A stretch of 64,000 nucleotides of DNA, taken from the NCBI GenBank assembly GCA_003222155.1, contig QHUU01000063.1, positions 4,794 to 68,793 of the forward strand, given 5' to 3'. Shown one piece after another: positions 1 to 64,000 of this stretch. The translations under genes were made by a program, and so were the position numbers. Numbering within the stretch: the first letter of the stretch is position 1; the number at the start of each line of letters is the position of its first letter. The stretch comes from Gemmatimonadota bacterium (GTDB taxonomy: Bacteria > Gemmatimonadota > Gemmatimonadetes > Gemmatimonadales > GWC2-71-9). Below the pieces are notes generated by a model. The model was given only the letters and a program-made list of their open reading frames with translations, was not told where the DNA came from and ran no database searches.

Positions 1-1
1 T

Positions 2-982
2 GGCGTGTCGCGTGTCACGACGGGGTGGCGGCTGCGGCGCCGGCTCGAGGAGGTGTTCCGGGCGGGCCGGTACGACATCGTGCACGTGCACGGGGGTCTG
101 GCGCCCACGTTCGGCCTGGCCGCGCCGTTCGCCGCCGGGCGGGCCGGCATCCCGGTGGTCGCCACCTTTCATTCGTGGTTTCCGCGCTCGGTCGCCTGCC
201 GGGTGTTCCGGCGGCCGCTCCAGAGGGTGCTCAACCGGCACGCGGCCACGATCGCGGTGAGCGAGCCGGTCGTGGACGCGAATTCCCGCTACTTCCGGGC
301 CGAGTGGGACGTCATCCCCAACGGCGTGGATACCAGCTTCTTCAAGCCCAACGGGCGCCGGCCCACGGACGCCCTCACCGACCACCCGCGGCTCCTGTTC
401 CTCGGGCGGATCGAGCCACGCAACGGGCTGGGCACGCTGCTCGAGGCCATGCCCCGGATACTGGCGCGCTATCCTGGCGCCGTCCTCACGGTCGCGGGAG
501 ACGGGCCGTGGCGGCGCTACTACGAGCGGCGCGCCTGGGCGGAGGGACTGGGCGCGAGTGTGCGGTTCGCCGGGCAGGTGTTCGAGGATCGTCCCGCCTA
601 CTACGGCTCGGCCGACCTGTACCTGTGCCCCACCACGATCGCGTCGTTCGGCGTGACGCTGCTCGAGGCGATGGCGTGCGGTACCCCGATGGTCGTGTCG
701 GACAACCTCGGCTTCCGGTCGGTAATCGCCGGCGGCGCCGAGGCGGTGGTCATCCCCAAGGACGATCCCGCCGTGTGGGCGGAGACAACCATCGCGCTGC
801 TGGGCGACCCGGAGCGCCGCGCGGCGATGGGGCGCGCGGGCGTGGAGAAGGCGCAGCGGTTCGCGTGGCCGCGGATCGCGCGGCAGGAGCTCGCGGTATA
901 CGAGCGCGTCCTGGGCCGGAGTGCCACGCCGCCGCGGCGTCCGACCCGCAGAGCGTCGGAGCTGGCCTCGGCGAGCTCCTGA
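2..982 (+). CDS. Glycosyltransferase, GT-B fold family 4/GT1 (N-terminus cut by window edge)
   Basis: Frame is open to base 2. C-terminal GT1/GT4 motifs are present (PRLLFLGRIEPRNGL, FGVTLLEAMACGTPMVVSD). Confidence 0.8.
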   Translation, partial: GVSRVTTGWRLRRRLEEVFRAGRYDIVHVHGGLAPTFGLAAPFAAGRAGIPVVATFHSWFPRSVACRVFRRPLQRVLNRHAATIAVSEPVVDANSRYFRAEWDVIPNGVDTSFFKPNGRRPTDALTDHPRLLFLGRIEPRNGLGTLLEAMPRILARYPGAVLTVAGDGPWRRYYERRAWAEGLGASVRFAGQVFEDRPAYYGSADLYLCPTTIASFGVTLLEAMACGTPMVVSDNLGFRSVIAGGAEAVVIPKDDPAVWAETTIALLGDPERRAAMGRAGVEKAQRFAWPRIARQELAVYERVLGRSATPPRRPTRRASELASASS

Positions 983-993
983 GCGGTCTCGCG

Positions 994-2256
994 TCAGGTC
1001 ACCGTGGGGTTCATGACGCGGCCGAGGAATAGAATCGTTCCCGAGAGCCGCTCGCGGATCGCGAAGACAAACGGCCGATCCACCACGAGGGACGACGGCA
1101 GGCTCGTGAGACCGATCCCGACCGAGGTCGCGGCCGCCGCCTCCGTGCCCTCCTCGTTCACGTCCACGAAGGCCTTGTGCTTGACGTTCGTGATACACAG
1201 CGCCCCGGTCGGGTTCATACGCGTGAAGTCGGCGCCTCCCGAGCCGCAGAACGCCGACGGCATTCCGAGCGCCACGAGCACGTCCTTCATGCTCAGGCCA
1301 TACGTGAGCGTGAATTTCGGTAGCAACACCTCGAACGACCCGGAATCAAGGCCGGCGATCCAGGCGTTCCAGCGCTCGCTCGTCAATCCCTGGACCAAAG
1401 AGTCGATCCCGCCGGCGTTCTGTGGCAGCGCGATCGTCATGCTGAACGCCTCGCCCCCGTACGGCAGATTGAGCACGGTCACCCCGTCGACACTCGCAAT
1501 ACCAACTGGGACGGTGCGCCCGTGCTTCATCATCGGTACCATGGCTGCGGCGCCGTTCGCCAGCCTGAACGTCCCAGGCCGGGTCAGGCCCTTGTCGAAC
1601 CGAGCAGTCCAGCGTCCCTTGAAGTAGATCGCGTTGATCAGGTACGCGACGACGTCCGAACCGATCGGATCGGGCACGATGGTCGGGATCTTGCCGCGGG
1701 TCTGATCGCTCACCCAGCGGTTGATCGTGGACGCAGCGGCGGGACTCCTGAAGTCGAGGCTCTCGACTCTGGCGTCGAAGTACGACTTCATCGTTGCGAG
1801 GAAGTCGGGCGTCGGCGCATATCGCGGGTCCGGGTCGTACCACACGGAGTTGGCGAGCGTGAACGCCACTTGCGGGTCGAGCCCCCGCAACAAGGCGATC
1901 AAGCTGCGGTACGATTGGTCGACGTCGTCGAGCGTCATGCCGTCGAGCTGGAGTACCTGTCGCATCTCCGTCTGCGTGGTGCCGCCGGCCCCGTTGTATG
2001 CCATGGCGAGCGCCATCGCGGCGCTGAGCGGCGAGACGAAGAGGTTCGAGTCGGGGCTCGCCTGGCGCGCGATCTCGCCGAAGAGATTGAAGGCGAACCG
2101 GTTGTCCGCGGTGATGAGTCCGGTTTCCGCGGCGCTCAGCGTGCGCGGCAGAGCGGTGATCGGTTGCGGGGCGGTGAGGGAGGGCTCGCCGCATTGCGCG
2201 ACGAGCGTTCCGATAGCGGCCGCCAGCAGGGGACGGACGATAGACCTCATGTACAA
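994..2256 (-). CDS. Secreted serpin-family serine protease inhibitor
   Basis: N-terminal signal sequence and serpin body (SPLSAAMALAMAYNGAGGTT). Inhibitory-type hinge and reactive-centre loop NEEGTEAAAATSVGIGLTS followed by DRPFVFAIRE. Confidence 0.9.
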   Translation of the reverse strand: MYMRSIVRPLLAAAIGTLVAQCGEPSLTAPQPITALPRTLSAAETGLITADNRFAFNLFGEIARQASPDSNLFVSPLSAAMALAMAYNGAGGTTQTEMRQVLQLDGMTLDDVDQSYRSLIALLRGLDPQVAFTLANSVWYDPDPRYAPTPDFLATMKSYFDARVESLDFRSPAAASTINRWVSDQTRGKIPTIVPDPIGSDVVAYLINAIYFKGRWTARFDKGLTRPGTFRLANGAAAMVPMMKHGRTVPVGIASVDGVTVLNLPYGGEAFSMTIALPQNAGGIDSLVQGLTSERWNAWIAGLDSGSFEVLLPKFTLTYGLSMKDVLVALGMPSAFCGSGGADFTRMNPTGALCITNVKHKAFVDVNEEGTEAAAATSVGIGLTSLPSSLVVDRPFVFAIRERLSGTILFLGRVMNPTVT

Positions 2257-2335
2257 CTCCTGCGAGATAGGTACCTAGATTACCTCCGGGACCCCCCTAC
2301 GAGGTCACAATGCGCGTTCACGCCGCGTCGGTCGC

Positions 2336-3730
2336 ATGGTGTTGCCTCGTCGCCACGTTGGCAGTCGGTCCCGCCAGCGCGTGACGCAGCGTTCCTCCGC
2401 ACACCCCTCCCGCCTGCGACTCGGGCCCCTGGTCGCGGTGATGTTCTTCACCGTGTCGGGTGGGCCGTTCGGCTTGGAGGGGCTCGTCGCCTCGGTCGGG
2501 CCGGGCGTCGCGCTGCTGCTGCTCGTGGCCACGCCGCTGCTCTACAGCGTTCCCGAGACGCTGCTCGTGGGCGAGCTGGCGTCGATGCTCCCGGCCGAGG
2601 GCGGCTATTACCAGTGGGTGAAGCGGGCGTTCGGCCGGTTCTGGGGCTTCTGGAACGGCTGGCTGTCGTGGACCTACTCGCTGCTCGACATGGCGATCTA
2701 CCCGGTGCTCCTGATCCAGTATGTGGGCTTCTTCCTGCCCGGGCTCGGCGGGCTGGAACGCTGGCTCGTGGCGCTGGCGATGATCTGGGGGGCGACGTGG
2801 CTGAACCTGCGGGGGACGCGCGTGGTCGGCACGGCGTCGGGGTGGTTCGTGGCGGCGGTGCTGGCGCCGTTCGGCGTGCTCGCGGCCGTCGCGCTCACCC
2901 GCTGGATCGGGCACCCGGCAACACCTTTCCCGGTAAGGCCGTTTCACGCCGCCGGCACGTCGTTCCTGGGCGCTCTGGGGATCGGTGTCTCCCAGAGCAT
3001 CTGGAACTACAGCGGCTGGGACAACGCGTCGACCATCGGCGGTGAGATCGAGCAGGCATCGGCCACCTATCCGCGGGCTCTGGCCCGCGCGCTGCCGCTC
3101 GTGACGCTCGTCTATCTCCTCACGATCGTTCCCGTGTTGGCGCTCACCGAGTGGACGGTATGGACGGACGGCGCCTGGCCGGCGCTCGCGGGCGCCGTCG
3201 TGGGCGGATGGCTCGGCGTCTGGGTCGCGCTGGCGGGAATGCTCTCCGCGTTCGCGCTCTTCAACGCGCTGCTGCTCGTGTACTCGCGGATTCCCCTGGT
3301 GCTGGCGCAGGACGGTCTGTTGCCTGGGGCGCTGGCGCGCACCGATGCACGGGGCACGCCGGCGAACGCGGTGCTCGTCTCGGCCGGGGTGTACTCGATG
3401 TTCTCGCTCTTGCCGTTCGGCGGCCTGCTCGCGGGCGACGTGCTGCTGTACACGGCGGCGCTCGCGCTCGAGTTCGCGGCGCTGATCCGGCTGCGGCGCG
3501 TGGAGCCGACGTTGCGCGGCGCGTTCCGACTGCCGCTCGGCGTGCCGGGGCTGGTGGCGCTGGCCGCGCTGCCGCTGCTGCTGCTCGTCGTGGGCGTGGC
3601 GCTCGAGGTGCGAAGCCGCGCGATCGGGTTGCCTGGCGTGCTGGTGGCGGTGCTGCTCGCAGCGGCCGGGCCGCCCGTGTACGCGGGCCTGCGGGCGCGC
3701 GGGGCGCGGGCTTCCGGCGTCGCGCCCTAG
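2336..3730 (+). CDS. APC-superfamily amino acid/polyamine permease
   Basis: Polytopic hydrophobic protein with N-terminal FFTVSGGPFGLEG motif. The true start may lie downstream of the Arg-rich first ~30 codons. Confidence 0.85.
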   Translation: MVLPRRHVGSRSRQRVTQRSSAHPSRLRLGPLVAVMFFTVSGGPFGLEGLVASVGPGVALLLLVATPLLYSVPETLLVGELASMLPAEGGYYQWVKRAFGRFWGFWNGWLSWTYSLLDMAIYPVLLIQYVGFFLPGLGGLERWLVALAMIWGATWLNLRGTRVVGTASGWFVAAVLAPFGVLAAVALTRWIGHPATPFPVRPFHAAGTSFLGALGIGVSQSIWNYSGWDNASTIGGEIEQASATYPRALARALPLVTLVYLLTIVPVLALTEWTVWTDGAWPALAGAVVGGWLGVWVALAGMLSAFALFNALLLVYSRIPLVLAQDGLLPGALARTDARGTPANAVLVSAGVYSMFSLLPFGGLLAGDVLLYTAALALEFAALIRLRRVEPTLRGAFRLPLGVPGLVALAALPLLLLVVGVALEVRSRAIGLPGVLVAVLLAAAGPPVYAGLRARGARASGVAP

Positions 3731-3836
3731 ACAACCTGCCCCCTCCTTGCGGACCTCGGAAATCGCGCGCAACGTAGCGGGCGTTGAATTTTTCTGCGGC
3801 ACAGCCGCTACCCCTGTGCACCAGTAGGGAGGAACC

Positions 3837-6800
3837 GTGGTACAGCGCATCGTGCTGGTTTCGCTCGCGCTCGCGGCGGCCGTTGGAGCGCCACGCGCGT
3901 GGGCGCAGCAGCGCCAGATCACCGGTCGGGTTACAAACGCGACGAGCGGCGAGGCCGTGGCGAGAGCGAACGTGTCGGTCCAGGGGACGGCGATCAGCGC
4001 CGTGACCAGCGATCAAGGGGAGTTCTCCTTGGCCGGCCCCGAGGGCAATGCGAGGCTGTTGGTGCGACACATCGGGTTCAGACGCCGTGAGATTGCCGTG
4101 CCGTCATCCCAGGGGCGAGTGGAGGTCACGCTCGAGCCCGACGTGTTCAATCTCGAAGCGGTCGTGGTCACCGGTCTTGCGACCGGAGTCGAGCGGCGAA
4201 ACGCGGGGAACGCGGTGGCGACGGTCAGCGCGGCCGAGCTGGGGTTCGTTCCGACACCCAGCCTCGAGCAACAACTCCAGGGGAAGATCGCGGGCGCCGA
4301 TATCCAGCAGAACGGCGGCGCGCCCGGGGGCGGTCTGCAAGTCCGGCTCCGCGGTGTGACGTCGATCAACGCAACAGCCGAGCCGCTGTACGTCGTAGAC
4401 GGCGTCATCGTGAGCGACGTCGCGATTCCGTCCAATCAGAACGCGGTCACGGCCGCGGCCGGGGGATCGAATCCTTCGCTCAACCAGGACGCACAAGTGA
4501 ACCGCATCGCCGATCTCAACCCCAGCGACTTCGAGAGCATCGAGATCCTGCGCGGAGCGTCGGCCGGTGCCATTTATGGCCAGAAGGCGTCGAACGGTGT
4601 CGTGATCATCAAGACCAAGCGGGGGCAGGCCGGCGTGTCGCAGGTCGGCTTCACCCAGCGTTTCGGGTTCTCCGAGATTTCGAACACGGTGGGCTCGCGG
4701 GTCTTCCGGGACACGACTGATGCGTTTGGCGCGTTCGCTCCGGTCGTACCCCGGGACACGGCGACGCGTAGGCTCATCAGGGGTCTATGCGCCCTGCCGA
4801 ACGGTGCCTGTCCCTTCTTCGATCTCGAGCGCGAGCTGGCGGGGCTCAGGCCGCTGTCTTTCGAGTCCGGGGCCAGCGTATCGGGTGGCACCGAGAACAC
4901 CCAGTACTTCGCCTCAGGGACGGTGAAAGACGATGGCGGCATCATCCAGAACACGGGATTCAAGCGGCAAGCGCTGCGGCTGAACCTCGACCAGCGACTC
5001 GGGTCGAGAGTGCGGGCCAGTCTCAACACCAGCTACATGCACACCCTCGCGCAGCGCGGTCTTTCGAACAACGACAACACCGGGACCAGCTTCTACGTCG
5101 TGCTGTCCGCCACGCCGAGCTTCGTGAACCTCGGCATACAGCCCGGCGACACGTTCGCGCGTAACCCGTTCGTGCCGAGCAATCCCGTGCAGACCGCCGC
5201 GCTGATGAAGAACAACGAGGACGTGTATCGATTCATCGGGGGAGCGAATCTGCAGTGGGACGCCGTGCAGTCAGCTGGGCACTATCTCCGCTTCATTACG
5301 CTCGGTGGCGCGGACTACTTCAATCAGGATAACGCGCTGTTTTTCCCGCCCGAGTTGCAGTTCGAGCCCAACGACGGCTTGCCGGGCACCTCACTCCTGA
5401 CCAACAGCGGCAGCCTGAACCTGAATCTGAACACCAGCGCCGTCCATACCTATACGCCGAGCAGCAACGCCTTCTCCGCCACGACGTCCCTGGGCGTCCA
5501 GTATGGCTGGCGCCGGCTCGACATCTCGCGCATCACCAGCCGGAACCTCACGGCCGGGCAGGAGAACGTGGATGCCGGGACCAATATCGTGATCGGCCCC
5601 GAGCGGCGGGAGAGAATCAAGGACCTCGGTTTCTTTGCGCAGGAAGAGTTCCTGGCCAGCGATCAGCGCCTTCTCCTCACAGCCGGCATTCGAGCGGATC
5701 AGAGCAGCCTCAACGCAGACCCGAATAAGCTGCACTACTTTCCCAAGGCGTCCGCATCCTACCGGTTCCTCAAGCCGAAGAGCTTCGTGGATGAACTGAA
5801 GATTCGGGGGGCGTACGGCGAGTCCGGTAACGAACCGGCTTATGGGCAGAGGTTCACATCGCTGCGCGCCACCAGCAAGGTCGGCGGTCTGCCCGGCACC
5901 GTGGCTGGCGACACCACGGGAGCCCCCGACCTGGGGCCGGAGCGGGAACGGGAAATCGAGGCTGGTTTCGACGCCACTCTGTGGAGTGGGCGCGGGAACC
6001 TCGAGGTGACCGGCTACCAGAAGAACGTCAGTGACCTCCTCCTCCCGCGGCAGCTCGCGCCCGTCCAGGGTGTGAACACCCTGATCGCGAACGGCGGGAA
6101 GCTGCGGACGCGAGGCCTCGAGGTGACCCTAGGCCTCATCCCCGTGCAGCAGAGCGACCTGAGCTGGATCTTCCGGACGACCTTCTCGCTCAACCGGAGC
6201 GTCATCACCGATCTGGCCGGGCTGCCGTTGTTCCGCGCCGGTGGGTTTGGGGCCTCGCTCGGTCAGTTCCGCGTGGAGAAAGGCGCGTCGGCGACGCAGA
6301 TCGTCGGCAACGACACGCTTACAGCCGCCGACGTCGCCAGCACCACGTACGACTACCTGGGAGCCGCCGACACAACGGGCACCGTCGTGGTTCGTAAGAT
6401 CGGCGACGCCAACCCCGACTTCCGGATGGCCTTCACCAACGACTTCAGGTGGAAGCATTTTGACCTGCACGTCCTCCTCGACTGGCAGCACGGGGGCAGC
6501 ATCCTCAATCTCACCAGACTGCTGTACGACTTCGGGCAGGTGACGGCCGACTACGCCGTACCCCTGCGCGACACGGTCGTGGTTCCCACCAGTGACACCA
6601 CCGCGGACACTCTGCGGACGGTGGGCCAGAAGCGGATCTATGGCTTCGGCAAGGTGGCGAAGAATTTCGTCGAGAGCGCGACGTTCTTGAAGCTGCGGGA
6701 GGTCACGCTGACCTATACGTTGCCGCCCTCCGCGATGACCAGCTTCTGGCGCGGGGCGCGTTACGTCCGGCTGAGCGCCAGCGCCCGCAACCTCTTCACG

Positions 6801-6929
6801 ATCGCGCCCTTCACCGGGCTCGATCCGGAAGTGAGCAACTTCGGCAACCAGCCGATTGCGCGGAACATCGACGTCACACCGTTCCCGCCCAGTCGGAGCT
6901 TCTGGTTCTCGATCGACCTGGGGCTTTGA
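3837..6929 (+). CDS. SusC/RagA-type TonB-dependent outer-membrane transporter
   Basis: GTG start after GGGAGG and a signal peptide. Carboxypeptidase-regulatory-like N-domain (ITGRVTNATSGEAVARANVSV), plug (IEILRGASAGAIYGQKASNGVVIIKTKRG) and a long beta-barrel ending FWFSIDLGL. Confidence 0.9.
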   Translation: MVQRIVLVSLALAAAVGAPRAWAQQRQITGRVTNATSGEAVARANVSVQGTAISAVTSDQGEFSLAGPEGNARLLVRHIGFRRREIAVPSSQGRVEVTLEPDVFNLEAVVVTGLATGVERRNAGNAVATVSAAELGFVPTPSLEQQLQGKIAGADIQQNGGAPGGGLQVRLRGVTSINATAEPLYVVDGVIVSDVAIPSNQNAVTAAAGGSNPSLNQDAQVNRIADLNPSDFESIEILRGASAGAIYGQKASNGVVIIKTKRGQAGVSQVGFTQRFGFSEISNTVGSRVFRDTTDAFGAFAPVVPRDTATRRLIRGLCALPNGACPFFDLERELAGLRPLSFESGASVSGGTENTQYFASGTVKDDGGIIQNTGFKRQALRLNLDQRLGSRVRASLNTSYMHTLAQRGLSNNDNTGTSFYVVLSATPSFVNLGIQPGDTFARNPFVPSNPVQTAALMKNNEDVYRFIGGANLQWDAVQSAGHYLRFITLGGADYFNQDNALFFPPELQFEPNDGLPGTSLLTNSGSLNLNLNTSAVHTYTPSSNAFSATTSLGVQYGWRRLDISRITSRNLTAGQENVDAGTNIVIGPERRERIKDLGFFAQEEFLASDQRLLLTAGIRADQSSLNADPNKLHYFPKASASYRFLKPKSFVDELKIRGAYGESGNEPAYGQRFTSLRATSKVGGLPGTVAGDTTGAPDLGPEREREIEAGFDATLWSGRGNLEVTGYQKNVSDLLLPRQLAPVQGVNTLIANGGKLRTRGLEVTLGLIPVQQSDLSWIFRTTFSLNRSVITDLAGLPLFRAGGFGASLGQFRVEKGASATQIVGNDTLTAADVASTTYDYLGAADTTGTVVVRKIGDANPDFRMAFTNDFRWKHFDLHVLLDWQHGGSILNLTRLLYDFGQVTADYAVPLRDTVVVPTSDTTADTLRTVGQKRIYGFGKVAKNFVESATFLKLREVTLTYTLPPSAMTSFWRGARYVRLSASARNLFTIAPFTGLDPEVSNFGNQPIARNIDVTPFPPSRSFWFSIDLGL

Positions 6930-6958
6930 CCATGCGGCCACCTTCGAGGACTCGACCC

Positions 6959-8353
6959 ATGCGAACGAAGAACCTGCTGGCCGCACTGGTTGGGCTGGGG
7001 CTCGCCACCGGTTGCAAGGATCTCAACGTACCGAACCTGAACTCGCCGGCATTGGACGACCTTCTGACCAACCCCACGCGGTCGAAGATTGCCACCGCCG
7101 CCACAGGGTTGCTGATCGGGACACGGGCCGGGATAGCCGCGCAGAACGGGTACGTCTCGCTGCTCGGGATCGTGGGCCGAGAATCCTACAACTTCGACCC
7201 GGCCGATCCTCGCTTCGTGACGGAAATGATGGTCGGACCGCTCGATGGCGGTAGCCCCGCGTTCGGCGGTAACCTATGGGGCTTGCCCTATCGCAACATC
7301 CTGAATGCGAACGTCGTGCTCGCGGCAACCGACCGGGTTCCGGCAGTGACGAACGCGGAGAAGGAAGCCGTGCGAGGCTTCGCCAAAACCATCGAGGCAT
7401 TCGACCTCCTGAAGGTCATCGTCACGCGCGATGCCAACGGCGCGGCGATCGACGTCGGGATCGATCTGACCGCGCCACCGGCGCCCATTGTGACGAAGGC
7501 GGCGGTGTTTGCCCGTATCGTGCAACTGCTCGATGAAGCGCAAACCCACCTGCAGGCGGCGAGCGCGACGTTCCCGTTCCCCCTCCCCGCCGGGTTCGCG
7601 GGGTTCAGCACACCGGGCACATTTCTGCAATTCAACCGCGCCCTCCGCGCCCGGGCTGCGGTGTACACCGACGACTTCGCCGGCGCGTTGACCGCGCTCG
7701 GCGCCTCGTTCATTGACACCACCAAGTCCCTCAACTTGGGCGTGTATTACGACTACAGCACGGTGTCCGGGGACGAGACGAACGCGTTGTTCGACCCGAA
7801 CGCCCGCGCAATCCTGGCGCATCCCTCCTTCAACGCGGACGCGCAGCTGCAGACAAGCGGCCAGAAGGACGACCGATTCCTGCGGAAGATCGACACGCTG
7901 TCGGCGCCGAAGAGCGCCCAGGGGCTCACGTCGGACTTGCAGTTCGTCATCTACAACGCCGTCGATGCTCCGATCCCGATCATCCGCAACGAAGAGCTGA
8001 TCCTGCTGCGTGCCGAGGCGAACGTTGGGCTGAACACGGCCGGAAGCCTGGCTGCGGCGGTTACGGACCTGAATACGGTCCGCGTCAAGTCAGGGAAGTT
8101 GCCGGTGTATGCGGGTGCGGTGACGCAGGCGGCACTCCTGGACGAACTGCTGTACAACAAACGCTATTCCTTGATGTTCGAAGGCGGGCACCGGTGGATT
8201 GATCTGCGGCACTACAGCCGGCTGAACACGCTGCCTCAGGATCCGACCAGCGGCGGCGCGTCCAAGCGGTTCAGCAAGTTCCCGTTCCCGGGATTCGAGT
8301 GCGATGCGCGGAGCCCCGCACCGGCGGGGTGCGCGACCGAGACGGGATTTTAG
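6959..8353 (+). CDS. SusD/RagB-family outer-membrane lipoprotein
   Basis: Lipoprotein signal MRTKNLLAALVGLGLATGC, immediately after the SusC gene. C-terminal EGGHRWIDLRHYSRL region is typical of SusD-like proteins. Alternative in-frame starts at 6926 and 6932. Confidence 0.85.
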   Translation: MRTKNLLAALVGLGLATGCKDLNVPNLNSPALDDLLTNPTRSKIATAATGLLIGTRAGIAAQNGYVSLLGIVGRESYNFDPADPRFVTEMMVGPLDGGSPAFGGNLWGLPYRNILNANVVLAATDRVPAVTNAEKEAVRGFAKTIEAFDLLKVIVTRDANGAAIDVGIDLTAPPAPIVTKAAVFARIVQLLDEAQTHLQAASATFPFPLPAGFAGFSTPGTFLQFNRALRARAAVYTDDFAGALTALGASFIDTTKSLNLGVYYDYSTVSGDETNALFDPNARAILAHPSFNADAQLQTSGQKDDRFLRKIDTLSAPKSAQGLTSDLQFVIYNAVDAPIPIIRNEELILLRAEANVGLNTAGSLAAAVTDLNTVRVKSGKLPVYAGAVTQAALLDELLYNKRYSLMFEGGHRWIDLRHYSRLNTLPQDPTSGGASKRFSKFPFPGFECDARSPAPAGCATETGF

Positions 8354-8375
8354 GCGACTCCGACCCTACCGACAC

Positions 8376-8406
8376 ACCGCCGGGCGCGGCTGGAGCGCCC
8401 GGCGGT
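8376..8406. terminator. GC-rich hairpin between convergent genes (bidirectional terminator candidate)
   Basis: ACCGCCGGGCGC / GCGCCCGGCGGT forms a 12-bp perfect stem with a 7-nt loop, followed by TTTA. It lies between the SusD stop (8353) and the peptidase stop (8437). Confidence 0.5.
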
Positions 8407-8436
8407 TTACCTTGCCCATCTCTAGCCTCAGCAGCC

Positions 8437-9948
8437 TCAGCCGCGTGCCACCTCGTACAGATACTCCACGTACGAGCGCGCCGCCCCGTCGATCCCCCGC
8501 ACGTTGGCGTTCTGCGACTCGATCACGTAGTACTCGTCGGGCGCGTGCGCACCGCTGCCGTGCCCCAGCCCGAAATGGCCGGCCGGGAGCCGCAGCGGAT
8601 CGCCCGTGAACACGTAGCCCGGCCACGAGCCCGCGATGCGCGGCAGGATCACGGGATCGATGCCGGAGCGGCGATACACGGCGACCTGCGCTTTGATGAG
8701 CGCCGCGTCGCCCGCCGTGGTGGTGGGATCGTAGCCACCCGTCATGTTCACTTCGATGTCGCCGAACCCGCGCTTCGCGAGGTGCGCCTTGAGCAGGGCG
8801 AGCGACTCGGCCGCCGTCATATCTGGCACGAGCCGCAGGTCGAGCTTCGCCACCGCGCGGTGCGGCAGGATGGTCTTGCCGCCCGGGCCGGTGTAGCCGC
8901 CGACCAGACCTTCGATGTTGACCGTGGGGCGCGACACGAGGCGCTCCAGCGCCTCGACCCAGCTCACGTCGTGCACCCAGTGGTCCACGCCCATCTCTCG
9001 CTTCGCGACCGCCTCGTCGAGGCGGCGCGCCGCCGCCGCCACCATCGCCTTGTCACCTGCCGACAGGGGGCGGGCCTTGTCGGCGTAGCCGTCGATGGCC
9101 GGCTCGTTGCCGTCGGGCGAGACCAGCGTCGCCAGCGCCTCGACCAGATGCCACGCCGGGCTGTCCACGCGGGCCTTGTTGCTCGAGTGAATGTCTTTCT
9201 TGGGCCCGCGCCCCCACCGCTCCCCGCTCGAGACGAGCTCGCACTCGATCACGCCTTTGGCGCCGAGCGTGATGGTCACCTGGCCGTCGGACGCCTGGGC
9301 CGCCGAGGGCATGAAGATCCCCGCGACGCGTCGCAGGGCGGCCTGGACCTCCGGCCGGCGCACGATCTGCGGGAAATGGGGCGAGCCGATCTCCTCCTCG
9401 CCCTCGGCCACGAGCACGAAGTTGAGCGGCGGCTTCTTGCCGGCGGCGCGAATGGCGTGCAGCGCGGCGAGGAAGGTCGCCTCCGGGCCCTTTTGGTTCA
9501 CGGCGCCGCGGCCGATCAGCACCTTGCCGAACCCGGGACGGTCGACGATGGCCGCCGCCCAGGGCGGCGACGACCACTCGGCCGGGTCGACCTGCTTGAC
9601 GTCGTACATGAAGTACAGGCCGAGCGTGCGCGGGGCGCCGGCGTCGAGCGTCGCGAAGATGCCGGGCTGGCCGTCGGTCGGGATTTTCGTCACCTGGTCG
9701 AAGCCCGCGTCTTTGAGCATGCGCATGGTGAGCTCGCAGCCCTCGTTCACGCCGCGGTTCTCGGCGGCGATGGACGGTTGTCGGATCCACTCCTGCAGGC
9801 GTGCCACGGCTTCGTCGTGGCGCTTTTCGATCTCCGTGAAGATCGGGGCGAGGTCGTCGGCGCGCGGCGACGGCGGCACGCTGGGCCAGGCGAGGGCGGC
9901 GGTGGCGGCGGCGGTGCGCTCGAGGAAGGTGCGGCGGTCCACGCTCAT
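8437..9948 (-). CDS. Tat-exported M20-family metallopeptidase/dipeptidase
   Basis: Twin-arginine signal MSVDRRTFLERTAAATAALA. M20 body (GRGAVNQKGP, VAEGEEEIGSP, C-terminal GHGSGAHAPDEY). Confidence 0.9.
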   Translation of the reverse strand: MSVDRRTFLERTAAATAALAWPSVPPSPRADDLAPIFTEIEKRHDEAVARLQEWIRQPSIAAENRGVNEGCELTMRMLKDAGFDQVTKIPTDGQPGIFATLDAGAPRTLGLYFMYDVKQVDPAEWSSPPWAAAIVDRPGFGKVLIGRGAVNQKGPEATFLAALHAIRAAGKKPPLNFVLVAEGEEEIGSPHFPQIVRRPEVQAALRRVAGIFMPSAAQASDGQVTITLGAKGVIECELVSSGERWGRGPKKDIHSSNKARVDSPAWHLVEALATLVSPDGNEPAIDGYADKARPLSAGDKAMVAAAARRLDEAVAKREMGVDHWVHDVSWVEALERLVSRPTVNIEGLVGGYTGPGGKTILPHRAVAKLDLRLVPDMTAAESLALLKAHLAKRGFGDIEVNMTGGYDPTTTAGDAALIKAQVAVYRRSGIDPVILPRIAGSWPGYVFTGDPLRLPAGHFGLGHGSGAHAPDEYYVIESQNANVRGIDGAARSYVEYLYEVARG

Positions 9949-9959
9949 GAACGGCCTCC

Positions 9960-9991
9960 GGGGTGTCGGGGTCGGGGCAGGGGGCGGGGGG
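9960..9991 (+). other. G-quadruplex-forming motif in a divergent intergenic region
   Basis: Five G-runs of at least 4 with 1-4 nt loops: GGGG TGTC GGGG TC GGGG CA GGGGG C GGGGGG. Confidence 0.5.
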
Positions 9992-10090
9992 CGCGTTTCA
10001 ACTTAGCCTCGCGGCCCCTTCTTGCGGAGGTGCCGAACGGACCGCAGCATATGGGGGGTTTTCGTGCGGCTCACCGCTCGAGGAGGCTTC

Positions 10091-13000
10091 GTGGCACAGC
10101 GTACTTCCTGCTTCGCCCTAGCGCTGGTGGCGCTGGGCGCCGCCGGCGCATCCGGCCAGGAGCGCCAGATCACCGGCCGCGTGACCTCGGCCACCAATGG
10201 CGAGGCGATCGCGGGCGTGAACGTGTCCGTGACGGGCGCAGCGTTCGCCGCCGTCACCAACGCCGACGGTCGTTACACGATCTCGGCGCCGTCCGGCGCC
10301 GTGACGCTGGTGTTCCGCCGCATCGCGTTCAAGCGGCGCGAGGTGTCGGTCCCGGCGGGTCAGAACGCCGCGGACGCGGCGCTCGAGGCGGACGTGTTCA
10401 ACCTCGAGGCGGTGGTCGTGACGGGTCAGGCGACGGGCGTGGAGCGCCGCAACGCCGCGATCGCCACGACCAACGTGACGGGCGAAGAAGCGTCGCGCGT
10501 GCCCGCGCCCTCGCTCGACCGCGCCCTCGCGGGGCGCGTGCCCGGGGCGATCATCAACCAGAACTCGGGCGCGCCTGGCGGCGGGACCCAGATCCAGATC
10601 CGTGGCAACAACACCGTCATCGGCAACCCCGACCCGTTGTTCGTCGTGGATGGCGTGCTTTACAGCGATGCGTCTCTGCCGACCGGGCTGTTCACGGTGA
10701 CCGGCAGCTCGGCGAATCGCGGCAACGGCGAGCTGCAGGACGATCCGGTGAACCGCCTGGCGGATCTCAATTCGAGCGATATCGAGTCGGTCGAGGTGCT
10801 GCGCGGTGCGGCGGCCGCGTCGATCTACGGCTCCAAGGCGGCGAATGGCGTGATCATCGTCAAGACGAATCGTGGCAAGGCCGGGAAGGCGCGGGCGACG
10901 GTGACCCAACGACTGGGGTTCTTCGAGCTGCAGCGCGGGCCCGCGACCCGCACTTTCGATACGACGAGCGCGTTCGATCTGTATGCGACGCCCAAAGACA
11001 CTGCCGAGGCAAGGCAGGATTCGGCGCTGATCCGGTCGTACCTCGTGAACGGGCGTCTGCCCACGTACGACCATCTTAAGGAGATCGCGGGGAACAAGCC
11101 GCTCGCGTACGAGACGAGCATCGATGTGAGCGGCGGCTCGGAGAACACGCGCTACTTTCTCTCCGGGAGCACGAAACGGGATGGTGGCATCGTCGACAAC
11201 ACGTTCAACGATCGTCAGAACCTCCGGGCCAATGTGGACCAGTCGCTCAGCGACAAGCTGCAGCTGAGCCTCAGCACGGCGTTCACCCGGAATCAGACGG
11301 ACAAGGGGTTCACCAACAACGACAACGATGGCGCGAGCGCGACGTACGCGATCGCCTACATCCCCGGGTTCATTCCAATCGAGCCGACGAGCGCCGGGTA
11401 TGTGCAACCGGCGATCACCTACAAGTCGTCGAACCCGCTCCAGACGATCGCCCTCGGCAAGAACGACGAAGTCGTGACGCGCTTCACAGGTGGCGGAACG
11501 CTTACGTTCCAGGCCGTTCAAACCGATCGCCACAATCTTCGCTTCGTCGGCTCGGGCGGTGTGGATCTGCTGAGTCAGACTACGGAAGTGGTCGCGCCGC
11601 CGGCGCTCTTCTTCCAGGCGACGTCGTCCACGCCGGGCACGTCCGCCCTCGGGAACGCGAACAGTCGGTTGTGGAACTGGAACGTGAACGCGATTCACGC
11701 CTACGCGCCGGCCAGCGGGTCGTTCAAGGCCACGACCTCCGCGGGTGTCCAAGTCGAAGATCGCGAGCTCGAGCGTTGGCGCGTCGTGGCTCAGGGGCTC
11801 CTCCCCGGCCAGTCCAACATCGACCAGGCATCGGCCCTCGGGCAACAATTCGAGCTGAAGACCAAGGACCGCACCCTGGCGTTCTACGGCCAGGAGGAGT
11901 TCCTGACCCTCCGGGAGCGGCTGCTCCTGTCGGCGGGGCTGCGCGCGGAGCGCTCGAGCGCCAATGGCGATATCAACAAGTACTTCCTCTATCCCAAAGC
12001 GTCCGCCTCGTATCGCTTCCCGCAGCTGCTCGGCGAGGGGACCGAGGTAAAGCTGCGCGGCGCCTACGGCGAGACGGGGAACCAAGCGCTGTTCGGGCAG
12101 AAGTTCACGACCCTGGCCAACACGGTCATCGGGGGGCAGATCGGGACCATCGTGTCGGGCATCGCGGGCGCGCCGAACATCAAGCCCGAACGGATCAAAG
12201 AGTTCGAGGTCGGGGTGGACGGCCAGTTGTGGAACGGGCGGGCCACGGTCGAGGTCACCGCTTACACGCGGCACACTTACGACCTCCTGCTGCAGAGCAC
12301 GCCGGCGCCTTCCACGGGGTTCACCACCGTCATCCTCAACGGCGGCGTCTTGTGGAACGAGGGCCTCGAAATCGCGGCCGGCGTCACGCCGATTCAACGG
12401 AAGGATCTGAACTGGGTGTTCCGGACGACGTTCACCTCGCTGAAGAATCGGGTCCAGGAGCTTCCGGTGCCCGAGGTGTGCAAACCGAATGCGACAATCT
12501 GCGGGTTCCGGCCGGCGAACGCGGGGTTTGGGCTCGCCTATGGTGAGTTCTTCGTCCAAAAGGACAAGCCGATCACGCAGATCATCGGGACCGACACGGT
12601 GCCGGGCACGTGCACGCCCACGCCCGACGATTGCGCGTATGTCAACCGCTACTTCGGGCAGGCGAATCCGCGGTTCCGAATGGGGTTTACGAACGACGTG
12701 ACGTTCCGAAGCCTGTCGTTCTCCATGCTGTGGGACTGGCAGGCGGGTGGTGTGGCGCAGAACCAGACGCTGTCGCTGTACGATTGCAACGGCCTCGCCC
12801 CCGACCAGGCGACCGTCGCGGGGCAGGCGCGGTATAACGCCTGCAACACCTACGGTACCGCGGGTGCGTTCATCCAATCCACCACGTTCCTGAAGCTCCG
12901 GGAAGCGAGTATCGGCCTCGAGCTGCCCGAGCGGATCGCCAACTGGTTCGGCGCGCGCACCGCGCGCGTGAGCGTCACCGGGCGAAACTTGCTGCTGTTC

Positions 13001-13126
13001 ACGAATTACTTCGGGTACGATCCCGAAGTGAGCAACTACGGCCAGCAGGCCATCGTGCGGAACATCGATCTCGGTCCCTATCCGCCCGAGCGCAGCGTCT
13101 TCTTCTCGATCACGGCGGGGTTCTGA
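10091..13126 (+). CDS. SusC/RagA-type TonB-dependent outer-membrane transporter (second copy)
   Basis: GTG at 10091 preceded by AGGAGG (10081-10086), then a signal peptide. Same architecture as 3837-6929 (ITGRVTSATNGEAIAGVNVSV; VEVLRGAAAASIYGSKAANGVIIVKTNRG; ends FFSITAGF). Confidence 0.9.
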   Translation: MAQRTSCFALALVALGAAGASGQERQITGRVTSATNGEAIAGVNVSVTGAAFAAVTNADGRYTISAPSGAVTLVFRRIAFKRREVSVPAGQNAADAALEADVFNLEAVVVTGQATGVERRNAAIATTNVTGEEASRVPAPSLDRALAGRVPGAIINQNSGAPGGGTQIQIRGNNTVIGNPDPLFVVDGVLYSDASLPTGLFTVTGSSANRGNGELQDDPVNRLADLNSSDIESVEVLRGAAAASIYGSKAANGVIIVKTNRGKAGKARATVTQRLGFFELQRGPATRTFDTTSAFDLYATPKDTAEARQDSALIRSYLVNGRLPTYDHLKEIAGNKPLAYETSIDVSGGSENTRYFLSGSTKRDGGIVDNTFNDRQNLRANVDQSLSDKLQLSLSTAFTRNQTDKGFTNNDNDGASATYAIAYIPGFIPIEPTSAGYVQPAITYKSSNPLQTIALGKNDEVVTRFTGGGTLTFQAVQTDRHNLRFVGSGGVDLLSQTTEVVAPPALFFQATSSTPGTSALGNANSRLWNWNVNAIHAYAPASGSFKATTSAGVQVEDRELERWRVVAQGLLPGQSNIDQASALGQQFELKTKDRTLAFYGQEEFLTLRERLLLSAGLRAERSSANGDINKYFLYPKASASYRFPQLLGEGTEVKLRGAYGETGNQALFGQKFTTLANTVIGGQIGTIVSGIAGAPNIKPERIKEFEVGVDGQLWNGRATVEVTAYTRHTYDLLLQSTPAPSTGFTTVILNGGVLWNEGLEIAAGVTPIQRKDLNWVFRTTFTSLKNRVQELPVPEVCKPNATICGFRPANAGFGLAYGEFFVQKDKPITQIIGTDTVPGTCTPTPDDCAYVNRYFGQANPRFRMGFTNDVTFRSLSFSMLWDWQAGGVAQNQTLSLYDCNGLAPDQATVAGQARYNACNTYGTAGAFIQSTTFLKLREASIGLELPERIANWFGARTARVSVTGRNLLLFTNYFGYDPEVSNYGQQAIVRNIDLGPYPPERSVFFSITAGF

Positions 13127-13128
13127 CC

Positions 13129-14589
13129 ATGACCACCATACTGCATCTGCGCAGGCTGGCCACGGTCGGCGCCGTGCTGGGTGCGCTGCTTGCGGGCGCC
13201 GCGTGTTCGGACTTCTTCAACGTCACGAACGCGAACCAGCCGCTGCTCGACTCCCTGCTCGCCAATCCCACGCGGGATCGGCTGTCGGCGGCCGCCATTG
13301 GCGTCTTCGGCAGCGCGCGCACGGGGATCCAGAACTATATCTGGCGTCTCGGCTCCATGGGCCGCGAAGGCATCAACCTCTCGGGGAACAACCAGCCGGA
13401 CTATCAGGAGCCGTTTTACGGACCGCTTCAAGGCGGGGGATTCGGCGGTGCGTTGTGGGCCGACCGGTACCAGAATATCCGCAACATCAACATCTACTTG
13501 ACTGCACTCGCCACCAACACGGATCTGTCCGCGGGGGAGAAGGCCGCTTCCCGGGGCATGGCGAACACGATGAAGGCTCTCGCCTTCCTGTACGTCGTGC
13601 TCACGCGCGACTCCCTGGGCGCTCCTGTCGACGCCGACCGAGCCGTGAATGCGACCACCGCACCATTTGTCACCAAGGACAGCGTGTACGGTTACGTCAT
13701 CGGCCTGCTGGACGGCGCGCGCGCCGATCTACGCGCCGCTGATGCGGACACCGTGGCGTTTCCGTTCCCGACACCGCCTGGATTCGCGGGTTTCGAGACG
13801 CCGGGTGCGTTCAAGCGATTCAATCGCGCGCTCGCAGCCAAAGCGGCAATTCTGCGGGCAACGGCAGGGACATGCGGGACCCCTTGCTACACACGGGCCG
13901 TCGCCGACCTGGACAGCTCGTTCCTCGACCGCACTGCGACGACCGCCGCGGGATTCGCAGCCGGCGCGTACTTCGACTTCTCGAACGGGGCGGGAGACAT
14001 TTCCAACGGGCTCTCGGAGCCGTTGAACGGCGACACGTACTTCGCGCTCGACTCGAATGTCGCCAACGCGGACACCCAACCCGTGCCCGGTAAGGTCCGG
14101 GACCAGCGCGTCCTGGACAAGATCGATCCAGCGGTCGTCGTGCAGCGACTGGGGGGAATTCCGATCGCCGGCACCCTGAAGTTCAAAGTGTATTTCACTG
14201 CGGGCAAGGCCGATCCTGGACACCAGATTCCGATCATCAGGAACGAGGAGCTGGTGTTGCTCGATGCCGAGGCGCAGTGGTTCGCAGGAAGCAAGGCCGT
14301 AGCGGTCAATGATCTGAACCAGGTCCGGACCAATGCAGGAAAGCTCGCGCCCACTACGGTCACGATCGCGAGCCCGGACACGGCCTTCGTCACCCAGCTA
14401 CTCTACAACCGCCGATATTCGCTCCTGTGGGAGCAAGGCACCCGGTGGATCGACGCGCGACGCTTCGGCCGGTTGAGTGCCATCCCGCCACAGGTCAGTG
14501 GCGGCAGCGTCCCCGTGGCCATGCCCGTTCCCGACGCCGAGTGCAACGCGCGCGGTTTCGCGAGCAACTGCACGCCACTCAATCCCTGA
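13129..14589 (+). CDS. SusD/RagB-family outer-membrane lipoprotein (second copy)
   Basis: Lipobox LLAGAAC, starting 2 nt after the SusC stop. C-terminal WEQGTRWIDARRFGRL matches the SusD-like motif. Confidence 0.85.
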   Translation: MTTILHLRRLATVGAVLGALLAGAACSDFFNVTNANQPLLDSLLANPTRDRLSAAAIGVFGSARTGIQNYIWRLGSMGREGINLSGNNQPDYQEPFYGPLQGGGFGGALWADRYQNIRNINIYLTALATNTDLSAGEKAASRGMANTMKALAFLYVVLTRDSLGAPVDADRAVNATTAPFVTKDSVYGYVIGLLDGARADLRAADADTVAFPFPTPPGFAGFETPGAFKRFNRALAAKAAILRATAGTCGTPCYTRAVADLDSSFLDRTATTAAGFAAGAYFDFSNGAGDISNGLSEPLNGDTYFALDSNVANADTQPVPGKVRDQRVLDKIDPAVVVQRLGGIPIAGTLKFKVYFTAGKADPGHQIPIIRNEELVLLDAEAQWFAGSKAVAVNDLNQVRTNAGKLAPTTVTIASPDTAFVTQLLYNRRYSLLWEQGTRWIDARRFGRLSAIPPQVSGGSVPVAMPVPDAECNARGFASNCTPLNP

Positions 14590-14609
14590 GCAGGCAAGGT
14601 TGGAATGCA

Positions 14610-14641
14610 ACGGAGGGGCGCAGCACGCTGCGCCCCTCCGT
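14610..14641. repeat. Palindromic REP-like element, family B copy 1
   Basis: ACGGAGGGGCGCAGCACGCTGCGCCCCTCCGT, a near-perfect palindrome between convergent genes. The core GGGGCGCAGCACGCTGCGCCCC recurs at 16238 and 22094. Confidence 0.7.
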
Positions 14642-14654
14642 GCTCTTGGTGCCT

Positions 14655-15077
14655 CTACATCTCCTTATACACGTACGCCCCCACCGTGGTCGCGACCGCA
14701 TACTCGATCAGCGTCACGATAGTGGGGATCGTGTAGAGCTTCTGCGGGAACAGCCCCATCGGCGCCTCGCCGACGGCATGCAGCAGGCTCACGAGGAACC
14801 ACGTCGCGACGCCCGCGATCACGGCCGTCTTGGCTCCCGCGCCGAAGCGCGGGCGGATGGCCGCGTACACCCACACCAACCCGATGCCGTACACGAAGTC
14901 GAGCGCCACGAACAACGGGATGAGATTGTCCATTGCCCCCGGCTTGCCGAGCGCCTGCAGGGCCGCGGCGAAGTCGCCAGCCAGCCACTTCCCGTACATG
15001 GCGAAGTCGACGACGTTCAACACCACCCCCGCGAGCAGCCCGCCCGGCACGACCCGACCCCAGTTGATCTTGCCCAT
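14655..15077 (-). CDS. Hypothetical integral membrane protein (about 4 TM)
   Basis: Starts MGKINWGRVVPGG with four hydrophobic segments and GC3-rich codons. No family recognised. Confidence 0.6.
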   Translation of the reverse strand: MGKINWGRVVPGGLLAGVVLNVVDFAMYGKWLAGDFAAALQALGKPGAMDNLIPLFVALDFVYGIGLVWVYAAIRPRFGAGAKTAVIAGVATWFLVSLLHAVGEAPMGLFPQKLYTIPTIVTLIEYAVATTVGAYVYKEM

Positions 15078-15105
15078 AGCGCACCTCGGAGAGGGACCCC
15101 CTACG

Positions 15106-16185
15106 CTACGGCACGATGAGCACCGCCACCATACCACCCAATCCGTCGGGAACGGTCGCCACGCCGTTGGGCACTACCCAATCCGACCCGTCGACCAGCA
15201 GGTTGAAGTGATAGAGGCCGCGCCGCAGGCGGAGCACCCCTTCCCACACCTCGTCGCCCAGCGGACGCAACGGCACCTGCTCCCACGAGTTCCAATCCCC
15301 CGCCATCGCCACGGAGCGGGCCCCCGCCATCCGGAACCGCACCACGGCGCTGTCGCCCCGCACACCCGGCACCAGTGGTGCGAACCGCACGTGCGGTGCG
15401 CGCGCCGAGCGGTGGAGCCGCACACCGACGCTGACGAACCCCACCTGGGGGAAGCCCTGATACGGGTCCGGGAGGTAACTCCCGCCGCTCAGCTCGAGCG
15501 AGACCCTGGGCGTGGCGAAGAATTGCGCGGACGCGCCCCCAGCGCCTTCCGCGGGGAAGGCCGGCGACATCCGCCCCGCGACCCAGACGGACACGATCGC
15601 TCGCCCCCGCTCGACCGTGCCCGTGAGGCTCGCGTCCGTGAACCAACCGTCCGGAAACCGGGTGGGCTCGACGCTCAATTGGAGCTCCGGCGCCCCGGGG
15701 CCGCCCTCGGGACGCCACCACATGCGCGCGCGGGTGTGCAACGCCGTGACGGGGAGGTCGCCCGCGATCACGCCCGTGGATGGGCCGGCGCCGATGCCCA
15801 GCCCCCACGTGGGGAACGACCGGGAGAGCTCCGCGACGGCATGCGCCGCCGCGGTCGAGCCGCTGTCGCTGCGCGTCGTGCCGCCGACCGCGAGCTCGGC
15901 GCCGAAGCGCAGCGTGTGGATTGGTGGCGTGATCACGGAAAGTCCGGTGAGCCCCTGACCGGCCCACACCCCACGCGGAAGCGAGGCGACCGCGCCCGCG
16001 ACATCCGCCGCCAGCGTCGCCGACGCGTAGCGCACGGTGGGAGAGAGCACGGCCGTGCCGAAGCCCGCGCCGGCGGTATAGCGCACTGTGCCGACGCCCA
16101 GGCCGACGGACATCTCGGTCTGCGCCGCCGCCAGCGCGGGAAGTGTGATCACCGCCACCAGCAGCGCACCAATCCCCTGCTTCAC
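15106..16185 (-). CDS. Secreted beta-rich protein with C-terminal CBM48/AMPK-beta-like (glycogen-binding-type) domain
   Basis: Signal peptide MKQGIGALLVAVITLPALAAAQ. C-terminal VVRFRMAGARSVAMAGDWNSWEQVPL...GLYHFNLLVDGSDWVVP follows the E-set/CBM48 pattern. Confidence 0.7.
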   Translation of the reverse strand: MKQGIGALLVAVITLPALAAAQTEMSVGLGVGTVRYTAGAGFGTAVLSPTVRYASATLAADVAGAVASLPRGVWAGQGLTGLSVITPPIHTLRFGAELAVGGTTRSDSGSTAAAHAVAELSRSFPTWGLGIGAGPSTGVIAGDLPVTALHTRARMWWRPEGGPGAPELQLSVEPTRFPDGWFTDASLTGTVERGRAIVSVWVAGRMSPAFPAEGAGGASAQFFATPRVSLELSGGSYLPDPYQGFPQVGFVSVGVRLHRSARAPHVRFAPLVPGVRGDSAVVRFRMAGARSVAMAGDWNSWEQVPLRPLGDEVWEGVLRLRRGLYHFNLLVDGSDWVVPNGVATVPDGLGGMVAVLIVP

Positions 16186-16237
16186 GGCACCAAAGCTATG
16201 CGGCCCGCGGAGCCAGGGATACAGTCGCCAAGAAACG

Positions 16238-16267
16238 CGTAGGGGCGCAGCACGCTGCGCCCCTACG
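16238..16267. repeat. Palindromic REP-like element, family B copy 2
   Basis: CGTAGGGGCGCAGCACGCTGCGCCCCTACG lies between tandem minus-strand genes, a terminator-like position. Confidence 0.7.
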
Positions 16268-16290
16268 TTCCGGTCTGAATGCTGTTGTCG

Positions 16291-16632
16291 TTACGGCCGA
16301 TGCGGGTTGGTCGCCTGGCCCTGTTTGTGTGCCGGGGTCGCGGGCGTGGCCCGGTGAGCCGGCAGGGTGGGCACGTCGCCATGCCCCGGCACGGCGGGCG
16401 TCGCCCGCGTCGCCGGGGTGGCGGCGTTGGGGTTACGCGTCACGTCGACCTGTATCACGTCCCCGCGCCGGTGCTTCGCGCGGTGGACGGCACCCTGGGA
16501 GTGCAGCGCGACCATGGCCTTGCCCTGGTCGGATGCATGCTCGTTGGGGATCTGCGGCGTCTGGGCCGCCACCAGCGTGGGTACGGCGCATACCGCCGCG
16601 AGCCCGAAAAGCGTGCGAACCATGCGAACCAT
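16291..16632 (-). CDS. Small secreted hypothetical protein (Pro/Thr/Ala-rich C-terminus)
   Basis: Signal peptide MVRTLFGLAAVCAVPTLVAAQ. No recognisable family. Confidence 0.45.
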   Translation of the reverse strand: MVRMVRTLFGLAAVCAVPTLVAAQTPQIPNEHASDQGKAMVALHSQGAVHRAKHRRGDVIQVDVTRNPNAATPATRATPAVPGHGDVPTLPAHRATPATPAHKQGQATNPHRP

Positions 16633-16642
16633 TCAGCCCTCC

Positions 16643-17008
16643 TTACGACGTCATGAAGTCGGCCGCCCGCTCGAGCGGGGACCACCCGCCGGCCCACTCC
16701 CGCGACAGCAACACCGCACGGGCGCGGCTGCGGGTGATCTCACCGAGCCAGGTTGCAACCGACGTGTTGGCGGTCTCGACGAAGCGGGCGGCGCTGAGCC
16801 AGACGTATGCGAACGTCTCGGCGACTACCGCGTCCGCTTCTCCGGGGTCGATCACGATGCCATAGGCGAGCGCGTACACGCTGGTGCCGTGACGTTGCTC
16901 GAGCTCGCGGAGTGCTGCGGCGTCGCCGCCCGCCACCCACTCGAGCAGGGTGCGATCTGGCAGCGCGCGATTGTGCTGGGGCATCCCTCGACCCTCCGTT
17001 CTCGCCAT
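16643..17008 (-). CDS. Sigma-70 region-2-only protein (truncated ECF-like sigma, no region 4)
   Basis: DRTLLEWVAGGDAAALRELEQRHGTSVYALAYGIV...AEDVVAETFAYVW-type region 2 pattern (actual residues: GEADAVVAETFAYVWLSAARF). The protein ends after about 120 aa with no helix-turn-helix region 4. Confidence 0.55.
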   Translation of the reverse strand: MARTEGRGMPQHNRALPDRTLLEWVAGGDAAALRELEQRHGTSVYALAYGIVIDPGEADAVVAETFAYVWLSAARFVETANTSVATWLGEITRSRARAVLLSREWAGGWSPLERAADFMTS

Positions 17009-17174
17009 AAAAGAGTGCCGGTCCCCGGCGGAGGTAACGCGTTGTGCCGCAAATCACAGCAGAGTCGGGCGTTACCAACCCTGTGCCCGGCGACTCTTTA
17101 GGGGCGGACGGGTTGCCCGCGTGGGCCGCGGCCCCTAGCATCACCTGCACAACTTCGGGCAGCGAGGGCGACAG

Positions 17175-17726
17175 TTGGGTCTCGCGGGCGACGCCACGGA
17201 CAGCGAAGTCGTGCGTGCGGTGCTGGGAGGCGAGGTGGAGCGGTATGCGGTGTTGGTGCGCCGCTACCGCGACCGCTACGCGCGCTACGCGGCGCGCATG
17301 CTGGGCTCCCTCGACGCGGGTGAAGACGCGGTGCAGGACGCCCTGGTGCGGGCGTTCGATCGCCTGGCGGATTGCCGCGAGCCGGACAAGTTTGCCGGGT
17401 GGCTGTTCCTGATCCTGCGCAATCGCTGTTATGCGGAGCGACGGCGCCGGCAGCGGGAAGGCCGCCCGCTCGACGAGAGAGACGACGGTGTGGCGGCACC
17501 CGACCGACCCGATGGGACGCTCGAGCAGGTGGAGCGGATGCGGGCACTCGAGCGGTCGCTGACGCACCTCACGCCGGAGCAGCGCGAAGTGTTCGTGCTG
17601 AAGCATGTCGAAGGCCTGGCGTACGACGAAATCGCGGGGCGGACCGGAGCGACAGTGGCATCGCTCAAGATGCGCATGCATCGCGCGTATGACAGGTTGC
17701 GGGACCTGATGAAGGAGCACTTATGA
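17175..17726 (+). CDS. ECF-family RNA polymerase sigma factor
   Basis: Region 2 (YAARMLGSLDAGEDAVQDALVRAF) and region 4 (LTPEQREVFVLKHVEGLAYDEIAGRTGATVASLKMRMHRA). TTG start. Confidence 0.9.
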   Translation: MGLAGDATDSEVVRAVLGGEVERYAVLVRRYRDRYARYAARMLGSLDAGEDAVQDALVRAFDRLADCREPDKFAGWLFLILRNRCYAERRRRQREGRPLDERDDGVAAPDRPDGTLEQVERMRALERSLTHLTPEQREVFVLKHVEGLAYDEIAGRTGATVASLKMRMHRAYDRLRDLMKEHL

Positions 17727-18382
17727 CCCTCGGCTATCACCCTCTCGTGAAGCGACTGCTGGACGGCGAGCTGTCGCTTGCCGAGCTCCCGTCCGAGCTG
17801 CGTGCCGAGGGAGCGGAGGCGCTGCGCCTGGTTGGCGCGGTGGATCGCACGCCGCTCGTCCTGTCGCCGGCGCTCGACGACCGCGTGATGGCCGTGGTGC
17901 GCCGTCACGCCGCCTCCCGCGGGCGGCGCGCGTGGCACTGGCTCACCGCGGCACGCGACGTGGAGCTGCGGCTGCGGGTGCGTCCCGTCGTGTGGGCCGG
18001 CGCTCTCGCCGTCGCGGCGGGCGTCGCTCTCCTGCTGCTGGCGCGGGCCCCGGGCAGCACGCCCACTGTCGCACCGGTGGCGCTCGGCGGGGCACGCGAC
18101 TCAGTGCTCGTGCGATTCGTGCTGTACGCTCCCGGCGCCCGGCACGTGGCGGTGGCGGGCACGTTCAATCAGTGGGATAGGAATGCCGCGCCCCTGGTGC
18201 GCGCGGGCACGGCCGGCGTGTGGACGACCACCCTGGCCCTCCCCGTCGGCCAGCACCAATACGCGTTCCTCGTGGACGGCGAGCGCTGGGTGTCGGACCC
18301 GGCGGCGCCCGCGATCAACGACGGGTTCGGCCGCCGCAACAGCATGGTGGCCGTGACCGCGCGGGGAGCGCACACGCTGTGA
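17723..18382 (+). CDS. Single-pass anti-sigma factor with extracytoplasmic CBM48/AMPK-beta-like domain
   Basis: 4-nt overlap with the sigma gene and one TM segment (VVWAGALAVAAGVALLLLA). C-terminal VLVRFVLYAPGARHVAVAGTFNQWDRNAAPL...HQYAFLVDGERWVSDP. Confidence 0.7.
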   Translation: MTLGYHPLVKRLLDGELSLAELPSELRAEGAEALRLVGAVDRTPLVLSPALDDRVMAVVRRHAASRGRRAWHWLTAARDVELRLRVRPVVWAGALAVAAGVALLLLARAPGSTPTVAPVALGGARDSVLVRFVLYAPGARHVAVAGTFNQWDRNAAPLVRAGTAGVWTTTLALPVGQHQYAFLVDGERWVSDPAAPAINDGFGRRNSMVAVTARGAHTL

Positions 18383-19056
18383 GATCCTTCTTGGCGCTCG
18401 CGTTCGCGCTCTGCACGGCGCTACGGCTCGTGGCGCAGGATGTCGGCGCGCGCCTCGACGGGCGCGTCCCGCCGGACGTACAGCGCGCCGTGCAGGACAT
18501 CGCCGCGGACGCTGCGGCGCGCGGCCTGCCGACCGAGCCGCTCGTCCAGAAAGCCATCGAGGGCGGCGCGAAACGGGTTCCAGCCGACCGACTGATCGCG
18601 GCCGTGCGCGCTCTCGCCGCACGCCTCGCCGGGGCGACGGAGGCAGTGCGCGCGGGCGGCCTGGAGAGCCCCAAGGCCGATGTCGTGGAGGGCGGGGCCG
18701 ACGGGCTGAGCGCCGGGCTCAGCGCGGGCCAAGTGAGCGATCTGGTACGCGCCACCCGGGCCGCATACGATCCGGCGCTCGTGTTGCGGGTCGCCGCCAC
18801 CCTGGCGGCGCTTGGCGTCCCAGCCAAGCAGACTGTCCAGCTCGTCGAAGGCATGATCAGCGACGGTCGGACCCCGGGAGACCTCTTGGGCCTGCCGGGC
18901 GAGGTGCAGGCGCAGGTTGCCCGCGGGGCTACGCCGGCGCAGGCGGCTGCCGGCCTCTCCCACGGCGGGGGGAACTCCCCGCCCGGACGGCCGCCCGATT
19001 GGGTGCCACCGGGCCAGGCGAAACCCCACAGGCCGCCAAACCCCCACAAGCCCTAA
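18379..19056 (+). CDS. Secreted hypothetical protein, third gene of the ECF locus
   Basis: GTGA overlap with the anti-sigma stop. Signal-like VRSFLALAFALCTALRLVAQ, Ala-rich helical body, Pro-rich tail. Confidence 0.55.
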   Translation: MRSFLALAFALCTALRLVAQDVGARLDGRVPPDVQRAVQDIAADAAARGLPTEPLVQKAIEGGAKRVPADRLIAAVRALAARLAGATEAVRAGGLESPKADVVEGGADGLSAGLSAGQVSDLVRATRAAYDPALVLRVAATLAALGVPAKQTVQLVEGMISDGRTPGDLLGLPGEVQAQVARGATPAQAAAGLSHGGGNSPPGRPPDWVPPGQAKPHRPPNPHKP

Positions 19057-19124
19057 AGTCCGTCGCCGGCCGGCGCGGCGGCGCGTTACGCTCCGGCCCC
19101 GGGTGTAGGTAGATTCCACTCCCT

Positions 19125-21461
19125 ATGCCCCTTTCCCACAATCTTGGTTTCCCGCACCTCGGAGCCGGCCGCGAGTTGAAGCGCGCCACCGAGGGTTATT
19201 GGAGCGGCAAGGTCTCCCAGGCGGACCTGCTCAAGACCGGTGCCGAGCTGCGCGAGCGGCACTGGCGCCTGCAGCAGGACGCCGGTATCGACCTCGTCCC
19301 ATCGAACGACTTCTCCTACTACGACCGCGTGCTCGACACTTGCGCGCTGGTGGGCGCCGTGCCCAAGCGATACGGGTGGACGGGCGGCCCCGTGGACCTG
19401 GACACCTACTTCGCGATGGCGCGCGGTGTCCAGGCGGGGGGGCGCGATGTCACGGCGATGGAAATGACGAAGTGGTTCGATACCAACTACCACTACATCG
19501 TCCCCGAGTTCGAGCCTGGCCAGACGTTCCGGTTGTCGTCCTCGAAGCCGGTGGACGAGTTCCTCGAGGCGAAGGCGCTGGGCATCCAGACGAAGCCGGT
19601 GCTGATCGGGCCGGTGACGTTCCTGCTGCTCGGCAAGACGAGAACCGCTCGGTTCGATCGCCTGGCGCTGCTCGACGCGCTGCTGCCGGTCTACGCCGAG
19701 GTGTTGTCGCGTCTGGGGGCGTCGGGCGCCACGTGGGTGCAGCTCGACGAGCCGTGCCTCGCGCTGGATCGGACGCCCGCCGAGCGTGAAGCATTCGCGC
19801 GGGCGTATGGTTTCCTCGCCGACCAGGCGCCCAAGGTGAAGCTCCTGGTCGCGACGTACTTCGGCGCGCTGGACGACAACTTGACGAGCGCGCTGGAGCT
19901 GCCGGTGGCCGGCCTGCACGTGGACGCCGTGCGCACCGGGCAGCGGCTGGCGTCGCTCGTCCAGAGCTGGCCGGTGGGCGGCGGCCGCAGCGGGAAGGTG
20001 CTGTCGCTCGGCGTGATCGACGGGCGCAACATCTGGAAGGCCGATCTCGCCGCGTCGCTGCGCCAGCTCGAGGACGCATTGGAGCGCGCCGGCGCCGCGC
20101 AGCTGTGGGTGGCGCCGTCGTGCTCGCTGCTGCACGTCCCGATCGATCTCGACCTCGAGCGACGGCTCGACAGCGAGCTCAAGGGGTGGCTCGCGTTCGC
20201 GAAACAGAAGCTGGTCGAAGTGGCCACGCTGGCGCGGGCGCTGCGCGACGGACGGGAGTCCGTGGCGGCGACGCTCGAGACGAACGAGCGCGTGCTCGCC
20301 GGTCGGCGCATCTCCCGACGCATCCACAACCCCGCCGTGAAGCAGCGGGCGCGGGGCGTGACCGAGCACGACATGCGGCGCGCGGCGCCGTTCGCCGAGC
20401 GTCGTCGCAAGCAGCTGCGGTTGCCGCTCTTCCCCACGACGACCATCGGGTCGTTCCCCCAGACGGCCGAAGTGCGCGCGGCCCGCAAACAGCTGCACGA
20501 CGGCAAGCTGACGGGCTCGGAGTACGATGCCTTTATCGCGGAGCAGATCACCCGCACCTTGAAGCTGCAGGAAGAGCTGGGGCTGGACGTGCTGGTGCAC
20601 GGCGAATTCGAGCGCAACGACATGGTGGAGTATTTCGGCGAGCAGCTCGAGGGATTCGCCTTCACGGAGCACGGCTGGGTGCAGTCGTACGGCACGCGCT
20701 ACGTGAAGCCGCCCATCATCTACGGCGACGTGTCCCGCCCCCGGGCCATGACGGTGCGGTGGAGCACGTTCGCGCAGTCCAAGACGGCGCGCCCGGTGAA
20801 GGGCATGCTGACCGGCCCGGTGACGATCCTGCAGTGGTCGTTCGTGCGCGACGATCAGCCCCGCGCCGAGACTGCGAAGCAGCTGGCGCTGGCGATCCGC
20901 GACGAGGTGAAGGACCTCGAGGCGGCCGGGATTCGCGTGATCCAGATCGACGAGCCGGCGCTGCGCGAAGGCCTGCCGCTGCGGCGCACCGAGTGGCCCG
21001 CGTACCTCGAGTGGGCGGTGAACGCGTTCCGTCTCGCCACCGCCAGCGTGTTGGACGCCACCCAGATCCACACCCACATGTGCTACAGCGAGTTCAACGA
21101 CGTGATCCGGGTGATCGAGAAGATGGACGCGGATGTGATCTCGATCGAAAACGCGCGCTCGGGGTCGGAGCTGCTCGAGGGGTTCAAGGAATACCGCTAT
21201 CCCAACGAGATCGGGCCGGGCGTCTACGACATTCATTCGCCCCGCGTGCCGAGCACGGCGGAGATCGTGCAGGCGCTGAAGCGGATGCAGGAGGTGCTCG
21301 ACGACCGCCAGATCTGGGTCAATCCCGACTGCGGCCTCAAGACGCGCGGCTGGCAGGAGACGCTGGCGGCGCTGCGCAACCTGGTGCATGCGGCGCGTCA
21401 GATGCGGCCGGTGCCGACCCCCGGGCTCGCGCCCGGGGTCAGTGGTGTGCCCCGCGATTAG
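19125..21461 (+). CDS. metE: Cobalamin-independent methionine synthase
   Basis: Full-length MetE pattern ([26 protein letters not shown]...; two Meth_synt halves; zinc-site region HMCYSEFND). The last ~19 codons are repeat-derived (see findings). Confidence 0.95.
21416..21442. repeat. Palindromic REP-like element, family A copy 1 (inside the metE 3' end)
   Basis: GACCCCCGGGC TCGC GCCCGGGGTCAG. The same stem and GGGGTCAG tail occur at 25993, and in reverse orientation at 33244 and 45522. Confidence 0.65.
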
Positions 21462-21476
21462 CGGGGTTATCTTTGT
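21450..21476 (+). terminator. Small hairpin plus T-rich tail overlapping the metE stop (attenuator/terminator candidate)
   Basis: CCCCGC GATTA GCGGGG followed by TTATCTTTGT. The next gene starts only at 21480, so termination may be partial. Confidence 0.3.
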
Positions 21477-21479
21477 AGC

Positions 21480-22094
21480 ATGGCCCCCGCCGATATCCGG
21501 ATCACCGCCGAGCCGATCGACACCGGCCGCTGCAAGTTCGTCGTGAGCGAGCCGGTGCACGGCGGCGGCGTGCGGCGGTTCGCGTCGCCCGACGATGCGA
21601 GCGGCTCCCCACTCGCCGAGGGGATCTTCGCGATCCCGGGCGCGGATGTGGCCGAGGTGATCGTCTCCGGAAACCTGGTGACGGTCGTGAAGCGCGGCCC
21701 GGCGCCGTGGCAGACGGTGGGGAAGGCGGTGGGTCAGGTGATTCGCGCCGCCCTCGCCGGGGCCAGCCCGGCCGTGGCACCCAAGCCGGTCGCTCCCGCG
21801 ACGCTCGGCGCGGACGACGACACGCTGTACGAGCGGGTCGCCGACCTGTTCGAGAGCCAGGTGAATCCCATGGTCGCGCGGCACGGCGGTCGGGTCGAGT
21901 TGATCGACGTTCAGGACGCCGTCGTGATGGTCCGCATGGCGGGCGGGTGCCAGGGATGCGGCATGGCGGACGTGACCCTGCGCCAGGGTATCGAGGCGAT
22001 GCTGCAGCAGCACGTCCCCGATGTGAAGGGCGTCGTGGACATCACCGATCACGCCGCCGGCTCGAACCCGTACTTCGCGGCGGCTAAGAAGTAG
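21480..22094 (+). CDS. Nfu/NifU-type Fe-S cluster carrier (Nfu_N + NifU C-terminal domain)
   Basis: C-terminal NPMVARHGGRVELIDVQDAVVMVRMAGGCQGCGMADVTLRQGIE with the CxxC cluster-binding motif. Confidence 0.85.
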   Translation: MAPADIRITAEPIDTGRCKFVVSEPVHGGGVRRFASPDDASGSPLAEGIFAIPGADVAEVIVSGNLVTVVKRGPAPWQTVGKAVGQVIRAALAGASPAVAPKPVAPATLGADDDTLYERVADLFESQVNPMVARHGGRVELIDVQDAVVMVRMAGGCQGCGMADVTLRQGIEAMLQQHVPDVKGVVDITDHAAGSNPYFAAAKK

Positions 22095-22115
22095 GGGCGC
22101 ATCATGCTGCGCCCC
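22094..22115. repeat. Palindromic REP-like element, family B copy 3 (variant carrying an ATG)
   Basis: GGGGCGCATCATGCTGCGCCCC differs from the core GGGGCGCAGCACGCTGCGCCCC at two positions. The ATG at 22104 is the start of the next gene. Confidence 0.6.
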
Positions 22116-23360
22116 GACACACCTAGGCTCCTCCTCCTCCTCCCCACGGCGACCTACCGCACGGCCGCGTTCGTCGAGGCCGCGCGCCGGCTGGGCGTCG
22201 TGCTCACCGTCGCCTCCGAGCGCCCCAGCACGTTCCAGGACGCGAATCCCGGCGGCCTCGTCACACTCGACCTGTCCGAACCGGACCGTGCCGCCGCGCA
22301 GGCACGGGCGTTCGCGCGCGAGCATCCGCTGCAGGGAGTGGTGGGTGTGGACGACGACACAGCGGTCGTGGCCGCCGCGATCGCCACGGCGCTCGGTCTG
22401 CGGGGCAACGACGTCGCCGCGGCCCGCGCGGCGCGCGACAAGCACGAACAGCGGACGTCGCTCGCCACGGCGGGTGTGCCCGTGCCTCATTTCAGGCTGT
22501 TCCCCGTGGACGAAGATCCACGGCGGCTGGCCGCAGGCGTGCCCTACCCGTGCGTGCTCAAGCCGCTGCGCCTGGCCGCCAGTCGCGGCGTGATCCGCGC
22601 GGACACTCAAGAAGATTTCGTGGCGGCGTTCGAGCGGGTGAAGAGAATTCTCGAGCAGGCGGGATGCGCAACCCGCTCGATTCTCGTCGAAGACTTCGTT
22701 CCTGGTCGCGAGTATGCGCTCGAGGGGCTGCTCCTGGCCGGCGAGCTTCGGGTGCTGGCGCTGTTCGACAAGCCCGACCCGCTCGACGGCCCGTACTTCG
22801 AAGAGACGATCTACGTCACACCGTCGCGCCTCCCGGCGGAGGAGCAGCGGGCGGTCGCCGCGTGCGCGGGGCGGGCGGCGGCGGCGCTCGGGCTCCGGGA
22901 AGGACCGGTGCATGCCGAGCTGCGGGTGAACGGCAGCGGCCCCTGGCTGATCGAGCTCGCGGCTCGGCCGATCGGGGGGCGGTGCAGCGGGGCGCTCCGA
23001 TTCGGGACTGGGGGTTCGGGGTTAGGGACTTGGGCGTCACTGGAGGAGATCATCGTGCGCCACGCCTTGGGGATGCAGATCCCGTCGCTCGAGCGCGAAT
23101 CACAGGCTTCCGGCGTGATGATGATCCCGGTGCCGGGCGCGGGCGTGTTACGGGAAGTGCGGGGAGTCGATGAAGCTCGGCGCCTGCCGCTGGTCGAGGA
23201 GGTCGTCATCACCGCGCATCCGGACCAGGAGCTCGTGCCCTGGCCCGAGGGCGCCCGCTATCCCGGATTCATCTTCGCACGCGGTGACACGCCCGAGGCG
23301 GTCGAGGCCGCGCTGCGCGCAGCGCACCGGCGGCTGCAGTTCGTTATCGCGTCGGATTAG
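22104..23360 (+). CDS. ATP-grasp domain ligase (carboxylate-amine ligase type)
   Basis: Pre-ATP-grasp plus ATP-grasp layout (PCVLKPLRLAASRGVIRAD, ILVEDFVPGREYALEGLL, GPVHAELRVNGSGPWLIELAARPIGG). Confidence 0.8.
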   Translation: MLRPDTPRLLLLLPTATYRTAAFVEAARRLGVVLTVASERPSTFQDANPGGLVTLDLSEPDRAAAQARAFAREHPLQGVVGVDDDTAVVAAAIATALGLRGNDVAAARAARDKHEQRTSLATAGVPVPHFRLFPVDEDPRRLAAGVPYPCVLKPLRLAASRGVIRADTQEDFVAAFERVKRILEQAGCATRSILVEDFVPGREYALEGLLLAGELRVLALFDKPDPLDGPYFEETIYVTPSRLPAEEQRAVAACAGRAAAALGLREGPVHAELRVNGSGPWLIELAARPIGGRCSGALRFGTGGSGLGTWASLEEIIVRHALGMQIPSLERESQASGVMMIPVPGAGVLREVRGVDEARRLPLVEEVVITAHPDQELVPWPEGARYPGFIFARGDTPEAVEAALRAAHRRLQFVIASD

Positions 23361-24178
23361 GCTGCTGTCGCCACGCACTCGAGCCAGTTGCGCGGCACGT
23401 GGTCCATGCCCGTCTCATCGATCGTGCGGCGGAGTCCTTCTTTCAACGCGCTCGAGCCTTCCTCGAGCGGGACTCCCGGAAGCGCGCCCTCGATGAACAA
23501 CGAGAAACGCCCGATGTCTTCGAGCGCCTCGGGGGTCATCTCGATGCGTACGAGGTCGACCGCGGGGCGCGTGAAGCCGCCCTGAACGCACAGCTCGCCG
23601 TATTCCTCGGCCGAGAGGAACTGCCGCGCGACCGCGTGGGCCCTGTGCTGGACCTCGAGCCCGCGCTCCCGCAGCACCTGCACTGCGCGCACCACCCAAC
23701 GCCGCCAGAATCCCGCCGTGCCGTCGACGTACGCACCGTTGAAGAAGGTGGTATTGAACGCGAACACGCCGTCCCGCTTCAGCGCCTTGCGGATCTCGCC
23801 GATCACCTGCGCCTTGTCGGGAACGAGGTGGATGGCGTTCAGGAACACGACCGCGTCCGCCGAAGAGACGAGGCGCGATACCCACTCGGCGCTGCCTTCG
23901 ATGAACTCGACGACCTTGGAGTGGATGGCGGCTCGGGCCTTGGACAGCGCTGACGCGGATGGATCGATGCCGATGACCTTGGCGTTGCGCGCGTCATCCA
24001 GCCGCTCCAAGATCAGCTTCGTGACGGCTCCGGGACCGCAGCCCAGATCGACGATCTTGCGCCGACCGGGGCAGATCACCTGCTCGACGATCCAGCGATT
24101 GACCTCGGTGAAAAACGGGTGCCGGGTGAACGCCTCGAAGGAAAAGCGTTCGTCGCCGCCCTCTTCGTGAGCTGCCAT
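23357..24178 (-). CDS. Class I SAM-dependent methyltransferase
   Basis: Motif I KIVDLGCGPGAV, followed by VIGIDPS and ADAVVFLNAIH. Confidence 0.85.
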   Translation of the reverse strand: MAAHEEGGDERFSFEAFTRHPFFTEVNRWIVEQVICPGRRKIVDLGCGPGAVTKLILERLDDARNAKVIGIDPSASALSKARAAIHSKVVEFIEGSAEWVSRLVSSADAVVFLNAIHLVPDKAQVIGEIRKALKRDGVFAFNTTFFNGAYVDGTAGFWRRWVVRAVQVLRERGLEVQHRAHAVARQFLSAEEYGELCVQGGFTRPAVDLVRIEMTPEALEDIGRFSLFIEGALPGVPLEEGSSALKEGLRRTIDETGMDHVPRNWLECVATAA

Positions 24179-24297
24179 GGGCCCCTCCCCGCTCTCAGAC
24201 TTGTGAATCGCGGCCGCACCGCGCCGATCCCCAAGCTTCCAAGGTACACCCTTGGGCCTGGCTTCGCGCCCACGTGCAATCTACTATGGGCATCTAA

Positions 24298-24900
24298 GTG
24301 ACCCCGCCAAGGCGTCTCAGTCAAGAGCAAGAACACTCTTTGGTGCGCCGCCTCAAGGCGCGGGACGAGCACGCGCTCCAGGAATTATACGACGCGCTCG
24401 CACCCTGGGTCCTCGGCCTCGCCTATCGCATCCTGCACGACGAAGACGCGGCCGAGGAAGTAGTCGGTGACGTCTTCGTGAAAGTGTGGCGTGGCGTCCA
24501 CAAGCACGACCCGGACCGCGGTCCGCTGGTGCCGTGGATCCTATCCATCGCGCGTAACCGGGCGCTCGACGAGCTGCGGCGGCGTCAGCGGTGGTGGCGC
24601 AAGGCAGAAAGGTGGGGGCAGGCGCGGGGGGCGACGGGGGCGGGAGAGGAAGTCGCAAACCCGGGGCCGCACGAAGCCGCCGTTCCCGGGTGGCCGCTGC
24701 ACCGCGAGGTGCACGCCGCGCTCGCGACACTGCCGGACGAGCTGCGGCGCGTAGTGATGCTCGCGTATTTCGAAGGGCTGTCGCACAGCCAGATCGCGCG
24801 CCGCCTGCAGCAGCCTCTGGGGACGGTGAAAACGCGGCTGCGGGCGGCTCATCAGAAGTTGACGGACCAGCTGGCACATCTCAAGGATTGGCTGGAATGA
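24298..24900 (+). CDS. ECF-family RNA polymerase sigma factor
   Basis: Region 2 (YDALAPWVLGLAYRILHDEDAAEEVVGDVFVKVW) and region 4 (LPDELRRVVMLAYFEGLSHSQIARRLQQPLGTVKTRLR). GTG start. Confidence 0.9.
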   Translation: MTPPRRLSQEQEHSLVRRLKARDEHALQELYDALAPWVLGLAYRILHDEDAAEEVVGDVFVKVWRGVHKHDPDRGPLVPWILSIARNRALDELRRRQRWWRKAERWGQARGATGAGEEVANPGPHEAAVPGWPLHREVHAALATLPDELRRVVMLAYFEGLSHSQIARRLQQPLGTVKTRLRAAHQKLTDQLAHLKDWLE

Positions 24901-25481
24901 CGGACTGGTTGGGCATGTCGGTGCCTCCGCGGACGCCGCGCCCCGAGCTCAAGGGCCGGGTGCTGGCGCGCGCCCTGGCGCGCGGGCGGCGCTGGCCGTT
25001 GGCGCTGGCGGCGGCGCTCGTGGTCGTGGCGGGAGGAGGGGGGAGTCTGTGGTGGGCGCACGGCAGGATCGACGCGCTCGGTGCGGAGCGGGATCGGCTC
25101 GCGGCGCGGGTCGCGGCCCTCGAGGACACGGTCTCGAGCTTCATCCACGACCCCGCGACGCGACTCATCCAGGTTCCCGTCTCGACCGGGGGCCGTGTCG
25201 GGTCGGTGACGATCTTTGTCGACAGCACGCGGCACCGCTGGCTGGTGCGCTGCGAGGGCCTGGCCCCGAATGCCCGGGACCAGACCTACCAGTTGTGGTT
25301 CGTCACCGACAAGGGAATGCAGCCCGCGGCCCTGATGCTGATGGATCGGGACCAGCCCATGGTGATGGGGTTGCCGCTACCGCAGGCGGGGGAGCGCGTG
25401 ATGGGAGCGGCGATGAGCATCGAGCCGCGGGCCGGCTCGGCGAGTCCGAGCGGGCCCATCGTCTTCCGCGTGGGGCTTTAG
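24897..25481 (+). CDS. Anti-sigma factor, RskA-like C-terminal domain
   Basis: ATGA overlap with the sigma gene and one TM segment (WPLALAAALVVVAGG). QTYQLWFVTDKGMQPAALM resembles the anti-sigma-K (RskA) extracytoplasmic domain. Confidence 0.75.
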   Translation: MTDWLGMSVPPRTPRPELKGRVLARALARGRRWPLALAAALVVVAGGGGSLWWAHGRIDALGAERDRLAARVAALEDTVSSFIHDPATRLIQVPVSTGGRVGSVTIFVDSTRHRWLVRCEGLAPNARDQTYQLWFVTDKGMQPAALMLMDRDQPMVMGLPLPQAGERVMGAAMSIEPRAGSASPSGPIVFRVGL

Positions 25482-25972
25482 GGTCGCTTCCCCGCCAGAT
25501 CGTGGACGGTCTCGAGCTCCACGACCTTGAGGCGCCGCTGCCCCATCGGAAGGGCGGTGGTCACCGACTGCCCCACCTTGGCGCCCAGCAGGGCCTTGCC
25601 GAGGGGGGAAGCCATCGAAACGGGCGTTTCGTGCCCGTCGTCGTCGCCCTCGATGAACTCGCCCAGTGTGAGCGCGTACGTCTCGCGCTGCTTGGTGTCG
25701 ACGTCCTGCACCGTTACGCGGGAGCCGAACCCCACGCGGTCGCGCGGGATGTCGGACTCCTGGACGCTCGAGAGCTTGGAGAGGCGGAGCCGCAGGTGGC
25801 TCAAGCGCGAGGTGACGAACTGCTGGCGCTCGAGCGCCGCCTTGTATTCGGAATTCTCCCGCAGGTCGCCGTGCGCGCGCGCCCGCTCGATCTCCTTCGG
25901 CAGCACGAAGTTGATCTCGTGATTCAGGCGCTCGACCTCGGCCTGGAGGCGGTTCTTCAACTCGTCGATCAT
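25478..25972 (-). CDS. greA: Transcription elongation factor GreA
   Basis: N-terminal coiled coil with AHGDLRENSEYKAALERQ, and a C-terminal FKBP-like domain (VGFGSRVTVQDVDT). Confidence 0.95.
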   Translation of the reverse strand: MIDELKNRLQAEVERLNHEINFVLPKEIERARAHGDLRENSEYKAALERQQFVTSRLSHLRLRLSKLSSVQESDIPRDRVGFGSRVTVQDVDTKQRETYALTLGEFIEGDDDGHETPVSMASPLGKALLGAKVGQSVTTALPMGQRRLKVVELETVHDLAGKRP

Positions 25973-25992
25973 GGGGGAAAAAATAGCCTACT

Positions 25993-26016
25993 CCCCGGGC
26001 TTGCGCCCGGGGTCAG
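25993..26016. repeat. Palindromic REP-like element, family A copy 2
   Basis: CCCCGGGC TTGC GCCCGGGG TCAG in the greA/mrp divergent intergenic region. Confidence 0.7.
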
Positions 26017-26062
26017 TCCTTGCGACTTGGCGTCGTGGCGTCTGGCAACGCATTTTTCCCTC

Positions 26063-26857
26063 ATGCCCCTCAACATCCGCACCTATCACGAGCTGACCGA
26101 GCCGGATCGGTCCGGGCTTCCGGGCCAGATCGCGGCCCAGCGGCGCCGGGTGGCGGCGCGGCTCGCGGGCGTGGGGCGCGTGGTCGCCGTGATGAGCGGC
26201 AAGGGTGGCGTGGGGAAGAGCTTCGCCACCGCGGGGCTCGCCCGGGCTCTGGCGCGCGCAGGTCGGGCCGCGGGGGTGCTCGACGCCGATTTCAACGGAC
26301 CGACCATCCCCGCACTTCTCAGCCTCCCTGTCGCACGTTGCACGTTGCATGAGGATGGCATCGAGCCGGCCGTGAGCGCGGAAGGCGTGCGGTGTTTCTC
26401 CATGGCGCTGCTCCTCGAAGACGGCCGGCCGCTCGGGTTCCGGGGCCCGGAGGCGGATAGCCACGTGTGGCGCGAGACGCTCGAAGCCGCGGCGCTGCGG
26501 GAGTTCCTGGCCGACGTCGCCTGGGGCCCGCTCGATCGGCTGCTCGTCGACCTGCCGCCCGGGATCCAGCGGTTCCAGGAGCTCGCCGGGCTGTTGCCGG
26601 CGCCGCCGGCCGTGCTGACCGTGACCATTCCCACGGCGGAATCGCGCGATGCGGTGCGCCGCGCGATGCAGTTCGCCCGGGAGCGCCGCGCTGAGCTGCT
26701 CGGCGTGGTGGAGAACATGGTGGACGGTCCGTTCGCCGGCGGCGCGGGCGAAGACCTGGCACGCGAGTTCGGGGTGCCGCTGCTCGCACGCATCCCCTGG
26801 CACCCGACCCCGGACGTCTGGGAAGCGGTGGCGCGAAGATTGGAAGGCGGGTCGTGA
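26063..26857 (+). CDS. Mrp/NBP35/ApbC-family P-loop ATPase (Fe-S cluster carrier type)
   Basis: Deviant Walker A VAVMSGKGGVGKSF. Also DADFNGPTIP, LLVDLPPG and VVENM motifs. Confidence 0.85.
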   Translation: MPLNIRTYHELTEPDRSGLPGQIAAQRRRVAARLAGVGRVVAVMSGKGGVGKSFATAGLARALARAGRAAGVLDADFNGPTIPALLSLPVARCTLHEDGIEPAVSAEGVRCFSMALLLEDGRPLGFRGPEADSHVWRETLEAAALREFLADVAWGPLDRLLVDLPPGIQRFQELAGLLPAPPAVLTVTIPTAESRDAVRRAMQFARERRAELLGVVENMVDGPFAGGAGEDLAREFGVPLLARIPWHPTPDVWEAVARRLEGGS

Positions 26858-26860
26858 GAG

Positions 26861-26959
26861 TTCACACGCTGAAGGGTGTACCCGAAACGGCCCTGCCCTT
26901 AAGGGCAGCGCTTCACCGGGCCCAGGCTTCAGCCTGGGAATCAAGGGGGCGCGTGTGAA
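26861..26959 (+). promoter_or_regulatory. Structured intergenic leader (outer stem enclosing two hairpins) that occludes the downstream start codon
   Basis: Outer stem TTCACACGC (26861-26869) pairs with GCGTGTGAA (26951-26959). Inner hairpins CTGCCC-TTAA-GGGCAG (26893-26908) and CCCAGGC-TTCA-GCCTGGG (26921-26938). The GTG start at 26955 sits in the outer stem. Confidence 0.4.
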
Positions 26960-27404
26960 GTTCCTCTGCGTCGACTGCGACCGGCAGATGCTGTTCGAGG
27001 AGCGGCAGCTCCCCGGGGACGGCACGCTCGCGGCGGCGTTCCGGTGCCCCCAATGCGGTCGCGCCGTCGGGCTGTTGACCAATCCGATGGAGACGCAGCT
27101 CGTGGCGTCGCTGGGCGTAAAGATCGGCGGGACGACGATCGACCCGCAGCCGCTCGAGACGGTGCGGGGGATGGTCACGACGGGGCGAGACGAAGCCTTC
27201 GCGGAGGCGGCGGGGGACGGGGGACGAGGGACGGGTGTCGTCTGGTCGGTCGACGCTCAGGAGCGCCTGGCCCGGGTCCCCAACTTCGTGCGCGGGATGG
27301 TGAAGAAGATCTACGCCGACTATGCCAAGGATCGCTGCATTGCGGAGATCACCCCGGCCGTGATGGACACCGCGCGGAGCGAGCTCGGGCTCGAGGGCAT
27401 GTGA
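26955..27404 (+). CDS. Zinc-ribbon + PCP_red (BchB/ChlB C-terminal-like) domain protein
   Basis: RBS AAGGGGG. CVDC...CPQC zinc ribbon. C-terminal VVWSVDAQERLARVPNFVRGMVKKIYADYAKDRCIAEITPAVMD matches the W-x-x-x-A-x-x-x-L-x-x-[IV]-P-x-F-[VA]-R pattern of PCP_red. Confidence 0.7.
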   Translation: MKFLCVDCDRQMLFEERQLPGDGTLAAAFRCPQCGRAVGLLTNPMETQLVASLGVKIGGTTIDPQPLETVRGMVTTGRDEAFAEAAGDGGRGTGVVWSVDAQERLARVPNFVRGMVKKIYADYAKDRCIAEITPAVMDTARSELGLEGM

Positions 27405-27676
27405 GCCTGGACGAGCGCACAGTCCACGGGCTGCGCATCGTGATCGACCGCGAGCAGTGCGTCGGGTTCGGCGACTGTGCGACGGCAGCCCCCGAGGGTT
27501 TCAAATTGGACGCCGACACCATCGCCACCTTCCTCGAGCCGGAGCGGGTGGAGCGCGAGCGCCTGCTGCGGGCGTGTGACGCCTGTCCGGTAGATGCCAT
27601 AACCGTTTGGGACTCAGAGGGTAGGCAGCTGGTGCCAGGACAGTCCACGGCTAGACGCACAGACGCACCGCGGTGA
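27401..27676 (+). CDS. Small single-cluster ferredoxin
   Basis: GTG overlapping the upstream stop (ATGTGA). CVGFGDC ... CDACPVDAI cysteine pattern. Confidence 0.75.
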   Translation: MSLDERTVHGLRIVIDREQCVGFGDCATAAPEGFKLDADTIATFLEPERVERERLLRACDACPVDAITVWDSEGRQLVPGQSTARRTDAPR

Positions 27677-27746
27677 ATAGGGAGTAGTCGGCAGGAGCAT
27701 CCGCCCACTCGGCCCTGTTCACCACTGTGCGTCCGTTGCGTCTAGC
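27650..27746. repeat. Long-range inverted repeat spanning the ferredoxin stop and intergenic spacer (terminator/insulator candidate)
   Basis: GCTAGACGCACAGACGCAC (27650-27668) versus GTGCGTCCGTTGCGTCTAGC (27727-27746). The arms are complementary apart from one extra base, separated by about 58 nt. Confidence 0.5.
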
Positions 27747-27772
27747 TGTTGCATCTTCTGTTCGCTGCTTAC

Positions 27773-27801
27773 TTGACAGCCTGTCTCGTCGTTCACATAC
27801 T
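27773..27801 (+). promoter_or_regulatory. Sigma-70-like promoter candidate for the USP/radical-SAM/bd-like operon
   Basis: TTGACA (27773-27778), 17-nt spacer, CATACT (27796-27801), about 20 nt upstream of the GTG at 27821. Confidence 0.4.
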
Positions 27802-27820
27802 CGCCGCGCCCAAAGGGGAG

Positions 27821-29794
27821 GTGCCGGTGTACCGCGAGATCTTCGTCCCGGTCGACAACTCGAGTCCTTCGGACTGGGCAGTCGACCGGGCCATCGAGTT
27901 GTGCCGCCAATCCGACGGCCGCATCACCGGAAACCACGTTTATGCCGCCCGCCTCCACGACGTCCGCTTTCGCCAGCTCGAAACCGGGCTCCCGGCCCGG
28001 TTCCAGACTCCCGACGAGATCAAGAAACAGCGCAAGATCCACGACAAGCTGATCGAAAAAGGCCTGCAACTGATCGCGGACAGCTTTCTCGACCAGCTGG
28101 GGAAGCGCTGCGAGGCGGCCGGCGTGCGTCTGACTCGCCAGCTGTTGGAAGGCATCAACTACGAGGAGATCGTCAACGAGGTGAACCGCGGCGCCGGCCG
28201 GCTGCCGGGGCTGATCGGCTTCGACCCCGACCGCGCGGCGGGCTACGACGGGGGCGACAAGACGCGCTCGGACGTGAAGGTGGGTGAGAATGGCCGGCTC
28301 GTGGCCGAAGACGAGGACGCGGCCGCGCGGCTTGCCGGCTCGTCGGGCCGCCAGTACGACCTGCTCGCGATCGGCGCGCACGGTCTGGGCCGTCAGCCCT
28401 ACTCGCAGCTCGGGGGCGTGGTGTCGCGCGTGCTGCGCGGCATCGAGAAGGACGTGCTGCTGGTGCGCGACGAGCGGCCGTTCGCGGGCGGGCGGTTCCT
28501 GGTGTGCGTGGACGGGTCGTCCTACGGCTATCGGGCGATGCGGCTGGCGCTCGAGCTGGCCCAGGCGTTCGGCGGGTCGCTGTTCGTGTGCAGCGCGTTC
28601 GACGTGGAGTACCACCACGTTGTGTTTCACAACATCAAGGATGTTCTCTCCTATCAAGCGTCCAAAGTCTTCAAGTTCGAGGAGCAGGAGGAGCTGCACA
28701 ACAACATCATCGACAAGGGCCTCCTGAAGCTGTGCCAGGCGAACCTGAAGCGCGCCGAGGTGATGGCGCAGGAGTTCCCCGGCGTCTCTCTCACGACGCA
28801 GATCCTGGTGGGCAAGCCGTTCCAGGTGATCATGCAGTGGGCCGAGGAGATCAAGCCGTCGCTGCTGGTGCTGGCGCGGCACGGCGCCCATCGGATCGAA
28901 GGCACCGAGCTCGGTAGCCAGGCGGAGAACCTCGTGCGGCTTGCGCCTTGCAACGTGCTGCTCGCGGGGACGGGCGGGGTGAGGCCCGAGGACATCCCCT
29001 GGATCGAGGAAGACGGGGTGGCGGGGCTGCCCTGGGCGCCGGAGGCCGAGGTGCGGATTCTGCGGGTGCCGCCGTTCGCGCAGGGGATCGCGCGCCGGGC
29101 CGTGGAGGAATACGTGCTGGAGCAGACGCACGGAGAGCCCGCGACGGTCACCAACAAGTGGCTCGACGAGGCGATCCGGAAGCTTCTGCCCACCCACATG
29201 CAGCTCATCATGGGCATCGGGACGGCCGAGGAGATCGCGCTCGCGGAAGTGAAGGCGCAGGAGCAAATGAAGGCGACGAAGGTGCATGGCTGCGACGCCG
29301 ACCCCCAGCCCCTGACCCCTGAAGTTGAAGTGAAATGCCCAGTCACGGGCGCTGTGAGCCGCCGTCCGCGCACCGCGGCCGACCCGATCGTCTGGACCGA
29401 GGAGGCCTGGCAGCGGCTGCAGCTGGTGCCCCTCATCGCCCGGCCGCTGGCGCGCAACACGGTCGAGCGGTTCGCGCGCGGGCACGACATCTGGCGCGTG
29501 AGCACCGGCGTGATGGACGAAAACAAACAGGCGATGATCGCGGCCGACGAGTTCGACGTGGACACGATGATGGTGATGTTCCAGGAGCTGCGCGCCAAGC
29601 AGATCCGCGCCGAGGCCGAAGGGCGCGATGGATTGAGTCCCGAGATGCGGGCGTTCATCGAGGAGGCGAAAGCGCAGGGGATCACGCGTTGCCCCATTCG
29701 GGACATCGAGGAAAAGATGGGGAAGTGCCCGGTCGACTTCGGGGGCCTGACGCCCGAGGAGGCGAAGCAGGCGGTGGAGAAGCTGTTGCAGTGA
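27821..29794 (+). CDS. Tandem universal-stress-protein (USP) domains fused to two PCP_red domains
   Basis: USP motifs (YREIFVPVDNS...; LLAIGAHGLGRQPYSQLGGVVSRVLRGIEKDVLLV; FLVCVDGS...LVLARHGAHRIEGTELGSQAENLVRLAPCNVLL). Then LPWAPEAEVRILRVPPFAQGIARRAVEEY and IVWTEEAWQRLQLVPLIARPLARNTVERFAR. Start at 27821 or 27827 (GTG); the ORF-track start at 27749 is unlikely. Confidence 0.8.
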   Translation: MPVYREIFVPVDNSSPSDWAVDRAIELCRQSDGRITGNHVYAARLHDVRFRQLETGLPARFQTPDEIKKQRKIHDKLIEKGLQLIADSFLDQLGKRCEAAGVRLTRQLLEGINYEEIVNEVNRGAGRLPGLIGFDPDRAAGYDGGDKTRSDVKVGENGRLVAEDEDAAARLAGSSGRQYDLLAIGAHGLGRQPYSQLGGVVSRVLRGIEKDVLLVRDERPFAGGRFLVCVDGSSYGYRAMRLALELAQAFGGSLFVCSAFDVEYHHVVFHNIKDVLSYQASKVFKFEEQEELHNNIIDKGLLKLCQANLKRAEVMAQEFPGVSLTTQILVGKPFQVIMQWAEEIKPSLLVLARHGAHRIEGTELGSQAENLVRLAPCNVLLAGTGGVRPEDIPWIEEDGVAGLPWAPEAEVRILRVPPFAQGIARRAVEEYVLEQTHGEPATVTNKWLDEAIRKLLPTHMQLIMGIGTAEEIALAEVKAQEQMKATKVHGCDADPQPLTPEVEVKCPVTGAVSRRPRTAADPIVWTEEAWQRLQLVPLIARPLARNTVERFARGHDIWRVSTGVMDENKQAMIAADEFDVDTMMVMFQELRAKQIRAEAEGRDGLSPEMRAFIEEAKAQGITRCPIRDIEEKMGKCPVDFGGLTPEEAKQAVEKLLQ

Positions 29795-31065
29795 ACCTCG
29801 TCCCGCACGTGATCGCCTGGAATCTGACCAGGCGCTGCAACCTCGAGTGCGCGCATTGCTACATCTCGGCCGGACCGAGCGAGAGCGCCGCCGCCGAGCT
29901 CGACACGGCGGCGTGCGTCGACATCGTGGACCAGCTGCTCGCGGTGAATCCCGCGCCACTCCTCATCCTGTCGGGAGGTGAGCCGTTGTTGCGGCCGGAC
30001 CTGGGCGAGATCGCCCACTACGCGTGCGCCAACGGCGCGACAGTGGTGGTCGGGACCAACGGCACGCTGCTCACCGAAGAGCGCATCGCGGCGCTCACGG
30101 ACGCCGGCGTGCGGGGCGTCGCGGTCAGCGTCGACTCGCTGCGTCCGTCGTATCACGACAACTTCCGCCACGGCAGAGGCGCTCTCGCCGATGTGCAGGC
30201 GGCGCTCGCGCGGCTGCGCGCGGCACGGCTCGACTTCATCGTGCAGACGACGGTGACCAAGGGCAACCGCGCCGAGCTGGAGCGCTTGGTGGCGTGGTCG
30301 GCAGACGAAGGGGCCGTCTCGTTCAACTGCTACTTTCTGGTGCCGACCGGCCGTGGCGCGGCGCTCTCGGACCTGACGCCGGCGGACTACGAGGCGGTGC
30401 TCGCCGACCTCGCTCGCTGGGAGGGCGCCTATCGGGGCCGCATGCTGGTGCGGGCGAAGTGCGCCCCGCATTTCATGCGCCTCGTGCATCAGACCGACCC
30501 CGAGTCCCCGGTCCTGAACTACGAGACCCGCTGTCCCTGCGGCACGCAGTACTGCCGCATCACCCCGGACGGCAAGGTCACGCCGTGCCCGTACCTGCCC
30601 GAGGTGGCCGGGGATCTGCGGTCGCAGCGCTTCGCCGACGTGTGGCGGTCGTCGCCCCTGTTCCGGCGCCTGCGGGAGGGCCCGCTGCAGGGGAAGTGCG
30701 GGGCGTGCGAGTACCGCGCGGTGTGCGGCGGGTGCCGGGCGCGCGGGTTCGCGCTCGAGGGGGACGTGCTCGCCGCCGATCCGTCGTGCCTTTATCAACC
30801 GACGGGCGACACGGCCGTCATCGAGCCGGCCCGCGCCGTGCGCTACGGCGGCGACTTTCAACCGGCGCTCGCGTGGACGCCCGCGGCGCGCGAGCGCGTG
30901 GCGCGCATCCCCTCGTTCGTGCGGGGGGTCGTGATGGAGCGGGTGGAGGCGTGGGCGCGCCGCCAGGGACGGCGCGAAGTCACACCCGAGCTGCTCGCGG
31001 AAGTGCGCCGCGCGCTGCCGATCGACTTTTCCAAGAAGCGCCCGTTCTTCGTGGCTGACAGCTGA
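29791..31065 (+). CDS. Radical SAM/SPASM enzyme (AhbC/AhbD/NirJ-like) with C-terminal PCP_red domain
   Basis: GTGA overlap with the upstream gene. CNLECAHC radical-SAM cluster motif and LILSGGEPLLRPD. SPASM cysteines CPCGTQYC ... CGACEYRAVCGGCRARG. Tail LAWTPAARERVARIPSFVRGVVMERVEAWARRQG. Confidence 0.9.
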   Translation: MNLVPHVIAWNLTRRCNLECAHCYISAGPSESAAAELDTAACVDIVDQLLAVNPAPLLILSGGEPLLRPDLGEIAHYACANGATVVVGTNGTLLTEERIAALTDAGVRGVAVSVDSLRPSYHDNFRHGRGALADVQAALARLRAARLDFIVQTTVTKGNRAELERLVAWSADEGAVSFNCYFLVPTGRGAALSDLTPADYEAVLADLARWEGAYRGRMLVRAKCAPHFMRLVHQTDPESPVLNYETRCPCGTQYCRITPDGKVTPCPYLPEVAGDLRSQRFADVWRSSPLFRRLREGPLQGKCGACEYRAVCGGCRARGFALEGDVLAADPSCLYQPTGDTAVIEPARAVRYGGDFQPALAWTPAARERVARIPSFVRGVVMERVEAWARRQGRREVTPELLAEVRRALPIDFSKKRPFFVADS

Positions 31066-32780
31066 TGACCGACGGCGCCCTGCTGCTGCAAGCCGCCGCC
31101 GACTCGACTCGCGCCTACGGCGAGTTCCCTGTGATCGGCGCGCGGGCGTTCATATGGATCACGGCCGAAGTGCACCTGATGTTCGCCGCCTTCGTGCTCG
31201 GCGTGCCGATGTTCGCCGTGGTGACGGAGGCGATCGGCATCTTCGGCGGCGACGAGCGCTACGACCGGCTGAGCAAGGAGTTCACGCGCCTCCTGCTCGT
31301 GGCGTACAGCGCCACGGCGATCTGGGGCGCGATGCTGGTGTTCGGCCTGTCGACGCTGTATCCCCGGTTCTGGGCGTACCTGACCGCGATTTTCGCGCCG
31401 TCGATGTGGGCCTACGCGGCACTGTTCCTCGTCGAGTCGTTCACGCTGTACCTCTATTACTACGGCTGGGACCGCTGGAAGAAAGGCCGGGCCAAGCTGG
31501 GCCACTGGACGCTCGGCATCCTGCTCAACCTGTGGGGCACGATCGTGATGTTCATCGCGAACTCGTGGCTCACGTACATGATGTCGCCGCCCCGGGATAT
31601 CACGCCCACCACCGACCCGACCACGATCAAGCTGTGGCACGCGATCGCCAACGCGACGTGGATGCCGATCAACGTGCACCGGGTGATCGCCAACGTCGTC
31701 TTCGGCGGCGCGATCGTGGGGGCGTATGCGAGCTATCGCTTCCTCGCGGCACAGAGCGACGAGGAGCGGGCGCACTACGACTGGATGGGCTACGTCGGGA
31801 ACTTCATCGCGATGTCGGCCCTGATCGTGCTGCCGTTCGCCGGCTACTGGCTGGGGCGCGAGATCTATCAGTACGACCAGTCGATGGGCATCACGATGAT
31901 GGGCGGGTTCATGAGCTGGTTGTGGGTGATCCAGGCGTTCCTGATCGCGGTGCTGTTCCTGACGGGGAACTACTACCTGTGGATCGGGATGGGCCGCATT
32001 CCCGGCGCGGAGCGGTTCCGGCCCTACACCAAGTACCTGCTGATCGTGCTGGTGCTCGGCGCCATCGTGTGGGGCACGCCTCACACGATGATCGCCGACT
32101 CGAAGGAGCTGGCGGCGATGGGCGGATCGCACCACCCGTTCCTGGGCGCCCTGGGCGTGATGAGCGCCAAGAACACTGCCGTGAACCTGATGATCCTGAC
32201 CACGTTCCTCTCGTTCCTGCTGTACCGGCGCGCCAACACCCGTCCGGTGGTCCCGTGGGCGCGCGGCGGGACCATCATCCAGGGGGCGATGTTCGCCCTG
32301 GCGGCCGGCGTCGTGCTGTTTTACGGCATCCGTGGCTATTTCGTCGAGGCCATCGTCCGCATCGGCTTCAGCGTGTATCAGGTGCTCGCCGTCCTGAGCT
32401 GCATCGTGTTCGTGACGGTGATCGACGTGTTGATGGCTCGCGGCGCGCAGTCGCTCGGCACGATCCAGTGGGGCAAGATGCCGCCGCGGTCGCAATACGC
32501 GCTGTTCATCCTCGCGGTGACGTTCACGTGGCTCATGGGGCTGATGGGGTTCGCCCGCTCCGGCATCCGCCAGTACTGGCACGTGTGGCAGGTGATGCAG
32601 GACACGAGCAAGTACGCCGCCACCCCGGCGCTCGGCTACGCGTCCAAGATGATCAGCCTGTGCGTGCTGATCTTTCTCACGCTCGTCGCGTTCGTGTTCT
32701 GGCTCGGCGGGCTGGCGGAGAAGTCCACGTTCGTCGCCTCCGGCGAGCGCCAGGGAGGGGGCCGCCATGTGGGCCACTAA
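31065..32780 (+). CDS. Cytochrome bd subunit-I-like (CydA-like) membrane protein, no Q-loop, no CydB partner
   Basis: 1-nt overlap (TGATG) with the radical SAM gene. CydA-like motifs VHLMFAAFVLGVP, LFLVESFTLYLYYYGWDR, KLGHWTLG, IANSWLTYMMSP, INVHRVIANV. Polytopic throughout. Confidence 0.8.
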   Translation: MTDGALLLQAAADSTRAYGEFPVIGARAFIWITAEVHLMFAAFVLGVPMFAVVTEAIGIFGGDERYDRLSKEFTRLLLVAYSATAIWGAMLVFGLSTLYPRFWAYLTAIFAPSMWAYAALFLVESFTLYLYYYGWDRWKKGRAKLGHWTLGILLNLWGTIVMFIANSWLTYMMSPPRDITPTTDPTTIKLWHAIANATWMPINVHRVIANVVFGGAIVGAYASYRFLAAQSDEERAHYDWMGYVGNFIAMSALIVLPFAGYWLGREIYQYDQSMGITMMGGFMSWLWVIQAFLIAVLFLTGNYYLWIGMGRIPGAERFRPYTKYLLIVLVLGAIVWGTPHTMIADSKELAAMGGSHHPFLGALGVMSAKNTAVNLMILTTFLSFLLYRRANTRPVVPWARGGTIIQGAMFALAAGVVLFYGIRGYFVEAIVRIGFSVYQVLAVLSCIVFVTVIDVLMARGAQSLGTIQWGKMPPRSQYALFILAVTFTWLMGLMGFARSGIRQYWHVWQVMQDTSKYAATPALGYASKMISLCVLIFLTLVAFVFWLGGLAEKSTFVASGERQGGGRHVGH

Positions 32781-33576
32781 CCTGAAGGTCGTCGGGATCG
32801 TGCTGGGGACCCTGGCACTCTATACGCTCATCGCCAACAAGATTCCGCAGGTGCAGTCCGAGGTGCCGCAAACCCTCACCCTGGGGGCGAACGTCACGCC
32901 CGAACAGCTGGTGGCGGCGGGAGAGAAGGTGTTCAACGGCATCGGCGGCTGCCCCACCTGCCACGGGCTCGGCACGCGCGCGCCCAATCTCCTCACGGAC
33001 GAGAAGGGCACCGGACCGATCGGCGCCCGCTGCGGCAAGCGGGAAGCCGGCAAGAGCTGCAAGCAGTATCTGTACGAGTCGCTCGACAATCCGACCGCGT
33101 TCGTCGTGACGGGCTATCAGCCGATCATGCCGGTCATGACCAGGCAGCTCTCGCCAGAGCAGATCTGGTCGGTGATCGCCTTCTTGGAGTCGCAGGGCGG
33201 CACCGTGGACGTAACAGGGGACGACGTAGCCAAAGCGAAGCAACTGACCCCGGGCGCAAGCCCGGCGAATTCGGGAGGTAGTCCTGGTGGTGGGGCCTTT
33301 GCCGCCGGCAGCACGGACCCCAAAGCCATCATCCAGGCGGCGGGGTGCCTCGCGTGCCACAAGCTCGACGGCCAGGGACAGGTGATCGCGCCCGATCTCA
33401 CGCATGTGGGCGCGCGCCGGGACGCGGAATCGATCCGCAAGAAGATCCTGGATCCGGCGTCGTCGATCGCGAAGGGCTACGAGAAGCTCGCCGGGATCAT
33501 GCCCAAGACGTTCGGCACCATGATGAGCGCCGCGCAGCTCGAAGCGCTGGTGCAGTATCTGGCGGGGCACAAGTGA
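32767..33576 (+). CDS. Membrane-anchored dihaem c-type cytochrome
   Basis: N-terminal TM segment and two CxxCH motifs (CPTCH, CLACH), each followed by a Met-containing distal region. 14-nt overlap with the upstream gene. Confidence 0.85.
   Translation: MWATNLKVVGIVLGTLALYTLIANKIPQVQSEVPQTLTLGANVTPEQLVAAGEKVFNGIGGCPTCHGLGTRAPNLLTDEKGTGPIGARCGKREAGKSCKQYLYESLDNPTAFVVTGYQPIMPVMTRQLSPEQIWSVIAFLESQGGTVDVTGDDVAKAKQLTPGASPANSGGSPGGGAFAAGSTDPKAIIQAAGCLACHKLDGQGQVIAPDLTHVGARRDAESIRKKILDPASSIAKGYEKLAGIMPKTFGTMMSAAQLEALVQYLAGHK
33244..33265. repeat. REP-like element family A, partial copy 4, embedded in the cytochrome c inter-domain linker
   Basis: CTGACCCCGGGCGCAAGCCCGG is identical over 22 nt to 45522-45543. 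It is translated as ..LTPGASPAN.. Confidence 0.6.
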
Positions 33577-34391
33577 CCGCACCCGCGCTGCGGCGCTCCG
33601 CCACGCACCCGTTCTGGCAGGCGGTGGGAATTCTCGTTATCGCCTACATCGTAGTCGTGTGGGTGGTGCCGCTGCTCCCGGGCAGCGCCATCGTCCCGAA
33701 GAGCGTGGTGCTCCAATACATGGTCACGGTGCTGGTCGGCGTGCTCATCTACGTGAGCGACAACGAGGAACGTTGGGCCCGCTTCAAAGAGCCGATCGAG
33801 GCCGTGCTGGCCGAGCCGCGGCTCCGGGTGGTGCGGGCCGTGCTGCTCGTCGTGGTGACGGCGCTGGTCGGGCTCGTGGCGTACGGGCAGGTGGCCACCA
33901 CCGTCGCCGCCCCACCCAATCTCCGCTCGATCCACCCCGCCCCGCCCGCGGAAATCACGTTCCGGGGCAGGTCGATCACGCTGACAGGGCTCGAGAACCC
34001 GCTGCGCGCGCACCCGGAGTCGCTCGCCCTCTACCTGGCCGAGGGGAAGGGCGTCTACTACCGCAACTGCCTGCCCTGTCACGGGGACCACCTCGACGGT
34101 CAGGGGCACTTCGCATCGGGGTTCAATCCACTGCCGGCGAACTTCCAGGACAACGGCACCATCGCCCAGCTCACGGAGAGCTTCGTGTTCTGGCGCGTGG
34201 CCAAGGGCGGGCCGGGTCTGCCGCGTGAGGGCACGCCGTGGAACTCGGCGATGCCGAAGTGGGAGGACTTTCTCACGGAGCGCGAGATCTGGTCGGTGAT
34301 CCTGTTCCTGTACGATCAAACCGGGTGGACTCCACGAACCTGGGAGAAAACGGGGACGGGGGACGGGGGACGGGGGACGGGGCATGATTGA
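33573..34391 (+). CDS. Polytopic membrane-anchored monohaem c-type cytochrome
   Basis: GTGA overlap with the upstream gene. Three or four TM segments, then CLPCHGDHLDG and a ...NSAMPKWEDFLTEREIWSVILFLY cytochrome c fold. Confidence 0.8.
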   Translation: MTAPALRRSATHPFWQAVGILVIAYIVVVWVVPLLPGSAIVPKSVVLQYMVTVLVGVLIYVSDNEERWARFKEPIEAVLAEPRLRVVRAVLLVVVTALVGLVAYGQVATTVAAPPNLRSIHPAPPAEITFRGRSITLTGLENPLRAHPESLALYLAEGKGVYYRNCLPCHGDHLDGQGHFASGFNPLPANFQDNGTIAQLTESFVFWRVAKGGPGLPREGTPWNSAMPKWEDFLTEREIWSVILFLYDQTGWTPRTWEKTGTGDGGRGTGHD

Positions 34392-34452
34392 CGGGCTTCT
34401 GGTCCTCGCGCTCCTCGCACCACTCGTCCCCCGTCCCCCTTCCCTCGTCCCG
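34351..34452. repeat. (GGGGACG)x4 heptamer array plus inverted (CGTCCCC-like)x4 array forming a long hairpin over a gene junction
   Basis: Left arm 34352-34379 is four exact GGGGACG units. Right arm 34425-34452 is CGTCCCC CGTCCCC CTTCCCT CGTCCCG. The 42-nt loop holds the ATG at 34384 and the TGA at 34389-34391. Confidence 0.8.
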
Positions 34453-35961
34453 CTGCAGGACACGACGAAAGGGAAGGCAGTTTATGTGAAGTGGTGCGCC
34501 GGTTGCCATGGCGATGGCGGCGCGGGCGACGGCCCCTCCGCCGCGCACATGCTTCCCCGGCCCCGCAACTTCACCGGCGCGATCTATAAGATCCGCAGTA
34601 CGGCCTCGGGTCAGCTGCCGACCGACGCCGACCTGATGCGGGCGATCGACGAAGGGCTGCCCGGGAGCGCGATGCCGGCGTGGAAGGGGCGCCTGTCGGA
34701 CGGCGAGCGGCGCGACGTGGCCGGGTACATCAAGACGTTCTCCGCGTTCTTCGCGGACACGAGCCAGCACGCGGCGGCGCTCAAGTTCTCGGGCGAGCCG
34801 GGCGGTGGCACCGGCGCGGCGGCGCTCAAGACCGGGCGCCAGTTCTACGATTCCATCGGGTGCCGCAAGTGTCACGGCGACCAGGGGCGGGGAGACGGGC
34901 CGTCCGCGCCCACGCTCAAGGACGACGCCGGGTTTCCCATCTTCGCGGCGGACCTGCATCAGAGCTGGCGGTTTCGCGGGGGGGGCAGTGCGGCGGACAT
35001 CTACCACCGGCTGCGCACCGGGCTCGACGGGACACCGATGCCCTCGTTCTCGGACCTGATCGACCAGAAGTTCCTGACCGACGAGCAGCTGTGGCGGCTG
35101 GCCCAGTACGTACGCTCGCTCTCGCCGCCCGACCCGCCCGAGGTGCGCGACGTCATCCATGCGCCGCAGATCGCCGGCCCCGCGCCGGTCTCGCCCGACG
35201 ACTCGGCGTGGGCGCGCGCCGACCGCTACTGGTTCCCGCTCGTCGGGCAGGTGGTGCGCAAGGCGCGCTGGTTCGCGCCCGCGGTGACGGGTGTGTGGGT
35301 GCAGGCGCTGCACGACGGCCACACCCTCGCGCTGCGGTTGAGCTGGGACGATCGCACCCAGAGCCCTGACAGCGCGTGGCTCGGGTTCGAGCAGCGCGTG
35401 CTCGAGACCGTCGCCGGCGACGACTCGGGCCCCCCCAAGGCGGAGCCGTGGCCCGACCAGCTGGCGGTGCAGTTCCCCCGCCGTCTCCCGGAGGGTTCGG
35501 GGGGCATGGAGCGCCCCTACTTCTTGATGGGAAGCGAGACCGACCCGGTGTACCAGTGGCGCTGGACCAGCCGGCCGCGCAAGAGCGTCGCGGGCCTGGC
35601 CCGGGGCATCGAGCGGTTCGACACGCTCCCCGGGGCGTTGGCGGGGCAGGCGAGCTTCGATCACGGCGAGTGGCGGCTGGTGTTCACGCGCGCCCTTGCC
35701 ACGCCGGATACCGCCAACGAAGTTCAGCTTGAGGCCGGCCGGGCGATTCCGGTGGCCTTCTTCGGCTGGGACGGCTCCAGCGGGGAACACGGCTCGCGCA
35801 TGGCGGTGAGCACCTGGTACTTCCTGGCGCTCGATCGGCCCACGCCGCCGGGCGTGTTCATTTCTCCGGTGCTGGCCATGCTCGTGACGCTGGGACTGGG
35901 GCTCGTGGTCGTCCGGCGGGCCCGGCGGCGCGGTACGGCGCGTGCAGGGAGACAGCGATAG
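34384..35961 (+). CDS. Dihaem cytochrome c fused to an EB_dh/DOMON-like (ethylbenzene-dehydrogenase gamma-type) haem-binding domain, C-terminal TM anchor
   Basis: CAGCH and CRKCH motifs. Then WVQALHDGHTLALRLSWDD...DQLAVQFP...YFLMG...YQWRW...GEWRLVFTRAL...VAFFGWDGSSGEHGSRMAVSTW, as in EB_dh-family domains. Terminal TM segment ISPVLAMLVTLGLGLVVV. Confidence 0.8.
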   Translation: MIDGLLVLALLAPLVPRPPSLVPLQDTTKGKAVYVKWCAGCHGDGGAGDGPSAAHMLPRPRNFTGAIYKIRSTASGQLPTDADLMRAIDEGLPGSAMPAWKGRLSDGERRDVAGYIKTFSAFFADTSQHAAALKFSGEPGGGTGAAALKTGRQFYDSIGCRKCHGDQGRGDGPSAPTLKDDAGFPIFAADLHQSWRFRGGGSAADIYHRLRTGLDGTPMPSFSDLIDQKFLTDEQLWRLAQYVRSLSPPDPPEVRDVIHAPQIAGPAPVSPDDSAWARADRYWFPLVGQVVRKARWFAPAVTGVWVQALHDGHTLALRLSWDDRTQSPDSAWLGFEQRVLETVAGDDSGPPKAEPWPDQLAVQFPRRLPEGSGGMERPYFLMGSETDPVYQWRWTSRPRKSVAGLARGIERFDTLPGALAGQASFDHGEWRLVFTRALATPDTANEVQLEAGRAIPVAFFGWDGSSGEHGSRMAVSTWYFLALDRPTPPGVFISPVLAMLVTLGLGLVVVRRARRRGTARAGRQR

Positions 35962-35989
35962 CATGCGGGCCTTTCATCGAGGAGGCAGG

Positions 35990-36727
35990 ATGGGGAAGCT
36001 CGGAGCTGTGGCGGCGACGGGAGTGGCGGTGCTGGTGCTGGCGCTCGGGGGGTGGATGCGCGCGCCCCTCCCCGCCGCACAGGGGGGCGGGACCATCAGC
36101 GGCAAGGTGAAGTTCACCGGCGCGAAGCCCGCCATGCCGAAGATCGACATGAGCGAGGAGCCGAAGTGCAAGGCGAAGTACACGGCCGCGCCGCCCACAG
36201 ACGAGGCCGTGGTGGTGAACGCGAACGGCACCCTCGCCAACGTGTTCGTCTACGTGAAGTCGGGCCTCCCGGCGAGCTACAAGGCGCCCGCGCCCGCCGG
36301 GCCGGTGACGCTCGACCAGGACGGCTGCCGCTACCATCCGCACGTGTTCGGCATCCTGGTCGGCCAGAACCTCGCCATCAAGAACTCCGACGGCATCCTG
36401 CACAACATCAAGGCGAAGGGGACGAAGAATCGTCCGTTCAACATCAGCCAACCGACGACCATGACGTCGGAGCGGACCTTCACGGCTCCCGAGGTGATGG
36501 TGCCGCTCGAGTGCAACGTGCACGGCTGGATGCACGCGTGGCTGGGCGTGTTGCCGCACCCGTTCTTCGCGGTCTCGGGCACGGACGGCAGCTTCACGAT
36601 CAAGGGGCTCCCGCCCGGGACCTATACGATCGAGGCCTGGCAGGAGAAGTACGGCGCGCAGACCGCGACCGTGACGGTGGCGGGGAGTGAGACGAAGACG
36701 GCGGATTTCGGTTTCGCCGCCAAGTGA
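35990..36727 (+). CDS. Cupredoxin (type-1 copper site) with carboxypeptidase-regulatory-like C-terminal domain
   Basis: GGAGG RBS and a signal anchor. Copper ligand pattern ILHNIKA ... CNVHGWMHAW (H...C-x2-H-x2-M). Then FTIKGLPPGTYTIEAW. Confidence 0.75.
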   Translation: MGKLGAVAATGVAVLVLALGGWMRAPLPAAQGGGTISGKVKFTGAKPAMPKIDMSEEPKCKAKYTAAPPTDEAVVVNANGTLANVFVYVKSGLPASYKAPAPAGPVTLDQDGCRYHPHVFGILVGQNLAIKNSDGILHNIKAKGTKNRPFNISQPTTMTSERTFTAPEVMVPLECNVHGWMHAWLGVLPHPFFAVSGTDGSFTIKGLPPGTYTIEAWQEKYGAQTATVTVAGSETKTADFGFAAK

Positions 36728-36746
36728 ACTAACCGAGGAGCGCCCG

Positions 36747-37418
36747 ATGCATTGGTGGCTGCCGCTCAAGGGTTCGACGTTCGCGGGGGAGGTGGACGGC
36801 CTGTTCCTGGCGATCACGATCATCACCGGGATCGCGTTCGTGCTGGTCGAGGTGGGGCTGATCTGGTTCGTCGTGAAATACCGGCAGCGGCCGGGCCGGA
36901 AGGCCTTCTATACGCACGGGAGCACCCGCGCGGAAGTGATCTGGACCGCGATCCCCGCGGTGACCATGGTGGCGCTGGGCCTCATCAGCAACCACTACTG
37001 GGTCCGGATCAAGGGGCGCAACAGCGTGCCCCCGAACGCCTACCCGATCGCGATCCACGCCAAGCAGTTCGAGTGGCAGGTCACCTATCCGGGGCCGGAC
37101 GGGAAGCTGGGGACGAGCGACGACTTCACCGTCCGCAACCAGCTGCACGTGCCCGTCGGACGGCCCATCGTCGTCCGCCTCACCTCGGAAGACGTGATCC
37201 ACTCGTTCTTCGTTCCCGTGTTCCGGGTGAAGCAGGACGCGGTTCCGGGGATGGACATCAATGCCTGGTTCCAGGCGACGGTGCCGGGCACCTATGAGCT
37301 GGGCTGCGCCGAGCTGTGCGGGTTGGGGCACTACCGCATGCGGGCGCAGGTGTTCGTGCAAAGCCAGGAAGACTACGACGCCTGGACGAAGCAGGCTGCT
37401 CAGGAGGCCTCGTCATGA
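36747..37418 (+). CDS. coxB: Cytochrome c oxidase subunit II (CuA)
   Basis: Two N-terminal TM segments. VIHSFFVP and the CuA site CAELCGLGHYRM. Confidence 0.9.
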   Translation: MHWWLPLKGSTFAGEVDGLFLAITIITGIAFVLVEVGLIWFVVKYRQRPGRKAFYTHGSTRAEVIWTAIPAVTMVALGLISNHYWVRIKGRNSVPPNAYPIAIHAKQFEWQVTYPGPDGKLGTSDDFTVRNQLHVPVGRPIVVRLTSEDVIHSFFVPVFRVKQDAVPGMDINAWFQATVPGTYELGCAELCGLGHYRMRAQVFVQSQEDYDAWTKQAAQEASS

Positions 37419-39181
37419 CCACCGTGGCCGCGACCGCACATCCCGCCCCCGCGCATCACGACGACCGGAGCTTCATCCGGAAGTACGTGTTTTCGACCGA
37501 TCACAAGATCATCGGCATCCAGTTCCTGTTCGTGAGCCTGTTCTTCCTGCTCGTGGGCGGGCTGTTGGCGATGCAGATGCGCTGGCAGCTCGGCTTCCCG
37601 GGCAAGCCGATGCCGGGCGGCGGCGTCCTCCCCGAGACCATGGCGCCGGGCGGCGTGATCCTGCCGGAGTATTACATCCAGCTGGTGACGATGCACGGCA
37701 CGTTCATGGTGTTCTTCGCCATCATGCCGCTGCTCGTGGGCGTGTACGCGAACTTCCTGATCCCGCTGAAGATCGGGACGCACGACATGGCGTTCCCGCG
37801 CATCAACATGTGGTCGTTCTGGTCGTTCTTCGCGGCGGGCCTGGTGATGCTGGCGAGCCTGTTCGTGCCGGACGGCGCCGCGCGCGCCGGGTGGACGATG
37901 TACGCGCCACTGTCGGCGCGGCACGACCTCTCCGGCGCGTCCTTCGGGCAGGAGATGTGGTCGGTCTCGATCATTCTGGTCGGACTGTCGTCCATTCTGG
38001 GCTCCCTGAACTACATCACCACGATCATCAACAACCGCGCACCCGGCATGACGTGGTTCCGCCTGCCGCTGTCGGTGTGGTCGCTGTTCATCACCGCTAT
38101 CCTCGGCCTGCTCGCCCTGCCCGTGCTTTCCGGCGCGGCGATCATGCTCCTGTTCGACCAGATCATCGGGACGCATTTCTTCGATCCCGCAGCGGGCGGT
38201 CAGGCGCTCCTGTGGCAGCACCTGTTCTGGTTCTTCGGCCACCCCGAGGTCTACATCCTGATCCTGCCCGCGATGGGCATGGTGTCGGACATCATCGCGA
38301 ACGGCAGCCGCAAGCCGATCTTCGGCTATCACTCGATGGTGTTCGCGATCGTCGCGATCGCGTTCCTGGGGTGGATCGTGTGGGGCCACCACATGTTCAT
38401 GAGCGGGATGAACCCGACGCTCGGGTCGTCCTTCATGGTGTCGACGCTCGTGATCGCCGTTCCCTCGGCCGTGAAGACGTTCAACTGGATGGGGACGATG
38501 TGGCGCGGCAACCTGCGGTTCACCGTGCCGATGCTCAACGCGGTCGCGTTCGTCGCAATGTTCGTGATCGGAGGGCTGTCCGGCATCTTCATGGCGGCGA
38601 CGCCGGTGGACATGTTCATCCACGACACGTACTTCATCGTGGCCCACCTGCACTACGTCTTGTTCGGCGGCAGCCTGTTCGCGCTGTTCGCCGCGATCCC
38701 GTACTGGTATCCCAAGATGTTCGGCCGGCTGATGCACGAGGGCTGGGGCAAGGTGCACTTCTGGCTCACGTTCATTTTCTACAACTTGGTCTTCTTCCCG
38801 ATGCACATCCTCGGCATGGCGGGGCACATGCGGCGGATCTACGATCCGACGCAGTATGCGTTCCTCCAGCCCTACCAGCCGATGAACGAGTTCATTTCGA
38901 TCAGCGCGTTCCTGCTGTTCGCGACGCAGATCATTTTCTTCGTGAATTTCTGGTGGAGCCTGAAGCGGGGCAAGCCGTCCGGGCTCAATCCCTGGCAGGA
39001 CAACGGCCTGGAGTGGACGCTGCCGAGTCCCGCGCCGCACGGCAACTGGGAGCGGGTGCCGACGGTGTACCGCGGCCCGTACGAGTTCAGCTCACCGCAG
39101 GTGCCCGAGGACTACCTGCCGCAGACCCGCAGGCTGCCGAGCGACCGTGAGCCGGCCGCAGCGTCGGCCGCACGCCACTGA
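37415..39181 (+). CDS. coxA: Cytochrome c oxidase subunit I (A-family haem-copper oxidase)
   Basis: ATGA overlap with coxB. TDHKIIGIQFLF, WFFGHPEVYILILPAMG and HHMF motifs. Confidence 0.95.
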   Translation: MTTVAATAHPAPAHHDDRSFIRKYVFSTDHKIIGIQFLFVSLFFLLVGGLLAMQMRWQLGFPGKPMPGGGVLPETMAPGGVILPEYYIQLVTMHGTFMVFFAIMPLLVGVYANFLIPLKIGTHDMAFPRINMWSFWSFFAAGLVMLASLFVPDGAARAGWTMYAPLSARHDLSGASFGQEMWSVSIILVGLSSILGSLNYITTIINNRAPGMTWFRLPLSVWSLFITAILGLLALPVLSGAAIMLLFDQIIGTHFFDPAAGGQALLWQHLFWFFGHPEVYILILPAMGMVSDIIANGSRKPIFGYHSMVFAIVAIAFLGWIVWGHHMFMSGMNPTLGSSFMVSTLVIAVPSAVKTFNWMGTMWRGNLRFTVPMLNAVAFVAMFVIGGLSGIFMAATPVDMFIHDTYFIVAHLHYVLFGGSLFALFAAIPYWYPKMFGRLMHEGWGKVHFWLTFIFYNLVFFPMHILGMAGHMRRIYDPTQYAFLQPYQPMNEFISISAFLLFATQIIFFVNFWWSLKRGKPSGLNPWQDNGLEWTLPSPAPHGNWERVPTVYRGPYEFSSPQVPEDYLPQTRRLPSDREPAAASAARH

Positions 39182-39198
39182 CCGAGGGGAGAGGGACG

Positions 39199-39876
39199 AT
39201 GACGCACGCAGCCGCCACCGTCGACCAGATGCGGCCCCCGTACCCGGCCGAGCGGGGGCTCGACGTCTACAACACGAAGCTCGGGATGTGGGTGTTCCTC
39301 GCGTCGGAGGTGATGTTCTTCGCCGCGTTGATCGGGACCTACATCATCCTGCGGTTCGGCGCCCCGGGCGAATGGGCCAAGCCGGGGATCGTCTTGAACA
39401 TCAAGATCACCGCCTTCAACACGTTTCTGCTGATCTGCTCGAGCGTGTCGATGGTCAAGGCGTACGCGGCCATCCAGGACGGCGACCCGAAGAAAATGCG
39501 CTTCTGGCTGTTGCTGACGATCCTGGGCGGCGCGACCTTCGTGGGGATTCAGGTCTACGAGTACATTCACCTGATCGAGCACGGCTTCGTGCCGAGCGGC
39601 GTGCGCGAGGGCAGCGAGCTGGCGGAGCTGGTCGCGAAGGGACAGTTGCCCGCCGCGACGATGGGCCTGTACGGGTCCACGTTCTTCACCATGACCGGGT
39701 TCCACGGCTTTCACGTCACGTGCGGCGTGATTTCGATGACCTACCTGTACCTGACGAAAGCGCTGCCCGGCAAGTACACGAAGCAGAGCTACGGGGGGAT
39801 CGAGACGGTCGGCCTGTACTGGCACTTCGTCGACCTGGTATGGATCATCCTGTTCACGATCGTCTACCTCATTTGA
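39199..39876 (+). CDS. coxC: Cytochrome c oxidase subunit III
   Basis: KLGMWVFLASEVMFFAALI, FFTMTGFHGFHVTCG and WHFVDLVWI motifs. Confidence 0.9.
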   Translation: MTHAAATVDQMRPPYPAERGLDVYNTKLGMWVFLASEVMFFAALIGTYIILRFGAPGEWAKPGIVLNIKITAFNTFLLICSSVSMVKAYAAIQDGDPKKMRFWLLLTILGGATFVGIQVYEYIHLIEHGFVPSGVREGSELAELVAKGQLPAATMGLYGSTFFTMTGFHGFHVTCGVISMTYLYLTKALPGKYTKQSYGGIETVGLYWHFVDLVWIILFTIVYLI

Positions 39877-39889
39877 GGGCGGGGGGGCC

Positions 39890-40165
39890 ATGGAGACCGC
39901 GCACAAGCGTCCCAACTACATCCTGATCTGGGTGTACCTGGCGGTCCTCACGGCCGCCGAGCTGGCGCTCGCGTTCAAGCTGCCGATCTCACCCAACATC
40001 AAGCTCTTGCTGTTGTTGTTCCTGGCGATCTGGAAGGCGGCGCTGGTCGGGCTGTTCTTCATGCATCTGAAATTCGAGCGCTGGAACCTGCGGATCATGG
40101 CGATCATCCCCTTGCCGCTGGCCGTGATCTTCATCCTGGCCGGCATGTCGGAGCACATCTGGTAG
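39890..40165 (+). CDS. Cytochrome c oxidase subunit IV (bacterial COX4_pro type)
   Basis: 91 aa with three TM segments. LAIWKAALVGLFFMHLKFE motif. Confidence 0.8.
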   Translation: METAHKRPNYILIWVYLAVLTAAELALAFKLPISPNIKLLLLLFLAIWKAALVGLFFMHLKFERWNLRIMAIIPLPLAVIFILAGMSEHIW

Positions 40166-40203
40166 CGTTTCTCGAGCTGACGAAGCCGCGCATCACGCAG
40201 CTG

Positions 40204-41010
40204 GTGGTGCTCACGGCCGCGGCGGGGTTCTACCTCGGCTCGAGCGCGGGGGTCGACGTGCGGCTGCTGGCGCACACCCTGGTCGGCGTGGCCCTCGTGG
40301 CCGCGGGGACCAACGCGTTCAATCAGTGGCGCGAGCGCGACGTCGACGCGCGCATGCGGCGCACGCAGGGCCGGCCGCTGCCGTCGGGGCGCGTGACCCC
40401 GCGCGCCGCCGCCGCGTTCGCCGCGGGCATCTCGGTGGCGGGCGTGGGCTATCTCGCCCTCAGCGTGAACCTCCTCACCGCCGGGCTCGCGGCACTCACG
40501 CTCGCGAGCTACGTGCTGCTCTACACCCCGCTCAAGCGCACCACGACTCTCAATACGCTAATTGGCGCGGTGCCGGGCGCCCTGCCGATCGTGGGCGGAT
40601 GGACCGCGGCGGGCGGGGCCCTGGGGCCGGCCGTGGCGGCGCTGTTCTGGATCCTGTTCCTGTGGCAGCTCCCCCATTTCCTCGCGCTCGCCTGGATCTA
40701 CCGGGAGGACTACCGGCGCGGTGGCCTCGCGATGCTGTCGGTCTCGGACGTCGACGGTCGGCACACCGGTCGCATGGTCCTGCTGTACGCGACGGCGCTC
40801 GTCCCCGTGAGCCTCTTGCCCACGCTGCTCGGCGTCACCGGCGGGTTGTATTTCTTCGGGGCGCTGGCGCTGGGGCTCGCGTATGCGGGGGCGTCGGTCG
40901 CGATGACGCGAGCGGCGACCACGGCGCGCGCGTGGCGGCTGTTTGTCGTGTCGATCGCCTACCTCCCGGCGCTGCTCACGCTCATGGTGGTGGACAAGGT
41001 CGCCGCCTAG
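40204..41010 (+). CDS. ctaB: Protohaem IX farnesyltransferase (haem O synthase); annotated start probably too short
   Basis: UbiA-family motifs NQWRERDVDARMRRTQGRPLPSGR and YREDYRRGG. The conserved N-terminal LELTKPRITQL is encoded in frame upstream (40171-40203) with no ATG/GTG/TTG before it. Confidence 0.85.
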   Translation: MVLTAAAGFYLGSSAGVDVRLLAHTLVGVALVAAGTNAFNQWRERDVDARMRRTQGRPLPSGRVTPRAAAAFAAGISVAGVGYLALSVNLLTAGLAALTLASYVLLYTPLKRTTTLNTLIGAVPGALPIVGGWTAAGGALGPAVAALFWILFLWQLPHFLALAWIYREDYRRGGLAMLSVSDVDGRHTGRMVLLYATALVPVSLLPTLLGVTGGLYFFGALALGLAYAGASVAMTRAATTARAWRLFVVSIAYLPALLTLMVVDKVAA

Positions 41011-41018
41011 GCACGGCC

Positions 41019-41207
41019 ATGATTCCCTTCCATCGCCTGCTCATCTCCACCGCGGTCGTGTTCTGCGCGGGCTTCGCGCTGTGGGCGGGCTGGAGCTATC
41101 GCGAATCGGGCGACGGCGTGACGCTCGTGATGGCCATCGCGTCCGCCGCCGCGGCCGCGGCGCTCAGCTACTACCTGCGCCACCTGAAACGCTTCCTCGG
41201 CCGATGA
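41019..41207 (+). CDS. Small two-TM membrane protein (hypothetical)
   Basis: 62 aa, MIPFHRLLISTAVVFCAGFALWAGW...AIASAAAAAALSYYL. Located 8 nt after ctaB. Confidence 0.45.
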   Translation: MIPFHRLLISTAVVFCAGFALWAGWSYRESGDGVTLVMAIASAAAAAALSYYLRHLKRFLGR

Positions 41208-41404
41208 CGCTCGCCGCAGTGCTCCTGCTGCTGCACGGGGGGGACGACCCGCACATGGAGCTGCTCTACTTCTGGGCGGCCGTGATCCTGGCCCTCACGC
41301 CGGTGCTGATATTCGGTGGGCTCGGCGTGTGGATCGTGCGGAAGATGTGGCAGGAGCAACGCGGAGCGCGGAACGCGGAACGCGGAACAGAGGGACAGGC
41401 CTGA
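41204..41404 (+). CDS. Small one-TM membrane protein (hypothetical) with repeat-encoded tail
   Basis: ATGA overlap with the upstream gene. MELLYFWAAVILALTPVLIFGGLGVWIV. The tail QRGARNAERGTEGQA is encoded by the GCGGAAC array. Confidence 0.4.
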   Translation: MTLAAVLLLLHGGDDPHMELLYFWAAVILALTPVLIFGGLGVWIVRKMWQEQRGARNAERGTEGQA

Positions 41405-41415
41405 GGTTCCGCGTT
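41361..41415 (+). repeat. (GCGGAGC)(GCGGAAC)x3 heptamer array plus inverted GTTCCGCGTT (terminator-like hairpin)
   Basis: Four tandem heptamers at 41361-41388. The inverted unit at 41406-41415 is complementary to AACGCGGAAC. The TGA stop at 41402-41404 lies in the loop, and TTAGATTCGTT follows. Confidence 0.7.
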
Positions 41416-41426
41416 AGATTCGTTGC

Positions 41427-42524
41427 ATGAGCACGAAGCTCCCCGAGAAACGCCAAGTCGTCCGCTTCGCCTTCTACAAGCTCGACAGCGCGTGGCGCCG
41501 GCTCTCGGCCGAGCGGCAGGCGAGCGCCAAGCTCGAGTTCGGCGAGACGATCGAGAGCTTCGCCGGCCGGCTGCTGCTCCGCCCGTACGGGCTCGTCGGC
41601 ATCCGGGGGGACTGCGACTTCCTGTTGTGGCAGGTGGCGGAAGACCTGGATTCCCTGGTCGCGCTGCAGACCGCGCTCAACCGCACGGACCTGGGAGGCT
41701 ATCTCGCGGTCCCGTACAGCTACCTCGCGATGACGCGGCGGTCGATCTACGAGTTTCCCGAAGCGCCGGGAGGAGGTCAGCCGTCACGACTCGTGATCCG
41801 ACCGAGCGACGCGCGCTATCTGTTCGTGTACCCGTTCATCAAGACGCGGGGCTGGTACATGCTGCCCAAGGCCGAGCGGCAGGGCATGATGGACGAGCAC
41901 GTGCGCATCGGGCGCCAGTACCCGTCGATCCGGCTCAACACGACGTATTCGTATGGGCTCGACGACCAGGAGTTCATCGTCGCCTTCGAGGGCGACAACC
42001 CCGCCGACTTTCTCGACCTGGTGATGGAGCTGCGCGAGAGCAAGGCGTCGTCTTACACGCTGCGCGACACGCCGACGTTCACCTGCGTCCAGATGTCGCT
42101 GTGGGACATGCTGGACACCCTGGGGGGAGCGGGGTCGGCGCAAGCGGTGTCGCGCCGGCCCACCCGGGCGGACGGCTATACGCCGGTGGCGACGCTCGCC
42201 GATCTGCCGGCCGGCACGAGCCGGCGGGTGTACGTGGGCGGGGATGCGGTCGCGCTGTTCAACGTGAACGGCACCGTGCACGCCATCGCCAACCGCTGCA
42301 CCCATGCGCGCGCCAGCCTCTCCGAAGGCGTCGTCGACCCGGCACGCTGCGCGGTGACGTGCCCGTGGCACGAGGGCGTCTTTTCACTCGAGACGGGGCA
42401 GGTGCTGGGCGGGCCGCCGTCGCTGCCGGTCGCCACCTATCGGGTGAAGGTCGAGGGCGACACGGTCCTCATCGCTCCCCCCGGTCTGATCGACGCGCGC
42501 GAGCCGATTGCCCCTCGCTCCTGA
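41427..42524 (+). CDS. hemQ: Coproheme decarboxylase (HemQ/ChdC, chlorite-dismutase family) fused to a C-terminal Rieske [2Fe-2S] domain
   Basis: N-terminal ~250 aa have the Cld-family pattern (FAFYKLD..., LFVYPFIKTRGWYMLPKAERQGMMDEHVRIG, FIVAFEGDNPADFLDLVMELR). C-terminal ~110 aa carry the Rieske ligands CTHARASLSEG ... CPWHEGVFSL. Confidence 0.85.
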   Translation: MSTKLPEKRQVVRFAFYKLDSAWRRLSAERQASAKLEFGETIESFAGRLLLRPYGLVGIRGDCDFLLWQVAEDLDSLVALQTALNRTDLGGYLAVPYSYLAMTRRSIYEFPEAPGGGQPSRLVIRPSDARYLFVYPFIKTRGWYMLPKAERQGMMDEHVRIGRQYPSIRLNTTYSYGLDDQEFIVAFEGDNPADFLDLVMELRESKASSYTLRDTPTFTCVQMSLWDMLDTLGGAGSAQAVSRRPTRADGYTPVATLADLPAGTSRRVYVGGDAVALFNVNGTVHAIANRCTHARASLSEGVVDPARCAVTCPWHEGVFSLETGQVLGGPPSLPVATYRVKVEGDTVLIAPPGLIDAREPIAPRS

Positions 42525-43539
42525 CGACAGCCGCTTCCTCAAGGCGTGCCGCTCGGAGCCCACCGATGTGACGCCGGTGTGGTTCATGCGGCAGGCCGGC
42601 CGCTACCTGCCGGAATACCGCGCGTTGCGGCAGAAGCACTCGCTGCTCGAGCTGTGCCACAAGCCGGAGTTAGCGGCCCAGGTCACCTTGCAGCCGATCG
42701 AGCGCCTGGGTGTGGACGCGGCGATTCTGTTCGCCGACATCCTGCTGCCGTTCGAGCCGCTGGGGCTGGGCCTCACGTTCTCCGCGGGCGAGGGCCCGCA
42801 GATCACCCGCCCCGTGCGCGAGGCGGGCCAGGTGCTGGAGCTGGCGCCGGTGGACCCCGTCACCGACCTCGCCTACGTACTGGAGGCGGCGCGGCTCGCG
42901 GCGCGGGCACTGCCCCCCCATGTCCCGCTCATCGGCTTCGCCGGCGCGCCGTTCACGCTGGCGAGCTACGCGATCGAGGGCGGTGCCACGCGCAGCTTCG
43001 CCCTCACCAAGCGGTTCATGTACTCGGAGCCGCGCGCGTGGCACCAGCTGCTCGAGCGGCTCGCGGAGCTGGTCGGTGCCTATCTGGCCGCCCAGGCCGA
43101 CGCCGGGGCGCGCGCGCTGCAGCTGTTCGACAGCTGGGTGGGATGTCTCTCCCCGGCCGATTACGCGAACTATGTGTTCCCTCACAGCCAGCGGGCGCTC
43201 GAGCTGGCGGGCGCGTCGGGCGTGCCGGTGATCCATTTCGGGACCGATACCGCGGGATTGCTCGCGGACTTCGCCCGGGCGGGGGGCGACGTGATCGGCG
43301 TCGATTGGCGCGTCCCCCTGGACGTGGCGTGGGAGCGGATCGCCCCGGCCTCCATTCAGGGGAACCTCGATCCCGTGGCGCTGCTCGCCCCCCGCGTGGA
43401 GCTCGAGCGCCAGACGCGGGAGGTCCTCGCCCGCGCGGGCTCGAGGCCCGGACACATCTTCAACCTGGGCCACGGCGTGCTTCCCGAGACGCCGGTCGAG
43501 GCGCTCCAGGCGGTGGTGGAGTGGGTGCATGGCGGCTGA
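42508..43539 (+). CDS. hemE: Uroporphyrinogen decarboxylase
   Basis: PVWFMRQAGRYLPEYRALR N-terminal signature and ...IFNLGHGVLPETP near the C-terminus. Confidence 0.95.
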   Translation: MPLAPDDSRFLKACRSEPTDVTPVWFMRQAGRYLPEYRALRQKHSLLELCHKPELAAQVTLQPIERLGVDAAILFADILLPFEPLGLGLTFSAGEGPQITRPVREAGQVLELAPVDPVTDLAYVLEAARLAARALPPHVPLIGFAGAPFTLASYAIEGGATRSFALTKRFMYSEPRAWHQLLERLAELVGAYLAAQADAGARALQLFDSWVGCLSPADYANYVFPHSQRALELAGASGVPVIHFGTDTAGLLADFARAGGDVIGVDWRVPLDVAWERIAPASIQGNLDPVALLAPRVELERQTREVLARAGSRPGHIFNLGHGVLPETPVEALQAVVEWVHGG

Positions 43540-44449
43540 GGCGGAGGCCATCGCCGTCCTCCTCATGGCGTACGGCGGACCGGACAGCCTGGACGACGTC
43601 GAGCCCTATCTGCTCGACGTGCGCGGCGGCCGGCCGGTGAGCCCGGAGTTCACGGCGGAGATCAAGGCGCGCTATGCCCGGATCGGCGGTCGCTCGCCGA
43701 TTCGCGAGCTCACGGAGGCGCAGGCGGCGGGTGTCCAGCGGCTGCTGGGCGACCGCTTCGCTGTGCGCGTCGGCATGCGTCACTGGCATCCCTACATCGC
43801 CGACGCCGTCGAGCGGATGGTCGCGGCGGGCCAGCGCCGCCTGGTGGGCATCGCGCTGGCGCCGCACTACTCGTCGATGTCGGTCGGCGCCTATCAGAAA
43901 AAGCTGCTCGCCGCCACCGCCGGGCGGCTCGATGTCGCGCTGGTACGGAGCTGGGGCGAGCACACGAAGTTCCTCACCGCTGTAGCCGGTCGGTTGACGC
44001 AGGCGTTGGCGCGGTTCCCGTCTCCCGCCGCGGTGCAGGTGCTCTTCACCGCGCACAGCCTGCCCCAGCGGATTCTGGCAGCCGGTGATCCCTATCCCTC
44101 CGAGTTGCGGGCCAGCGCCGCGGCGGTGGCGCAGCGGGCCGGACTCACGGCGTGGCACTTCGCCTACCAGAGCGCCGGCGCCACCGCGGAGCCATGGCTC
44201 GGGCCGGAGGCGGGCGCCCTGATGACGGATCTCGCCGGCAAGGGCCATCAGGCGTTTCTGATCGTTCCCATCGGGTTCGTGTGCGATCACGTCGAGGTGC
44301 TGTACGACGTGGACGTCGTGTACCGGGAGCTCGCCGGGCGCCTGGGCGTGCGTCTCGAGCGCACGGCCTCCCTCAACGACGACCCGCTGCTCGTGGGCGC
44401 GATCGCGGAGATCGCCCGCGATGCGGCCGCCGGCCGGGGATGGCTGTGA
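43529..44449 (+). CDS. hemH: Ferrochelatase (coproporphyrin ferrochelatase type by context)
   Basis: AVLLMAYGGPDSLDDVEPYL, FTAHSLPQRI and PIGFVCDHVEVLYDVD motifs. Confidence 0.9.
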   Translation: MAAEAEAIAVLLMAYGGPDSLDDVEPYLLDVRGGRPVSPEFTAEIKARYARIGGRSPIRELTEAQAAGVQRLLGDRFAVRVGMRHWHPYIADAVERMVAAGQRRLVGIALAPHYSSMSVGAYQKKLLAATAGRLDVALVRSWGEHTKFLTAVAGRLTQALARFPSPAAVQVLFTAHSLPQRILAAGDPYPSELRASAAAVAQRAGLTAWHFAYQSAGATAEPWLGPEAGALMTDLAGKGHQAFLIVPIGFVCDHVEVLYDVDVVYRELAGRLGVRLERTASLNDDPLLVGAIAEIARDAAAGRGWL

Positions 44450-45513
44450 GCGCCACGGTGGCGGTCGCGGGCGCGGGCCTGGCGGGCCTCTCGGCGGCAT
44501 GGGAGCTGTCGGGGGCGGGAGCGACCGTCGTGGTGCTCGACGCGGGGCGACGCTCGGGCGGAGTAGTCGTGACGGAGCTGCGCGACGGCTTCGTGGTCGA
44601 AGCCGGGCCCGATGGATTCCTCGCGGCCGAGCCGGACATCCAGGAGCTGGCGCGCGAGGCCGGCATCGGCGGGCGACTGGTCGATCAACTCACCAGCGGG
44701 TCGTCGTTATGGACCGGGCGGCGGATGGAGCCCCTGGCCGAGGGACAGGCGGCCGCGCTGCTCGGCATCCAGGGGGTGACGCAGTCCGCGATGGACTGCG
44801 GGTTCCGGAGCTTCGCCACCGGCATGGCGGACCTCGTGGAGGCACTGGTCGCCCGGGTGGGTCCGGCGATCCGACCGGCCCAGGGCGTGACCGGCCTCGC
44901 GCCCGCGACGCGAGGTTGGCGACTCTCGCTGGGCGGCGGCTCCACGCTCGAAGCGGAGGCCGTCATCCTCGCGCTGCCGGCGTGGGTAGCGGCGCGACTC
45001 GTGGCGGCGGCCGGCGTCCCGGCCGCGCGGCGACTCGATGACGTGATTTATTATCCGACCACGACGGTGTCGCTCGCGTACCGGGGCGATCAACTCGCGA
45101 CGCCGCTCGCCGGGACGGGATTCGTGTCGGCCGGAGAGTGGGCGGGCGTCGTGCGCGCCTGCTCGTACTCATGGCTCAAGTATCCCGGTCGCGCGCCGCC
45201 CGGCCACGCCCTGCTGCGCGCGTTCGTCGGCCCCCTGGACGACGGTCCCGCCGCGGCCGCTCATGCGGAACTCGCCAGCATCTTGGGAATCAAGGGGCTC
45301 CCGCTGTGGAGTCGCGCGTTCACGTGGCCGCGGGGTCTGCCGCGCTATAAGCCGGGCCACGCCGGGCACGTGGCCGCGGTGCGCGAACGTCTGGCCCGGC
45401 TGCCACCGCTGGCGATCGCAGGCGCGGGGTTCGATGGGGCGGGAGTGTCGGCGTGCGTCAAGTCGGGAAGAGCGGCTGCGCGGCAGGTGATGGAGCGGCT
45501 GGGGCGTGCGTAG
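44440..45513 (+). CDS. hemY: Copro-/protoporphyrinogen oxidase, HemY type (FAD)
   Basis: Dinucleotide fold VAVAGAGLAGLSAAWEL, and a C-terminal AGAGFDGAGVSACVKSG. Overlaps the hemH stop. Confidence 0.85.
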   Translation: MAVSATVAVAGAGLAGLSAAWELSGAGATVVVLDAGRRSGGVVVTELRDGFVVEAGPDGFLAAEPDIQELAREAGIGGRLVDQLTSGSSLWTGRRMEPLAEGQAAALLGIQGVTQSAMDCGFRSFATGMADLVEALVARVGPAIRPAQGVTGLAPATRGWRLSLGGGSTLEAEAVILALPAWVAARLVAAAGVPAARRLDDVIYYPTTTVSLAYRGDQLATPLAGTGFVSAGEWAGVVRACSYSWLKYPGRAPPGHALLRAFVGPLDDGPAAAAHAELASILGIKGLPLWSRAFTWPRGLPRYKPGHAGHVAAVRERLARLPPLAIAGAGFDGAGVSACVKSGRAAARQVMERLGRA

Positions 45514-45521
45514 GGGCACGA

Positions 45522-45545
45522 CTGACCCCGGGCGCAAGCCCGGGG
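45522..45545. repeat. Palindromic REP-like element, family A copy 3 (reverse orientation)
   Basis: CTGACCCCGGGC GCAA GCCCGGGG between the convergent hemY and tkt genes. It is the reverse complement of the 25993 copy. Confidence 0.7.
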
Positions 45546-45546
45546 A

Positions 45547-47577
45547 TCACGTCAAGAGGGCCTTCGCTGTGCGCACCACATTCTCCACCGTCAACCCGAA
45601 CTCCTGATAGATCCGCTGATACGGGGCCGACGCCCCGAAGCGCTCGATACCCATCACCACGCCGCGCTCGCTCACCCAGCGGTACCACGGCTGCGGGCTC
45701 GCGGCCTCGACGGCTACGCGCGCCCCGACGCCCGGCGGGATCACCGCGTCGCGGTACTCCTGCGGCTGCCGCGCGAACAGCTCCATGCACGGCATGCTCA
45801 CCGCGCGCGCCGCGACTCCATCGGCCGTGAGACGCTCCCAGGCGCCCAACACCAACTCCACCTCCGAGCCAGTGCCGATGAGCACCAGGGCGGGCTTGCC
45901 GGCCGGTGCGTCCGCCAACACGTACGCGCCCAGTCTCAGCCCGTTGGCGGGGGCGTAGCGGGTGCGGTCGATCACCCCGAGCTTCTGACGCGTGAGCACG
46001 AGCGCCACCGGGCCGCTCTGGTGGCGGATGGCGGCGCGCCACGCCTCGACGGTCTCCGTCGCATCCGCCGGCCTGATCACGATGAGATCGGGGACAGCAC
46101 GCAACGATGCGATCTGCTCGATCGGCTGGTGCGTCGGGCCGTCCTCGCCGAGCCCGATCGAATCGTGGCTGAAGACGTAGATCACCGGGAGTCGGCACAG
46201 CGCCGCGAGTCGGATCGGCGGTCGCATGTAATCGGAGAAGATCAGGAAGGTCGATCCCACGGGCCGCACGCCGCCGTGCAGGGCCAGCCCGTTCATGATG
46301 GCGCCCATGGCGTGCTCGCGGACGCCGAAGTGCACGTTGCGCGCCCCCCAGCTCCCCGCCCCCACGTCGCCGCCGTTCTTGACCACGACGTTCGTAGAAC
46401 CGGCGAGATCGGCCGACCCGCCCATCAGCTCCGGGAGCTTCGCCGCGAGGGCGTTCAGCAACTTCCCCGACGCGGCGCGCGTGGCCTGCGCGTCCTTGGG
46501 CGTGAACTCGGGCAGGCCGTCGTCCCAACCGACCGGGAGCCGGCCCGCGAGGCGCCGCTCGAGCTCGGCGGCGAGGTCGGGGTGGGCCTTACGGTAGGCG
46601 TCGTACTTCCCCTGCCACTCGGCTTCGAGCCGCGCTCCCCGCTCACCGGCGCGGCGCCACTGCGCCAGCGCTTCCTCGGGGACATGGAATGGCTCGAGGC
46701 TGGGCCAGCCCAAGTTTTGCTTCGTGAGCCGGACCTCTTCCGCGCCGAGCGGAGCGCCGTGGGCCTCCGCGGTGTCCTGCTTGTGCGGGCTGCCGTAGGC
46801 GATGTGGGTGCGCACGATCACGAGCGACGGCCGGTCGGTGACGCGGCGCGCCGCGGCGAGCGCCGCGTCGAGCGCGCCGAGATCGTTGCCGTCCGCCACG
46901 CGCTCCACGTGCCAGCCGTAGCTCTCGAACCGTTTGGCCGTATCGTCCGAGAACGTGAGGTCGGACTTGCCGTCGATGGTGATGCGATTGTCGTCGTACA
47001 TCCCGATCAGACGGCCCAGCTTCAGGTGACCGGCGAGCGAGCAGGCCTCGTGCGAGACGCCCTCCATCAGGTCGCCGTCGGACGCGAGGAAGTAGGTGCA
47101 GTGATCGACGACGGCGTGGCCCGGGCGATTGAACAGCTGCGCGAGGTGGGCCTCCGCGAGCGCCATCCCCACGGCGTTCCCGACGCCCTGACCGAGCGGG
47201 CCGGTGGTGGCCTCGACGCCCGGCGTGAGCCCGTGCTCGGAGTGCCCGGGCGTCCGGCTTCCCCACTGGCGGAACTGCTTGAGGTCGTCGAGCGACAGGT
47301 CGTAGCCGGTGAGGTACAGCACCCCGTAGAGCAAAATGCAGGCGTGACCCGCCGACAAGACGAAGCGATCGCGCCCCAACCAGTCCGGGTGGGCGGGATG
47401 ATACCGCAGGTGGCGTTGCCACAGCACATACGCGAGCGGCGCCAGCGCCATGGCGGTACCCGCGTGGCCGGAGTCCGCCTGTTGCACCGCATCCATGGCG
47501 AGGGTGCGGACGGCGTTGATGCAAAGCTGGTCGAGGGAACTGCTGCGCGCGGTCGGGGGAGGGGGGAGCGAGGTCAC
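45547..47577 (-). CDS. tkt: Transketolase
   Basis: [18 protein letters not shown], thiamine diphosphate-binding [13 protein letters not shown], and ...[11 protein letters not shown]. The GTG at 47577 overlaps the upstream stop (GTGA); the ORF-track start at 47604 is also possible. Confidence 0.95.
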
Positions 47578-47894
47578 AACAGGCCCGATTTCGAGGCCTG
47601 CCACAGGTGCATGAGTCGATCGAAGCCGTTCACGAGCAGGTCCACCTGCTGCGGACTGGGGCTCGCCTTGGCGGCGGTCTTGAGCTCCGCGCAGATACGC
47701 GGCATCTCCTTACGGCCCTGCTTGGTCCCCTCGGCGGCGATCTGGTCGAGGATGACGACGATCCGCTCCCGCGCCGCTTCGTCCTTGGGAACCTGCCAGA
47801 GGTAGTCCGCGAGCTGCTTGCCCTCGCTGCACAGCTTGCCGAGGGCGTCGAGCAGGGGCGGCTGCGCGCGGCGCGGGGCGTTGGAATCGCTCAT
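47574..47894 (-). CDS. Hypothetical helical protein, translationally coupled to tkt
   Basis: 106 aa with no recognisable motif. GC3-rich codons. Confidence 0.45.
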
Positions 47895-47971
47895 GGGAGT
47901 CCAATTATACCAAGAAACCGGCGAAACGTGCGGTTGCCCGAACTCCGAGCGGCCTCTAGCTTGCGGTCTCG

Positions 47972-48694
47972 ATGAACCAGTTGCGCGAGCTGTGGCGGGC
48001 CTTCCATCGGTGGGCCAAGGGGTGGGACACGTCCGTCGTGGTGGCGGTGCTCATCTGGATCGTGCTGCGCTCCTACCTGATCGAGGCGTTCCGCATTCCC
48101 TCGGCGAGCATGGAGAACACGCTGCTCGTCGGCGACTTCCTGTTCGTCAACAAGGCGATCTACGGCGGCGAGCTGGAGATTCCCGGGACGGGGATCCGGT
48201 TGCTGCGCGTTCCGGGCTACGCCGAGCCCCAGCGTGGTGGCATTGTCGTGTTCCGCTCGGTCGAGGACTCGACGCCCAACCTGAACATCGTGAAACGGGT
48301 GATCGGCGCGGGGGGGGACACCCTGCGGATGATGCACGACACGGTGTACCGCAACGGCACGCGGCTCGACGAGCCTTACGCGCTCCATCTCGCGGGCGGG
48401 AGCGAGGCCGATCCCGGCTTCCGGCTGCAGCAGATGCGCGCGTGGCAGCTGCGGTACTACATCGGTCGCGATTCGGCGCACTACCACCCCACGACGCATG
48501 ACTGGGGTCCAGTGGTGGTGACGGCGGGGCATTTCTTCGTGATGGGCGACAACCGCGACGAGTCCTACGACAGCCGTTTCTGGGGATTCCTGCCGCGGGC
48601 GCACGTCGTGGGGAAGCCGCTCATCATCTATCTCAGCGTAGCGACGGACCCGCTGCGGATCCGCTGGAACCGGATGCTGCGCCGGCCGAGGTGA
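47972..48694 (+). CDS. lepB: Signal peptidase I
   Basis: Catalytic Ser box PSASMENTLLVGDFLFVNK, Lys box KRVIGAGGD, and GDNRDESYDSRFWGFL. Confidence 0.9.
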   Translation: MNQLRELWRAFHRWAKGWDTSVVVAVLIWIVLRSYLIEAFRIPSASMENTLLVGDFLFVNKAIYGGELEIPGTGIRLLRVPGYAEPQRGGIVVFRSVEDSTPNLNIVKRVIGAGGDTLRMMHDTVYRNGTRLDEPYALHLAGGSEADPGFRLQQMRAWQLRYYIGRDSAHYHPTTHDWGPVVVTAGHFFVMGDNRDESYDSRFWGFLPRAHVVGKPLIIYLSVATDPLRIRWNRMLRRPR

Positions 48695-48698
48695 GGGC

Positions 48699-50828
48699 AT
48701 GACCGGGCCGGTGAGTCTCGAGCGAGCCGTGGCGCTCGCCGCGCTCTGCAGCGCATGGTCCGTTGCGGGCGCGGCCCAGCAGCGCGACACGACCGCGCGT
48801 CCGGCCGACAGCCTCAAGGTGTACACGCTGCCGCCCGCGGTCGTGTCCGTCACGCGCGCCAACCCCCCGATCAACAAAGTTCCCCAGGCCGTGCAGCTGG
48901 TCGAAAAGACCGAGATCAGCCGCGCTCGACCTACGTGGGGTCTCGACGAGGCCCTCGTCTCGGTGCCGGGCGTGTACGCCGCGAACCGCTACAACTTTTC
49001 GCTCGATCAGCGCATCTCGATCCGCGGGTTCGGGGCACGCTCGGCGTTCGCCGTCCGCGGGATCAAGGTGCTCGTCGACGGGATTCCACAGACCCTGCCC
49101 GACGGCCAGGGCCAGCTCACCAATCTGGAGCTCGGCGCCGCCGACCGGATCGAGATCCTGCGTGGGTCCGCGTCGGCCCTGTTCGGGAACGCCGCAGGCG
49201 GGGTGATCAGCATCTGGAGCGATCCGACCGCGCCCCAGAGCGTCCGCCAGGATGTGCGCGTGCTGTTCGGCACGTTCGACCGCCACCTGGATCGCAACTG
49301 GAGCAAGTGGCAGGCGACCACGGCGTTCCCGATCGGCGTGGGGAGCGGGCTGGTGACCGTGTCGCGGCTGGACTACACGGGTCAGCGGCAGCACTCCGGC
49401 GCCGACTTCCGCAATCTCAACTCGCGCTGGCACTTTCCGCTGGCGCACGGCTGGTCGTTCGCCGCCACGGCCGACGTGGGGTGGGACCCGCGTGCCGACA
49501 ACCCGGGCGCGCTCACGGCCGCCGAGCTGGCCAGGAACCCCGATTCCGCGGCGGCCATCAACATCACCCGTGTGGCCGGAAAAGACGTGACGCAGGGGCA
49601 GGGGGGCGTGACCGTGCGACGAGAGTTCCCCGGAGGAGGCGACGCCTCGTTGACGGTCTTCGGCGTCGCGCGCAGCCTCAAGAACCCGACCACCTTCGCA
49701 TACATCGACCTCGACCGGCTCGACTATGGCGCTCGGTTCGCGGTCAGCCGGCCGCTCCCGCTCGGCTCCCTCGAGCAGCGGCTCACGGCCGGCATCGACT
49801 TCCAGCGCCAGCGCGACGACCGCAAGAACTTCCGTAATAATGCCGGCCAGGTCGACACGACGGTACGCACCCTCGACCAGCTCGAGCACGTGACCGAGAT
49901 CGGCCCGTTCGTACAGAGCGCGCTGGAGGTCGCCGGCCACGTCTCGGTCACGGGCGGGCTGCGCTACGACTGGGTGACCTTTCGAGCGGACGATCGCCTG
50001 ATCACGGCCACCAATCCCGACGACTCGGGCCGCCGCCTGATGAATGCGCTGTCGGGCTCGGTCGGGGTCGCGATCACGCCCTCCGACGCGACGACCGTGT
50101 ACGGCAACATCGGAACCTCGTTCGAGACGCCCACCACGACCGAGCTCACCAACCGGCCGAGCGGCGCCGGCGGCTTCAACCCGTCGCTCGGGCCGCAGCA
50201 GGCGACGAACTACGAGATCGGCGTGCGCGGCGACGTCCGGGGACGCTTGAACTACTCCGTGGCCTTGTTCGACGCCGAGGTGCGGGGCGAGCTCATTCCG
50301 TTCCCGGTGCCCGCCGACACGAATGGCCGCGTCTACTTCCAGAACGCCGGCACGTCCCGCCATCGCGGTGTCGAGCTGAGCAGCGCGCTGGAGCTCGCGG
50401 CGGGGTTGCGTCTCACGACGGCGTGGACGTATTCGGACTTCCGCTACACCCGCTACTCGATCGGCGCGCGGACGGTGGACGGCCGACCGCTGCCCGGGAT
50501 CCCGCAGCACTGGCTGCACTTCGTGCTGGCGGCGCATCCAGCGTTCGCGCCCGGTGGTTGGGCCGAGGTGGAGGAGACGCACTCATCGGGTTATTTCGTC
50601 AACGATACCCTCAACACGGCCACCGGCGCGTGGTGGACCACCAACGTACGACTGGGCTGGAGCGGGACGGCGGGGAGCGTGCGGCTCACCCCGTTCGTGG
50701 GCTTCAACAACGTGTTCAACCGGGCCTATGTCGGGTCGGTGGTTATCAACGCGGCCGCGGGGCGCTATTATGAGCCCGCTCCCGGCCGCAACATGTACGT
50801 CGGATTTTCGCTCGGAGCAGGGGAGTAG
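48699..50828 (+). CDS. TonB-dependent outer-membrane receptor
   Basis: Signal peptide and plug domain (ISIRGFGARSAFAVRGIKVLVDGIPQTLPDGQGQ..IEILRGSASALFGNAAGGVI), followed by a 22-strand-type barrel. Confidence 0.9.
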   Translation: MTGPVSLERAVALAALCSAWSVAGAAQQRDTTARPADSLKVYTLPPAVVSVTRANPPINKVPQAVQLVEKTEISRARPTWGLDEALVSVPGVYAANRYNFSLDQRISIRGFGARSAFAVRGIKVLVDGIPQTLPDGQGQLTNLELGAADRIEILRGSASALFGNAAGGVISIWSDPTAPQSVRQDVRVLFGTFDRHLDRNWSKWQATTAFPIGVGSGLVTVSRLDYTGQRQHSGADFRNLNSRWHFPLAHGWSFAATADVGWDPRADNPGALTAAELARNPDSAAAINITRVAGKDVTQGQGGVTVRREFPGGGDASLTVFGVARSLKNPTTFAYIDLDRLDYGARFAVSRPLPLGSLEQRLTAGIDFQRQRDDRKNFRNNAGQVDTTVRTLDQLEHVTEIGPFVQSALEVAGHVSVTGGLRYDWVTFRADDRLITATNPDDSGRRLMNALSGSVGVAITPSDATTVYGNIGTSFETPTTTELTNRPSGAGGFNPSLGPQQATNYEIGVRGDVRGRLNYSVALFDAEVRGELIPFPVPADTNGRVYFQNAGTSRHRGVELSSALELAAGLRLTTAWTYSDFRYTRYSIGARTVDGRPLPGIPQHWLHFVLAAHPAFAPGGWAEVEETHSSGYFVNDTLNTATGAWWTTNVRLGWSGTAGSVRLTPFVGFNNVFNRAYVGSVVINAAAGRYYEPAPGRNMYVGFSLGAGE

Positions 50829-50853
50829 ACGTCGTCCTTCAACGGAGGTGGGT

Positions 50854-52599
50854 ATGAGGTATTGGGCTCAATGGTCCGCGACGACACTGGTCGCGGCGCT
50901 CGTCGCGGCACCGCTGTGCGGGCAGGGGTCGGGAGGAGTCTCGAATCCGGGCATCCCCCCCTCGGCCCCCGCGGTGGTGACGAACGCGATGCTGGCGAAC
51001 GCCGCGGCGAGCGGCGACTGGCTGATGTACGGGCACAACTACTGGAACAACCGGTTCTCCCCCCTCAAGACGATCAACGCCACCAACGTGAGGCGTCTGG
51101 TCGCGCGGGCGGTGTACACCCACGGCTCGACCCAGCTGGGCAGCTTCGAGACCACGCCGATCGTCGTGAGCGGGACGATGTACATCACGTCGCCCGCGAC
51201 ACCGAACAACATCGTGCGCGCCTTCGACCTGCGCACGCAGAAAATGCTGTGGGAGTACACGCACAAGAACGCGCCGGTCGCGACCGCGTGCTGCGGTCCC
51301 AACAACCGCGGCGTGGCGGTCTCCGGCGGGTCCGTGTTCGTGGGCACGCTCGATGACGAGCTGGTGGCACTCGACGCCGCCACCGGGAAGGAGAAGTGGG
51401 CGGTCAAGGTGGGCGACGGGCCCGAGGCAGGCTACACCGAGACGATGGCGCCCCTCGTGATCGGCGACAACGTGATCATCGGGACTTCCGGCGCCGAATA
51501 CGGCATCCGCGGCTACGTGAAGGCCTTCAACGCGGCGAGCGGTGCGCCGGTCTGGACGTGGTACACGCTGCCCTCGCCGGAAGACGGGGGCTGGTGGGGC
51601 CCCTTCTCCAAGACCACGCCCGAGGGCGACGACCTGAAGCGCGACGTCGCGAAGGAGCGTGCCGACTCCGCCAAGTACGCCGATGCCTGGAAGACCGGCG
51701 GCGGCTCGGTGTGGATGACACCCGCCTACGACGACGTGAGCAAGACGTTATTCGTCGCGATCGGCAACCCGTCGCCCGACCTGGACGGCTCGATCCGCCC
51801 CGGCGACAACCGCTGGACCGAATCGGTCGTCGCGATCGACGCGACCAACGGCAAGTTCAAGTGGGGATACCAGGAGGTGCCGCACGACGTGTGGGACCTG
51901 GACGCGGTGAGTCCTCCGGTGATCGCGATGGTGGGGGGGAAGAAGGCCGTGGTGGAGGCGGGCAAGACCGGTTTCGTGTACGTGCTGGACGCGGCCACCG
52001 GCAAGCTGATCCGGCGCTCCGCGGCGTTCGTGCCCCAGCAGAACATGTACAGCCAGCCGACCGCCGACGGCGTGTTCATGCTCCCGGGTGCGAACGGCGG
52101 CCAGGAGTGGTCGCCCATCGCGGTGCATCCGGATCTGGGCTACGCCTATACGGTGGGCCTGCACCAGCCGATGCATTACAAGGTGCATTACGCGCCGTGG
52201 GAGAAGGGCCGGTTGTGGCTCGGCAGCGCCTTCGTGCGCATCCCGGACGCGAAGGGCGGCTACTCGGGTGAGTACGGCAATGTGAACGCGATCGACTTGA
52301 ACACCGGCAAGATCGCGTGGAGCGTGAAGACCGAGCTGCCGATGATGGGCGGCGCGACCGCCACCGCGGGCGGCCTGGTGTTCGCGGGCGAGGGCAACGG
52401 CTGGTTCAAGGCGTACGACGCCAAGACCGGCGCGGTGCTGTGGCAGTTCAACTGCGGCGCCGGCGCCAACGCGGCGCCTTCGGTGTTCGAGCTCGACGGT
52501 GAGGAGTTTGTGGCGGTGGCGGCGGGAGGCAACTTCCAGATCAGCTATCCGCTGGGGAATTCGGTCTTCGTCTTCGGACTGCCGAAGGCCGGGATGTAG
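50854..52599 (+). CDS. Soluble PQQ-dependent dehydrogenase (methanol/ethanol family), lanthanide-type D-x-D motif
   Basis: Signal peptide. Eight-bladed propeller motifs (WLMYGHNYWNNRFSPL), a vicinal disulfide ATACCGPNNRG, and PHDVWDLDAV. Confidence 0.9.
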   Translation: MRYWAQWSATTLVAALVAAPLCGQGSGGVSNPGIPPSAPAVVTNAMLANAAASGDWLMYGHNYWNNRFSPLKTINATNVRRLVARAVYTHGSTQLGSFETTPIVVSGTMYITSPATPNNIVRAFDLRTQKMLWEYTHKNAPVATACCGPNNRGVAVSGGSVFVGTLDDELVALDAATGKEKWAVKVGDGPEAGYTETMAPLVIGDNVIIGTSGAEYGIRGYVKAFNAASGAPVWTWYTLPSPEDGGWWGPFSKTTPEGDDLKRDVAKERADSAKYADAWKTGGGSVWMTPAYDDVSKTLFVAIGNPSPDLDGSIRPGDNRWTESVVAIDATNGKFKWGYQEVPHDVWDLDAVSPPVIAMVGGKKAVVEAGKTGFVYVLDAATGKLIRRSAAFVPQQNMYSQPTADGVFMLPGANGGQEWSPIAVHPDLGYAYTVGLHQPMHYKVHYAPWEKGRLWLGSAFVRIPDAKGGYSGEYGNVNAIDLNTGKIAWSVKTELPMMGGATATAGGLVFAGEGNGWFKAYDAKTGAVLWQFNCGAGANAAPSVFELDGEEFVAVAAGGNFQISYPLGNSVFVFGLPKAGM

Positions 52600-52608
52600 G
52601 CTCGTTTC

Positions 52609-52677
52609 CAGGCCCCGGCGGGGTCTCCCTGCGCGACAAAAAGACGCGGTCGCTCCGGGAGACCCCGCCGGGGCCTG
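52609..52677 (+). terminator. Perfect 21-bp inverted repeat hairpin 10 nt after the PQQ-dehydrogenase stop
   Basis: CAGGCCCCGGCGGGGTCTCCC (52609-52629) pairs perfectly with GGGAGACCCCGCCGGGGCCTG (52657-52677), with an inner 5-bp helix GCGAC/GTCGC. No U-tract follows. Confidence 0.5.
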
Positions 52678-52772
52678 ATCCCCCATCCCCTTCCCACAGG
52701 GCGAGTTGCGGCCGGTGGCGCGTGCGCCCCTACGGCTGCGAGGGGCCGAAAACCCGCCCGCTATTGCATTTA

Positions 52773-52780
52773 GGGGGGGG
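52773..52780 (+). repeat. G8 homopolymer tract in the long porin upstream region
   Basis: TAGGGGGGGGTCAT. The tract lies between TTGCAT (52765-52770) and AATATT (52789-52794). Confidence 0.9.
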
Positions 52781-53039
52781 TCATACCCAATATTTTGCGG
52801 GATTCTGGGCCAGGGGCGGCCGGAAGGTGGGTTTGCCCTTGGTCCCCCGGGATCACCTCGGACGCCGTCCCTGGCGGCCACTCCTGCGAGCAAGTATAAG
52901 GTCTGCGGGAGCGGGGAGTCGCACTCGAAGAGGAGGTGGGCTCCGCAACTTTCCTTATCAGGTCGGTCATACACAGGCGTAGTGAGAAGCCAGACGAGCA
53001 GGCTACCTAGCAGGCCAACTCCCAAGGAGGGGTTCTCGT

Positions 53040-54209
53040 ATGAAGCGTCTCACGTTGCTGTTGTTGGGTCTCGCGCTCGGCGTCACGGCGACGGCCAAGG
53101 CGCAAGGCCTGACGATGCAGATGTCGAATGGCTGGTCGTTCGCGTTCTCCGGGAACGTGAACGCGTTCTGGGTGTTCTCGTCAGACTCTACCAAGGCATC
53201 CAAGAACTCGAGCGTACGCACAGGGTTGCTCCCAGCGTTCGCCACGTTCGAGGCCAGGGGCAAGGAATCCGGAATGAACCTTGGCATCCACTTCGGCTTT
53301 GCGCCACAGATCCAGAACGCAGGTAACGCACATGACCAGTTCGGCGCGAATATCGACATGCGTCAAGTTTACCTGACGATCGGCGGGCAGTGGGGCCAGA
53401 TCCTTGCGGGCCGCGAGCTTGCGCTGTTTCAGAGACAGAACATCCTCAGCGACATGACCTTGTTCGGAGTTGGTGCGGTCGGCGACCCTCAGGGCGGGGG
53501 CACGACGCTGGGTCGCATCGGTTACGGTTACATTTACCCAAACTTCAACGCCCAGGTTACCTACAGTTCGAACCCGAAGAACCCGGCGCAGCTGTCAATC
53601 GGCTTGTTCCAGCCTTCGGTCTTCGGCGGGTTCGGAGTCACGAAGATCCCGCGCCTCGAAGCTGAAGGGACCTGGCATCAGACGCAGGGCAAGACCAAGT
53701 ATATGGTCTGGGTCGGTGGGGAATGGCAGACCACTTCGAACGCGGCAGACAGTTCGGTCAGTTCGGTGGGTGGAACGGCTGGCGTGAAGGTGGACCTCCA
53801 GGACCTGTCTGTGGTCGTCAATGGTTACGTCGGCAGCGGGATCGGCACAACGTTCGGCTTCTCCCCAGACGCCGTTGCCAATGGTACCAACAAGCGCAAG
53901 TCGGACGGCGGGATTGTCCAAGTCAGCTACACAGCTAACAAGAAAACGACGGTAGGGGCAAGCTGGGGCTTCAGCCGATTGAAGGGGGCGGGAACGACCA
54001 GCACGGACGGCACCGACGCCCCACTTGGGCAGGTCTCATTGTATACCGTTGGCGTCTACCATCAGTGGACCAAGTCTCTGAAGCTTGTCTTCGAGGGCAG
54101 CCGCGAGATCAACGCGCATATCGGCACGTCTGCGATCCTGCGCGGAGCGGTTGGCGTGCCGCCACTCAACCGTACGCTATTGTCCGGCGGGTTCATGCTC
54201 TTCTTCTAG
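53040..54209 (+). CDS. Outer-membrane porin (beta-barrel)
   Basis: AAGGAGG RBS and signal peptide MKRLTLLLLGLALGVTATAKAQ. Alternating beta pattern and a C-terminal aromatic residue ...GGFMLFF. Confidence 0.75.
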   Translation: MKRLTLLLLGLALGVTATAKAQGLTMQMSNGWSFAFSGNVNAFWVFSSDSTKASKNSSVRTGLLPAFATFEARGKESGMNLGIHFGFAPQIQNAGNAHDQFGANIDMRQVYLTIGGQWGQILAGRELALFQRQNILSDMTLFGVGAVGDPQGGGTTLGRIGYGYIYPNFNAQVTYSSNPKNPAQLSIGLFQPSVFGGFGVTKIPRLEAEGTWHQTQGKTKYMVWVGGEWQTTSNAADSSVSSVGGTAGVKVDLQDLSVVVNGYVGSGIGTTFGFSPDAVANGTNKRKSDGGIVQVSYTANKKTTVGASWGFSRLKGAGTTSTDGTDAPLGQVSLYTVGVYHQWTKSLKLVFEGSREINAHIGTSAILRGAVGVPPLNRTLLSGGFMLFF

Positions 54210-54234
54210 AGCAGAACGAGCACGGTAGAACGGA

Positions 54235-54262
54235 AAGAGGCCGGGAGCGATCCCGGCCTCTT
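54235..54262 (+). terminator. Rho-independent terminator after the porin gene
   Basis: AAGAGGCCGGGA GCGA TCCCGGCCTCTT forms a 12-bp stem with a GNRA-type loop, followed by ACGTTTGTG...GTTTTCG. Confidence 0.7.
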
Positions 54263-54318
54263 ACGTTTGTGCGTGACGTTTTCGTGCTACGCCTCTGTGC
54301 TACGTCTTTGGGTGACGT

Positions 54319-54534
54319 CTATTTGTAGCGGTACGTAATCCGGCCTCTCGTAAGGTCGTAAGGCGACAAATCCACCGCCACTCTATCTCCCTGCAGGATC
54401 CGGATGTAGTTCTTGCGCATCTTCCCGCTGACGTAGGCCAGCACCTCGTGCCCGTTCTCGAGCTTCACGCGGAAGGTCGTGTTGGGAAGCACCTCGGTGA
54501 TCGTGCCCATCATCTGTATCGCGTCGCCCGCCAC
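54319..54534 (-). CDS. infA: Translation initiation factor IF-1
   Basis: GTG start. [62 protein letters not shown]. The longer ORF-track version (to 54732) is an upstream extension. Confidence 0.9.
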
Positions 54535-54554
54535 GTCCCGGTCGCCTCCTCGTC

Positions 54555-54824
54555 CTACGCGCGCGCCGCGTGCGGATCCATCGTCTCGTCCCGCGGGGGC
54601 TCCCGGCCCCGCTCGATATACGACGCATGCCGCCCGCAACTCTGGCAGGTGAGCGTCACGCGCTCGGGCGCGAGCGGCCCGAGCTTGGTCCCCCGTCGCC
54701 GGGGCGCGCGCACGATCGACCGCGTCCCGCACGAGGGGCAGACCAGGGGCACATGCTCGCGGTCCGCTGCGATCAGCGCCAGCGCTTCCGGCGCCCGGTA
54801 TTCCTTTATTCCGCGTCGTCCCAC
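54555..54824 (-). CDS. Small zinc-ribbon protein (hypothetical)
   Basis: CPSCG...CQSCG pair, 89 aa, ending 20 nt upstream of infA. GC3-rich codons. Confidence 0.45.
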
Positions 54825-54900
54825 GGCTCTAGGTCACGCCTCCAACGTGGGAATCTAGCCACCCCAGGAAGGGCCTCCAGCGGAGCGATTGCGGGCCTGC

Positions 54901-54928
54901 TTGACAGCCTTGCCGCGGGGCGTATCTC
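54901..54928 (+). promoter_or_regulatory. Sigma-70-like promoter candidate
   Basis: TTGACA (54901-54906), 16-nt spacer, TATCTC (54923-54928). GGAGG at 54940 and ATG at 54954. Confidence 0.3.
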
Positions 54929-54953
54929 TCATCCAGCCCGGAGGTTCCGCCAG

Positions 54954-55217
54954 ATGGACCGCCCCAAATACGTGCCCGTCGCCGAGATCGAGGTGGATGC
55001 GGCTCGACCCGACCATCAGGGCTTCACGCTCACCGGCCAGGGCGCCGATCACGCCGAATACCAGCTCGACCTGCACTTCGGCATGCCGCTCGACGCCAAG
55101 ACCCGCAGCGTGCTCGGCGAGCTGTTGTCGCACTCCGATTTGACGATCTCACGCCGGGCGCCGGGCGGGCTGGTCCAGGCGCTGCGCCAGCGTCGTAACC
55201 GCGCATCACAGTCGTAG
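54954..55217 (+). CDS. Hypothetical protein (87 aa)
   Basis: ATG preceded by GGAGG. No family recognised. Confidence 0.45.
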   Translation: MDRPKYVPVAEIEVDAARPDHQGFTLTGQGADHAEYQLDLHFGMPLDAKTRSVLGELLSHSDLTISRRAPGGLVQALRQRRNRASQS

Positions 55218-55294
55218 TTCCGACGAAAATCCTTGACGCTCCCGAGGGGTCGATGTAGCTTGGCGCGACCTTCAGCGCCGGAGCAGCGTGTTCG

Positions 55295-55618
55295 ATGCCC
55301 CCCCCAGCTGAGCTCGGCGGGTCGCAGATTTCTTCGCTGCTCGAAGCCCTCCCCGGCATCGCGAGTGTACTGCGCAGCCCCGTGGCGGACGCCCTGGTCA
55401 AAGCGATCCGCGGCGCCGCGGGATTGGGCGAGTTCACCGTCGACGACGCCGAGGAGTTGGTCCGTTACGCGGTGCGCCGCGGCCTGATCGGTCCGGAGGA
55501 AGGCGACCGCGTCCTCGCCGACGTACAGGGCGCGCTCAAGCGCAAGCCTCCCAAGAGCGCCGTCAAGCCCAAACCGGCCCCGAAGAAGAAGCCCGCCAAG
55601 AAGAAGTCGCGCCGGTGA
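55295..55618 (+). CDS. Hypothetical protein with Lys/Pro/Ala-rich histone-H1-like tail
   Basis: C-terminal KRKPPKSAVKPKPAPKKKPAKKKSRR. Confidence 0.45.
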   Translation: MPPPAELGGSQISSLLEALPGIASVLRSPVADALVKAIRGAAGLGEFTVDDAEELVRYAVRRGLIGPEEGDRVLADVQGALKRKPPKSAVKPKPAPKKKPAKKKSRR

Positions 55619-55628
55619 AGCAGCGCGT

Positions 55629-57329
55629 CTAGACGCGGAATCCCCGCACCAATTCGTGGAGCTTGTCGGCCGCCTGCAGCAGACTACCTGCGGCGGCCGC
55701 CATCTCCTGGGTCGAGGCGCCCTGCTGCTCCGCGGCGGCCGTCGCCTGCTCCGCCCCGCTCGCATGCGCCGTCGCCCGTCCCGACACCTGTTGGGCCTGT
55801 TCCTGCAGGCGCAACGTCGTCGCGCGGTTCGACTGCGCCGCCATCCGGACCCGCGCCGCCGCCTGCTCCACCAGCTCCACCGCCGTGGCGATCTCGGCGA
55901 GACCGTGGGCCGCCCCTTCCGCGACGGACTCGATCCCCCGCACTTTGGCCTGACCGGCCGCCATCGTGGCGGTGACGTCCTCCATCTGCTCGCGGATCAG
56001 GCCCGTGGTACGCGTCACCTCCTCGGCCGCGCGCGCCGATTCGTCGGCGAGCTGGCGGACTTCTTCGGCCACGACCGCGAACCCGCGGCCGTGCTCGCCG
56101 GCGCGCGCCGCCTCGATCGCGGCGTTCAAAGCGAGCAGGTTCGTCTGCGACGAAATGCGCTTGATGAGATCGACGAAGTCGTCGATCGAGGTGGAGAGCT
56201 CCGTGAGCTGCGCGATCTGCTTGGAGCTGGTCTGGACCACTTCGCGCACATCCAGCAGCACGCCGCCGGCGGCGGCCACGTCGCCGCGGTGTCGCTCGGC
56301 CACGGTGCGGATCTCCTCGCCCAGCTTCGCCGCCCGCTCCGCCGCGTCCGCCATGTCCCCCGTCGCCTTGCCCAGCTCGTCCAGTCCCGTACCCATGAAG
56401 CCGAGGGCGGCGCGCTGCTGATCCGCGCCGCTGGAAATCTCCACCATCGCCGTCGACACCTCGCTCGAGGAGGCGGCGAGCTGCTCGCTCACCGCGGACA
56501 GATCCCCCGCCGACCCGGCGATCCGGTCCGCCTCGGTGATCACCTCGCCGACGATCCGGCGCAGCCGGTCCCCCATGTGCTGCATCGCGTCGGCGAGCAC
56601 ACGGAACTCGCGCGGCATGTCGCCCGTCGTGACCGGCCGCAGGTCGCCCGCCCCGAACCGCTCCGCGGCTGTCACGAGCCGCGCGAGCGGGCCCTGCACC
56701 GACTGGAGCGTATAGCGCGACAGGAACACGCCCGCGATCACGAGCGCGACCACGAACGCCCAGAGCTTGCGCTCCCGCTCGGCGGCGTCCGTGGTGAGCC
56801 GTTCGGCCGCCTTCGCCGCCTTCTGGGCCTGGCGCCGCGACAGATCGCGCACCAGACGCGTCAACTCGGTCGACTGGGACCGCACCGCAGCAGCTCGGGC
56901 CACGGCTTCCTGATCGCGCCCCAGGTCTTTCAACGCGTGGGCGATCGAGTATTCGGTCTGGATCGTGGCGTGCAGCTGCTTGAGGCGGTTGACGGTGACG
57001 CGGTCTTCGGCGGTGAGGCCGCCCAGGGCGTCCAGCCGCCGCTCGTACTGGAACGCGTCGTCGGCGGTCGTCTGAAACTGCCGCCGCGCATCGGCGCCAG
57101 GGGACGCGAGATACTGCTCGGCCGCGCGGATCTCCTCGAGTACGCTCGTGACGAGACCACTCCCGACCTCGGTCGACGCCCGCAGGCCGGCCAGCTCCTC
57201 CGCCACGGCCTTGCGCATGCGGCGGAGCGTGGCCGCGCCGGCGATCGCCGTGACCACCAGGCCGACCATGAGCAGCACCAGCCCCACCAGAATGCGGTTC
57301 CGGATGGTGGCGAGCGGACTCCGCATCAC
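55629..57329 (-). CDS. Methyl-accepting chemotaxis protein
   Basis: Two TM segments flank a helical sensor domain, then HAMP. Highly conserved signalling hairpin [37 protein letters not shown]. Confidence 0.9.
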
Positions 57330-58498
57330 CGCTCCGCCTGGGTCACCAGCGCGCCGTCGTGCACCACGCCGATCACGACGGTCTTCCCCCGCACGTCGCC
57401 GTTGGCGTCGAACGCGATCGCGCCCGTGACGCCCTCGAACTGCCCCCGGCCCGGGCCGACGTGCGCGAGAAAGTCGCGGACCGCGCCCCGCGCGGCACCC
57501 GCGCGCTCAATCGCCCGCGCCAGCAGCAGCACGGCGTCGTAGGCCCCGGCCCCGCGGTGGTCGGGGCGCAGCCCCGGGAAGGCGCGGGCGTAATCCGCCA
57601 CGAACGCCGCGTTGCGCTCGTCGCGCCGGTCGGGAAGATAGGCCGAGGAGATCCGCACCCCTTCTGCGAGCGCCCCGTCGGCCTCGATGCCCGTGAGCGC
57701 GTCGCCCCCGAGCACCGGCCAGCGCACGCCCAGCGCAGCCATCTCCCGGAGCGCGAGCTCCGCTCCCGGTCGCTCGCCGGCGACGAGCAGCACGTCGACC
57801 CCCGCCCGCCGCATACGGGACAGGTACGGCTCGAGCGACGGCGTCGCCGCGACGTAGGGATCCGCTTCCTCCACGGCTCCACCCAGCCGCGTGAACTCCG
57901 CCGCGAACGTGCCGCGCACCCCGCGTCCATAGTCATTGTTGATGTAGATGATGCCCGCCCGCCGCGCGCCCAGCGCCTGCCAGGCGTAGCGCGCCAGCTC
58001 GGGCCCGTGCTGCAGGTCGCTCGGGCACACACGGAACACCCACGGGCTGAACCCCGACAGATCGGGACTCGACGCCGAGGGCGAGATCATCGCGACGGGA
58101 GTGGGCCCGGCGGCGTACACCCGTGCGGCGGCGATCGTCGTGCCGGACGAGAGGTGCCCCACCACCGCCACGACCGTGGGATCCGCGTACAGCTGCTCCG
58201 CCACCCGCACCGCCGTGTCTTCGCTTCCCGAGTCATCGGCGACCCGCAGCTCCAGCGGCCGGCCGCGCACCCCGCGCCTGGCATTGATCTGGTTCACCGC
58301 CAGTTGGGCGGCCCGCAGCATCGACGCGCCGCGCGGCTGGGAGAAGGGGCCCGCCAGCCCGATCGCGACCGGGCGGCCGGGGCGGGCGGAGCACGCCGCG
58401 AGCCCGACGGCAAGGCCGACGACGAGTGACGTTCGCAGAAGCCTTCTCCCTACCAGGTGCGGGGCAAGGTTAAGCTCGGCCAAGGGTAAGCGCAACAT
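57326..58498 (-). CDS. Periplasmic binding protein, type-1 (Leu/Ile/Val-binding family) lipoprotein
   Basis: Lipobox [22 protein letters not shown]...[27 protein letters not shown]. Its stop overlaps the MCP start by 4 nt. Confidence 0.85.
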
Positions 58499-58585
58499 TC
58501 CCGCAGGGTTTCCACCCGGTTTTCCAGATGGATGTGGACAAACGCCCGGTTTGCCGGTGCGCGGCGGGGCGGTAGCTTGGTGCAG

Positions 58586-59428
58586 ATGGAACCGTCGCGC
58601 GCGCTGTATCGGTTTGCCGGTGCTCTCGAACCTCTCCTGGTCGCTCCGGATGCCGCCGCCTTCGAGCGGGCGTGGGATGCGGCGCATCTCGACCGCCTCG
58701 CGTGGGAGGCGCTCGCGCTCGCCCGACGGGCGAACAGTGCGGCGCTCGAGCCCGCCCTGCACGCGGTGGACCGCCGGCTCCTCGCCGTGCTGGAGCGCTG
58801 CCGCTCGTTCCTCGATCCGCATCTCGTGACCTTCCGCGTTCCCGAGCTGGAGCGCTGTCAGCACGCGGCCGCCGCGGCGCTCGCCGGGGCGCGCTGGGGC
58901 GTGGCCGGGTTACGAACCGTCATCGCCGATACGGCGGCCCCGCTCGGTCGCCGCTATTTCGCGTTCCTCGCGCTCGCGGAGCGCCATCCGGAAGGGGCCT
59001 GGCCGCTGTTCGAGCGCTATCTCGTGACTCCGGGAGCGCACCACGCGTTCGTCGCCGCGGCGGTGGAAGCGGCGCGGTTCTACGTGGGCCACGCCGCAGT
59101 GCTGGAGCGCCTGTTTCAGCGCATCCGCGGCGACCACCTGCTGCGCCGCTTCCTCGGTCCCAAGATTCTCGAGTCGCTGTACGTCCTCGCCGAGGAGCGT
59201 ACCCTCCCGCTGTTCGAGGAGCTGCTCGTCTCGGGCCACACCGACCCAGACGTGGAGCGCTGCGAGGTGACCCGGGCCCTCGTGGCCGTGCGCCGGCTCA
59301 CGGGACGCGTGGCGCGGAGCTCGAAGTTCGCCGACGGCGACGATCCGGCCGTGCTGCGCACGCTCGACGACGCGGAGCGACAATTCGAGCAGCAGCGGGA
59401 TCGGATCGTGCCGGTGGTGGTCATTTGA
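58586..59428 (+). CDS. Hypothetical all-helical protein
   Basis: Long ORF with consistent codon bias. Alternative start at 58532. No family recognised. Confidence 0.45.
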   Translation: MEPSRALYRFAGALEPLLVAPDAAAFERAWDAAHLDRLAWEALALARRANSAALEPALHAVDRRLLAVLERCRSFLDPHLVTFRVPELERCQHAAAAALAGARWGVAGLRTVIADTAAPLGRRYFAFLALAERHPEGAWPLFERYLVTPGAHHAFVAAAVEAARFYVGHAAVLERLFQRIRGDHLLRRFLGPKILESLYVLAEERTLPLFEELLVSGHTDPDVERCEVTRALVAVRRLTGRVARSSKFADGDDPAVLRTLDDAERQFEQQRDRIVPVVVI

Positions 59429-60299
59429 CGAACTCCCACAGCTTGTCCCGGTAGGCCCGCCCACCGCGGTCGTAGGTCTCGTTGTGCCCCGCGCCGTGGA
59501 TCAGGACCAGCTGGACCGGTCCCGACGCCGCCGCAGCCACCGCTCTCCCCATCGCCGTCGGCACGAGGCGGTCGGCATCTCCGTGGAACACGAGCACCGG
59601 GGAGCGGATCTGCTGCATGCGACCGACGTTGTCGAGTGAGAGGCGGACGATAAAGCGCGGCAACAGGGCATACAGCTGACGCGCCATCGCAGCCGCGCTG
59701 GTGAACGGGGATTCGAGGATCAAGCCGGCGACGGGATGGCGCGCCGCCACCCAGGTCGCGGCTGCGGTGCCGAGCGAGCGGCCGTAGACGTAGATGCGGC
59801 CCGGGTCGACCCCGGGTCGTGCCACCAACGCCGCGTAGGCGGCGTCCGCCGCGCCATACAGCGCCGTCTCGGTCGCCCGGCCCGCGCTCCCGCCGTAGCC
59901 CGGATAGTCGACCACCAGGACGGCCGTTCCGGGCGGCTGAAACTCGCGCACGATGGGCCAGATGGCCGCGATGTTTTCGCCGTTGCCGTAGAGCCAGAGG
60001 AGGCCAGGGGAGGTTGCGGAGGCTGGAGGAGGTTGCGGGAGGTTGATGCGGTGCGGAACGACCTCCCCTAACCTCCCCCGTCCTCCCCCAACCTCGGGTT
60101 TCAAGTACCACCCGACCAGTCTGGTTCCGTCCTCCATCGTCACCTCGACCTTCTCCCCGTTCGCGACGCCGACGCGTTTCGGATCCGGGACCGGGGCGCG
60201 GGGCGCCGGAAAGGCGAGACGCTCCTGGAACCGCCACGCGAGCAGCACGAGCAGCGCGTACGCCAGCGCGAGCCCGAGCGCGATCCGGAGGGCGAGCAT
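59421..60299 (-). CDS. Alpha/beta-fold hydrolase (membrane-anchored) carrying a repeat-derived insertion
   Basis: N-terminal TM segment. Nucleophile elbow GRSLGT, then GDADRLV and GAGHNE (Ser-Asp-His triad). Confidence 0.85.
   Translation of the reverse strand: MLALRIALGLALAYALLVLLAWRFQERLAFPAPRAPVPDPKRVGVANGEKVEVTMEDGTRLVGWYLKPEVGGGRGRLGEVVPHRINLPQPPPASATSPGLLWLYGNGENIAAIWPIVREFQPPGTAVLVVDYPGYGGSAGRATETALYGAADAAYAALVARPGVDPGRIYVYGRSLGTAAATWVAARHPVAGLILESPFTSAAAMARQLYALLPRFIVRLSLDNVGRMQQIRSPVLVFHGDADRLVPTAMGRAVAAAASGPVQLVLIHGAGHNETYDRGGRAYRDKLWEFVK
60007..60097. repeat. Imperfect purine-rich/pyrimidine-rich palindrome (GGAGGTTGC-type units) inside the hydrolase CDS
   Basis: GGGGAGGTTGCGGAGGCTGGAGGAGGTTGCGGGAGGTTGA ... 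ACCTCCCCTAACCTCCCCCGTCCTCCCCCAACCTC. The inner GGGAGGT/ACCTCCC pair is exact. Confidence 0.6.
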
Positions 60300-60313
60300 C
60301 GGGGGAAGTTAAC

Positions 60314-62023
60314 TTGCAGCCTGCGCCTGGAACACAAATCTTTGGAGCCGTGACCACTCAGCCGACCTGTCCCGCGTGCCGCGCGGAAATCCCGTCGGGC
60401 TCGGCGTTCTGCCCCGCCTGCGGCACGCCGTCGCCCACCGTGATCACGAATGAGCGCGCCACGGCGACGGCGGTGCCGGCGGCGGGGCTCGCCGGTGTGC
60501 CCACAGCGCAGCGCATGGCACGCGCGCTCGGGTCCAAGTACGAGGTGCGACGCCTGGTGGGCCGGGGCGGGTTCGCCGAGGTGTACGAGCTGTGGGACAA
60601 GGATCTCGACCGGCGCCTGGCCTGCAAGGTGCTCCACCCCGAGATCGCGTGGACGCCGGGCATGCTGGCGCGCTTCCGCCAGGAAGCGAAGGCGCTGGCC
60701 CGGCTCCAGCACGCGTCGATCCTCCCCATTCACTTCACGGGAGATGGGGAAGGGCTCGTCTACTACGTCATGCCGTTCGTGGAAGGAGAGTCGCTGGCCG
60801 ACACGCTGCGGCGCCGCGGCACCTACGGCACCGAGGCCGCGCTCGCGGTGGCCGAGCCCGTGCTGCAGGCGCTGGCCCATGCCCATGCCCAGGGTCTGGT
60901 GCATCGCGACATCAAACCGGACAACGTGATGCTGGAAGCGAAAACCGGCCGAGCCCTGCTCGTGGACTTCGGGATCGCAAAGCTGCTGGACCCCGGCTCG
61001 GGCGAGGGCAGCGCCAAGACGGCGACGGGCTTCACCGTCGGGACGGTGCAATACATGAGCCCCGAGCAGGCCCTCGGCCAGCCGACCATCGACGGGCGCA
61101 GCGATCTGTACGCGTTCGGCGCCATGCTGTACCAGATGGTGACGGGCACGCCCCCCTACGACGGCGCTTCGAGCGCCGAGATCGTCGGCAAGCACCTCGC
61201 CGATCCCGTGCCGGTGGCGAGCGAAGTCAACGCCAAGATCCCGCGCTGGCTGTCGAGCGTGATCGTCAAGTGCCTCGCGAAGCAACCGGAGGACCGCTAT
61301 CAGAGCGCCGACGAGGTGCTGGCGGCGCTCGAGGCCGGCCGGGCGTCCGGATCGACCGGGCTGGTCGGAGCGCGCACGCTCGAGCGGCAGGTGCGGCGCT
61401 CGGGGGAAATGCGCTCCCGTACGGCGCGGCTCGGCTGGTGGGCCGCCGGGGCGCTGGCCGTGCTCGTCGGGGGCGGCATGGCGCGCCGCGCCGGCTACCT
61501 CGGGTCCGGGGTCGCCTTCGTCCACAACGGGCTCGTCGAGCCGGTCGAGATCCTGCGCGACGGCGTCCCGTTGGACACGGTGGGACCCGACGGGACCCAG
61601 CGCCTCTGGCTCTCGCGTGGGCGCGACACGGGGTTCGGCTGGCGACTGCTCCGGCCCGGCAACCCTCCGCTGGGCGAGCCGATGGAGGGGCCGCTGGGTC
61701 CCTTCACGCGGATCCGGGGACGACGCGTCGCGCAGGTCGCGGCAGAGGTGGGACGCCAGACCTACTTCGCGCCCCTCATCACCAACACCAGCGCGTCGGA
61801 CATCACCGTCGAGGTGAACCCGGGGACCGCCGCCGCGGCGCGCTGTGGCTGCCTCGTTCCCCGCGGCGCCGTGCGTACGCACATCGGCTACTATCGGCTG
61901 TATCGCAACTCCGCCGTCGCCGCGTACAACAGCGCCCACCCCTACACCGGGCCGCACGTGGACCGGGAGGGCTTCGCGGCGCGCGTGACCCCGCCGAACG
62001 GGGCCGTGGTGCTCGAATTCTAG
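60314..62023 (+). CDS. Ser/Thr protein kinase with N-terminal zinc ribbon, one TM segment and an unknown extracytoplasmic domain
   Basis: CPACRAEIPSGSAFCPACG. Kinase motifs GRGGFAEVY, LACKVL, HRDIKPDNVML, DFGIAK, GTVQYMSPEQ. TM segment WWAAGALAVLVGGGMA. Confidence 0.9.
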   Translation: MQPAPGTQIFGAVTTQPTCPACRAEIPSGSAFCPACGTPSPTVITNERATATAVPAAGLAGVPTAQRMARALGSKYEVRRLVGRGGFAEVYELWDKDLDRRLACKVLHPEIAWTPGMLARFRQEAKALARLQHASILPIHFTGDGEGLVYYVMPFVEGESLADTLRRRGTYGTEAALAVAEPVLQALAHAHAQGLVHRDIKPDNVMLEAKTGRALLVDFGIAKLLDPGSGEGSAKTATGFTVGTVQYMSPEQALGQPTIDGRSDLYAFGAMLYQMVTGTPPYDGASSAEIVGKHLADPVPVASEVNAKIPRWLSSVIVKCLAKQPEDRYQSADEVLAALEAGRASGSTGLVGARTLERQVRRSGEMRSRTARLGWWAAGALAVLVGGGMARRAGYLGSGVAFVHNGLVEPVEILRDGVPLDTVGPDGTQRLWLSRGRDTGFGWRLLRPGNPPLGEPMEGPLGPFTRIRGRRVAQVAAEVGRQTYFAPLITNTSASDITVEVNPGTAAAARCGCLVPRGAVRTHIGYYRLYRNSAVAAYNSAHPYTGPHVDREGFAARVTPPNGAVVLEF

Positions 62024-62070
62024 CGCACGCCCCCGACGCCCAGCTCCTCACCAGGGCGCGCGGCGCCCTG

Positions 62071-62967
62071 TTGGGGTTGGTGGTCGGCAATCAGCTCGGG
62101 GTGCCCACGGAGCGGCTCGGCACCGCCAAGGCCATTCGGGAAGCGTTCCCCCAGGGCGTACGCGATCTCCAGCCGCCCCCCAAGGGGTCGCCCTTCGACG
62201 ACGACGCGGCCATGACGCTGCTCCTGGCCGAATCGCTGGCCGAGCGAGGCGACCTCGACGCCACCGACGTGGCGGGGCGGTGGGTGAAGTGGATGCGGGT
62301 CGACGGGCGCGGCGTGGGCCTGACCACGCAGCGGGCGCTGCGTCTGATCGAGCGCGGCGTCGAGCCGTTCGAGGCGGGTCGCCAGGCGCGCACCGCGGGG
62401 GCCACGGCGTCGAATGGGGCGGTGATGCGGTGCATCCCGGTCGCGCTCCGCTACCACGACAACGTCGACAAACTCATCCGCGTCTCGACACAGCAGGCGG
62501 CCATCACCCACGCCGACGAGCGCTGCACCTGGGGAGCGGCGGCCGTGAACCTCGCGGCGCGCGAGCTGCTCCACGGCAACCAGTATTTCATCGAGGAAGT
62601 GCTGCACCGGCTGCAGGGCGCGGCGCCGCGCGTGCTGATCGAGGCCATCCGGCGCGTCCCCTGGGAGCCAGAGAGCGACCTCCCCGTGGCCGTGCCAAAC
62701 GAGTTCGGCTACGCGGTGCACTGTGTCGAGATCGCGTTCTGGTGCGCGGTACACCGCCCCTCGCTCGAGGAGGCCCTCATCTTTCTCGTCGAAGCGGGCG
62801 GCGACACGGATACCAACGCTGCGGTGGCGGGGGCGCTGCTGGGGGCGCGGCACGGGGAGACGGGCATCCCGCCGCGCTGGCTCGATCAGCTGGGGAGGGC
62901 GAGCACGCGTGGCGTGTCGGAGCTGGCGGAGAGATTGATCAGGGGGACCAGCCCTGAGCAGCCGTAA
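62071..62967 (+). CDS. ADP-ribosylglycohydrolase family protein (start codon uncertain)
   Basis: GALLGLVVGNQLGVP, DDDAAMTL and EAGGDTDTNAAVAGALLGARHG motifs. Family-conserved residues (RARGALLG) extend upstream of the first canonical start (TTG 62071), back to about 62017. Confidence 0.8.
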   Translation: MGLVVGNQLGVPTERLGTAKAIREAFPQGVRDLQPPPKGSPFDDDAAMTLLLAESLAERGDLDATDVAGRWVKWMRVDGRGVGLTTQRALRLIERGVEPFEAGRQARTAGATASNGAVMRCIPVALRYHDNVDKLIRVSTQQAAITHADERCTWGAAAVNLAARELLHGNQYFIEEVLHRLQGAAPRVLIEAIRRVPWEPESDLPVAVPNEFGYAVHCVEIAFWCAVHRPSLEEALIFLVEAGGDTDTNAAVAGALLGARHGETGIPPRWLDQLGRASTRGVSELAERLIRGTSPEQP

Positions 62968-63001
62968 GCCTTGAGACCTGCGGCTGCTCAGGGCTTACGG
63001 C
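62952..63001. terminator. Two mutually exclusive hairpins between convergent genes (bidirectional terminator candidate)
   Basis: CCCTGAGCAGCCG (62952-62964) pairs with CGGCTGCTCAGGG (62981-62993) over 13 bp. Alternatively GCCGTAAGCC (62961-62970) pairs with GGCTTACGGC (62992-63001) over 10 bp. Both stop codons lie inside. Confidence 0.45.
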
Positions 63002-63533
63002 TTGCGGCTCTCCTTACGTATCGACTGATCCGGTCCATCACGACGCCGTCGGTGAGGGTGATGGACACCCAGCGGGCGGTCCCGCGCCCTCGCCAGCTGA
63101 GCCGCACCACGCGGCGGCCGTAGCGCCATTGCCAGGCGCCAGCCCCGAGCACGTGGGGCCTGCCGAATACGCGCGTGAGATCGCGCTTCGTTCGCTCCAG
63201 CAGCGCCACGCCACGCGCGTTGCCGAACCCCGCCGAATCATACAGCGCGACCATGTCGGCGTCGCTCTCGATGAAGTGGGCGCTCAGATAGAACCGCGCC
63301 CCGTCGCGGGGATCGCGGATCAGGACGGCACACTCCATGATCTGCGCCGTGCGCGGCGACGTCTGGCAGCGCAGCACGTCGTTGTCCGCGAGCGCCCGCG
63401 CCTGCTGCACGAACGCCCGATAGCCGATACCGGGCGTGAAGCCGCGGTAGGCCGGAGGAGCCGGCGCGGCGGCTTGGCAGAGGAGCTGTGCGGGGAGGAG
63501 CAGGGCCAGCGCGGTGCCCCGAACCGGAATCAT
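62988..63533 (-). CDS. Secreted hypothetical protein
   Basis: Signal peptide MIPVRGTALALLLPAQLLCQAAAP. No family recognised. Confidence 0.5.
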   Translation of the reverse strand: MIPVRGTALALLLPAQLLCQAAAPAPPAYRGFTPGIGYRAFVQQARALADNDVLRCQTSPRTAQIMECAVLIRDPRDGARFYLSAHFIESDADMVALYDSAGFGNARGVALLERTKRDLTRVFGRPHVLGAGAWQWRYGRRVVRLSWRGRGTARWVSITLTDGVVMDRISRYVRRAASRKP

Positions 63534-63563
63534 GGGCCCAATATAAAGCGCCACAACGCAAAC

Positions 63564-63588
63564 GGGCCCGGAGCGTCGCTCCGGACCC
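63564..63588 (-). terminator. Hairpin terminator downstream of cspA
   Basis: GGGCCCGGAGC GTC GCTCCGGACCC (one G-U/mismatch). On the minus strand it is followed by TTTGCGTTGTGG. Confidence 0.55.
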
Positions 63589-63611
63589 GTGGCAACTGCG
63601 ATCCGCCTCGG

Positions 63612-63812
63612 TCAGACCTTGCGGACGTTCTGCGCTTGCAAGCCTTTCGGACCCTGGGCGACCTCGAATTCGACCGTATCGCCCTCTGCGAGGCTGCGGA
63701 AGCCCTCGGCCTGGATCGCCGTGAAGTGGACGAACACGTCCGGACCCGACTCCTGCGCGATAAAGCCAAAGCCCTTCGCGTCGTTGAACCACTTCACCTT
63801 ACCCTTTGCCAT
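63612..63812 (-). CDS. cspA: Cold-shock protein (CspA family)
   Basis: [18 protein letters not shown] (RNP1) and VFVHF (RNP2). 66 aa. Confidence 0.95.
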
Positions 63813-63970
63813 ACCGTTTGAACCTCAGCACTGAGGGGCACTGCCCCGGACATGTTCGACGCTGGTCACCGCGACCAGAGACGGGCTCAAACAAAAACCG
63901 CGAGACAAGTGGTCCTCGCGGAGCGCAGACAAACCGGTGACGGTGCCACGTATTGCTTGAACCGGGGCAA

Positions 63971-63999
63971 AAGGTAGGGTGCGACGGGAACCCTGTCAA
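63971..63999 (-). promoter_or_regulatory. Sigma-70-like promoter candidate for cspA with a ~150-nt leader
   Basis: Minus strand: TTGACA (63999-63994), 17-nt spacer, TACCTT (63976-63971). A long 5' UTR is typical of cspA-family genes. Confidence 0.35.
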
Positions 64000-64000
64000 T

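Follow-up and report, generated by a model that had tools for sequence, protein, structure and literature searches.

The junction between two overlapping cytochrome c genes of a soil Gemmatimonadales bacterium contains a tandem array of G-rich heptamers which is followed by an inverted copy of the same array, both of them translated. This arrangement raises the question of what a sequence that belongs to two proteins and is able to fold back upon itself represents: a switch between a hairpin and a G-quadruplex, as the original prediction proposed, a self-perpetuating product of replication, a boundary mark on the transcript, a mobile element, or a selected structure acting on the downstream gene. 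The window referred to below is the whole 64-kb stretch of DNA that was analysed.

Sequence and fold of the junction hairpin

The upstream gene (33573..34391, + strand), whose GTG start overlaps the preceding stop, encodes a membrane-anchored monohaem cytochrome c of 272 aa, and the downstream gene (34384..35961, + strand) encodes a dihaem cytochrome c of 525 aa with an EB_dh domain. Public gene calls on ten identical contigs place both genes at the same positions, with the same 272 and 525 aa. The ATG start of the dihaem gene (34384..34386, +) is followed at +5 by the TGA stop of the upstream gene (34389..34391, +), which encodes a transmembrane segment in addition to the monohaem domain. The downstream frame is open for 29 codons 5' of the ATG, and the sequence ATGATTGA carries stops in both non-start frames. 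The surrounding respiratory cluster, as yet uncharacterised, contains a CydA-like protein, several cytochromes c, an EB_dh protein and a cytochrome oxidase (cox).

As predicted, four GGGGACG units and their inverted counterpart bracket the stop/start junction. The left arm (34352..34382, +) is a perfect tandem array, (GGGGACG)x4.4, which reads as four heptamers at 34352-34379 followed by GGG up to 34382 (TRF: period 7, 4.4 copies, 100% matches), and its paired bases extend from 34353 to 34381. The last repeat unit (34372..34381, +), located 3-12 nt 5' of the ATG, consists of a Shine-Dalgarno-like purine/G run, a putative SD that is paired in the stem. The loop of 41 nt (34382..34422, +) spans ATG and TGA as well as the stretch encoding the hydrophobic core of the signal peptide of the downstream protein (MIDGLLVLALLAP). 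The right arm (34423..34452, +), composed of CTCGTCCCC CGTCCCC CTTCCCT CGTCCCG, is an inverted copy differing by 3 substitutions from a perfect array, and reads CGTCCCC CGTCCCC CTTCCCT CGTCCCG at 34425-34452 (TRF: period 7, 3.9 copies, 85%). A repeat finder gives 93% complementarity between 34353-34379 and 34425-34451, 45 nt apart. Both arms are indeed translated into the peptides initially noted: the left arm encodes GTGDGGRGTG, the C-terminal tail of the upstream cytochrome c, which ends in ...WEKTGTGDGGRGTGHD*, and the right arm encodes LVPRPPSLVP within the downstream N-terminus MIDGLLVLALLAPLVPRPPSLVPLQDTT, after the hydrophobic core and before the mature N-terminus (QDTT).

In the predicted RNA fold, the left array and the inverted copy associate in a stem of 28 pairs with a single mismatch. 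The pairing of the arms anticipated by the original prediction thus corresponds to a very stable hairpin: the segment 34330-34470 folds at -78.1 kcal/mol versus -60.3 ± 3.7 for shuffled sequences (z = -4.77), none of the 200 shuffles being as good, and the same hairpin folded as DNA gives z = -4.9. Pairing was also expected to bury the coupling site, which holds for the SD-like last unit but not for the stop and the start, both located in the loop, with the ATG 3 nt beyond the last stem pair. The repeats themselves are far from random in the window, where the 14-mer GGGGACGGGGGACG occurs 6 times with up to one mismatch versus 0.23 expected, and where 2 hairpins made of a tandem array and its inverted copy exceed the score threshold versus 0 in each of 20 dinucleotide shuffles. 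An assembly artefact is ruled out, because ten contigs, assembled independently from different samples, do not differ in the 161 nt around the hairpin.

At the gathering score, Rfam returned no family match, with generic sub-threshold hairpin matches to miRNA precursor models on both strands, and terminator and promoter scans returned nothing at 34350-34460. An intrinsic terminator was discarded on account of the 41-nt loop, the lack of a U-tract, the stem being followed by CTGCAGGACACG, and the empty terminator scan, and a programmed -1 frameshift signal on account of GGGGACG not being of the X XXY YYZ form and of the repeats themselves making up the stem. An origin of the inverted repeat in the complementarity between Gly (GGN) and Pro (CCN) codons was rejected, since the match within stems extends to every codon position, no Gly or Pro runs are encoded by units such as GACGGTTA/TAACCGTC, and the frames vary between lineages. 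Arm polarity was set aside as uninformative on strand or RNA function, since a palindrome puts its G-rich arm 5' on either strand.

Conservation of the design in the Gemmatimonadales

Comparison with 156 syntenic Gemmatimonadales loci, which correspond to 131 distinct junction sequences, revealed a hairpin of the same design in 92 of the latter. Depending on the relative, the arms consist of tandem 7-mers or 8-mers, with at least 35 different consensus units, and each left arm matches its own right arm (mean complementarity score 18.9) much better than the right arms of other loci (7.3). Since hairpins located at the same spot use dozens of different repeats, what is preserved among these sequences appears to be the structure, rather than the sequence or a G-quadruplex. 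Nor is the protein the conserved feature, because the peptides encoded by the arms differ completely between unit classes. In 68 hairpins the sense strand has the better predicted fold, versus 23 for the antisense strand, and G.U-type mismatches outnumber A.C-type ones (73 versus 56), a bias too weak, among phylogenetically related loci, to separate RNA from DNA.

No hairpin is present in the remaining 39 of the 131 junctions, and in several lineages (the L024 and L018 groups), where the arrays have collapsed from four units to one, a single arm is left, so the hairpin is dispensable. In relatives devoid of it the ATGAxTRA or GTGA overlap is also present, the tail and the signal peptide both being minimal, which identifies the arms as additions to an already coupled junction. 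The 41-nt loop is homologous to the entire junction core of these hairpin-less relatives.

The covariation of the arms was assessed on a MAFFT alignment of 21 junctions with an explicit structure and 500 shuffles. None of the shuffles reached the observed values for the paired cells (77% versus 70.1 ± 1.1), the cells changed on both sides (57 versus 28.7 ± 5.1) or the covariation score (0.240 versus 0.146), and sliding the partner by 1-3 columns lowered both the percentage of paired cells and the score. Three variable positions per heptamer account for GC/AU/CG exchanges. RNAalifold applied to the MAFFT alignment of the 21 junctions did not recover the stem and yielded 11 pairs only.

With respect to the rate of change, the window and seven relatives of the same unit class differ by 0.33 at four-fold synonymous sites versus 0.03 in the left arm, 0.11 in the right arm and 0.19 in the loop. 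Over 73 within-class pairs from 20 left-arm sequence groups, the corresponding values are 0.336 versus 0.046, 0.058 and 0.104, the preselection of these pairs at ≥80% junction identity and equal length biasing the arm divergence downward. Within a unit class, the arms therefore change about 6-7 times more slowly than the four-fold synonymous sites of the flanking genes, with a range of 3-10 times over the two comparisons. Between classes the change is wholesale: locus L081 and the window share flanks that are ~91% identical, yet their units differ in all copies of both arms. Stepwise compensatory selection cannot change all copies of both arms, so that homogenisation or recombination is needed, and these processes might by themselves mimic conservation.

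The position of the hairpin relative to the downstream gene is the most constant part of its geometry. The left arm contains the downstream start codon or is at most 17 nt away from it in 90 of the 92 hairpins, the two outliers being up to 35 nt away. The start codon occurs in the loop, at a median of 2 nt after the stem, in 64 junctions, where the array supplies the SD-like motif; in 23 others a GGAGG..GTGA is found on the 5' side of the stem, at a median distance of 7 nt, and the left arm itself contains the start in the last 5. In the period-8 type, both stop and start are 5' of the stem. Two different architectures have converged on this one junction, and because of the position of the start in both of them the left arm overlaps the downstream ribosome-binding footprint in 90 of the 92. 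The stop codon, however, is found either 5' of the stem, within the left arm or in the loop, and such a non-uniform geometry does not readily suggest a finely tuned coupling device.

Hairpins of the same design also occur elsewhere. About 7 kb 3' of the cytochrome junction (41358..41416, +), the tail of a small membrane protein contains (AACGCGG)x4.4 with ~1.5 inverted units left (GTTCCGCGTT), and relatives possess, in this tail and the adjoining spacer, a full hairpin built from various units. A third site (59993..60095, - strand) is located in an alpha/beta-hydrolase gene (59421-60299, minus strand), where ~10-nt G-rich units and their inverted copies encode EVGGGRGRLGEVVPHRINLPQPPPASATSP; in homologues, this hairpin is absent or made of other, lineage-specific units. 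The three hairpins of the window are thus built from three different units, and GGGGACG arrays occur at two window sites, the second being a solo array (GGGGACG GGGGACG AGGGACG; 27211..27235, +) devoid of an inverted partner, which encodes GDGGRGTG in a PCP_red-domain ORF. Other relatives display a hairpin inserted between convergent genes, absent from that place in the window, a further one at L161 10484-10538, GGGGACG/CGTCCCC-type hairpins at the 3' end of the hydrolase gene (L161-L164) and solo heptamer arrays at another junction, and some unit types recur in distant lineages. Since similar hairpins are found at other gene ends and inside the hydrolase gene, they look like an undescribed clade-wide class, to which the junction hairpin belongs and for which the name tandem-repeat (TR) hairpins is used here: a short array of 7- or 8-nt units, a loop, then the inverted array. 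A literature search on tandem and inverted repeats in Gemmatimonadetes and on heptamer hairpins found no description of such an architecture. A protein database search with the idealised GGGGACG-hairpin translation, a low-complexity query ill-suited to searching, gave three weak matches.

A proposed mRNA stem-loop at the cistron boundary and its alternatives

The structure, the conservation of a design with co-varying arms, the slow evolution of these arms and their constant nearness to the downstream start are computed directly. They are most readily accommodated, with a probability of roughly 0.45, by a selected nucleic-acid stem-loop, most likely acting at the mRNA level, which at the cistron boundary would occlude the downstream initiation region. 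RNA, rather than DNA, would be the active level, with presumed effects on translation and stability.

Around the overlapping stop and start, sequence is tolerant in two places only, and an arm is inserted into each: the left one into the C terminus of the upstream cytochrome c, the right one into the downstream signal peptide, past its hydrophobic core but ahead of the mature end. According to this proposal, the 28-bp stem (~-66 kcal/mol), once folded, would hold the SD-like last unit and abut the AUG, and for this reason free 30S subunits would be unable to initiate on the dihaem/EB_dh gene as long as the stem persists. A ribosome finishing the upstream cistron would melt the left arm and terminate 5 nt beyond the AUG, so that downstream translation would be tied to upstream translation, an enforced coupling with a fixed stoichiometry. 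The stem may in addition protect the upstream message against 3'-5' exonucleases. The repeat design and its turnover between lineages would result from replication slippage within the arrays and template switching between the arms, which would homogenise units and arms, selection retaining the stem.

Inhibitory intercistronic stem-loops which enforce translational coupling are known, e.g., from the MS2 coat-replicase boundary and from ribosomal-protein operons. Like these, the junction hairpin is predicted to sequester the putative downstream SD and early coding region (34372-34381 paired, ATG 3 nt from the stem), and the upstream ORF runs through one arm to end at the downstream start (stop at +5). 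Unlike them, TR hairpins have arms made of tandem 7/8-mers inside the coding sequence of two different proteins and an unusually long stem (25-35 bp), and their sequence is swapped wholesale between lineages. Against a selected coupling stem-loop stand the hairpins of the same design located inside the hydrolase coding sequence and between convergent genes, where a translational role is unlikely.

These latter sites lend themselves to another, rather unlikely explanation, in which the hairpin is a non-adaptive palindromic microsatellite that persists wherever the sequence tolerates it, i.e., in tails, signal-peptide ends, surface loops and spacers, and plays no role in expression. G-rich stretches already present at the site, e.g., the SD region or the conserved TGGGAGAA (W-E-K codons), would seed arrays of 7-8-nt units through slippage, and fold-back template switching would copy the array into an inverted partner and keep the arms matched. 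The homogenisation of inverted-repeat arms by template switching is documented in Escherichia coli (PMC7202029) and in yeast coding DNA (PMC8604942). A homogenising mechanism is required in any event, all units of both arms changing together between close relatives, and the left-arm units do resemble the adjoining conserved codons. Presence/absence and one-arm states at every site, the solo heptamer arrays, and the recurrence of the design at unrelated tolerant sites (the 41358 site, the hydrolase gene, the convergent-gene spacer and the further L161 hairpin) are equally in keeping with such an origin. Population-genetic theory, however, gives no reason to expect that concerted evolution by itself slows interspecies divergence, and the arms evolve ~3-10 times more slowly than synonymous sites. 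Moreover, occupancy reaches ~70% at the cytochrome junction and at one other, versus none at roughly ten other gene junctions of the same 13-kb loci, and the convergence of two architectures on the same junction does not fit mere tolerance.

It is improbable, although less far-fetched than the explanations considered further below, that the hairpin primarily constitutes a transcript boundary element, i.e., a 3'-exonuclease barrier, an RNase III-type processing site or a weak internal terminator, which would set the upstream genes (CydA-like, cytochromes c) at a higher level than the downstream ones (EB_dh cytochrome, cox), as do REP/BIME and the puf and mal intercistronic hairpins. With 25-30 near-perfect pairs, the stem offers sufficient length for a double-strand-specific RNase. 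The end of the hairpin is always located 3' of the upstream stop codon, and most other members of the class occur at gene 3' ends. In this respect, REPs are found at gene ends and between cistrons, and affect the expression of the upstream gene when located ≤15 nt from its stop (PMC12306157). In contrast, both arms are translated, so that ribosomes would hold the stem open on active messages, and a cleavage in the stem would cut both coding regions. The 41-nt loop and the missing U-tract are at odds with an intrinsic terminator, and the constant place of the left arm in the downstream initiation region is left unexplained.

The switch put forward by the original prediction, a riboswitch-like toggle in which the left arm would form a G-quadruplex whenever the right arm is unavailable and thereby change access to the start site, is very improbable. 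The left arm is, as stated, a canonical G4 motif on its own, with five runs of 4-5 G predicted to fold at -34 kcal/mol when isolated (ViennaRNA, G-quadruplexes enabled), and the G4 becomes the predicted fold once the right arm is blocked. With both arms free, however, the hairpin (-78.1 kcal/mol) is still the minimum-energy structure when G4s are allowed, and the potential is not conserved: at least four runs of three or more G occur in the left arm of only 39 of the 92 homologous hairpins, versus one run at most in 30 of them, and units such as GTGAGCG, GACGGTTA and GACGGCCT are unable to form a G4. A G-quadruplex is possible in the genome of the window, but without conservation.

Equally hard to sustain is the view of a contingency (phase-variable) locus, in which slippage by one heptamer would either alter the upstream tail or toggle between separate production of the two proteins and their fusion into one tri-haem protein. 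Its sequence premise holds, the 7-nt unit being no multiple of three and lying in the upstream ORF, which the removal of one unit brings into frame with the ATG and fuses to the downstream ORF, and arrays have collapsed in some lineages. A working frame switch did not emerge from the suggested comparison of copy numbers: ten assemblies from different samples, 99.8-100% identical, and eight relatives of the same class, at ~30-46% synonymous divergence, all have 4.4 copies, and the fusion frame occurs in 0 of the 131 distinct junctions. Finally, the single insertion of a mobile palindromic element (REP/BIME, MITE or RPE-like), which the GGGGACG/CGTCCCC-type hairpins at unrelated loci (hydrolase 3' end, L161-L164), the solo array at 27211 and the units recurring in distant lineages might evoke, is scarcely credible, because the arms flank ~40 nt of host sequence (ATG and hydrophobic core) homologous to hairpin-less junctions, and because the three different units of the three hairpins in the 64-kb window argue against a genome-wide consensus; an unsystematic look noticed no terminal inverted repeats or target duplications.

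Tandem-repeat hairpins among known repeats

TR hairpins share some properties with several families of bacterial repeats. REP/BIME are extragenic sequences of 14-40 nt with one consensus present in many copies per genome and a species-specific sequence (PMC12306157). TR hairpins similarly are palindromic stem-loops, transcribed, located at gene ends or between the cistrons of operons, and may, as REPs can, affect the stability and translation of adjacent genes, but their arms are translated, reside in coding DNA and are internally tandem-repeated, with three copies in 64 kb using three units. Rickettsia palindromic elements are dispersed copies of a conserved family of 100-150 bp inserted in one piece (PMC10969869). 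As with these elements and MITEs, hairpin DNA is tolerated in protein genes and adds peptide segments at permissive positions; in contrast, TR hairpins do not derive from one conserved sequence that is inserted whole at dispersed places, their sequence being site- and lineage-specific and locally seeded, with arms split by host sequence. The heptanucleotide repeats (STRR) of cyanobacteria and the TAACTGA direct repeats of Beggiatoaceae are intergenic, based on one genome-wide heptamer and almost never inverted (PMC4679880). They resemble TR hairpins in that 2-6 copies of a 7-nt unit form short arrays close to gene boundaries, with a proposed post-transcriptional action, whereas TR hairpins are defined by the inverted partner array and a variable unit. 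Quasipalindrome template-switch mutagenesis perfects imperfect inverted repeats (PMC7202029) and homogenises arms in coding DNA (PMC8604942). It offers a known mechanism for keeping arms matched but, unlike TR hairpins, is a mutational process and not an element. To our knowledge, no report ascribes to it the long-term evolutionary maintenance of tandem-unit arrays.

Tentatively, TR hairpins may be regarded as palindromic microsatellites with 7-10-nt units, made and homogenised in place through slippage and template switching between arms, selected as RNA stem-loops at cistron boundaries and gene ends, and written into coding sequences, where they would remodel tails, signal peptides and surface loops as discrete classes interchangeable at each site.

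If the stem is functional, it would illustrate with unusual clarity how, in nature, an RNA structure can be conserved under wholesale sequence replacement, with at least 35 units at a single homologous site, the same bases serving a protein tail, a signal peptide and a stem within two overlapping coding regions. It would also offer a candidate, testable device for setting subunit ratios in a respiratory cluster of abundant and mostly uncultured soil bacteria. By its repeat architecture and discrete classes, the locus could serve as a model for the concerted evolution of palindromic microsatellites and for natural template-switch mutagenesis. Of relevance to annotators and structure predictors, the glycine-rich tails, proline-rich linkers and odd signal peptides of Gemmatimonadales proteins may often be translated hairpins.

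The hairpin at the cytochrome junction

In the window, the overlapping stop and start codons of the monohaem cytochrome c and dihaem/EB_dh genes lie between a heptamer array and its inverted copy, as the original prediction had proposed and as Tandem Repeats Finder and the repeat finder both bear out. The left array, which opens with (GGGGACG)x4 at 34352-34379 followed by GGGC and then ATGATTGA, comprises 4.4 copies of period 7 with 100% matches (34352-34382), and the right array comprises 3.9 copies of the inverted unit CGTCCCC with 85% matches (34425-34451); the arms 34353-34379 and 34425-34451 are 93% complementary. As RNA, the region 34330-34470 is predicted to fold at -78.1 kcal/mol, far more stable than shuffled controls (-60.3 +/- 3.7; z = -4.8), into a stem of 28 pairs with one mismatch (34353-34381 with 34423-34451) worth about -66 kcal/mol alone, and the fold as single-stranded DNA gives a z-score of -4.9. 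Taking into account these z-scores and the occurrence of the two-unit 14-mer, found 6 times in the window for 0.23 expected, the hairpin is confirmed far beyond chance. The translations previously given for both reading frames agree with the ORF table, in which the upstream frame ends as ...WEKTGTGDGGRGTGHD* at 34391 and the downstream frame starts at 34384 with the N-terminus MIDGLLVLALLAPLVPRPPSLVPLQDTT. Stop codons in ATGATTGA close each of the two frames that differ from the start frame, so that the upstream protein ends within 8 nt for two thirds of the possible array lengths.

The junction belongs to a respiratory cluster identified by Pfam, which consists of genes for a CydA-like protein (31065-32780), a dihaem cytochrome c (32767-33576), a membrane-anchored monohaem cytochrome c (33573-34391), a dihaem cytochrome c with an EB_dh domain (34384-35961) and a CarboxypepD_reg protein, followed by cytochrome oxidase subunit genes recognized from our reading of the ORF translations. 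The cluster genes overlap by 4-20 nt, the first two by 14 nt. Directly 5' of them, at 26649-31065, occur three consecutive proteins each ending in or containing a PCP_red (protochlorophyllide reductase 57 kD subunit) domain, namely a small zinc-ribbon-like ORF, a Usp-domain protein and a radical SAM/SPASM protein. A solo array, GGGGACG GGGGACG AGGGACG, devoid of any inverted partner, occurs at 27211-27235 in a PCP_red-domain ORF (26649-27404), where its translation, GDGGRGTG, matches the peptide encoded by the tail of the cytochrome c gene.

Conservation of the design and replacement of the units

Using the downstream protein as a query against one genome per species, 80 loci were collected, nearly all annotated as Gemmatimonadales or as Gemmatimonadota metagenome-assembled genomes and all identical in gene order, and a metagenome scan provided 80 further, closer loci (84-96% identity). 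The junction, extracted between two conserved anchors, the upstream protein end (...TWEK) and the downstream mature start (QDTT...), measures 40-183 nt and usually contains a tandem array with its inverted copy, built from a lineage-specific unit, e.g., GGGGACG, GGGAAAG, GGGAAAC, CGGGAGG, GGGGAGC, GCAGGGA, GTGAGCG, GACGGTTA, GTCGGATG, GGCGGACG, GACGGCCT or GGCGGTTG. Among 131 distinct junction sequences, 92 possess arms of at least 16 nt that are both periodic, with a period of 7 in 68, of 8 in 22 and of 6 in 2, and with 35 different consensus units. In the 183-nt junction of locus L087, from one metagenome contig, 64 nt of the junction core, comprising part of the left arm, the ATG and the codons of the hydrophobic core, are duplicated in tandem, a duplication on a larger scale at the hairpin junction.

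Left arms score a mean complementarity of 18.9 with their own right arm versus 7.3 with the right arms of other loci. When the window's pairing is imposed on a 21-sequence alignment, 77% of the cells are paired (70.1 +/- 1.1 in shuffles), 57 cells are changed on both sides (28.7 +/- 5.1) and the covariation score amounts to 0.240 (0.146), values reached by none of 500 shuffles; sliding the partner by 1-3 columns lowers both the percentage paired and the covariation score. The period-7 unit keeps a GGGR core pairing with YCCC, and its three variable positions exchange GC, AU and CG.

Relatives without a hairpin have a junction of 40-62 nt in which stop and start overlap in the same way (ATGAxTRA or GTGA) and both the tail (e.g., WEKSAEGGHD*) and the signal peptide (e.g., MISALFMLTVLVAQDTT) are minimal. 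By comparison, the two arms of the window are insertions around a conserved core, the left one extending the tail of the upstream protein and the right one extending the downstream protein between its hydrophobic core and its mature end. Two main architectures are encountered. In 64 junctions, 61 of them with period 7, the start codon lies in the loop, at a median of 2 nt past the left arm, whose last G-rich unit stands at the Shine-Dalgarno position. In 23 others, 21 with period 8, a separate GGAGG and the GTGA/ATGA overlap come first, the stem follows at a median of 7 nt past the start codon, and the entire hairpin is located within the signal-peptide coding region. The start codon falls inside the left arm in 5 junctions. 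The left arm lies within the ribosome initiation footprint of the downstream gene in 90 of the 92 hairpins, the two outliers being up to 35 nt away, and the hydrophobic-core codons always occupy the loop, with the right arm always directly before the QDTT codons.

Between the window and seven same-unit relatives, four-fold synonymous sites of the flanking genes diverge by 30-46% (mean 0.33), compared to 3% for the left arm, 11% for the right arm and 19% for the loop; the right-arm changes include amino-acid changes, and protein conservation thus does not explain the slow rate. Pooling 73 within-class pairs (junctions sharing one unit) from 20 left-arm sequence groups gives 0.336 for synonymous sites, 0.046 and 0.058 for the left and right arms and 0.104 for the loop. 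The arm divergence remains at 0.03-0.05 in the period-8 groups, in which the loop reaches about 0.33. The pooled test is biased by the restriction to pairs with junctions of equal length and at least 80% identity, a selection that has less effect on the comparison of arms with loop inside the same junctions. At about 90% flank nucleotide identity, junctions are either some 87-90% identical (same unit) or 60-68% identical (another unit). In L081, the closest relative (flank identity 91.5%), ACGGGAA/TTCCCGT replaces ACGGGGG/CCCCCGT of the window in all units of both arms, and the signal-peptide core also differs. The junctions accordingly form discrete classes that do not track their flanks, with arms conserved within a class and everything replaced between classes. 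Stepwise compensatory substitution cannot lead to such wholesale replacement, which requires either homogenisation, by slippage in the arrays and template switching between the arms, or recombination of the whole junction. Template switching that equalises the arms of inverted repeats is an established process (PMC7202029, PMC8604942). The left arm is reduced to one unit opposite a right arm of three in two groups of loci (L024/L118/L120/L122/L124 and L018/L134/L141 with others).

Hairpins at other sites

The window contains two strong hairpins of this type, compared to none in each of 20 shuffles, plus a decayed one. The latter, at 41358-41416 about 7 kb downstream, consists of (AACGCGG)x4.4 in the tail of a small membrane protein with about 1.5 inverted units left, the right arm being mostly deleted in both the window and locus L078. 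Around 18 of 32 relatives possess a complete hairpin at this site (e.g., L003 12926-13000, L031 12971-13087), built from AACGCGG, AATGCGG, GGGAGCG or GGGAGAA, and around ten have none. The second strong hairpin, at 59993-60095 on the minus strand, lies inside an alpha/beta-hydrolase gene (59421-60299), where it forms an insertion of 25-35 residues, Gly-rich then Pro-rich, missing from some homologues; its counterpart in locus L161 displays a different unit, a different peptide and -98 kcal/mol. The related hydrolase genes occupy L161 2766-3719 and L162 3655-4605, and homologues differ in their number of TSP repeats. At the 3' end of the hydrolase gene, several relatives possess a GGGGACG/GGGGAAG-type hairpin between convergent genes (L161 3640-3710, L162 4533-4602), which adds ...GRGTGEEGRGRTTHPPSLVPRP to the protein and is absent from the window (equivalent to about 59421). 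Another hairpin (L161 10484-10538), of GGATGCG x3 and CGCATCC x3.3 around a 10-nt loop, stands just 3' of the stop of a PQQ-repeat gene.

The sequence TTAGAT occurs 3' of the right arm at three unrelated hairpin sites (window 41410-41426; L161 10539-10549 and 3713-3720; L162 4610-4617); it may represent a weak U-tract, a -10-like box ahead of a near-leaderless ATG, or simply Ile and stop codons belonging to a convergent gene. Many relatives (e.g., L009, L030, L058) display solo heptamer arrays at the radical-SAM/CydA-like junction, at about -3400 nt from the cytochrome junction, with TGA or TAA in every unit and often ATG (GGCTGAC GGCTGAT..., ACGGATA ACGGATG...); the window has none at the equivalent position, about 31065. 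A period-9 palindrome of polarity opposite to that of the other hairpins, in which the C-rich arm precedes the G-rich one across a loop of 5-12 nt, codes for the stretch, first Pro-rich and then Gly-rich, that links the two haem domains of the dihaem cytochrome c (L031 4847-4911, L034 4848-4912, L043 5011-5071; window equivalent about 33230, in gene 32767-33576).

Possible role at the cistron boundary

It is firmly established that the hairpin is real, that its design rather than its sequence is conserved at the junction across a large clade, that its arms change slowly among members of a class, and that it is one member of a broader hairpin class in these genomes. With a probability of about 0.45, we propose a selected stem-loop in the mRNA which blocks access to the initiation region of the downstream gene, on the basis of the constant overlap with that region, reached by two independent architectures, of the slow arms and of the high occupancy of the cytochrome junction. 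Translation of the downstream gene would in this case rely on ribosomes that come from the upstream cistron, and protection of the upstream message would likely be a side effect of the stem. The predicted fold is better on the sense than on the antisense strand in 68 of the 91 cases where the two differ, but mismatches of the G.U type exceed those of the A.C type only slightly (73 versus 56), a bias too weak to tell an RNA from a DNA element.

A self-maintaining palindromic microsatellite, persisting in tolerant sequence with no function at all, would account for the hairpins that lie within the hydrolase gene or separate convergent genes and for the frequent losses; given the features which favour the stem-loop, we consider it less likely, though next in rank. 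A role in transcript boundary or stability devoid of any translational component seems improbable. Unlikely, too, are a G-quadruplex switch, since the isolated left arm can form a quadruplex (-34 kcal/mol), but the hairpin remains the minimum-energy structure of the whole region with quadruplexes allowed, the quadruplex is predicted only with the right arm blocked, and four or more runs of three G occur in 39 of 92 homologous left arms (one or none in 30), so that it is possible in the window yet not the conserved feature; phase variation by slippage, since loss of one unit would indeed fuse both ORFs, the downstream frame being open for 29 codons 5' of the ATG, but ten independently assembled contigs of different soil samples, with an identity of 99.8-100% over 4-7 kb, share exactly the same 161 nt at the hairpin and same-class relatives all have 4.4 copies; and insertion of a mobile element, since homologous host sequence lies between the arms, an arrangement that cannot result from a single insertion, and left-arm units often resemble expansions of adjoining sequence (e.g., TGGGAGAA, the W-E-K codons), which points to an origin in place. 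None of the 131 junctions stands in the protein-fusing frame, and arrays do change over longer times, as in the two groups with one-unit left arms.

Rfam contains no family for the junction hairpin, and our literature searches found no description of such paired tandem and inverted arrays. An intrinsic terminator was rejected, the hairpin not fitting the pattern, as was identity with REP elements, which are defined as extragenic and of one consensus (PMC12306157). With the Rickettsia palindromic elements (PMC10969869) it has in common a translated hairpin DNA, but it forms no dispersed sequence family, and unit length is all that it shares with the heptamer arrays of cyanobacteria and Beggiatoaceae (PMC4679880). 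The proposed stem-loop would, in its working, most resemble the inhibitory intercistronic stem-loops of coupled operons, and also the REP/BIME elements at gene ends. The element would accordingly be a structured cistron-boundary element, with RNA only proposed as its active level, and may, tentatively, represent a distinct class of element throughout the clade.

Follow-up and report, generated by a model that had tools for sequence, protein, structure and literature searches.

For coproheme decarboxylase (ChdC, or HemQ), coproheme serves as substrate and cofactor alike. In the enzyme of Corynebacterium diphtheriae (CdChdC) roles have been described for Tyr135 (PMC10427985) and for His118 (PMC10427985, PMC9310987), and the protein without H118 shows “negligible Compound I formation” with H2O2 (PMC9310987), which a review names as “most probably” the oxidant in vivo (PMC10427985). 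A sequence-only reading of the locus described here held that characterized ChdCs are stand-alone proteins, and this is mostly so; the exceptions are the CpfC-ChdC fusion of Cutibacterium acnes, a ferrochelatase partnership in which [2Fe-2S] centers also occur on actinobacterial CpfCs (PMC8529089, PMC10427985), and haloarchaeal PitA, a ChdC-ABM fusion that performs the aerobic last step alongside the anaerobic AhbD and Ahb-type upstream steps (PMC5746218).

Here we report a ChdC joined in one reading frame to a Rieske ferredoxin, encoded by a member of the Gemmatimonadales in the 64-kb stretch of DNA that was analyzed (the window). The gene is almost certainly the terminal-step ChdC/HemQ of the CPD haem pathway, with a ligand-intact C-terminal Rieske domain on a tether of about 18 residues and with translational coupling to hemE-hemH-hemY. 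It is a variant of a known enzyme, and the Rieske architecture is what is new. Our search of the literature returned no description of this architecture, which may nevertheless be mentioned in Dailey & Gerdes 2015, Dailey et al. 2017 or Michlits et al. 2020, and the fusion has apparently been unstudied so far.

The closest described relatives are the stand-alone actinobacterial ChdCs (C. diphtheriae 6XUB/6XUC; Streptomyces coelicolor 9MIQ), with which the window protein shares fold, family, the VYPF..K and N-T motifs, Tyr135 and His158 at identical alignment positions, and a place in the CPD pathway beside hemE, hemH and hemY. It is only 23-29% identical to them, however, is longer at the C-terminus by about 130 residues, which form the tether and the Rieske domain, and has no distal His118. 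The C. acnes fusion and the [2Fe-2S] CpfCs are precedents for fused terminal haem enzymes and for a [2Fe-2S] center at the CpfC/ChdC step, but there the partner is a whole ferrochelatase and the cluster, on CpfC, is of the Cys4 type, whereas here we find a His2Cys2 Rieske ferredoxin module. PitA likewise bears a C-terminal accessory domain on a linker, and its setting with AhbD has a counterpart here in the AhbD-like genes close to the fusion and in the triple fusion with AhbAB described below; its accessory domain, in contrast, is a haem-binding ABM fold with no redox cluster, and its lineage is archaeal.

A single gene encodes both domains

The fusion gene occupies 41427..42524 (+) as a single uninterrupted ATG..TGA ORF of 365 aa with 0 internal stops, and its extent is supported by Pfam and NCBIfam matches and by full-length homologues. 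The protein comprises a ChdC domain (residues 1-234), a flexible tether and a Rieske [2Fe-2S] domain (residues 251-350), followed by a tail (residues 351-365) of low confidence in the AF2 model; its only cysteines are at positions 63, 220, 291, 308 and 312.

The ChdC-Rieske fusion is confirmed as real, far beyond chance. Third-position GC in the frame of the ORF is continuous over the junction between the two domains, at 0.90-0.93, and tblastn recovered the same full-length fusion in a single frame at 80/80 retained genome loci. Two database searches each returned it in their best 120 protein clusters, and single-frame copies occur in hundreds of metagenome clusters. A gap-run check by blastn gave compensating gaps of 1+1 or 4+5, which are alignment noise, the tblastn matches being single-frame. 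The stop-free reading frame noted from the sequence thus held, without a frameshift; because the fusion is conserved and GC3 is unbroken across the junction, a sequencing artefact is rejected, as is a frameshift or assembly merger of hemQ with a Rieske ferredoxin gene.

The ChdC domain

The ChdC domain (41427..42128, +) consists of two ferredoxin-like halves and matches Chlor_dismutase PF06778 over residues 34-222 (E=8.8e-57; 192 bits vs cutoff 25), so that the HemQ/ChdC call made from the sequence was correct. Among solved structures the N-terminal half of the protein matches the ChdCs of S. coelicolor (9mhq, 1e-27) and C. diphtheriae (6xub, 5e-21). In the AF2 model the domain has pLDDT >90, and Foldseek returned target TM-scores of 0.80-0.85 to Cld/ChdC structures. 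Tyr135 (codon at 41829..41831, +), the catalytic radical-site tyrosine in the motif VYPFIK, and His158 (41898..41900, +), the proximal haem-iron ligand, are in register with CdChdC Tyr135 and His158; CdChdC numbering carries a chain-index offset of +2, which was checked via the W183Y and Y135A mutant entries. His158 is the candidate proximal His that had been pointed out in MMDEHVRIG (residues 154-162), and the other ChdC motif noted there, FIVAFEGDNPADFLDLVMELR, is residues 183-203. An alignment of the fusions shows Tyr135 and His158 in 128/128 sequences, and the catalytic residues of ChdC are kept, together with the four Rieske cluster ligands, in all 288 fusions inspected.

The inter-domain loop (approximately residues 102-130, TRRSIYEFPEAPGGGQPSRLVIRPSDA; 41730..41816, +) aligns as the counterpart of the flexible linker or access-channel loop that bears distal His118 in CdChdC. 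In the window protein this loop reads EFPEAPGGGQPS and holds no distal histidine base; its residues 111-120 have pLDDT 62 in the AF2 model. His158 is the sole histidine of the ChdC domain, and the domain is without a distal base of the actinobacterial type, the kind by which H2O2 is activated, because that one histidine is the proximal ligand. A loss of the distal His specific to fusions was not upheld, as many stand-alone relatives also have no loop His.

Two NCBIfam equivalog models scored below their cutoffs (HemQ_actino NF042928, 123.3 vs 235; PRK12276, 77.8 vs 253). The ChdC half belongs to a divergent clade outside the curated equivalogs, which lowers orthology to actinobacterial and firmicute HemQ and leaves the ChdC assignment standing: the PF06778 fold, Tyr135 with the proximal His, and the association with CPD-pathway genes are all present.

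Chlorite dismutase (Cld) shares both the Pfam family and the pentameric ferredoxin-like fold of ChdC, with a Foldseek target TM-score of 0.84 to Nitrospira defluvii Cld, and Foldseek ranks Nitrospira Cld structures level with ChdCs, the fold being shared. These rankings and the low equivalog scores are what could be said for a misassigned N-terminal domain. Sequence matches, however, favor ChdC (1e-27) over Cld (about 1e-14, some 13 orders of magnitude weaker). Residue 171, which lies 13 residues past His158 at what we take to be the position of the catalytic distal Arg173 of N. defluvii Cld, is Asn and not Arg, and is at least 97% conserved among fusions; the hemE-hemH-hemY context, moreover, fits ChdC, as opposed to the (per)chlorate reduction served by Cld. 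Asn171, the sequence ranking and the gene context rule out Cld identity, and with single-frame fusions in 80 of 80 independent assemblies and unbroken GC3 at the junction, the whole explanation by merged genes or misassignment is effectively refuted, with a negligible probability.

The tether and the Rieske domain

The tether (residues 235-250; 42129..42176, +) has pLDDT 65-68, falling to <50 at residues 239-242. Its conservation is poor: across 288 fusions the length runs from 13 to 82 residues and is most often 18. The Rieske domain (42177..42476, +; pLDDT 85-97) matches PF00355 over residues 252-338 (E=2.7e-18; 66.1 bits vs cutoff 20.3) and Rieske_2 PF13806 over residues 251-349 (E=6.8e-17), which bears out the Rieske call and shows that its motifs score as Rieske by HMM; the limits first given, 42189-42524, began slightly late and ended late. 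The CTH and CPWH motifs recognized at the outset are C291-T-H293 (42297..42305, +) and C312-P-W-H315 (42360..42371, +), each lining up with the ligands in Rieske ferredoxins of known structure. These four ligands do not vary among fusions of two phyla (288/288) whose overall identity is 44-96%. Because they are so kept, and because the fusion persists within a triple fusion, we regard the Rieske domain as probably functional, with a predicted cluster.

Solved Rieske ferredoxins matched by the C-terminal half include a CarAc-type protein (3gce, 5e-15) and BphF (1fqt, 2e-14), and the domain aligns along its whole length of about 100 aa with CarAc, BphF, NDO-Fd and TodB. It shares with BphF, CarAc, HcaC, TodB and NDO ferredoxin the CxH...CxxH ligands in register and the lack of a bc1-type disulfide: the Cys pair of bc1/b6f proteins (CTHLGC ... 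CPCHGS) is absent from the Rieske half, with no Cys after CTH and a second motif reading CPWHEG, and PetC models scored 17-18 bits vs cutoffs of 154-250. An initial description as NirD-like or small-Rieske-ferredoxin-like stood for the ferredoxin type, the best matches being HcaC, BphF and CarAc, and failed for NirD in the strict sense (TIGR02378, 59.9 vs cutoff 74.65); a degenerate Rieske domain like that of NirD is ruled out by the conserved ligands and by this score. The HcaC equivalog model also stayed under its cutoff (87.7 vs 113). By sequence the Rieske half is similar to low-potential ferredoxins serving oxygenases, without being an HcaC/BphF equivalog.

In the AF2 model of the fusion, built as a monomer, both domains are confident and the tether has low pLDDT (pTM 0.69). 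The modeled geometry would fit a mobile shuttle domain, the distance from cluster to haem in the native pentamer being something that a monomer model does not show.

Gene neighborhood and distribution

Immediately upstream of the fusion lies ctaB (haem O synthase; 40204..41010, +; TIGR01473, 249.5 vs cutoff 210.3), the last gene of the ctaC-D-E-F block. Downstream are hemE (uroporphyrinogen decarboxylase; 42508..43539, +; PF01208, 3.6e-124; TIGR01464, 406.7 vs cutoff 303), whose TTG start overlaps the 3' end of the fusion gene by 17 nt; hemH/cpfC (ferrochelatase, 306 aa; 43529..44449, +; PF00762, 2.6e-79; TIGR00109, 224.8 vs cutoff 124.6), which has no [2Fe-2S] motif since it holds a single Cys; and a hemY/cgoX-type FAD oxidase gene of the coproporphyrinogen/protoporphyrinogen oxidase family (44440..45513, +; Amino_oxidase and NAD_binding_8; TIGR00562, 120.5 vs cutoff 97.85). 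An AhbD-like radical-SAM enzyme is encoded near the fusion at 29791-31065. Neither a ferredoxin reductase nor a dioxygenase gene is encoded within the 64-kb window, and no reductase is a universal neighbor in 8 other fusion neighborhoods, a GltD-like NAD(P)H oxidoreductase being encoded in just one of them, the Chloroflexota locus L083. An aldo/keto reductase is a conserved neighbor elsewhere and was considered as a partner; it does not explain the Rieske domain, because it accompanies stand-alone ChdC too and is missing from the window.

The order ctaB–fusion–hemE–hemH–hemY is that of Gemmatimonadota among the 80 loci. Where the flank was long enough, hemE lies directly 3' of the fusion (77/77 loci) and ctaB directly 5' (67/70), and hemY is conserved downstream at 69 loci. 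The fusion is present in two phyla, Gemmatimonadota and Chloroflexota. Linkage to cox genes occurs only in the former; in Chloroflexota the fusions lie in haem operons without cox genes, as in locus L089, where the fusion leads a full CPD haem operon, and in L083, where it adjoins a ferrochelatase gene and has an AhbD-like gene next to it (479 bits). A recurrent triple fusion in Chloroflexota, found in about 45 protein clusters, adds a siroheme decarboxylase (AhbAB); in these organisms the local haem cluster is that of the siroheme route, with no hemY/CgoX nearby to supply H2O2.

Discussion

We tentatively suggest that the Rieske domain feeds electrons to the coproheme iron and that the enzyme may make its own oxidant from O2. 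The tethered domain would swing and pass single electrons to the iron of bound coproheme; Fe(III)-coproheme would become Fe(II), bind O2, and gain a second electron and protons to give a ferric-hydroperoxo species and then Compound I. Compound I would oxidize Tyr135, and the Tyr radical would take the beta-hydrogen of propionate 2, and later of propionate 4, upon which CO2 would be lost and a vinyl group formed. The oxidant would be made at the active site, with no dependence on free H2O2, as in P450 systems and in haem oxygenase, whose bound haem serves at once as substrate and cofactor and is activated by O2 and by electrons from a ferredoxin or reductase; these systems are a functional analogy for the proposed coproheme chemistry, with no relationship in sequence or fold.

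We infer the direction and purpose of electron transfer from the features of the two domains. The Rieske half would act as a donor because it aligns with ferredoxins that serve O2-activating iron sites (CarAc, BphF, NDO-Fd, TodB, HcaC) and because it is without the disulfide cysteines of the high-potential bc1/b6f type. Oxygenase Rieske ferredoxins carry electrons one at a time from a flavoprotein reductase to the iron site that activates O2; they are free-standing and serve non-haem iron oxygenases, whereas the window module is tethered to a decarboxylase that depends on haem as its substrate. Another route to the oxidant would be needed because the sole histidine of the ChdC domain is the proximal ligand, making a distal His118 impossible, and because Chloroflexota with the triple fusion have no nearby hemY/CgoX as an H2O2 source.

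Several observations weigh the other way. In the window the operon itself includes hemY/CgoX, which produces H2O2, so that H2O2 is available; Firmicute ChdCs, also without a distal base, have no Rieske domain and still work with H2O2; and as many stand-alone relatives also have no loop His, its loss is not specific to the fusion. If the Rieske domain delivers electrons, an external reductase for its cluster must exist, and finding no ferredoxin reductase in the window or as a conserved neighbor counts against such delivery. Taken jointly, the ChdC-Rieske identity and electron delivery are the best explanation overall, one that in our judgment comes close to being probable without quite reaching it. 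Further-reaching, and doubtful, is the proposal that ChdC-Rieske could be a self-sufficient, ferredoxin-driven, O2-dependent and H2O2-independent terminal haem synthase, a third chemistry beside H2O2-dependent ChdC and radical-SAM AhbD. The Chloroflexota fusion with siroheme decarboxylase would then form an aerobic “hybrid” route from siroheme through didecarboxysiroheme and coproheme to haem b, which would have no H2O2 of its own and so would need a built-in electron input.

Other roles for the cluster have to be considered, and from the sequence it had already been suggested that a built-in center could control oxidant generation, quench radicals or couple haem synthesis to respiratory redox state. 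H2O2 may still be the oxidant, and the cluster may gate the enzyme in response to Fe-S, iron, O2 or ROS status, or may quench off-pathway Compound I/II or tyrosyl radicals and so prevent haem oxidation and cross-linking. Such gating resembles what has been put forward for ferrochelatases with [2Fe-2S] clusters. Haem bound to ChdC is damaged by excess H2O2 and becomes cross-linked to the protein (PMC9310987), the H2O2 source hemY sits in the operon, and the window yielded no dedicated reductase. A [2Fe-2S] center, moreover, recurs in the CpfC/ChdC pair, since actinobacterial CpfCs carry clusters of unclear role and C. acnes has a CpfC-ChdC fusion (PMC8529089, PMC10427985), while the ferrochelatase encoded here, with its single Cys, has none. 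We nevertheless regard a sensing or protective role as improbable: the domain is of the type found in obligate electron shuttles, most known Fe-S sensors belong to domain types other than the Rieske ferredoxins, and quenching, too, requires a reductant.

More improbable still is a role in which the Rieske domain converts Fe(III) to Fe(II) in the product, or in coproheme on its arrival, and so promotes release and hands ferrous haem b on, for example to CtaB. Haem O synthase reportedly uses ferrous haem, and ctaB is the conserved upstream neighbor (67/70 loci) in Gemmatimonadota. There is also no haem-b-bound ChdC structure, and product release is not understood (PMC10427985). Chloroflexota, however, show no linkage to ctaB although they conserve the fusion equally well, and stand-alone ChdCs release haem without a Rieske domain. 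The proximity of cytochrome oxidase genes in Gemmatimonadota could instead suggest that the cluster takes the propionate electrons to the respiratory chain, with decarboxylation independent of O2 and H2O2, much as HemG or CgoN compares with HemY, and an oxygen-independent ChdC counterpart in CPD organisms is “yet unknown” (PMC10965808). This we consider very unlikely, as initiation needs a very strong oxidant, the Tyr radical from Compound I (PMC10427985, PMC10548856), which a low-potential ferredoxin-type Rieske center cannot supply, and as AhbD-like radical-SAM enzymes, the known anaerobic solution, are encoded both in the window and beside the fusion in L083.

Conclusions

A natural and strongly conserved ChdC that includes a one-electron carrier and lacks a distal base offers a direct experimental handle on the question of the oxidant used in cells. 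The triple fusion and the AhbD-like neighbors bear on how the three haem pathways mix in nature, and on the identity of the missing oxygen-independent ChdC counterpart (PMC10965808). If O2-driven turnover is true, haem synthesis in Gemmatimonadota and Chloroflexota, both of them large phyla of the environment, would use a previously unrecognized way of generating its oxidant, and the fusion may reveal how ChdC gets its oxidant in living cells.

A single gene encodes a ChdC-Rieske protein

The ChdC-Rieske fusion is encoded by one ORF (window 41427-42524, plus strand) that runs from ATG to TGA over 365 codons without an internal stop. Pfam places a Chlor_dismutase domain at residues 34-222 (E=8.8e-57, 192 bits) and a Rieske domain at residues 252-338 (PF00355, E=2.7e-18; Rieske_2 at 251-349, 6.8e-17), in agreement with the sequence-only reading of the C-terminal motifs. 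The motifs cited there are all present: MMDEHVRIG holds His158, and C291-T-H293 and C312-P-W-H315 are the Rieske ligand motifs.

The uninterrupted frame described in that reading also withstood a check for frameshifts. Within a window of 68.7% GC, GC3 in the ORF frame is 0.77-1.00 along the whole ORF and 0.90-0.93 over the domain junction. Scanning a single genome for each species yielded 122 loci with a relative, of which 80 were retained; all 80 belong to Gemmatimonadota MAGs, share 77-96% identity and match in a single frame through the Rieske region, the closest (MAG AG49) at 96% amino-acid identity. These relatives place the source organism in the Gemmatimonadales. Both Pfam domains are found in all of the best 120 clusters from a database of 5.8 billion proteins. 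A frameshift or assembly artefact was rejected on the even GC3, the single-frame relatives and these two-domain clusters.

An AlphaFold2 model, built on an alignment of 128 sequences with 41-94% identity to the query, scores 87.2 in mean pLDDT and 0.69 in pTM, with both domains mostly above 90 in pLDDT. pLDDT is 65-68 at residues 231-250 (below 50 at 239-242), 62 in the loop at 111-120 and about 50 in the tail from 351. Foldseek matched the N-terminal domain to Cld/ChdC structures with target TM-scores of 0.80-0.85, and the tether measured over 288 fusions has a mode of 18 residues (range 13-82). The predicted structure thus fits two rigid domains on a flexible tether.

Catalytic residues and the type of Rieske module

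The PDB sequences nearest to the N-terminal half are coproheme decarboxylases (ChdCs; Streptomyces coelicolor 9mhq/9miq, 1e-27; Corynebacterium diphtheriae 6xub, 5e-21), and chlorite dismutases rank after them. With CdChdC numbering anchored by the mutant entries Y135A (7q4g) and W183Y (7q4f), Tyr135 and His158 of the fusion align in exact register with CdChdC Tyr135, the catalytic radical site, and His158, the proximal ligand (PMC10427985). Among fusions, conservation of Y135, K139, H158 and N171 is at least 97%. Asn171 lies 13 residues past the proximal His, at the site of the catalytic Arg in chlorite dismutases; the domain is therefore not a Cld, an identity rejected on this residue and on the PDB matches (about 1e-14 for Clds versus 1e-27 for ChdC).

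The distal base of actinobacterial ChdCs, His118, is positioned in a flexible inter-domain loop, which in the fusion reads EFPEAPGGGQPS. Residues 1-234 contain no histidine other than His158, and a loop His was absent from all five divergent fusions examined. Many stand-alone relatives have no loop His and others have one, so its loss is not exclusive to fusions. Cys220 (window 42084-42086, within TFTC towards the C terminus of the ChdC domain) is invariant in all fusions and present in the closest stand-alone relatives; the equivalent residue of CdChdC and ScChdC is Gly.

All 288 full-length fusions collected retain the four Rieske ligands, four seeming exceptions being due only to an inter-motif loop of 21-22 residues. 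The Rieske half matches the CarAc-type ferredoxin 3gce (5e-15) and BphF (1fqt, 2e-14), and for about 100 residues it aligns end to end, ligands in register, with CarAc-type, BphF, NDO and toluene dioxygenase ferredoxins. Among NCBIfam models, those for HcaC-type dioxygenase ferredoxins score highest, at 87.7 bits against a cutoff of 113. A NirD-like fold, proposed earlier, gives way to this resemblance to oxygenase ferredoxins; the NirD model scores 59.9 against a cutoff of 74.65. The fusion protein lacks cysteines able to make the disulfide bond seen in bc1/b6f Rieske proteins of high potential. Judged from the end-to-end alignment and the lack of these cysteines, the Rieske half is predicted to be a complete electron-shuttle module of low potential. 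Such Rieske ferredoxins have potentials near -150 mV.

Operon context

The gene order in the window is ctaC (36675-37418), ctaD, ctaE, ctaF, ctaB (haem O synthase), one or two small membrane ORFs, the fusion, hemE, hemH and a hemY/cgoX-type oxidase. Overlaps of fusion and hemE (42508-42524, 17 nt), hemE and hemH (43529-43539, 11 nt) and hemH and hemY (44440-44449, 10 nt) suggest translational coupling. A read-level database protein of 609 aa (P0357), with ChdC, Rieske and URO-D in one chain, probably reflects read-through of a frameshift at an overlap of this kind. Where flanks sufficed among the 80 related loci, hemE is directly 3' of the fusion in 77/77 and ctaB directly 5' in 67/70. The cluster is a coproporphyrin-dependent (CPD) pathway operon with the fusion as its ChdC. 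There is good support for this identity and for the Rieske domain being functional. The ferrochelatase (43529-44449, plus strand, 306 aa) has one cysteine and no C-terminal extension and therefore cannot hold the [2Fe-2S] cluster of some actinobacterial CpfCs; by sequence, the sole Fe-S centre of the terminal haem steps in this operon would be that on ChdC.

Neighbourhoods differ outside Gemmatimonadota. Locus L089 is a full CPD operon that begins with the fusion, followed by hemH, hemA, hemC, hemD, hemB, hemE, hemY and hemL, while no haem genes lie near the fusion in L085. An Anaerolineae locus (L083) carries, in this order, the fusion, a ferrochelatase, a radical-SAM/SPASM gene and a GltD-like NAD(P)H oxidoreductase.

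Distribution and related architectures

HMMER, run exhaustively against 1.84 billion cluster representatives, recovered further fusion clades at 44-56% identity (P0123, P0124, P0125, P0129). With P0129 as query, at least 120 more two-domain proteins were found, under the source names Dehalococcoidia, Anaerolineae, “Chloroflexi bacterium” and Gemmatimonadota. P0125 retrieved about 45 clusters of full-length triple fusions (713-850 aa; P0125, P0298-P0341), composed of ChdC, Rieske and a tandem NirDL-HTH/AsnC_trans_reg2 module resembling the siroheme decarboxylase AhbA/B. Their hosts are Herpetosiphonaceae, Ktedonobacterales and other Chloroflexota, on contigs of up to 715 kb.

Two triple-fusion genes (L081:10001-12211 and L084:10001-12178) lie in siroheme-route clusters of siroheme synthase, hemA, hemC, cobA-hemD, hemB, DUF1802, aldo/keto reductase, fusion and hemL, with no hemE, hemH or hemY nearby. 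This arrangement implies a hybrid route from siroheme via coproheme to ChdC. The aldo/keto reductases beside this ChdC clade, of about 330 aa (L082:9010-10008, L081:8991-9977, L084:8585-9577, L086:2504-3511), are orthologous, with 57-80% identity across phyla, and lie directly 5' on the same strand; DUF1802 precedes them in triple-fusion loci. They adjoin ChdC whether it is stand-alone, Rieske-fused or triple-fused, in Dehalococcoidia, triple-fusion Chloroflexota and the closest stand-alone ChdC (Rubrobacteraceae-like). No ortholog is present in the 64-kb window.

In an NJ tree built without bootstrapping from just the ChdC domain, nearly all fused proteins form one group nested among stand-alone relatives, the P0129/P0377 pair being the only ones outside it, which is consistent with one main fusion event and subsequent spread. 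Databases also contain ChdC joined to a GATase domain (PF00117) in Abditibacteriaceae, PAS + ChdC, Peptidase_M48 + ChdC, and ChdC + AhbAB without Rieske (P0365-P0370, P0371, P0235, P0347, P0361). Fusions that involve the ChdC domain are frequent.

A CpfC-ChdC fusion has been described in Cutibacterium acnes (PMC8529089, PMC10427985), and PitA of haloarchaea joins ChdC to an ABM-like domain (PMC5746218). We found no description of a ChdC-Rieske protein in full-text literature on Rieske/2Fe-2S, or on both host phyla, with ChdC/HemQ/chlorite dismutase, although a passing mention may exist elsewhere. Its entries in public databases bear automatically assigned names (“chlorite dismutase family protein”, “Rieske 2Fe-2S domain-containing protein”). 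The architecture is real, widespread and uncharacterised.

Role of the Rieske domain

We favour a role in which the Rieske domain would pass electrons to the coproheme iron for reductive activation of O2, with Compound I made in situ by analogy with haem oxygenase or P450 systems. This role is favoured because the module is of low-potential type and its class serves as electron carrier to O2-activating iron centres, because the ChdC domain is without any distal base for H2O2 heterolysis, because siroheme-route organisms, with local haem clusters that lack the H2O2-producing CgoX, have kept the fusion, and because a flexible tether suits a shuttle. Against it, no reductase partner was found, a ferredoxin reductase being neither encoded in the 64-kb window nor a conserved neighbour in other fusion loci; hemY is present in the window's own fusion operon; and Firmicute ChdCs use H2O2 with neither a distal base nor a Rieske domain. 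The AlphaFold2 model is a monomer, and the cluster-to-haem distance in the pentamer lies outside what it gives.

The domain may instead have a sensing or protective role, or it may reduce the haem iron so that haem can be passed on to CtaB. A further alternative, in which electrons leave through the cluster to the respiratory chain, is the least plausible chemically, given a cluster of low-potential type.

A candidate oxygen-independent partner

Other window genes include a bacterial serpin (994-2274, minus strand; full-length PF00079 match, 362 bits), unrelated to the fusion. A 571-aa membrane protein (31065-32780, plus strand) matches cytochrome bd subunit I only weakly (70.8 bits) and nothing in NCBIfam; 3' of it are several c-type cytochrome genes (32671-35961, plus strand), one fused to an EB_dh domain, which resembles the haem-b subunit of type II DMSO reductases. 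These genes, upstream of the cox genes, make up an unusual respiratory cluster.

A small single-cluster 4Fe-4S-type ferredoxin gene (Fer4_13; about 27440-27676, plus strand) lies 5' of a gene (27749-29794, plus strand) whose 681-aa product combines two Usp domains with two PCP_red domains (protochlorophyllide-reductase 57 kD C-terminal). In P0133 (330 aa), a close ChdC relative, PCP_red is the N-terminal fusion partner, and the domain distribution suggests a tetrapyrrole-handling module.

PCP_red recurs as an extra C-terminal domain of a radical-SAM/SPASM protein (29791-31065, plus strand) that scores best against AhbD “haem b synthase”/NirJ2, with 290 bits where the cutoff is 500. Over 359 aa this protein shares 35% identity with the radical-SAM protein of the Anaerolineae locus (L083:12118-13224), which scores 479 bits against the same AhbD cutoff of 500. 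These similarities suggest that the window protein is a candidate oxygen-independent coproheme decarboxylase, partner of the oxygen-dependent fusion. Such a pairing would be as in Haloferax; haloarchaea use ChdC for aerobic and AhbD for anaerobic growth (PMC5746218). The putative pairing bears on the anaerobic enzyme that CPD organisms would use, called “yet unknown” in PMC10965808.
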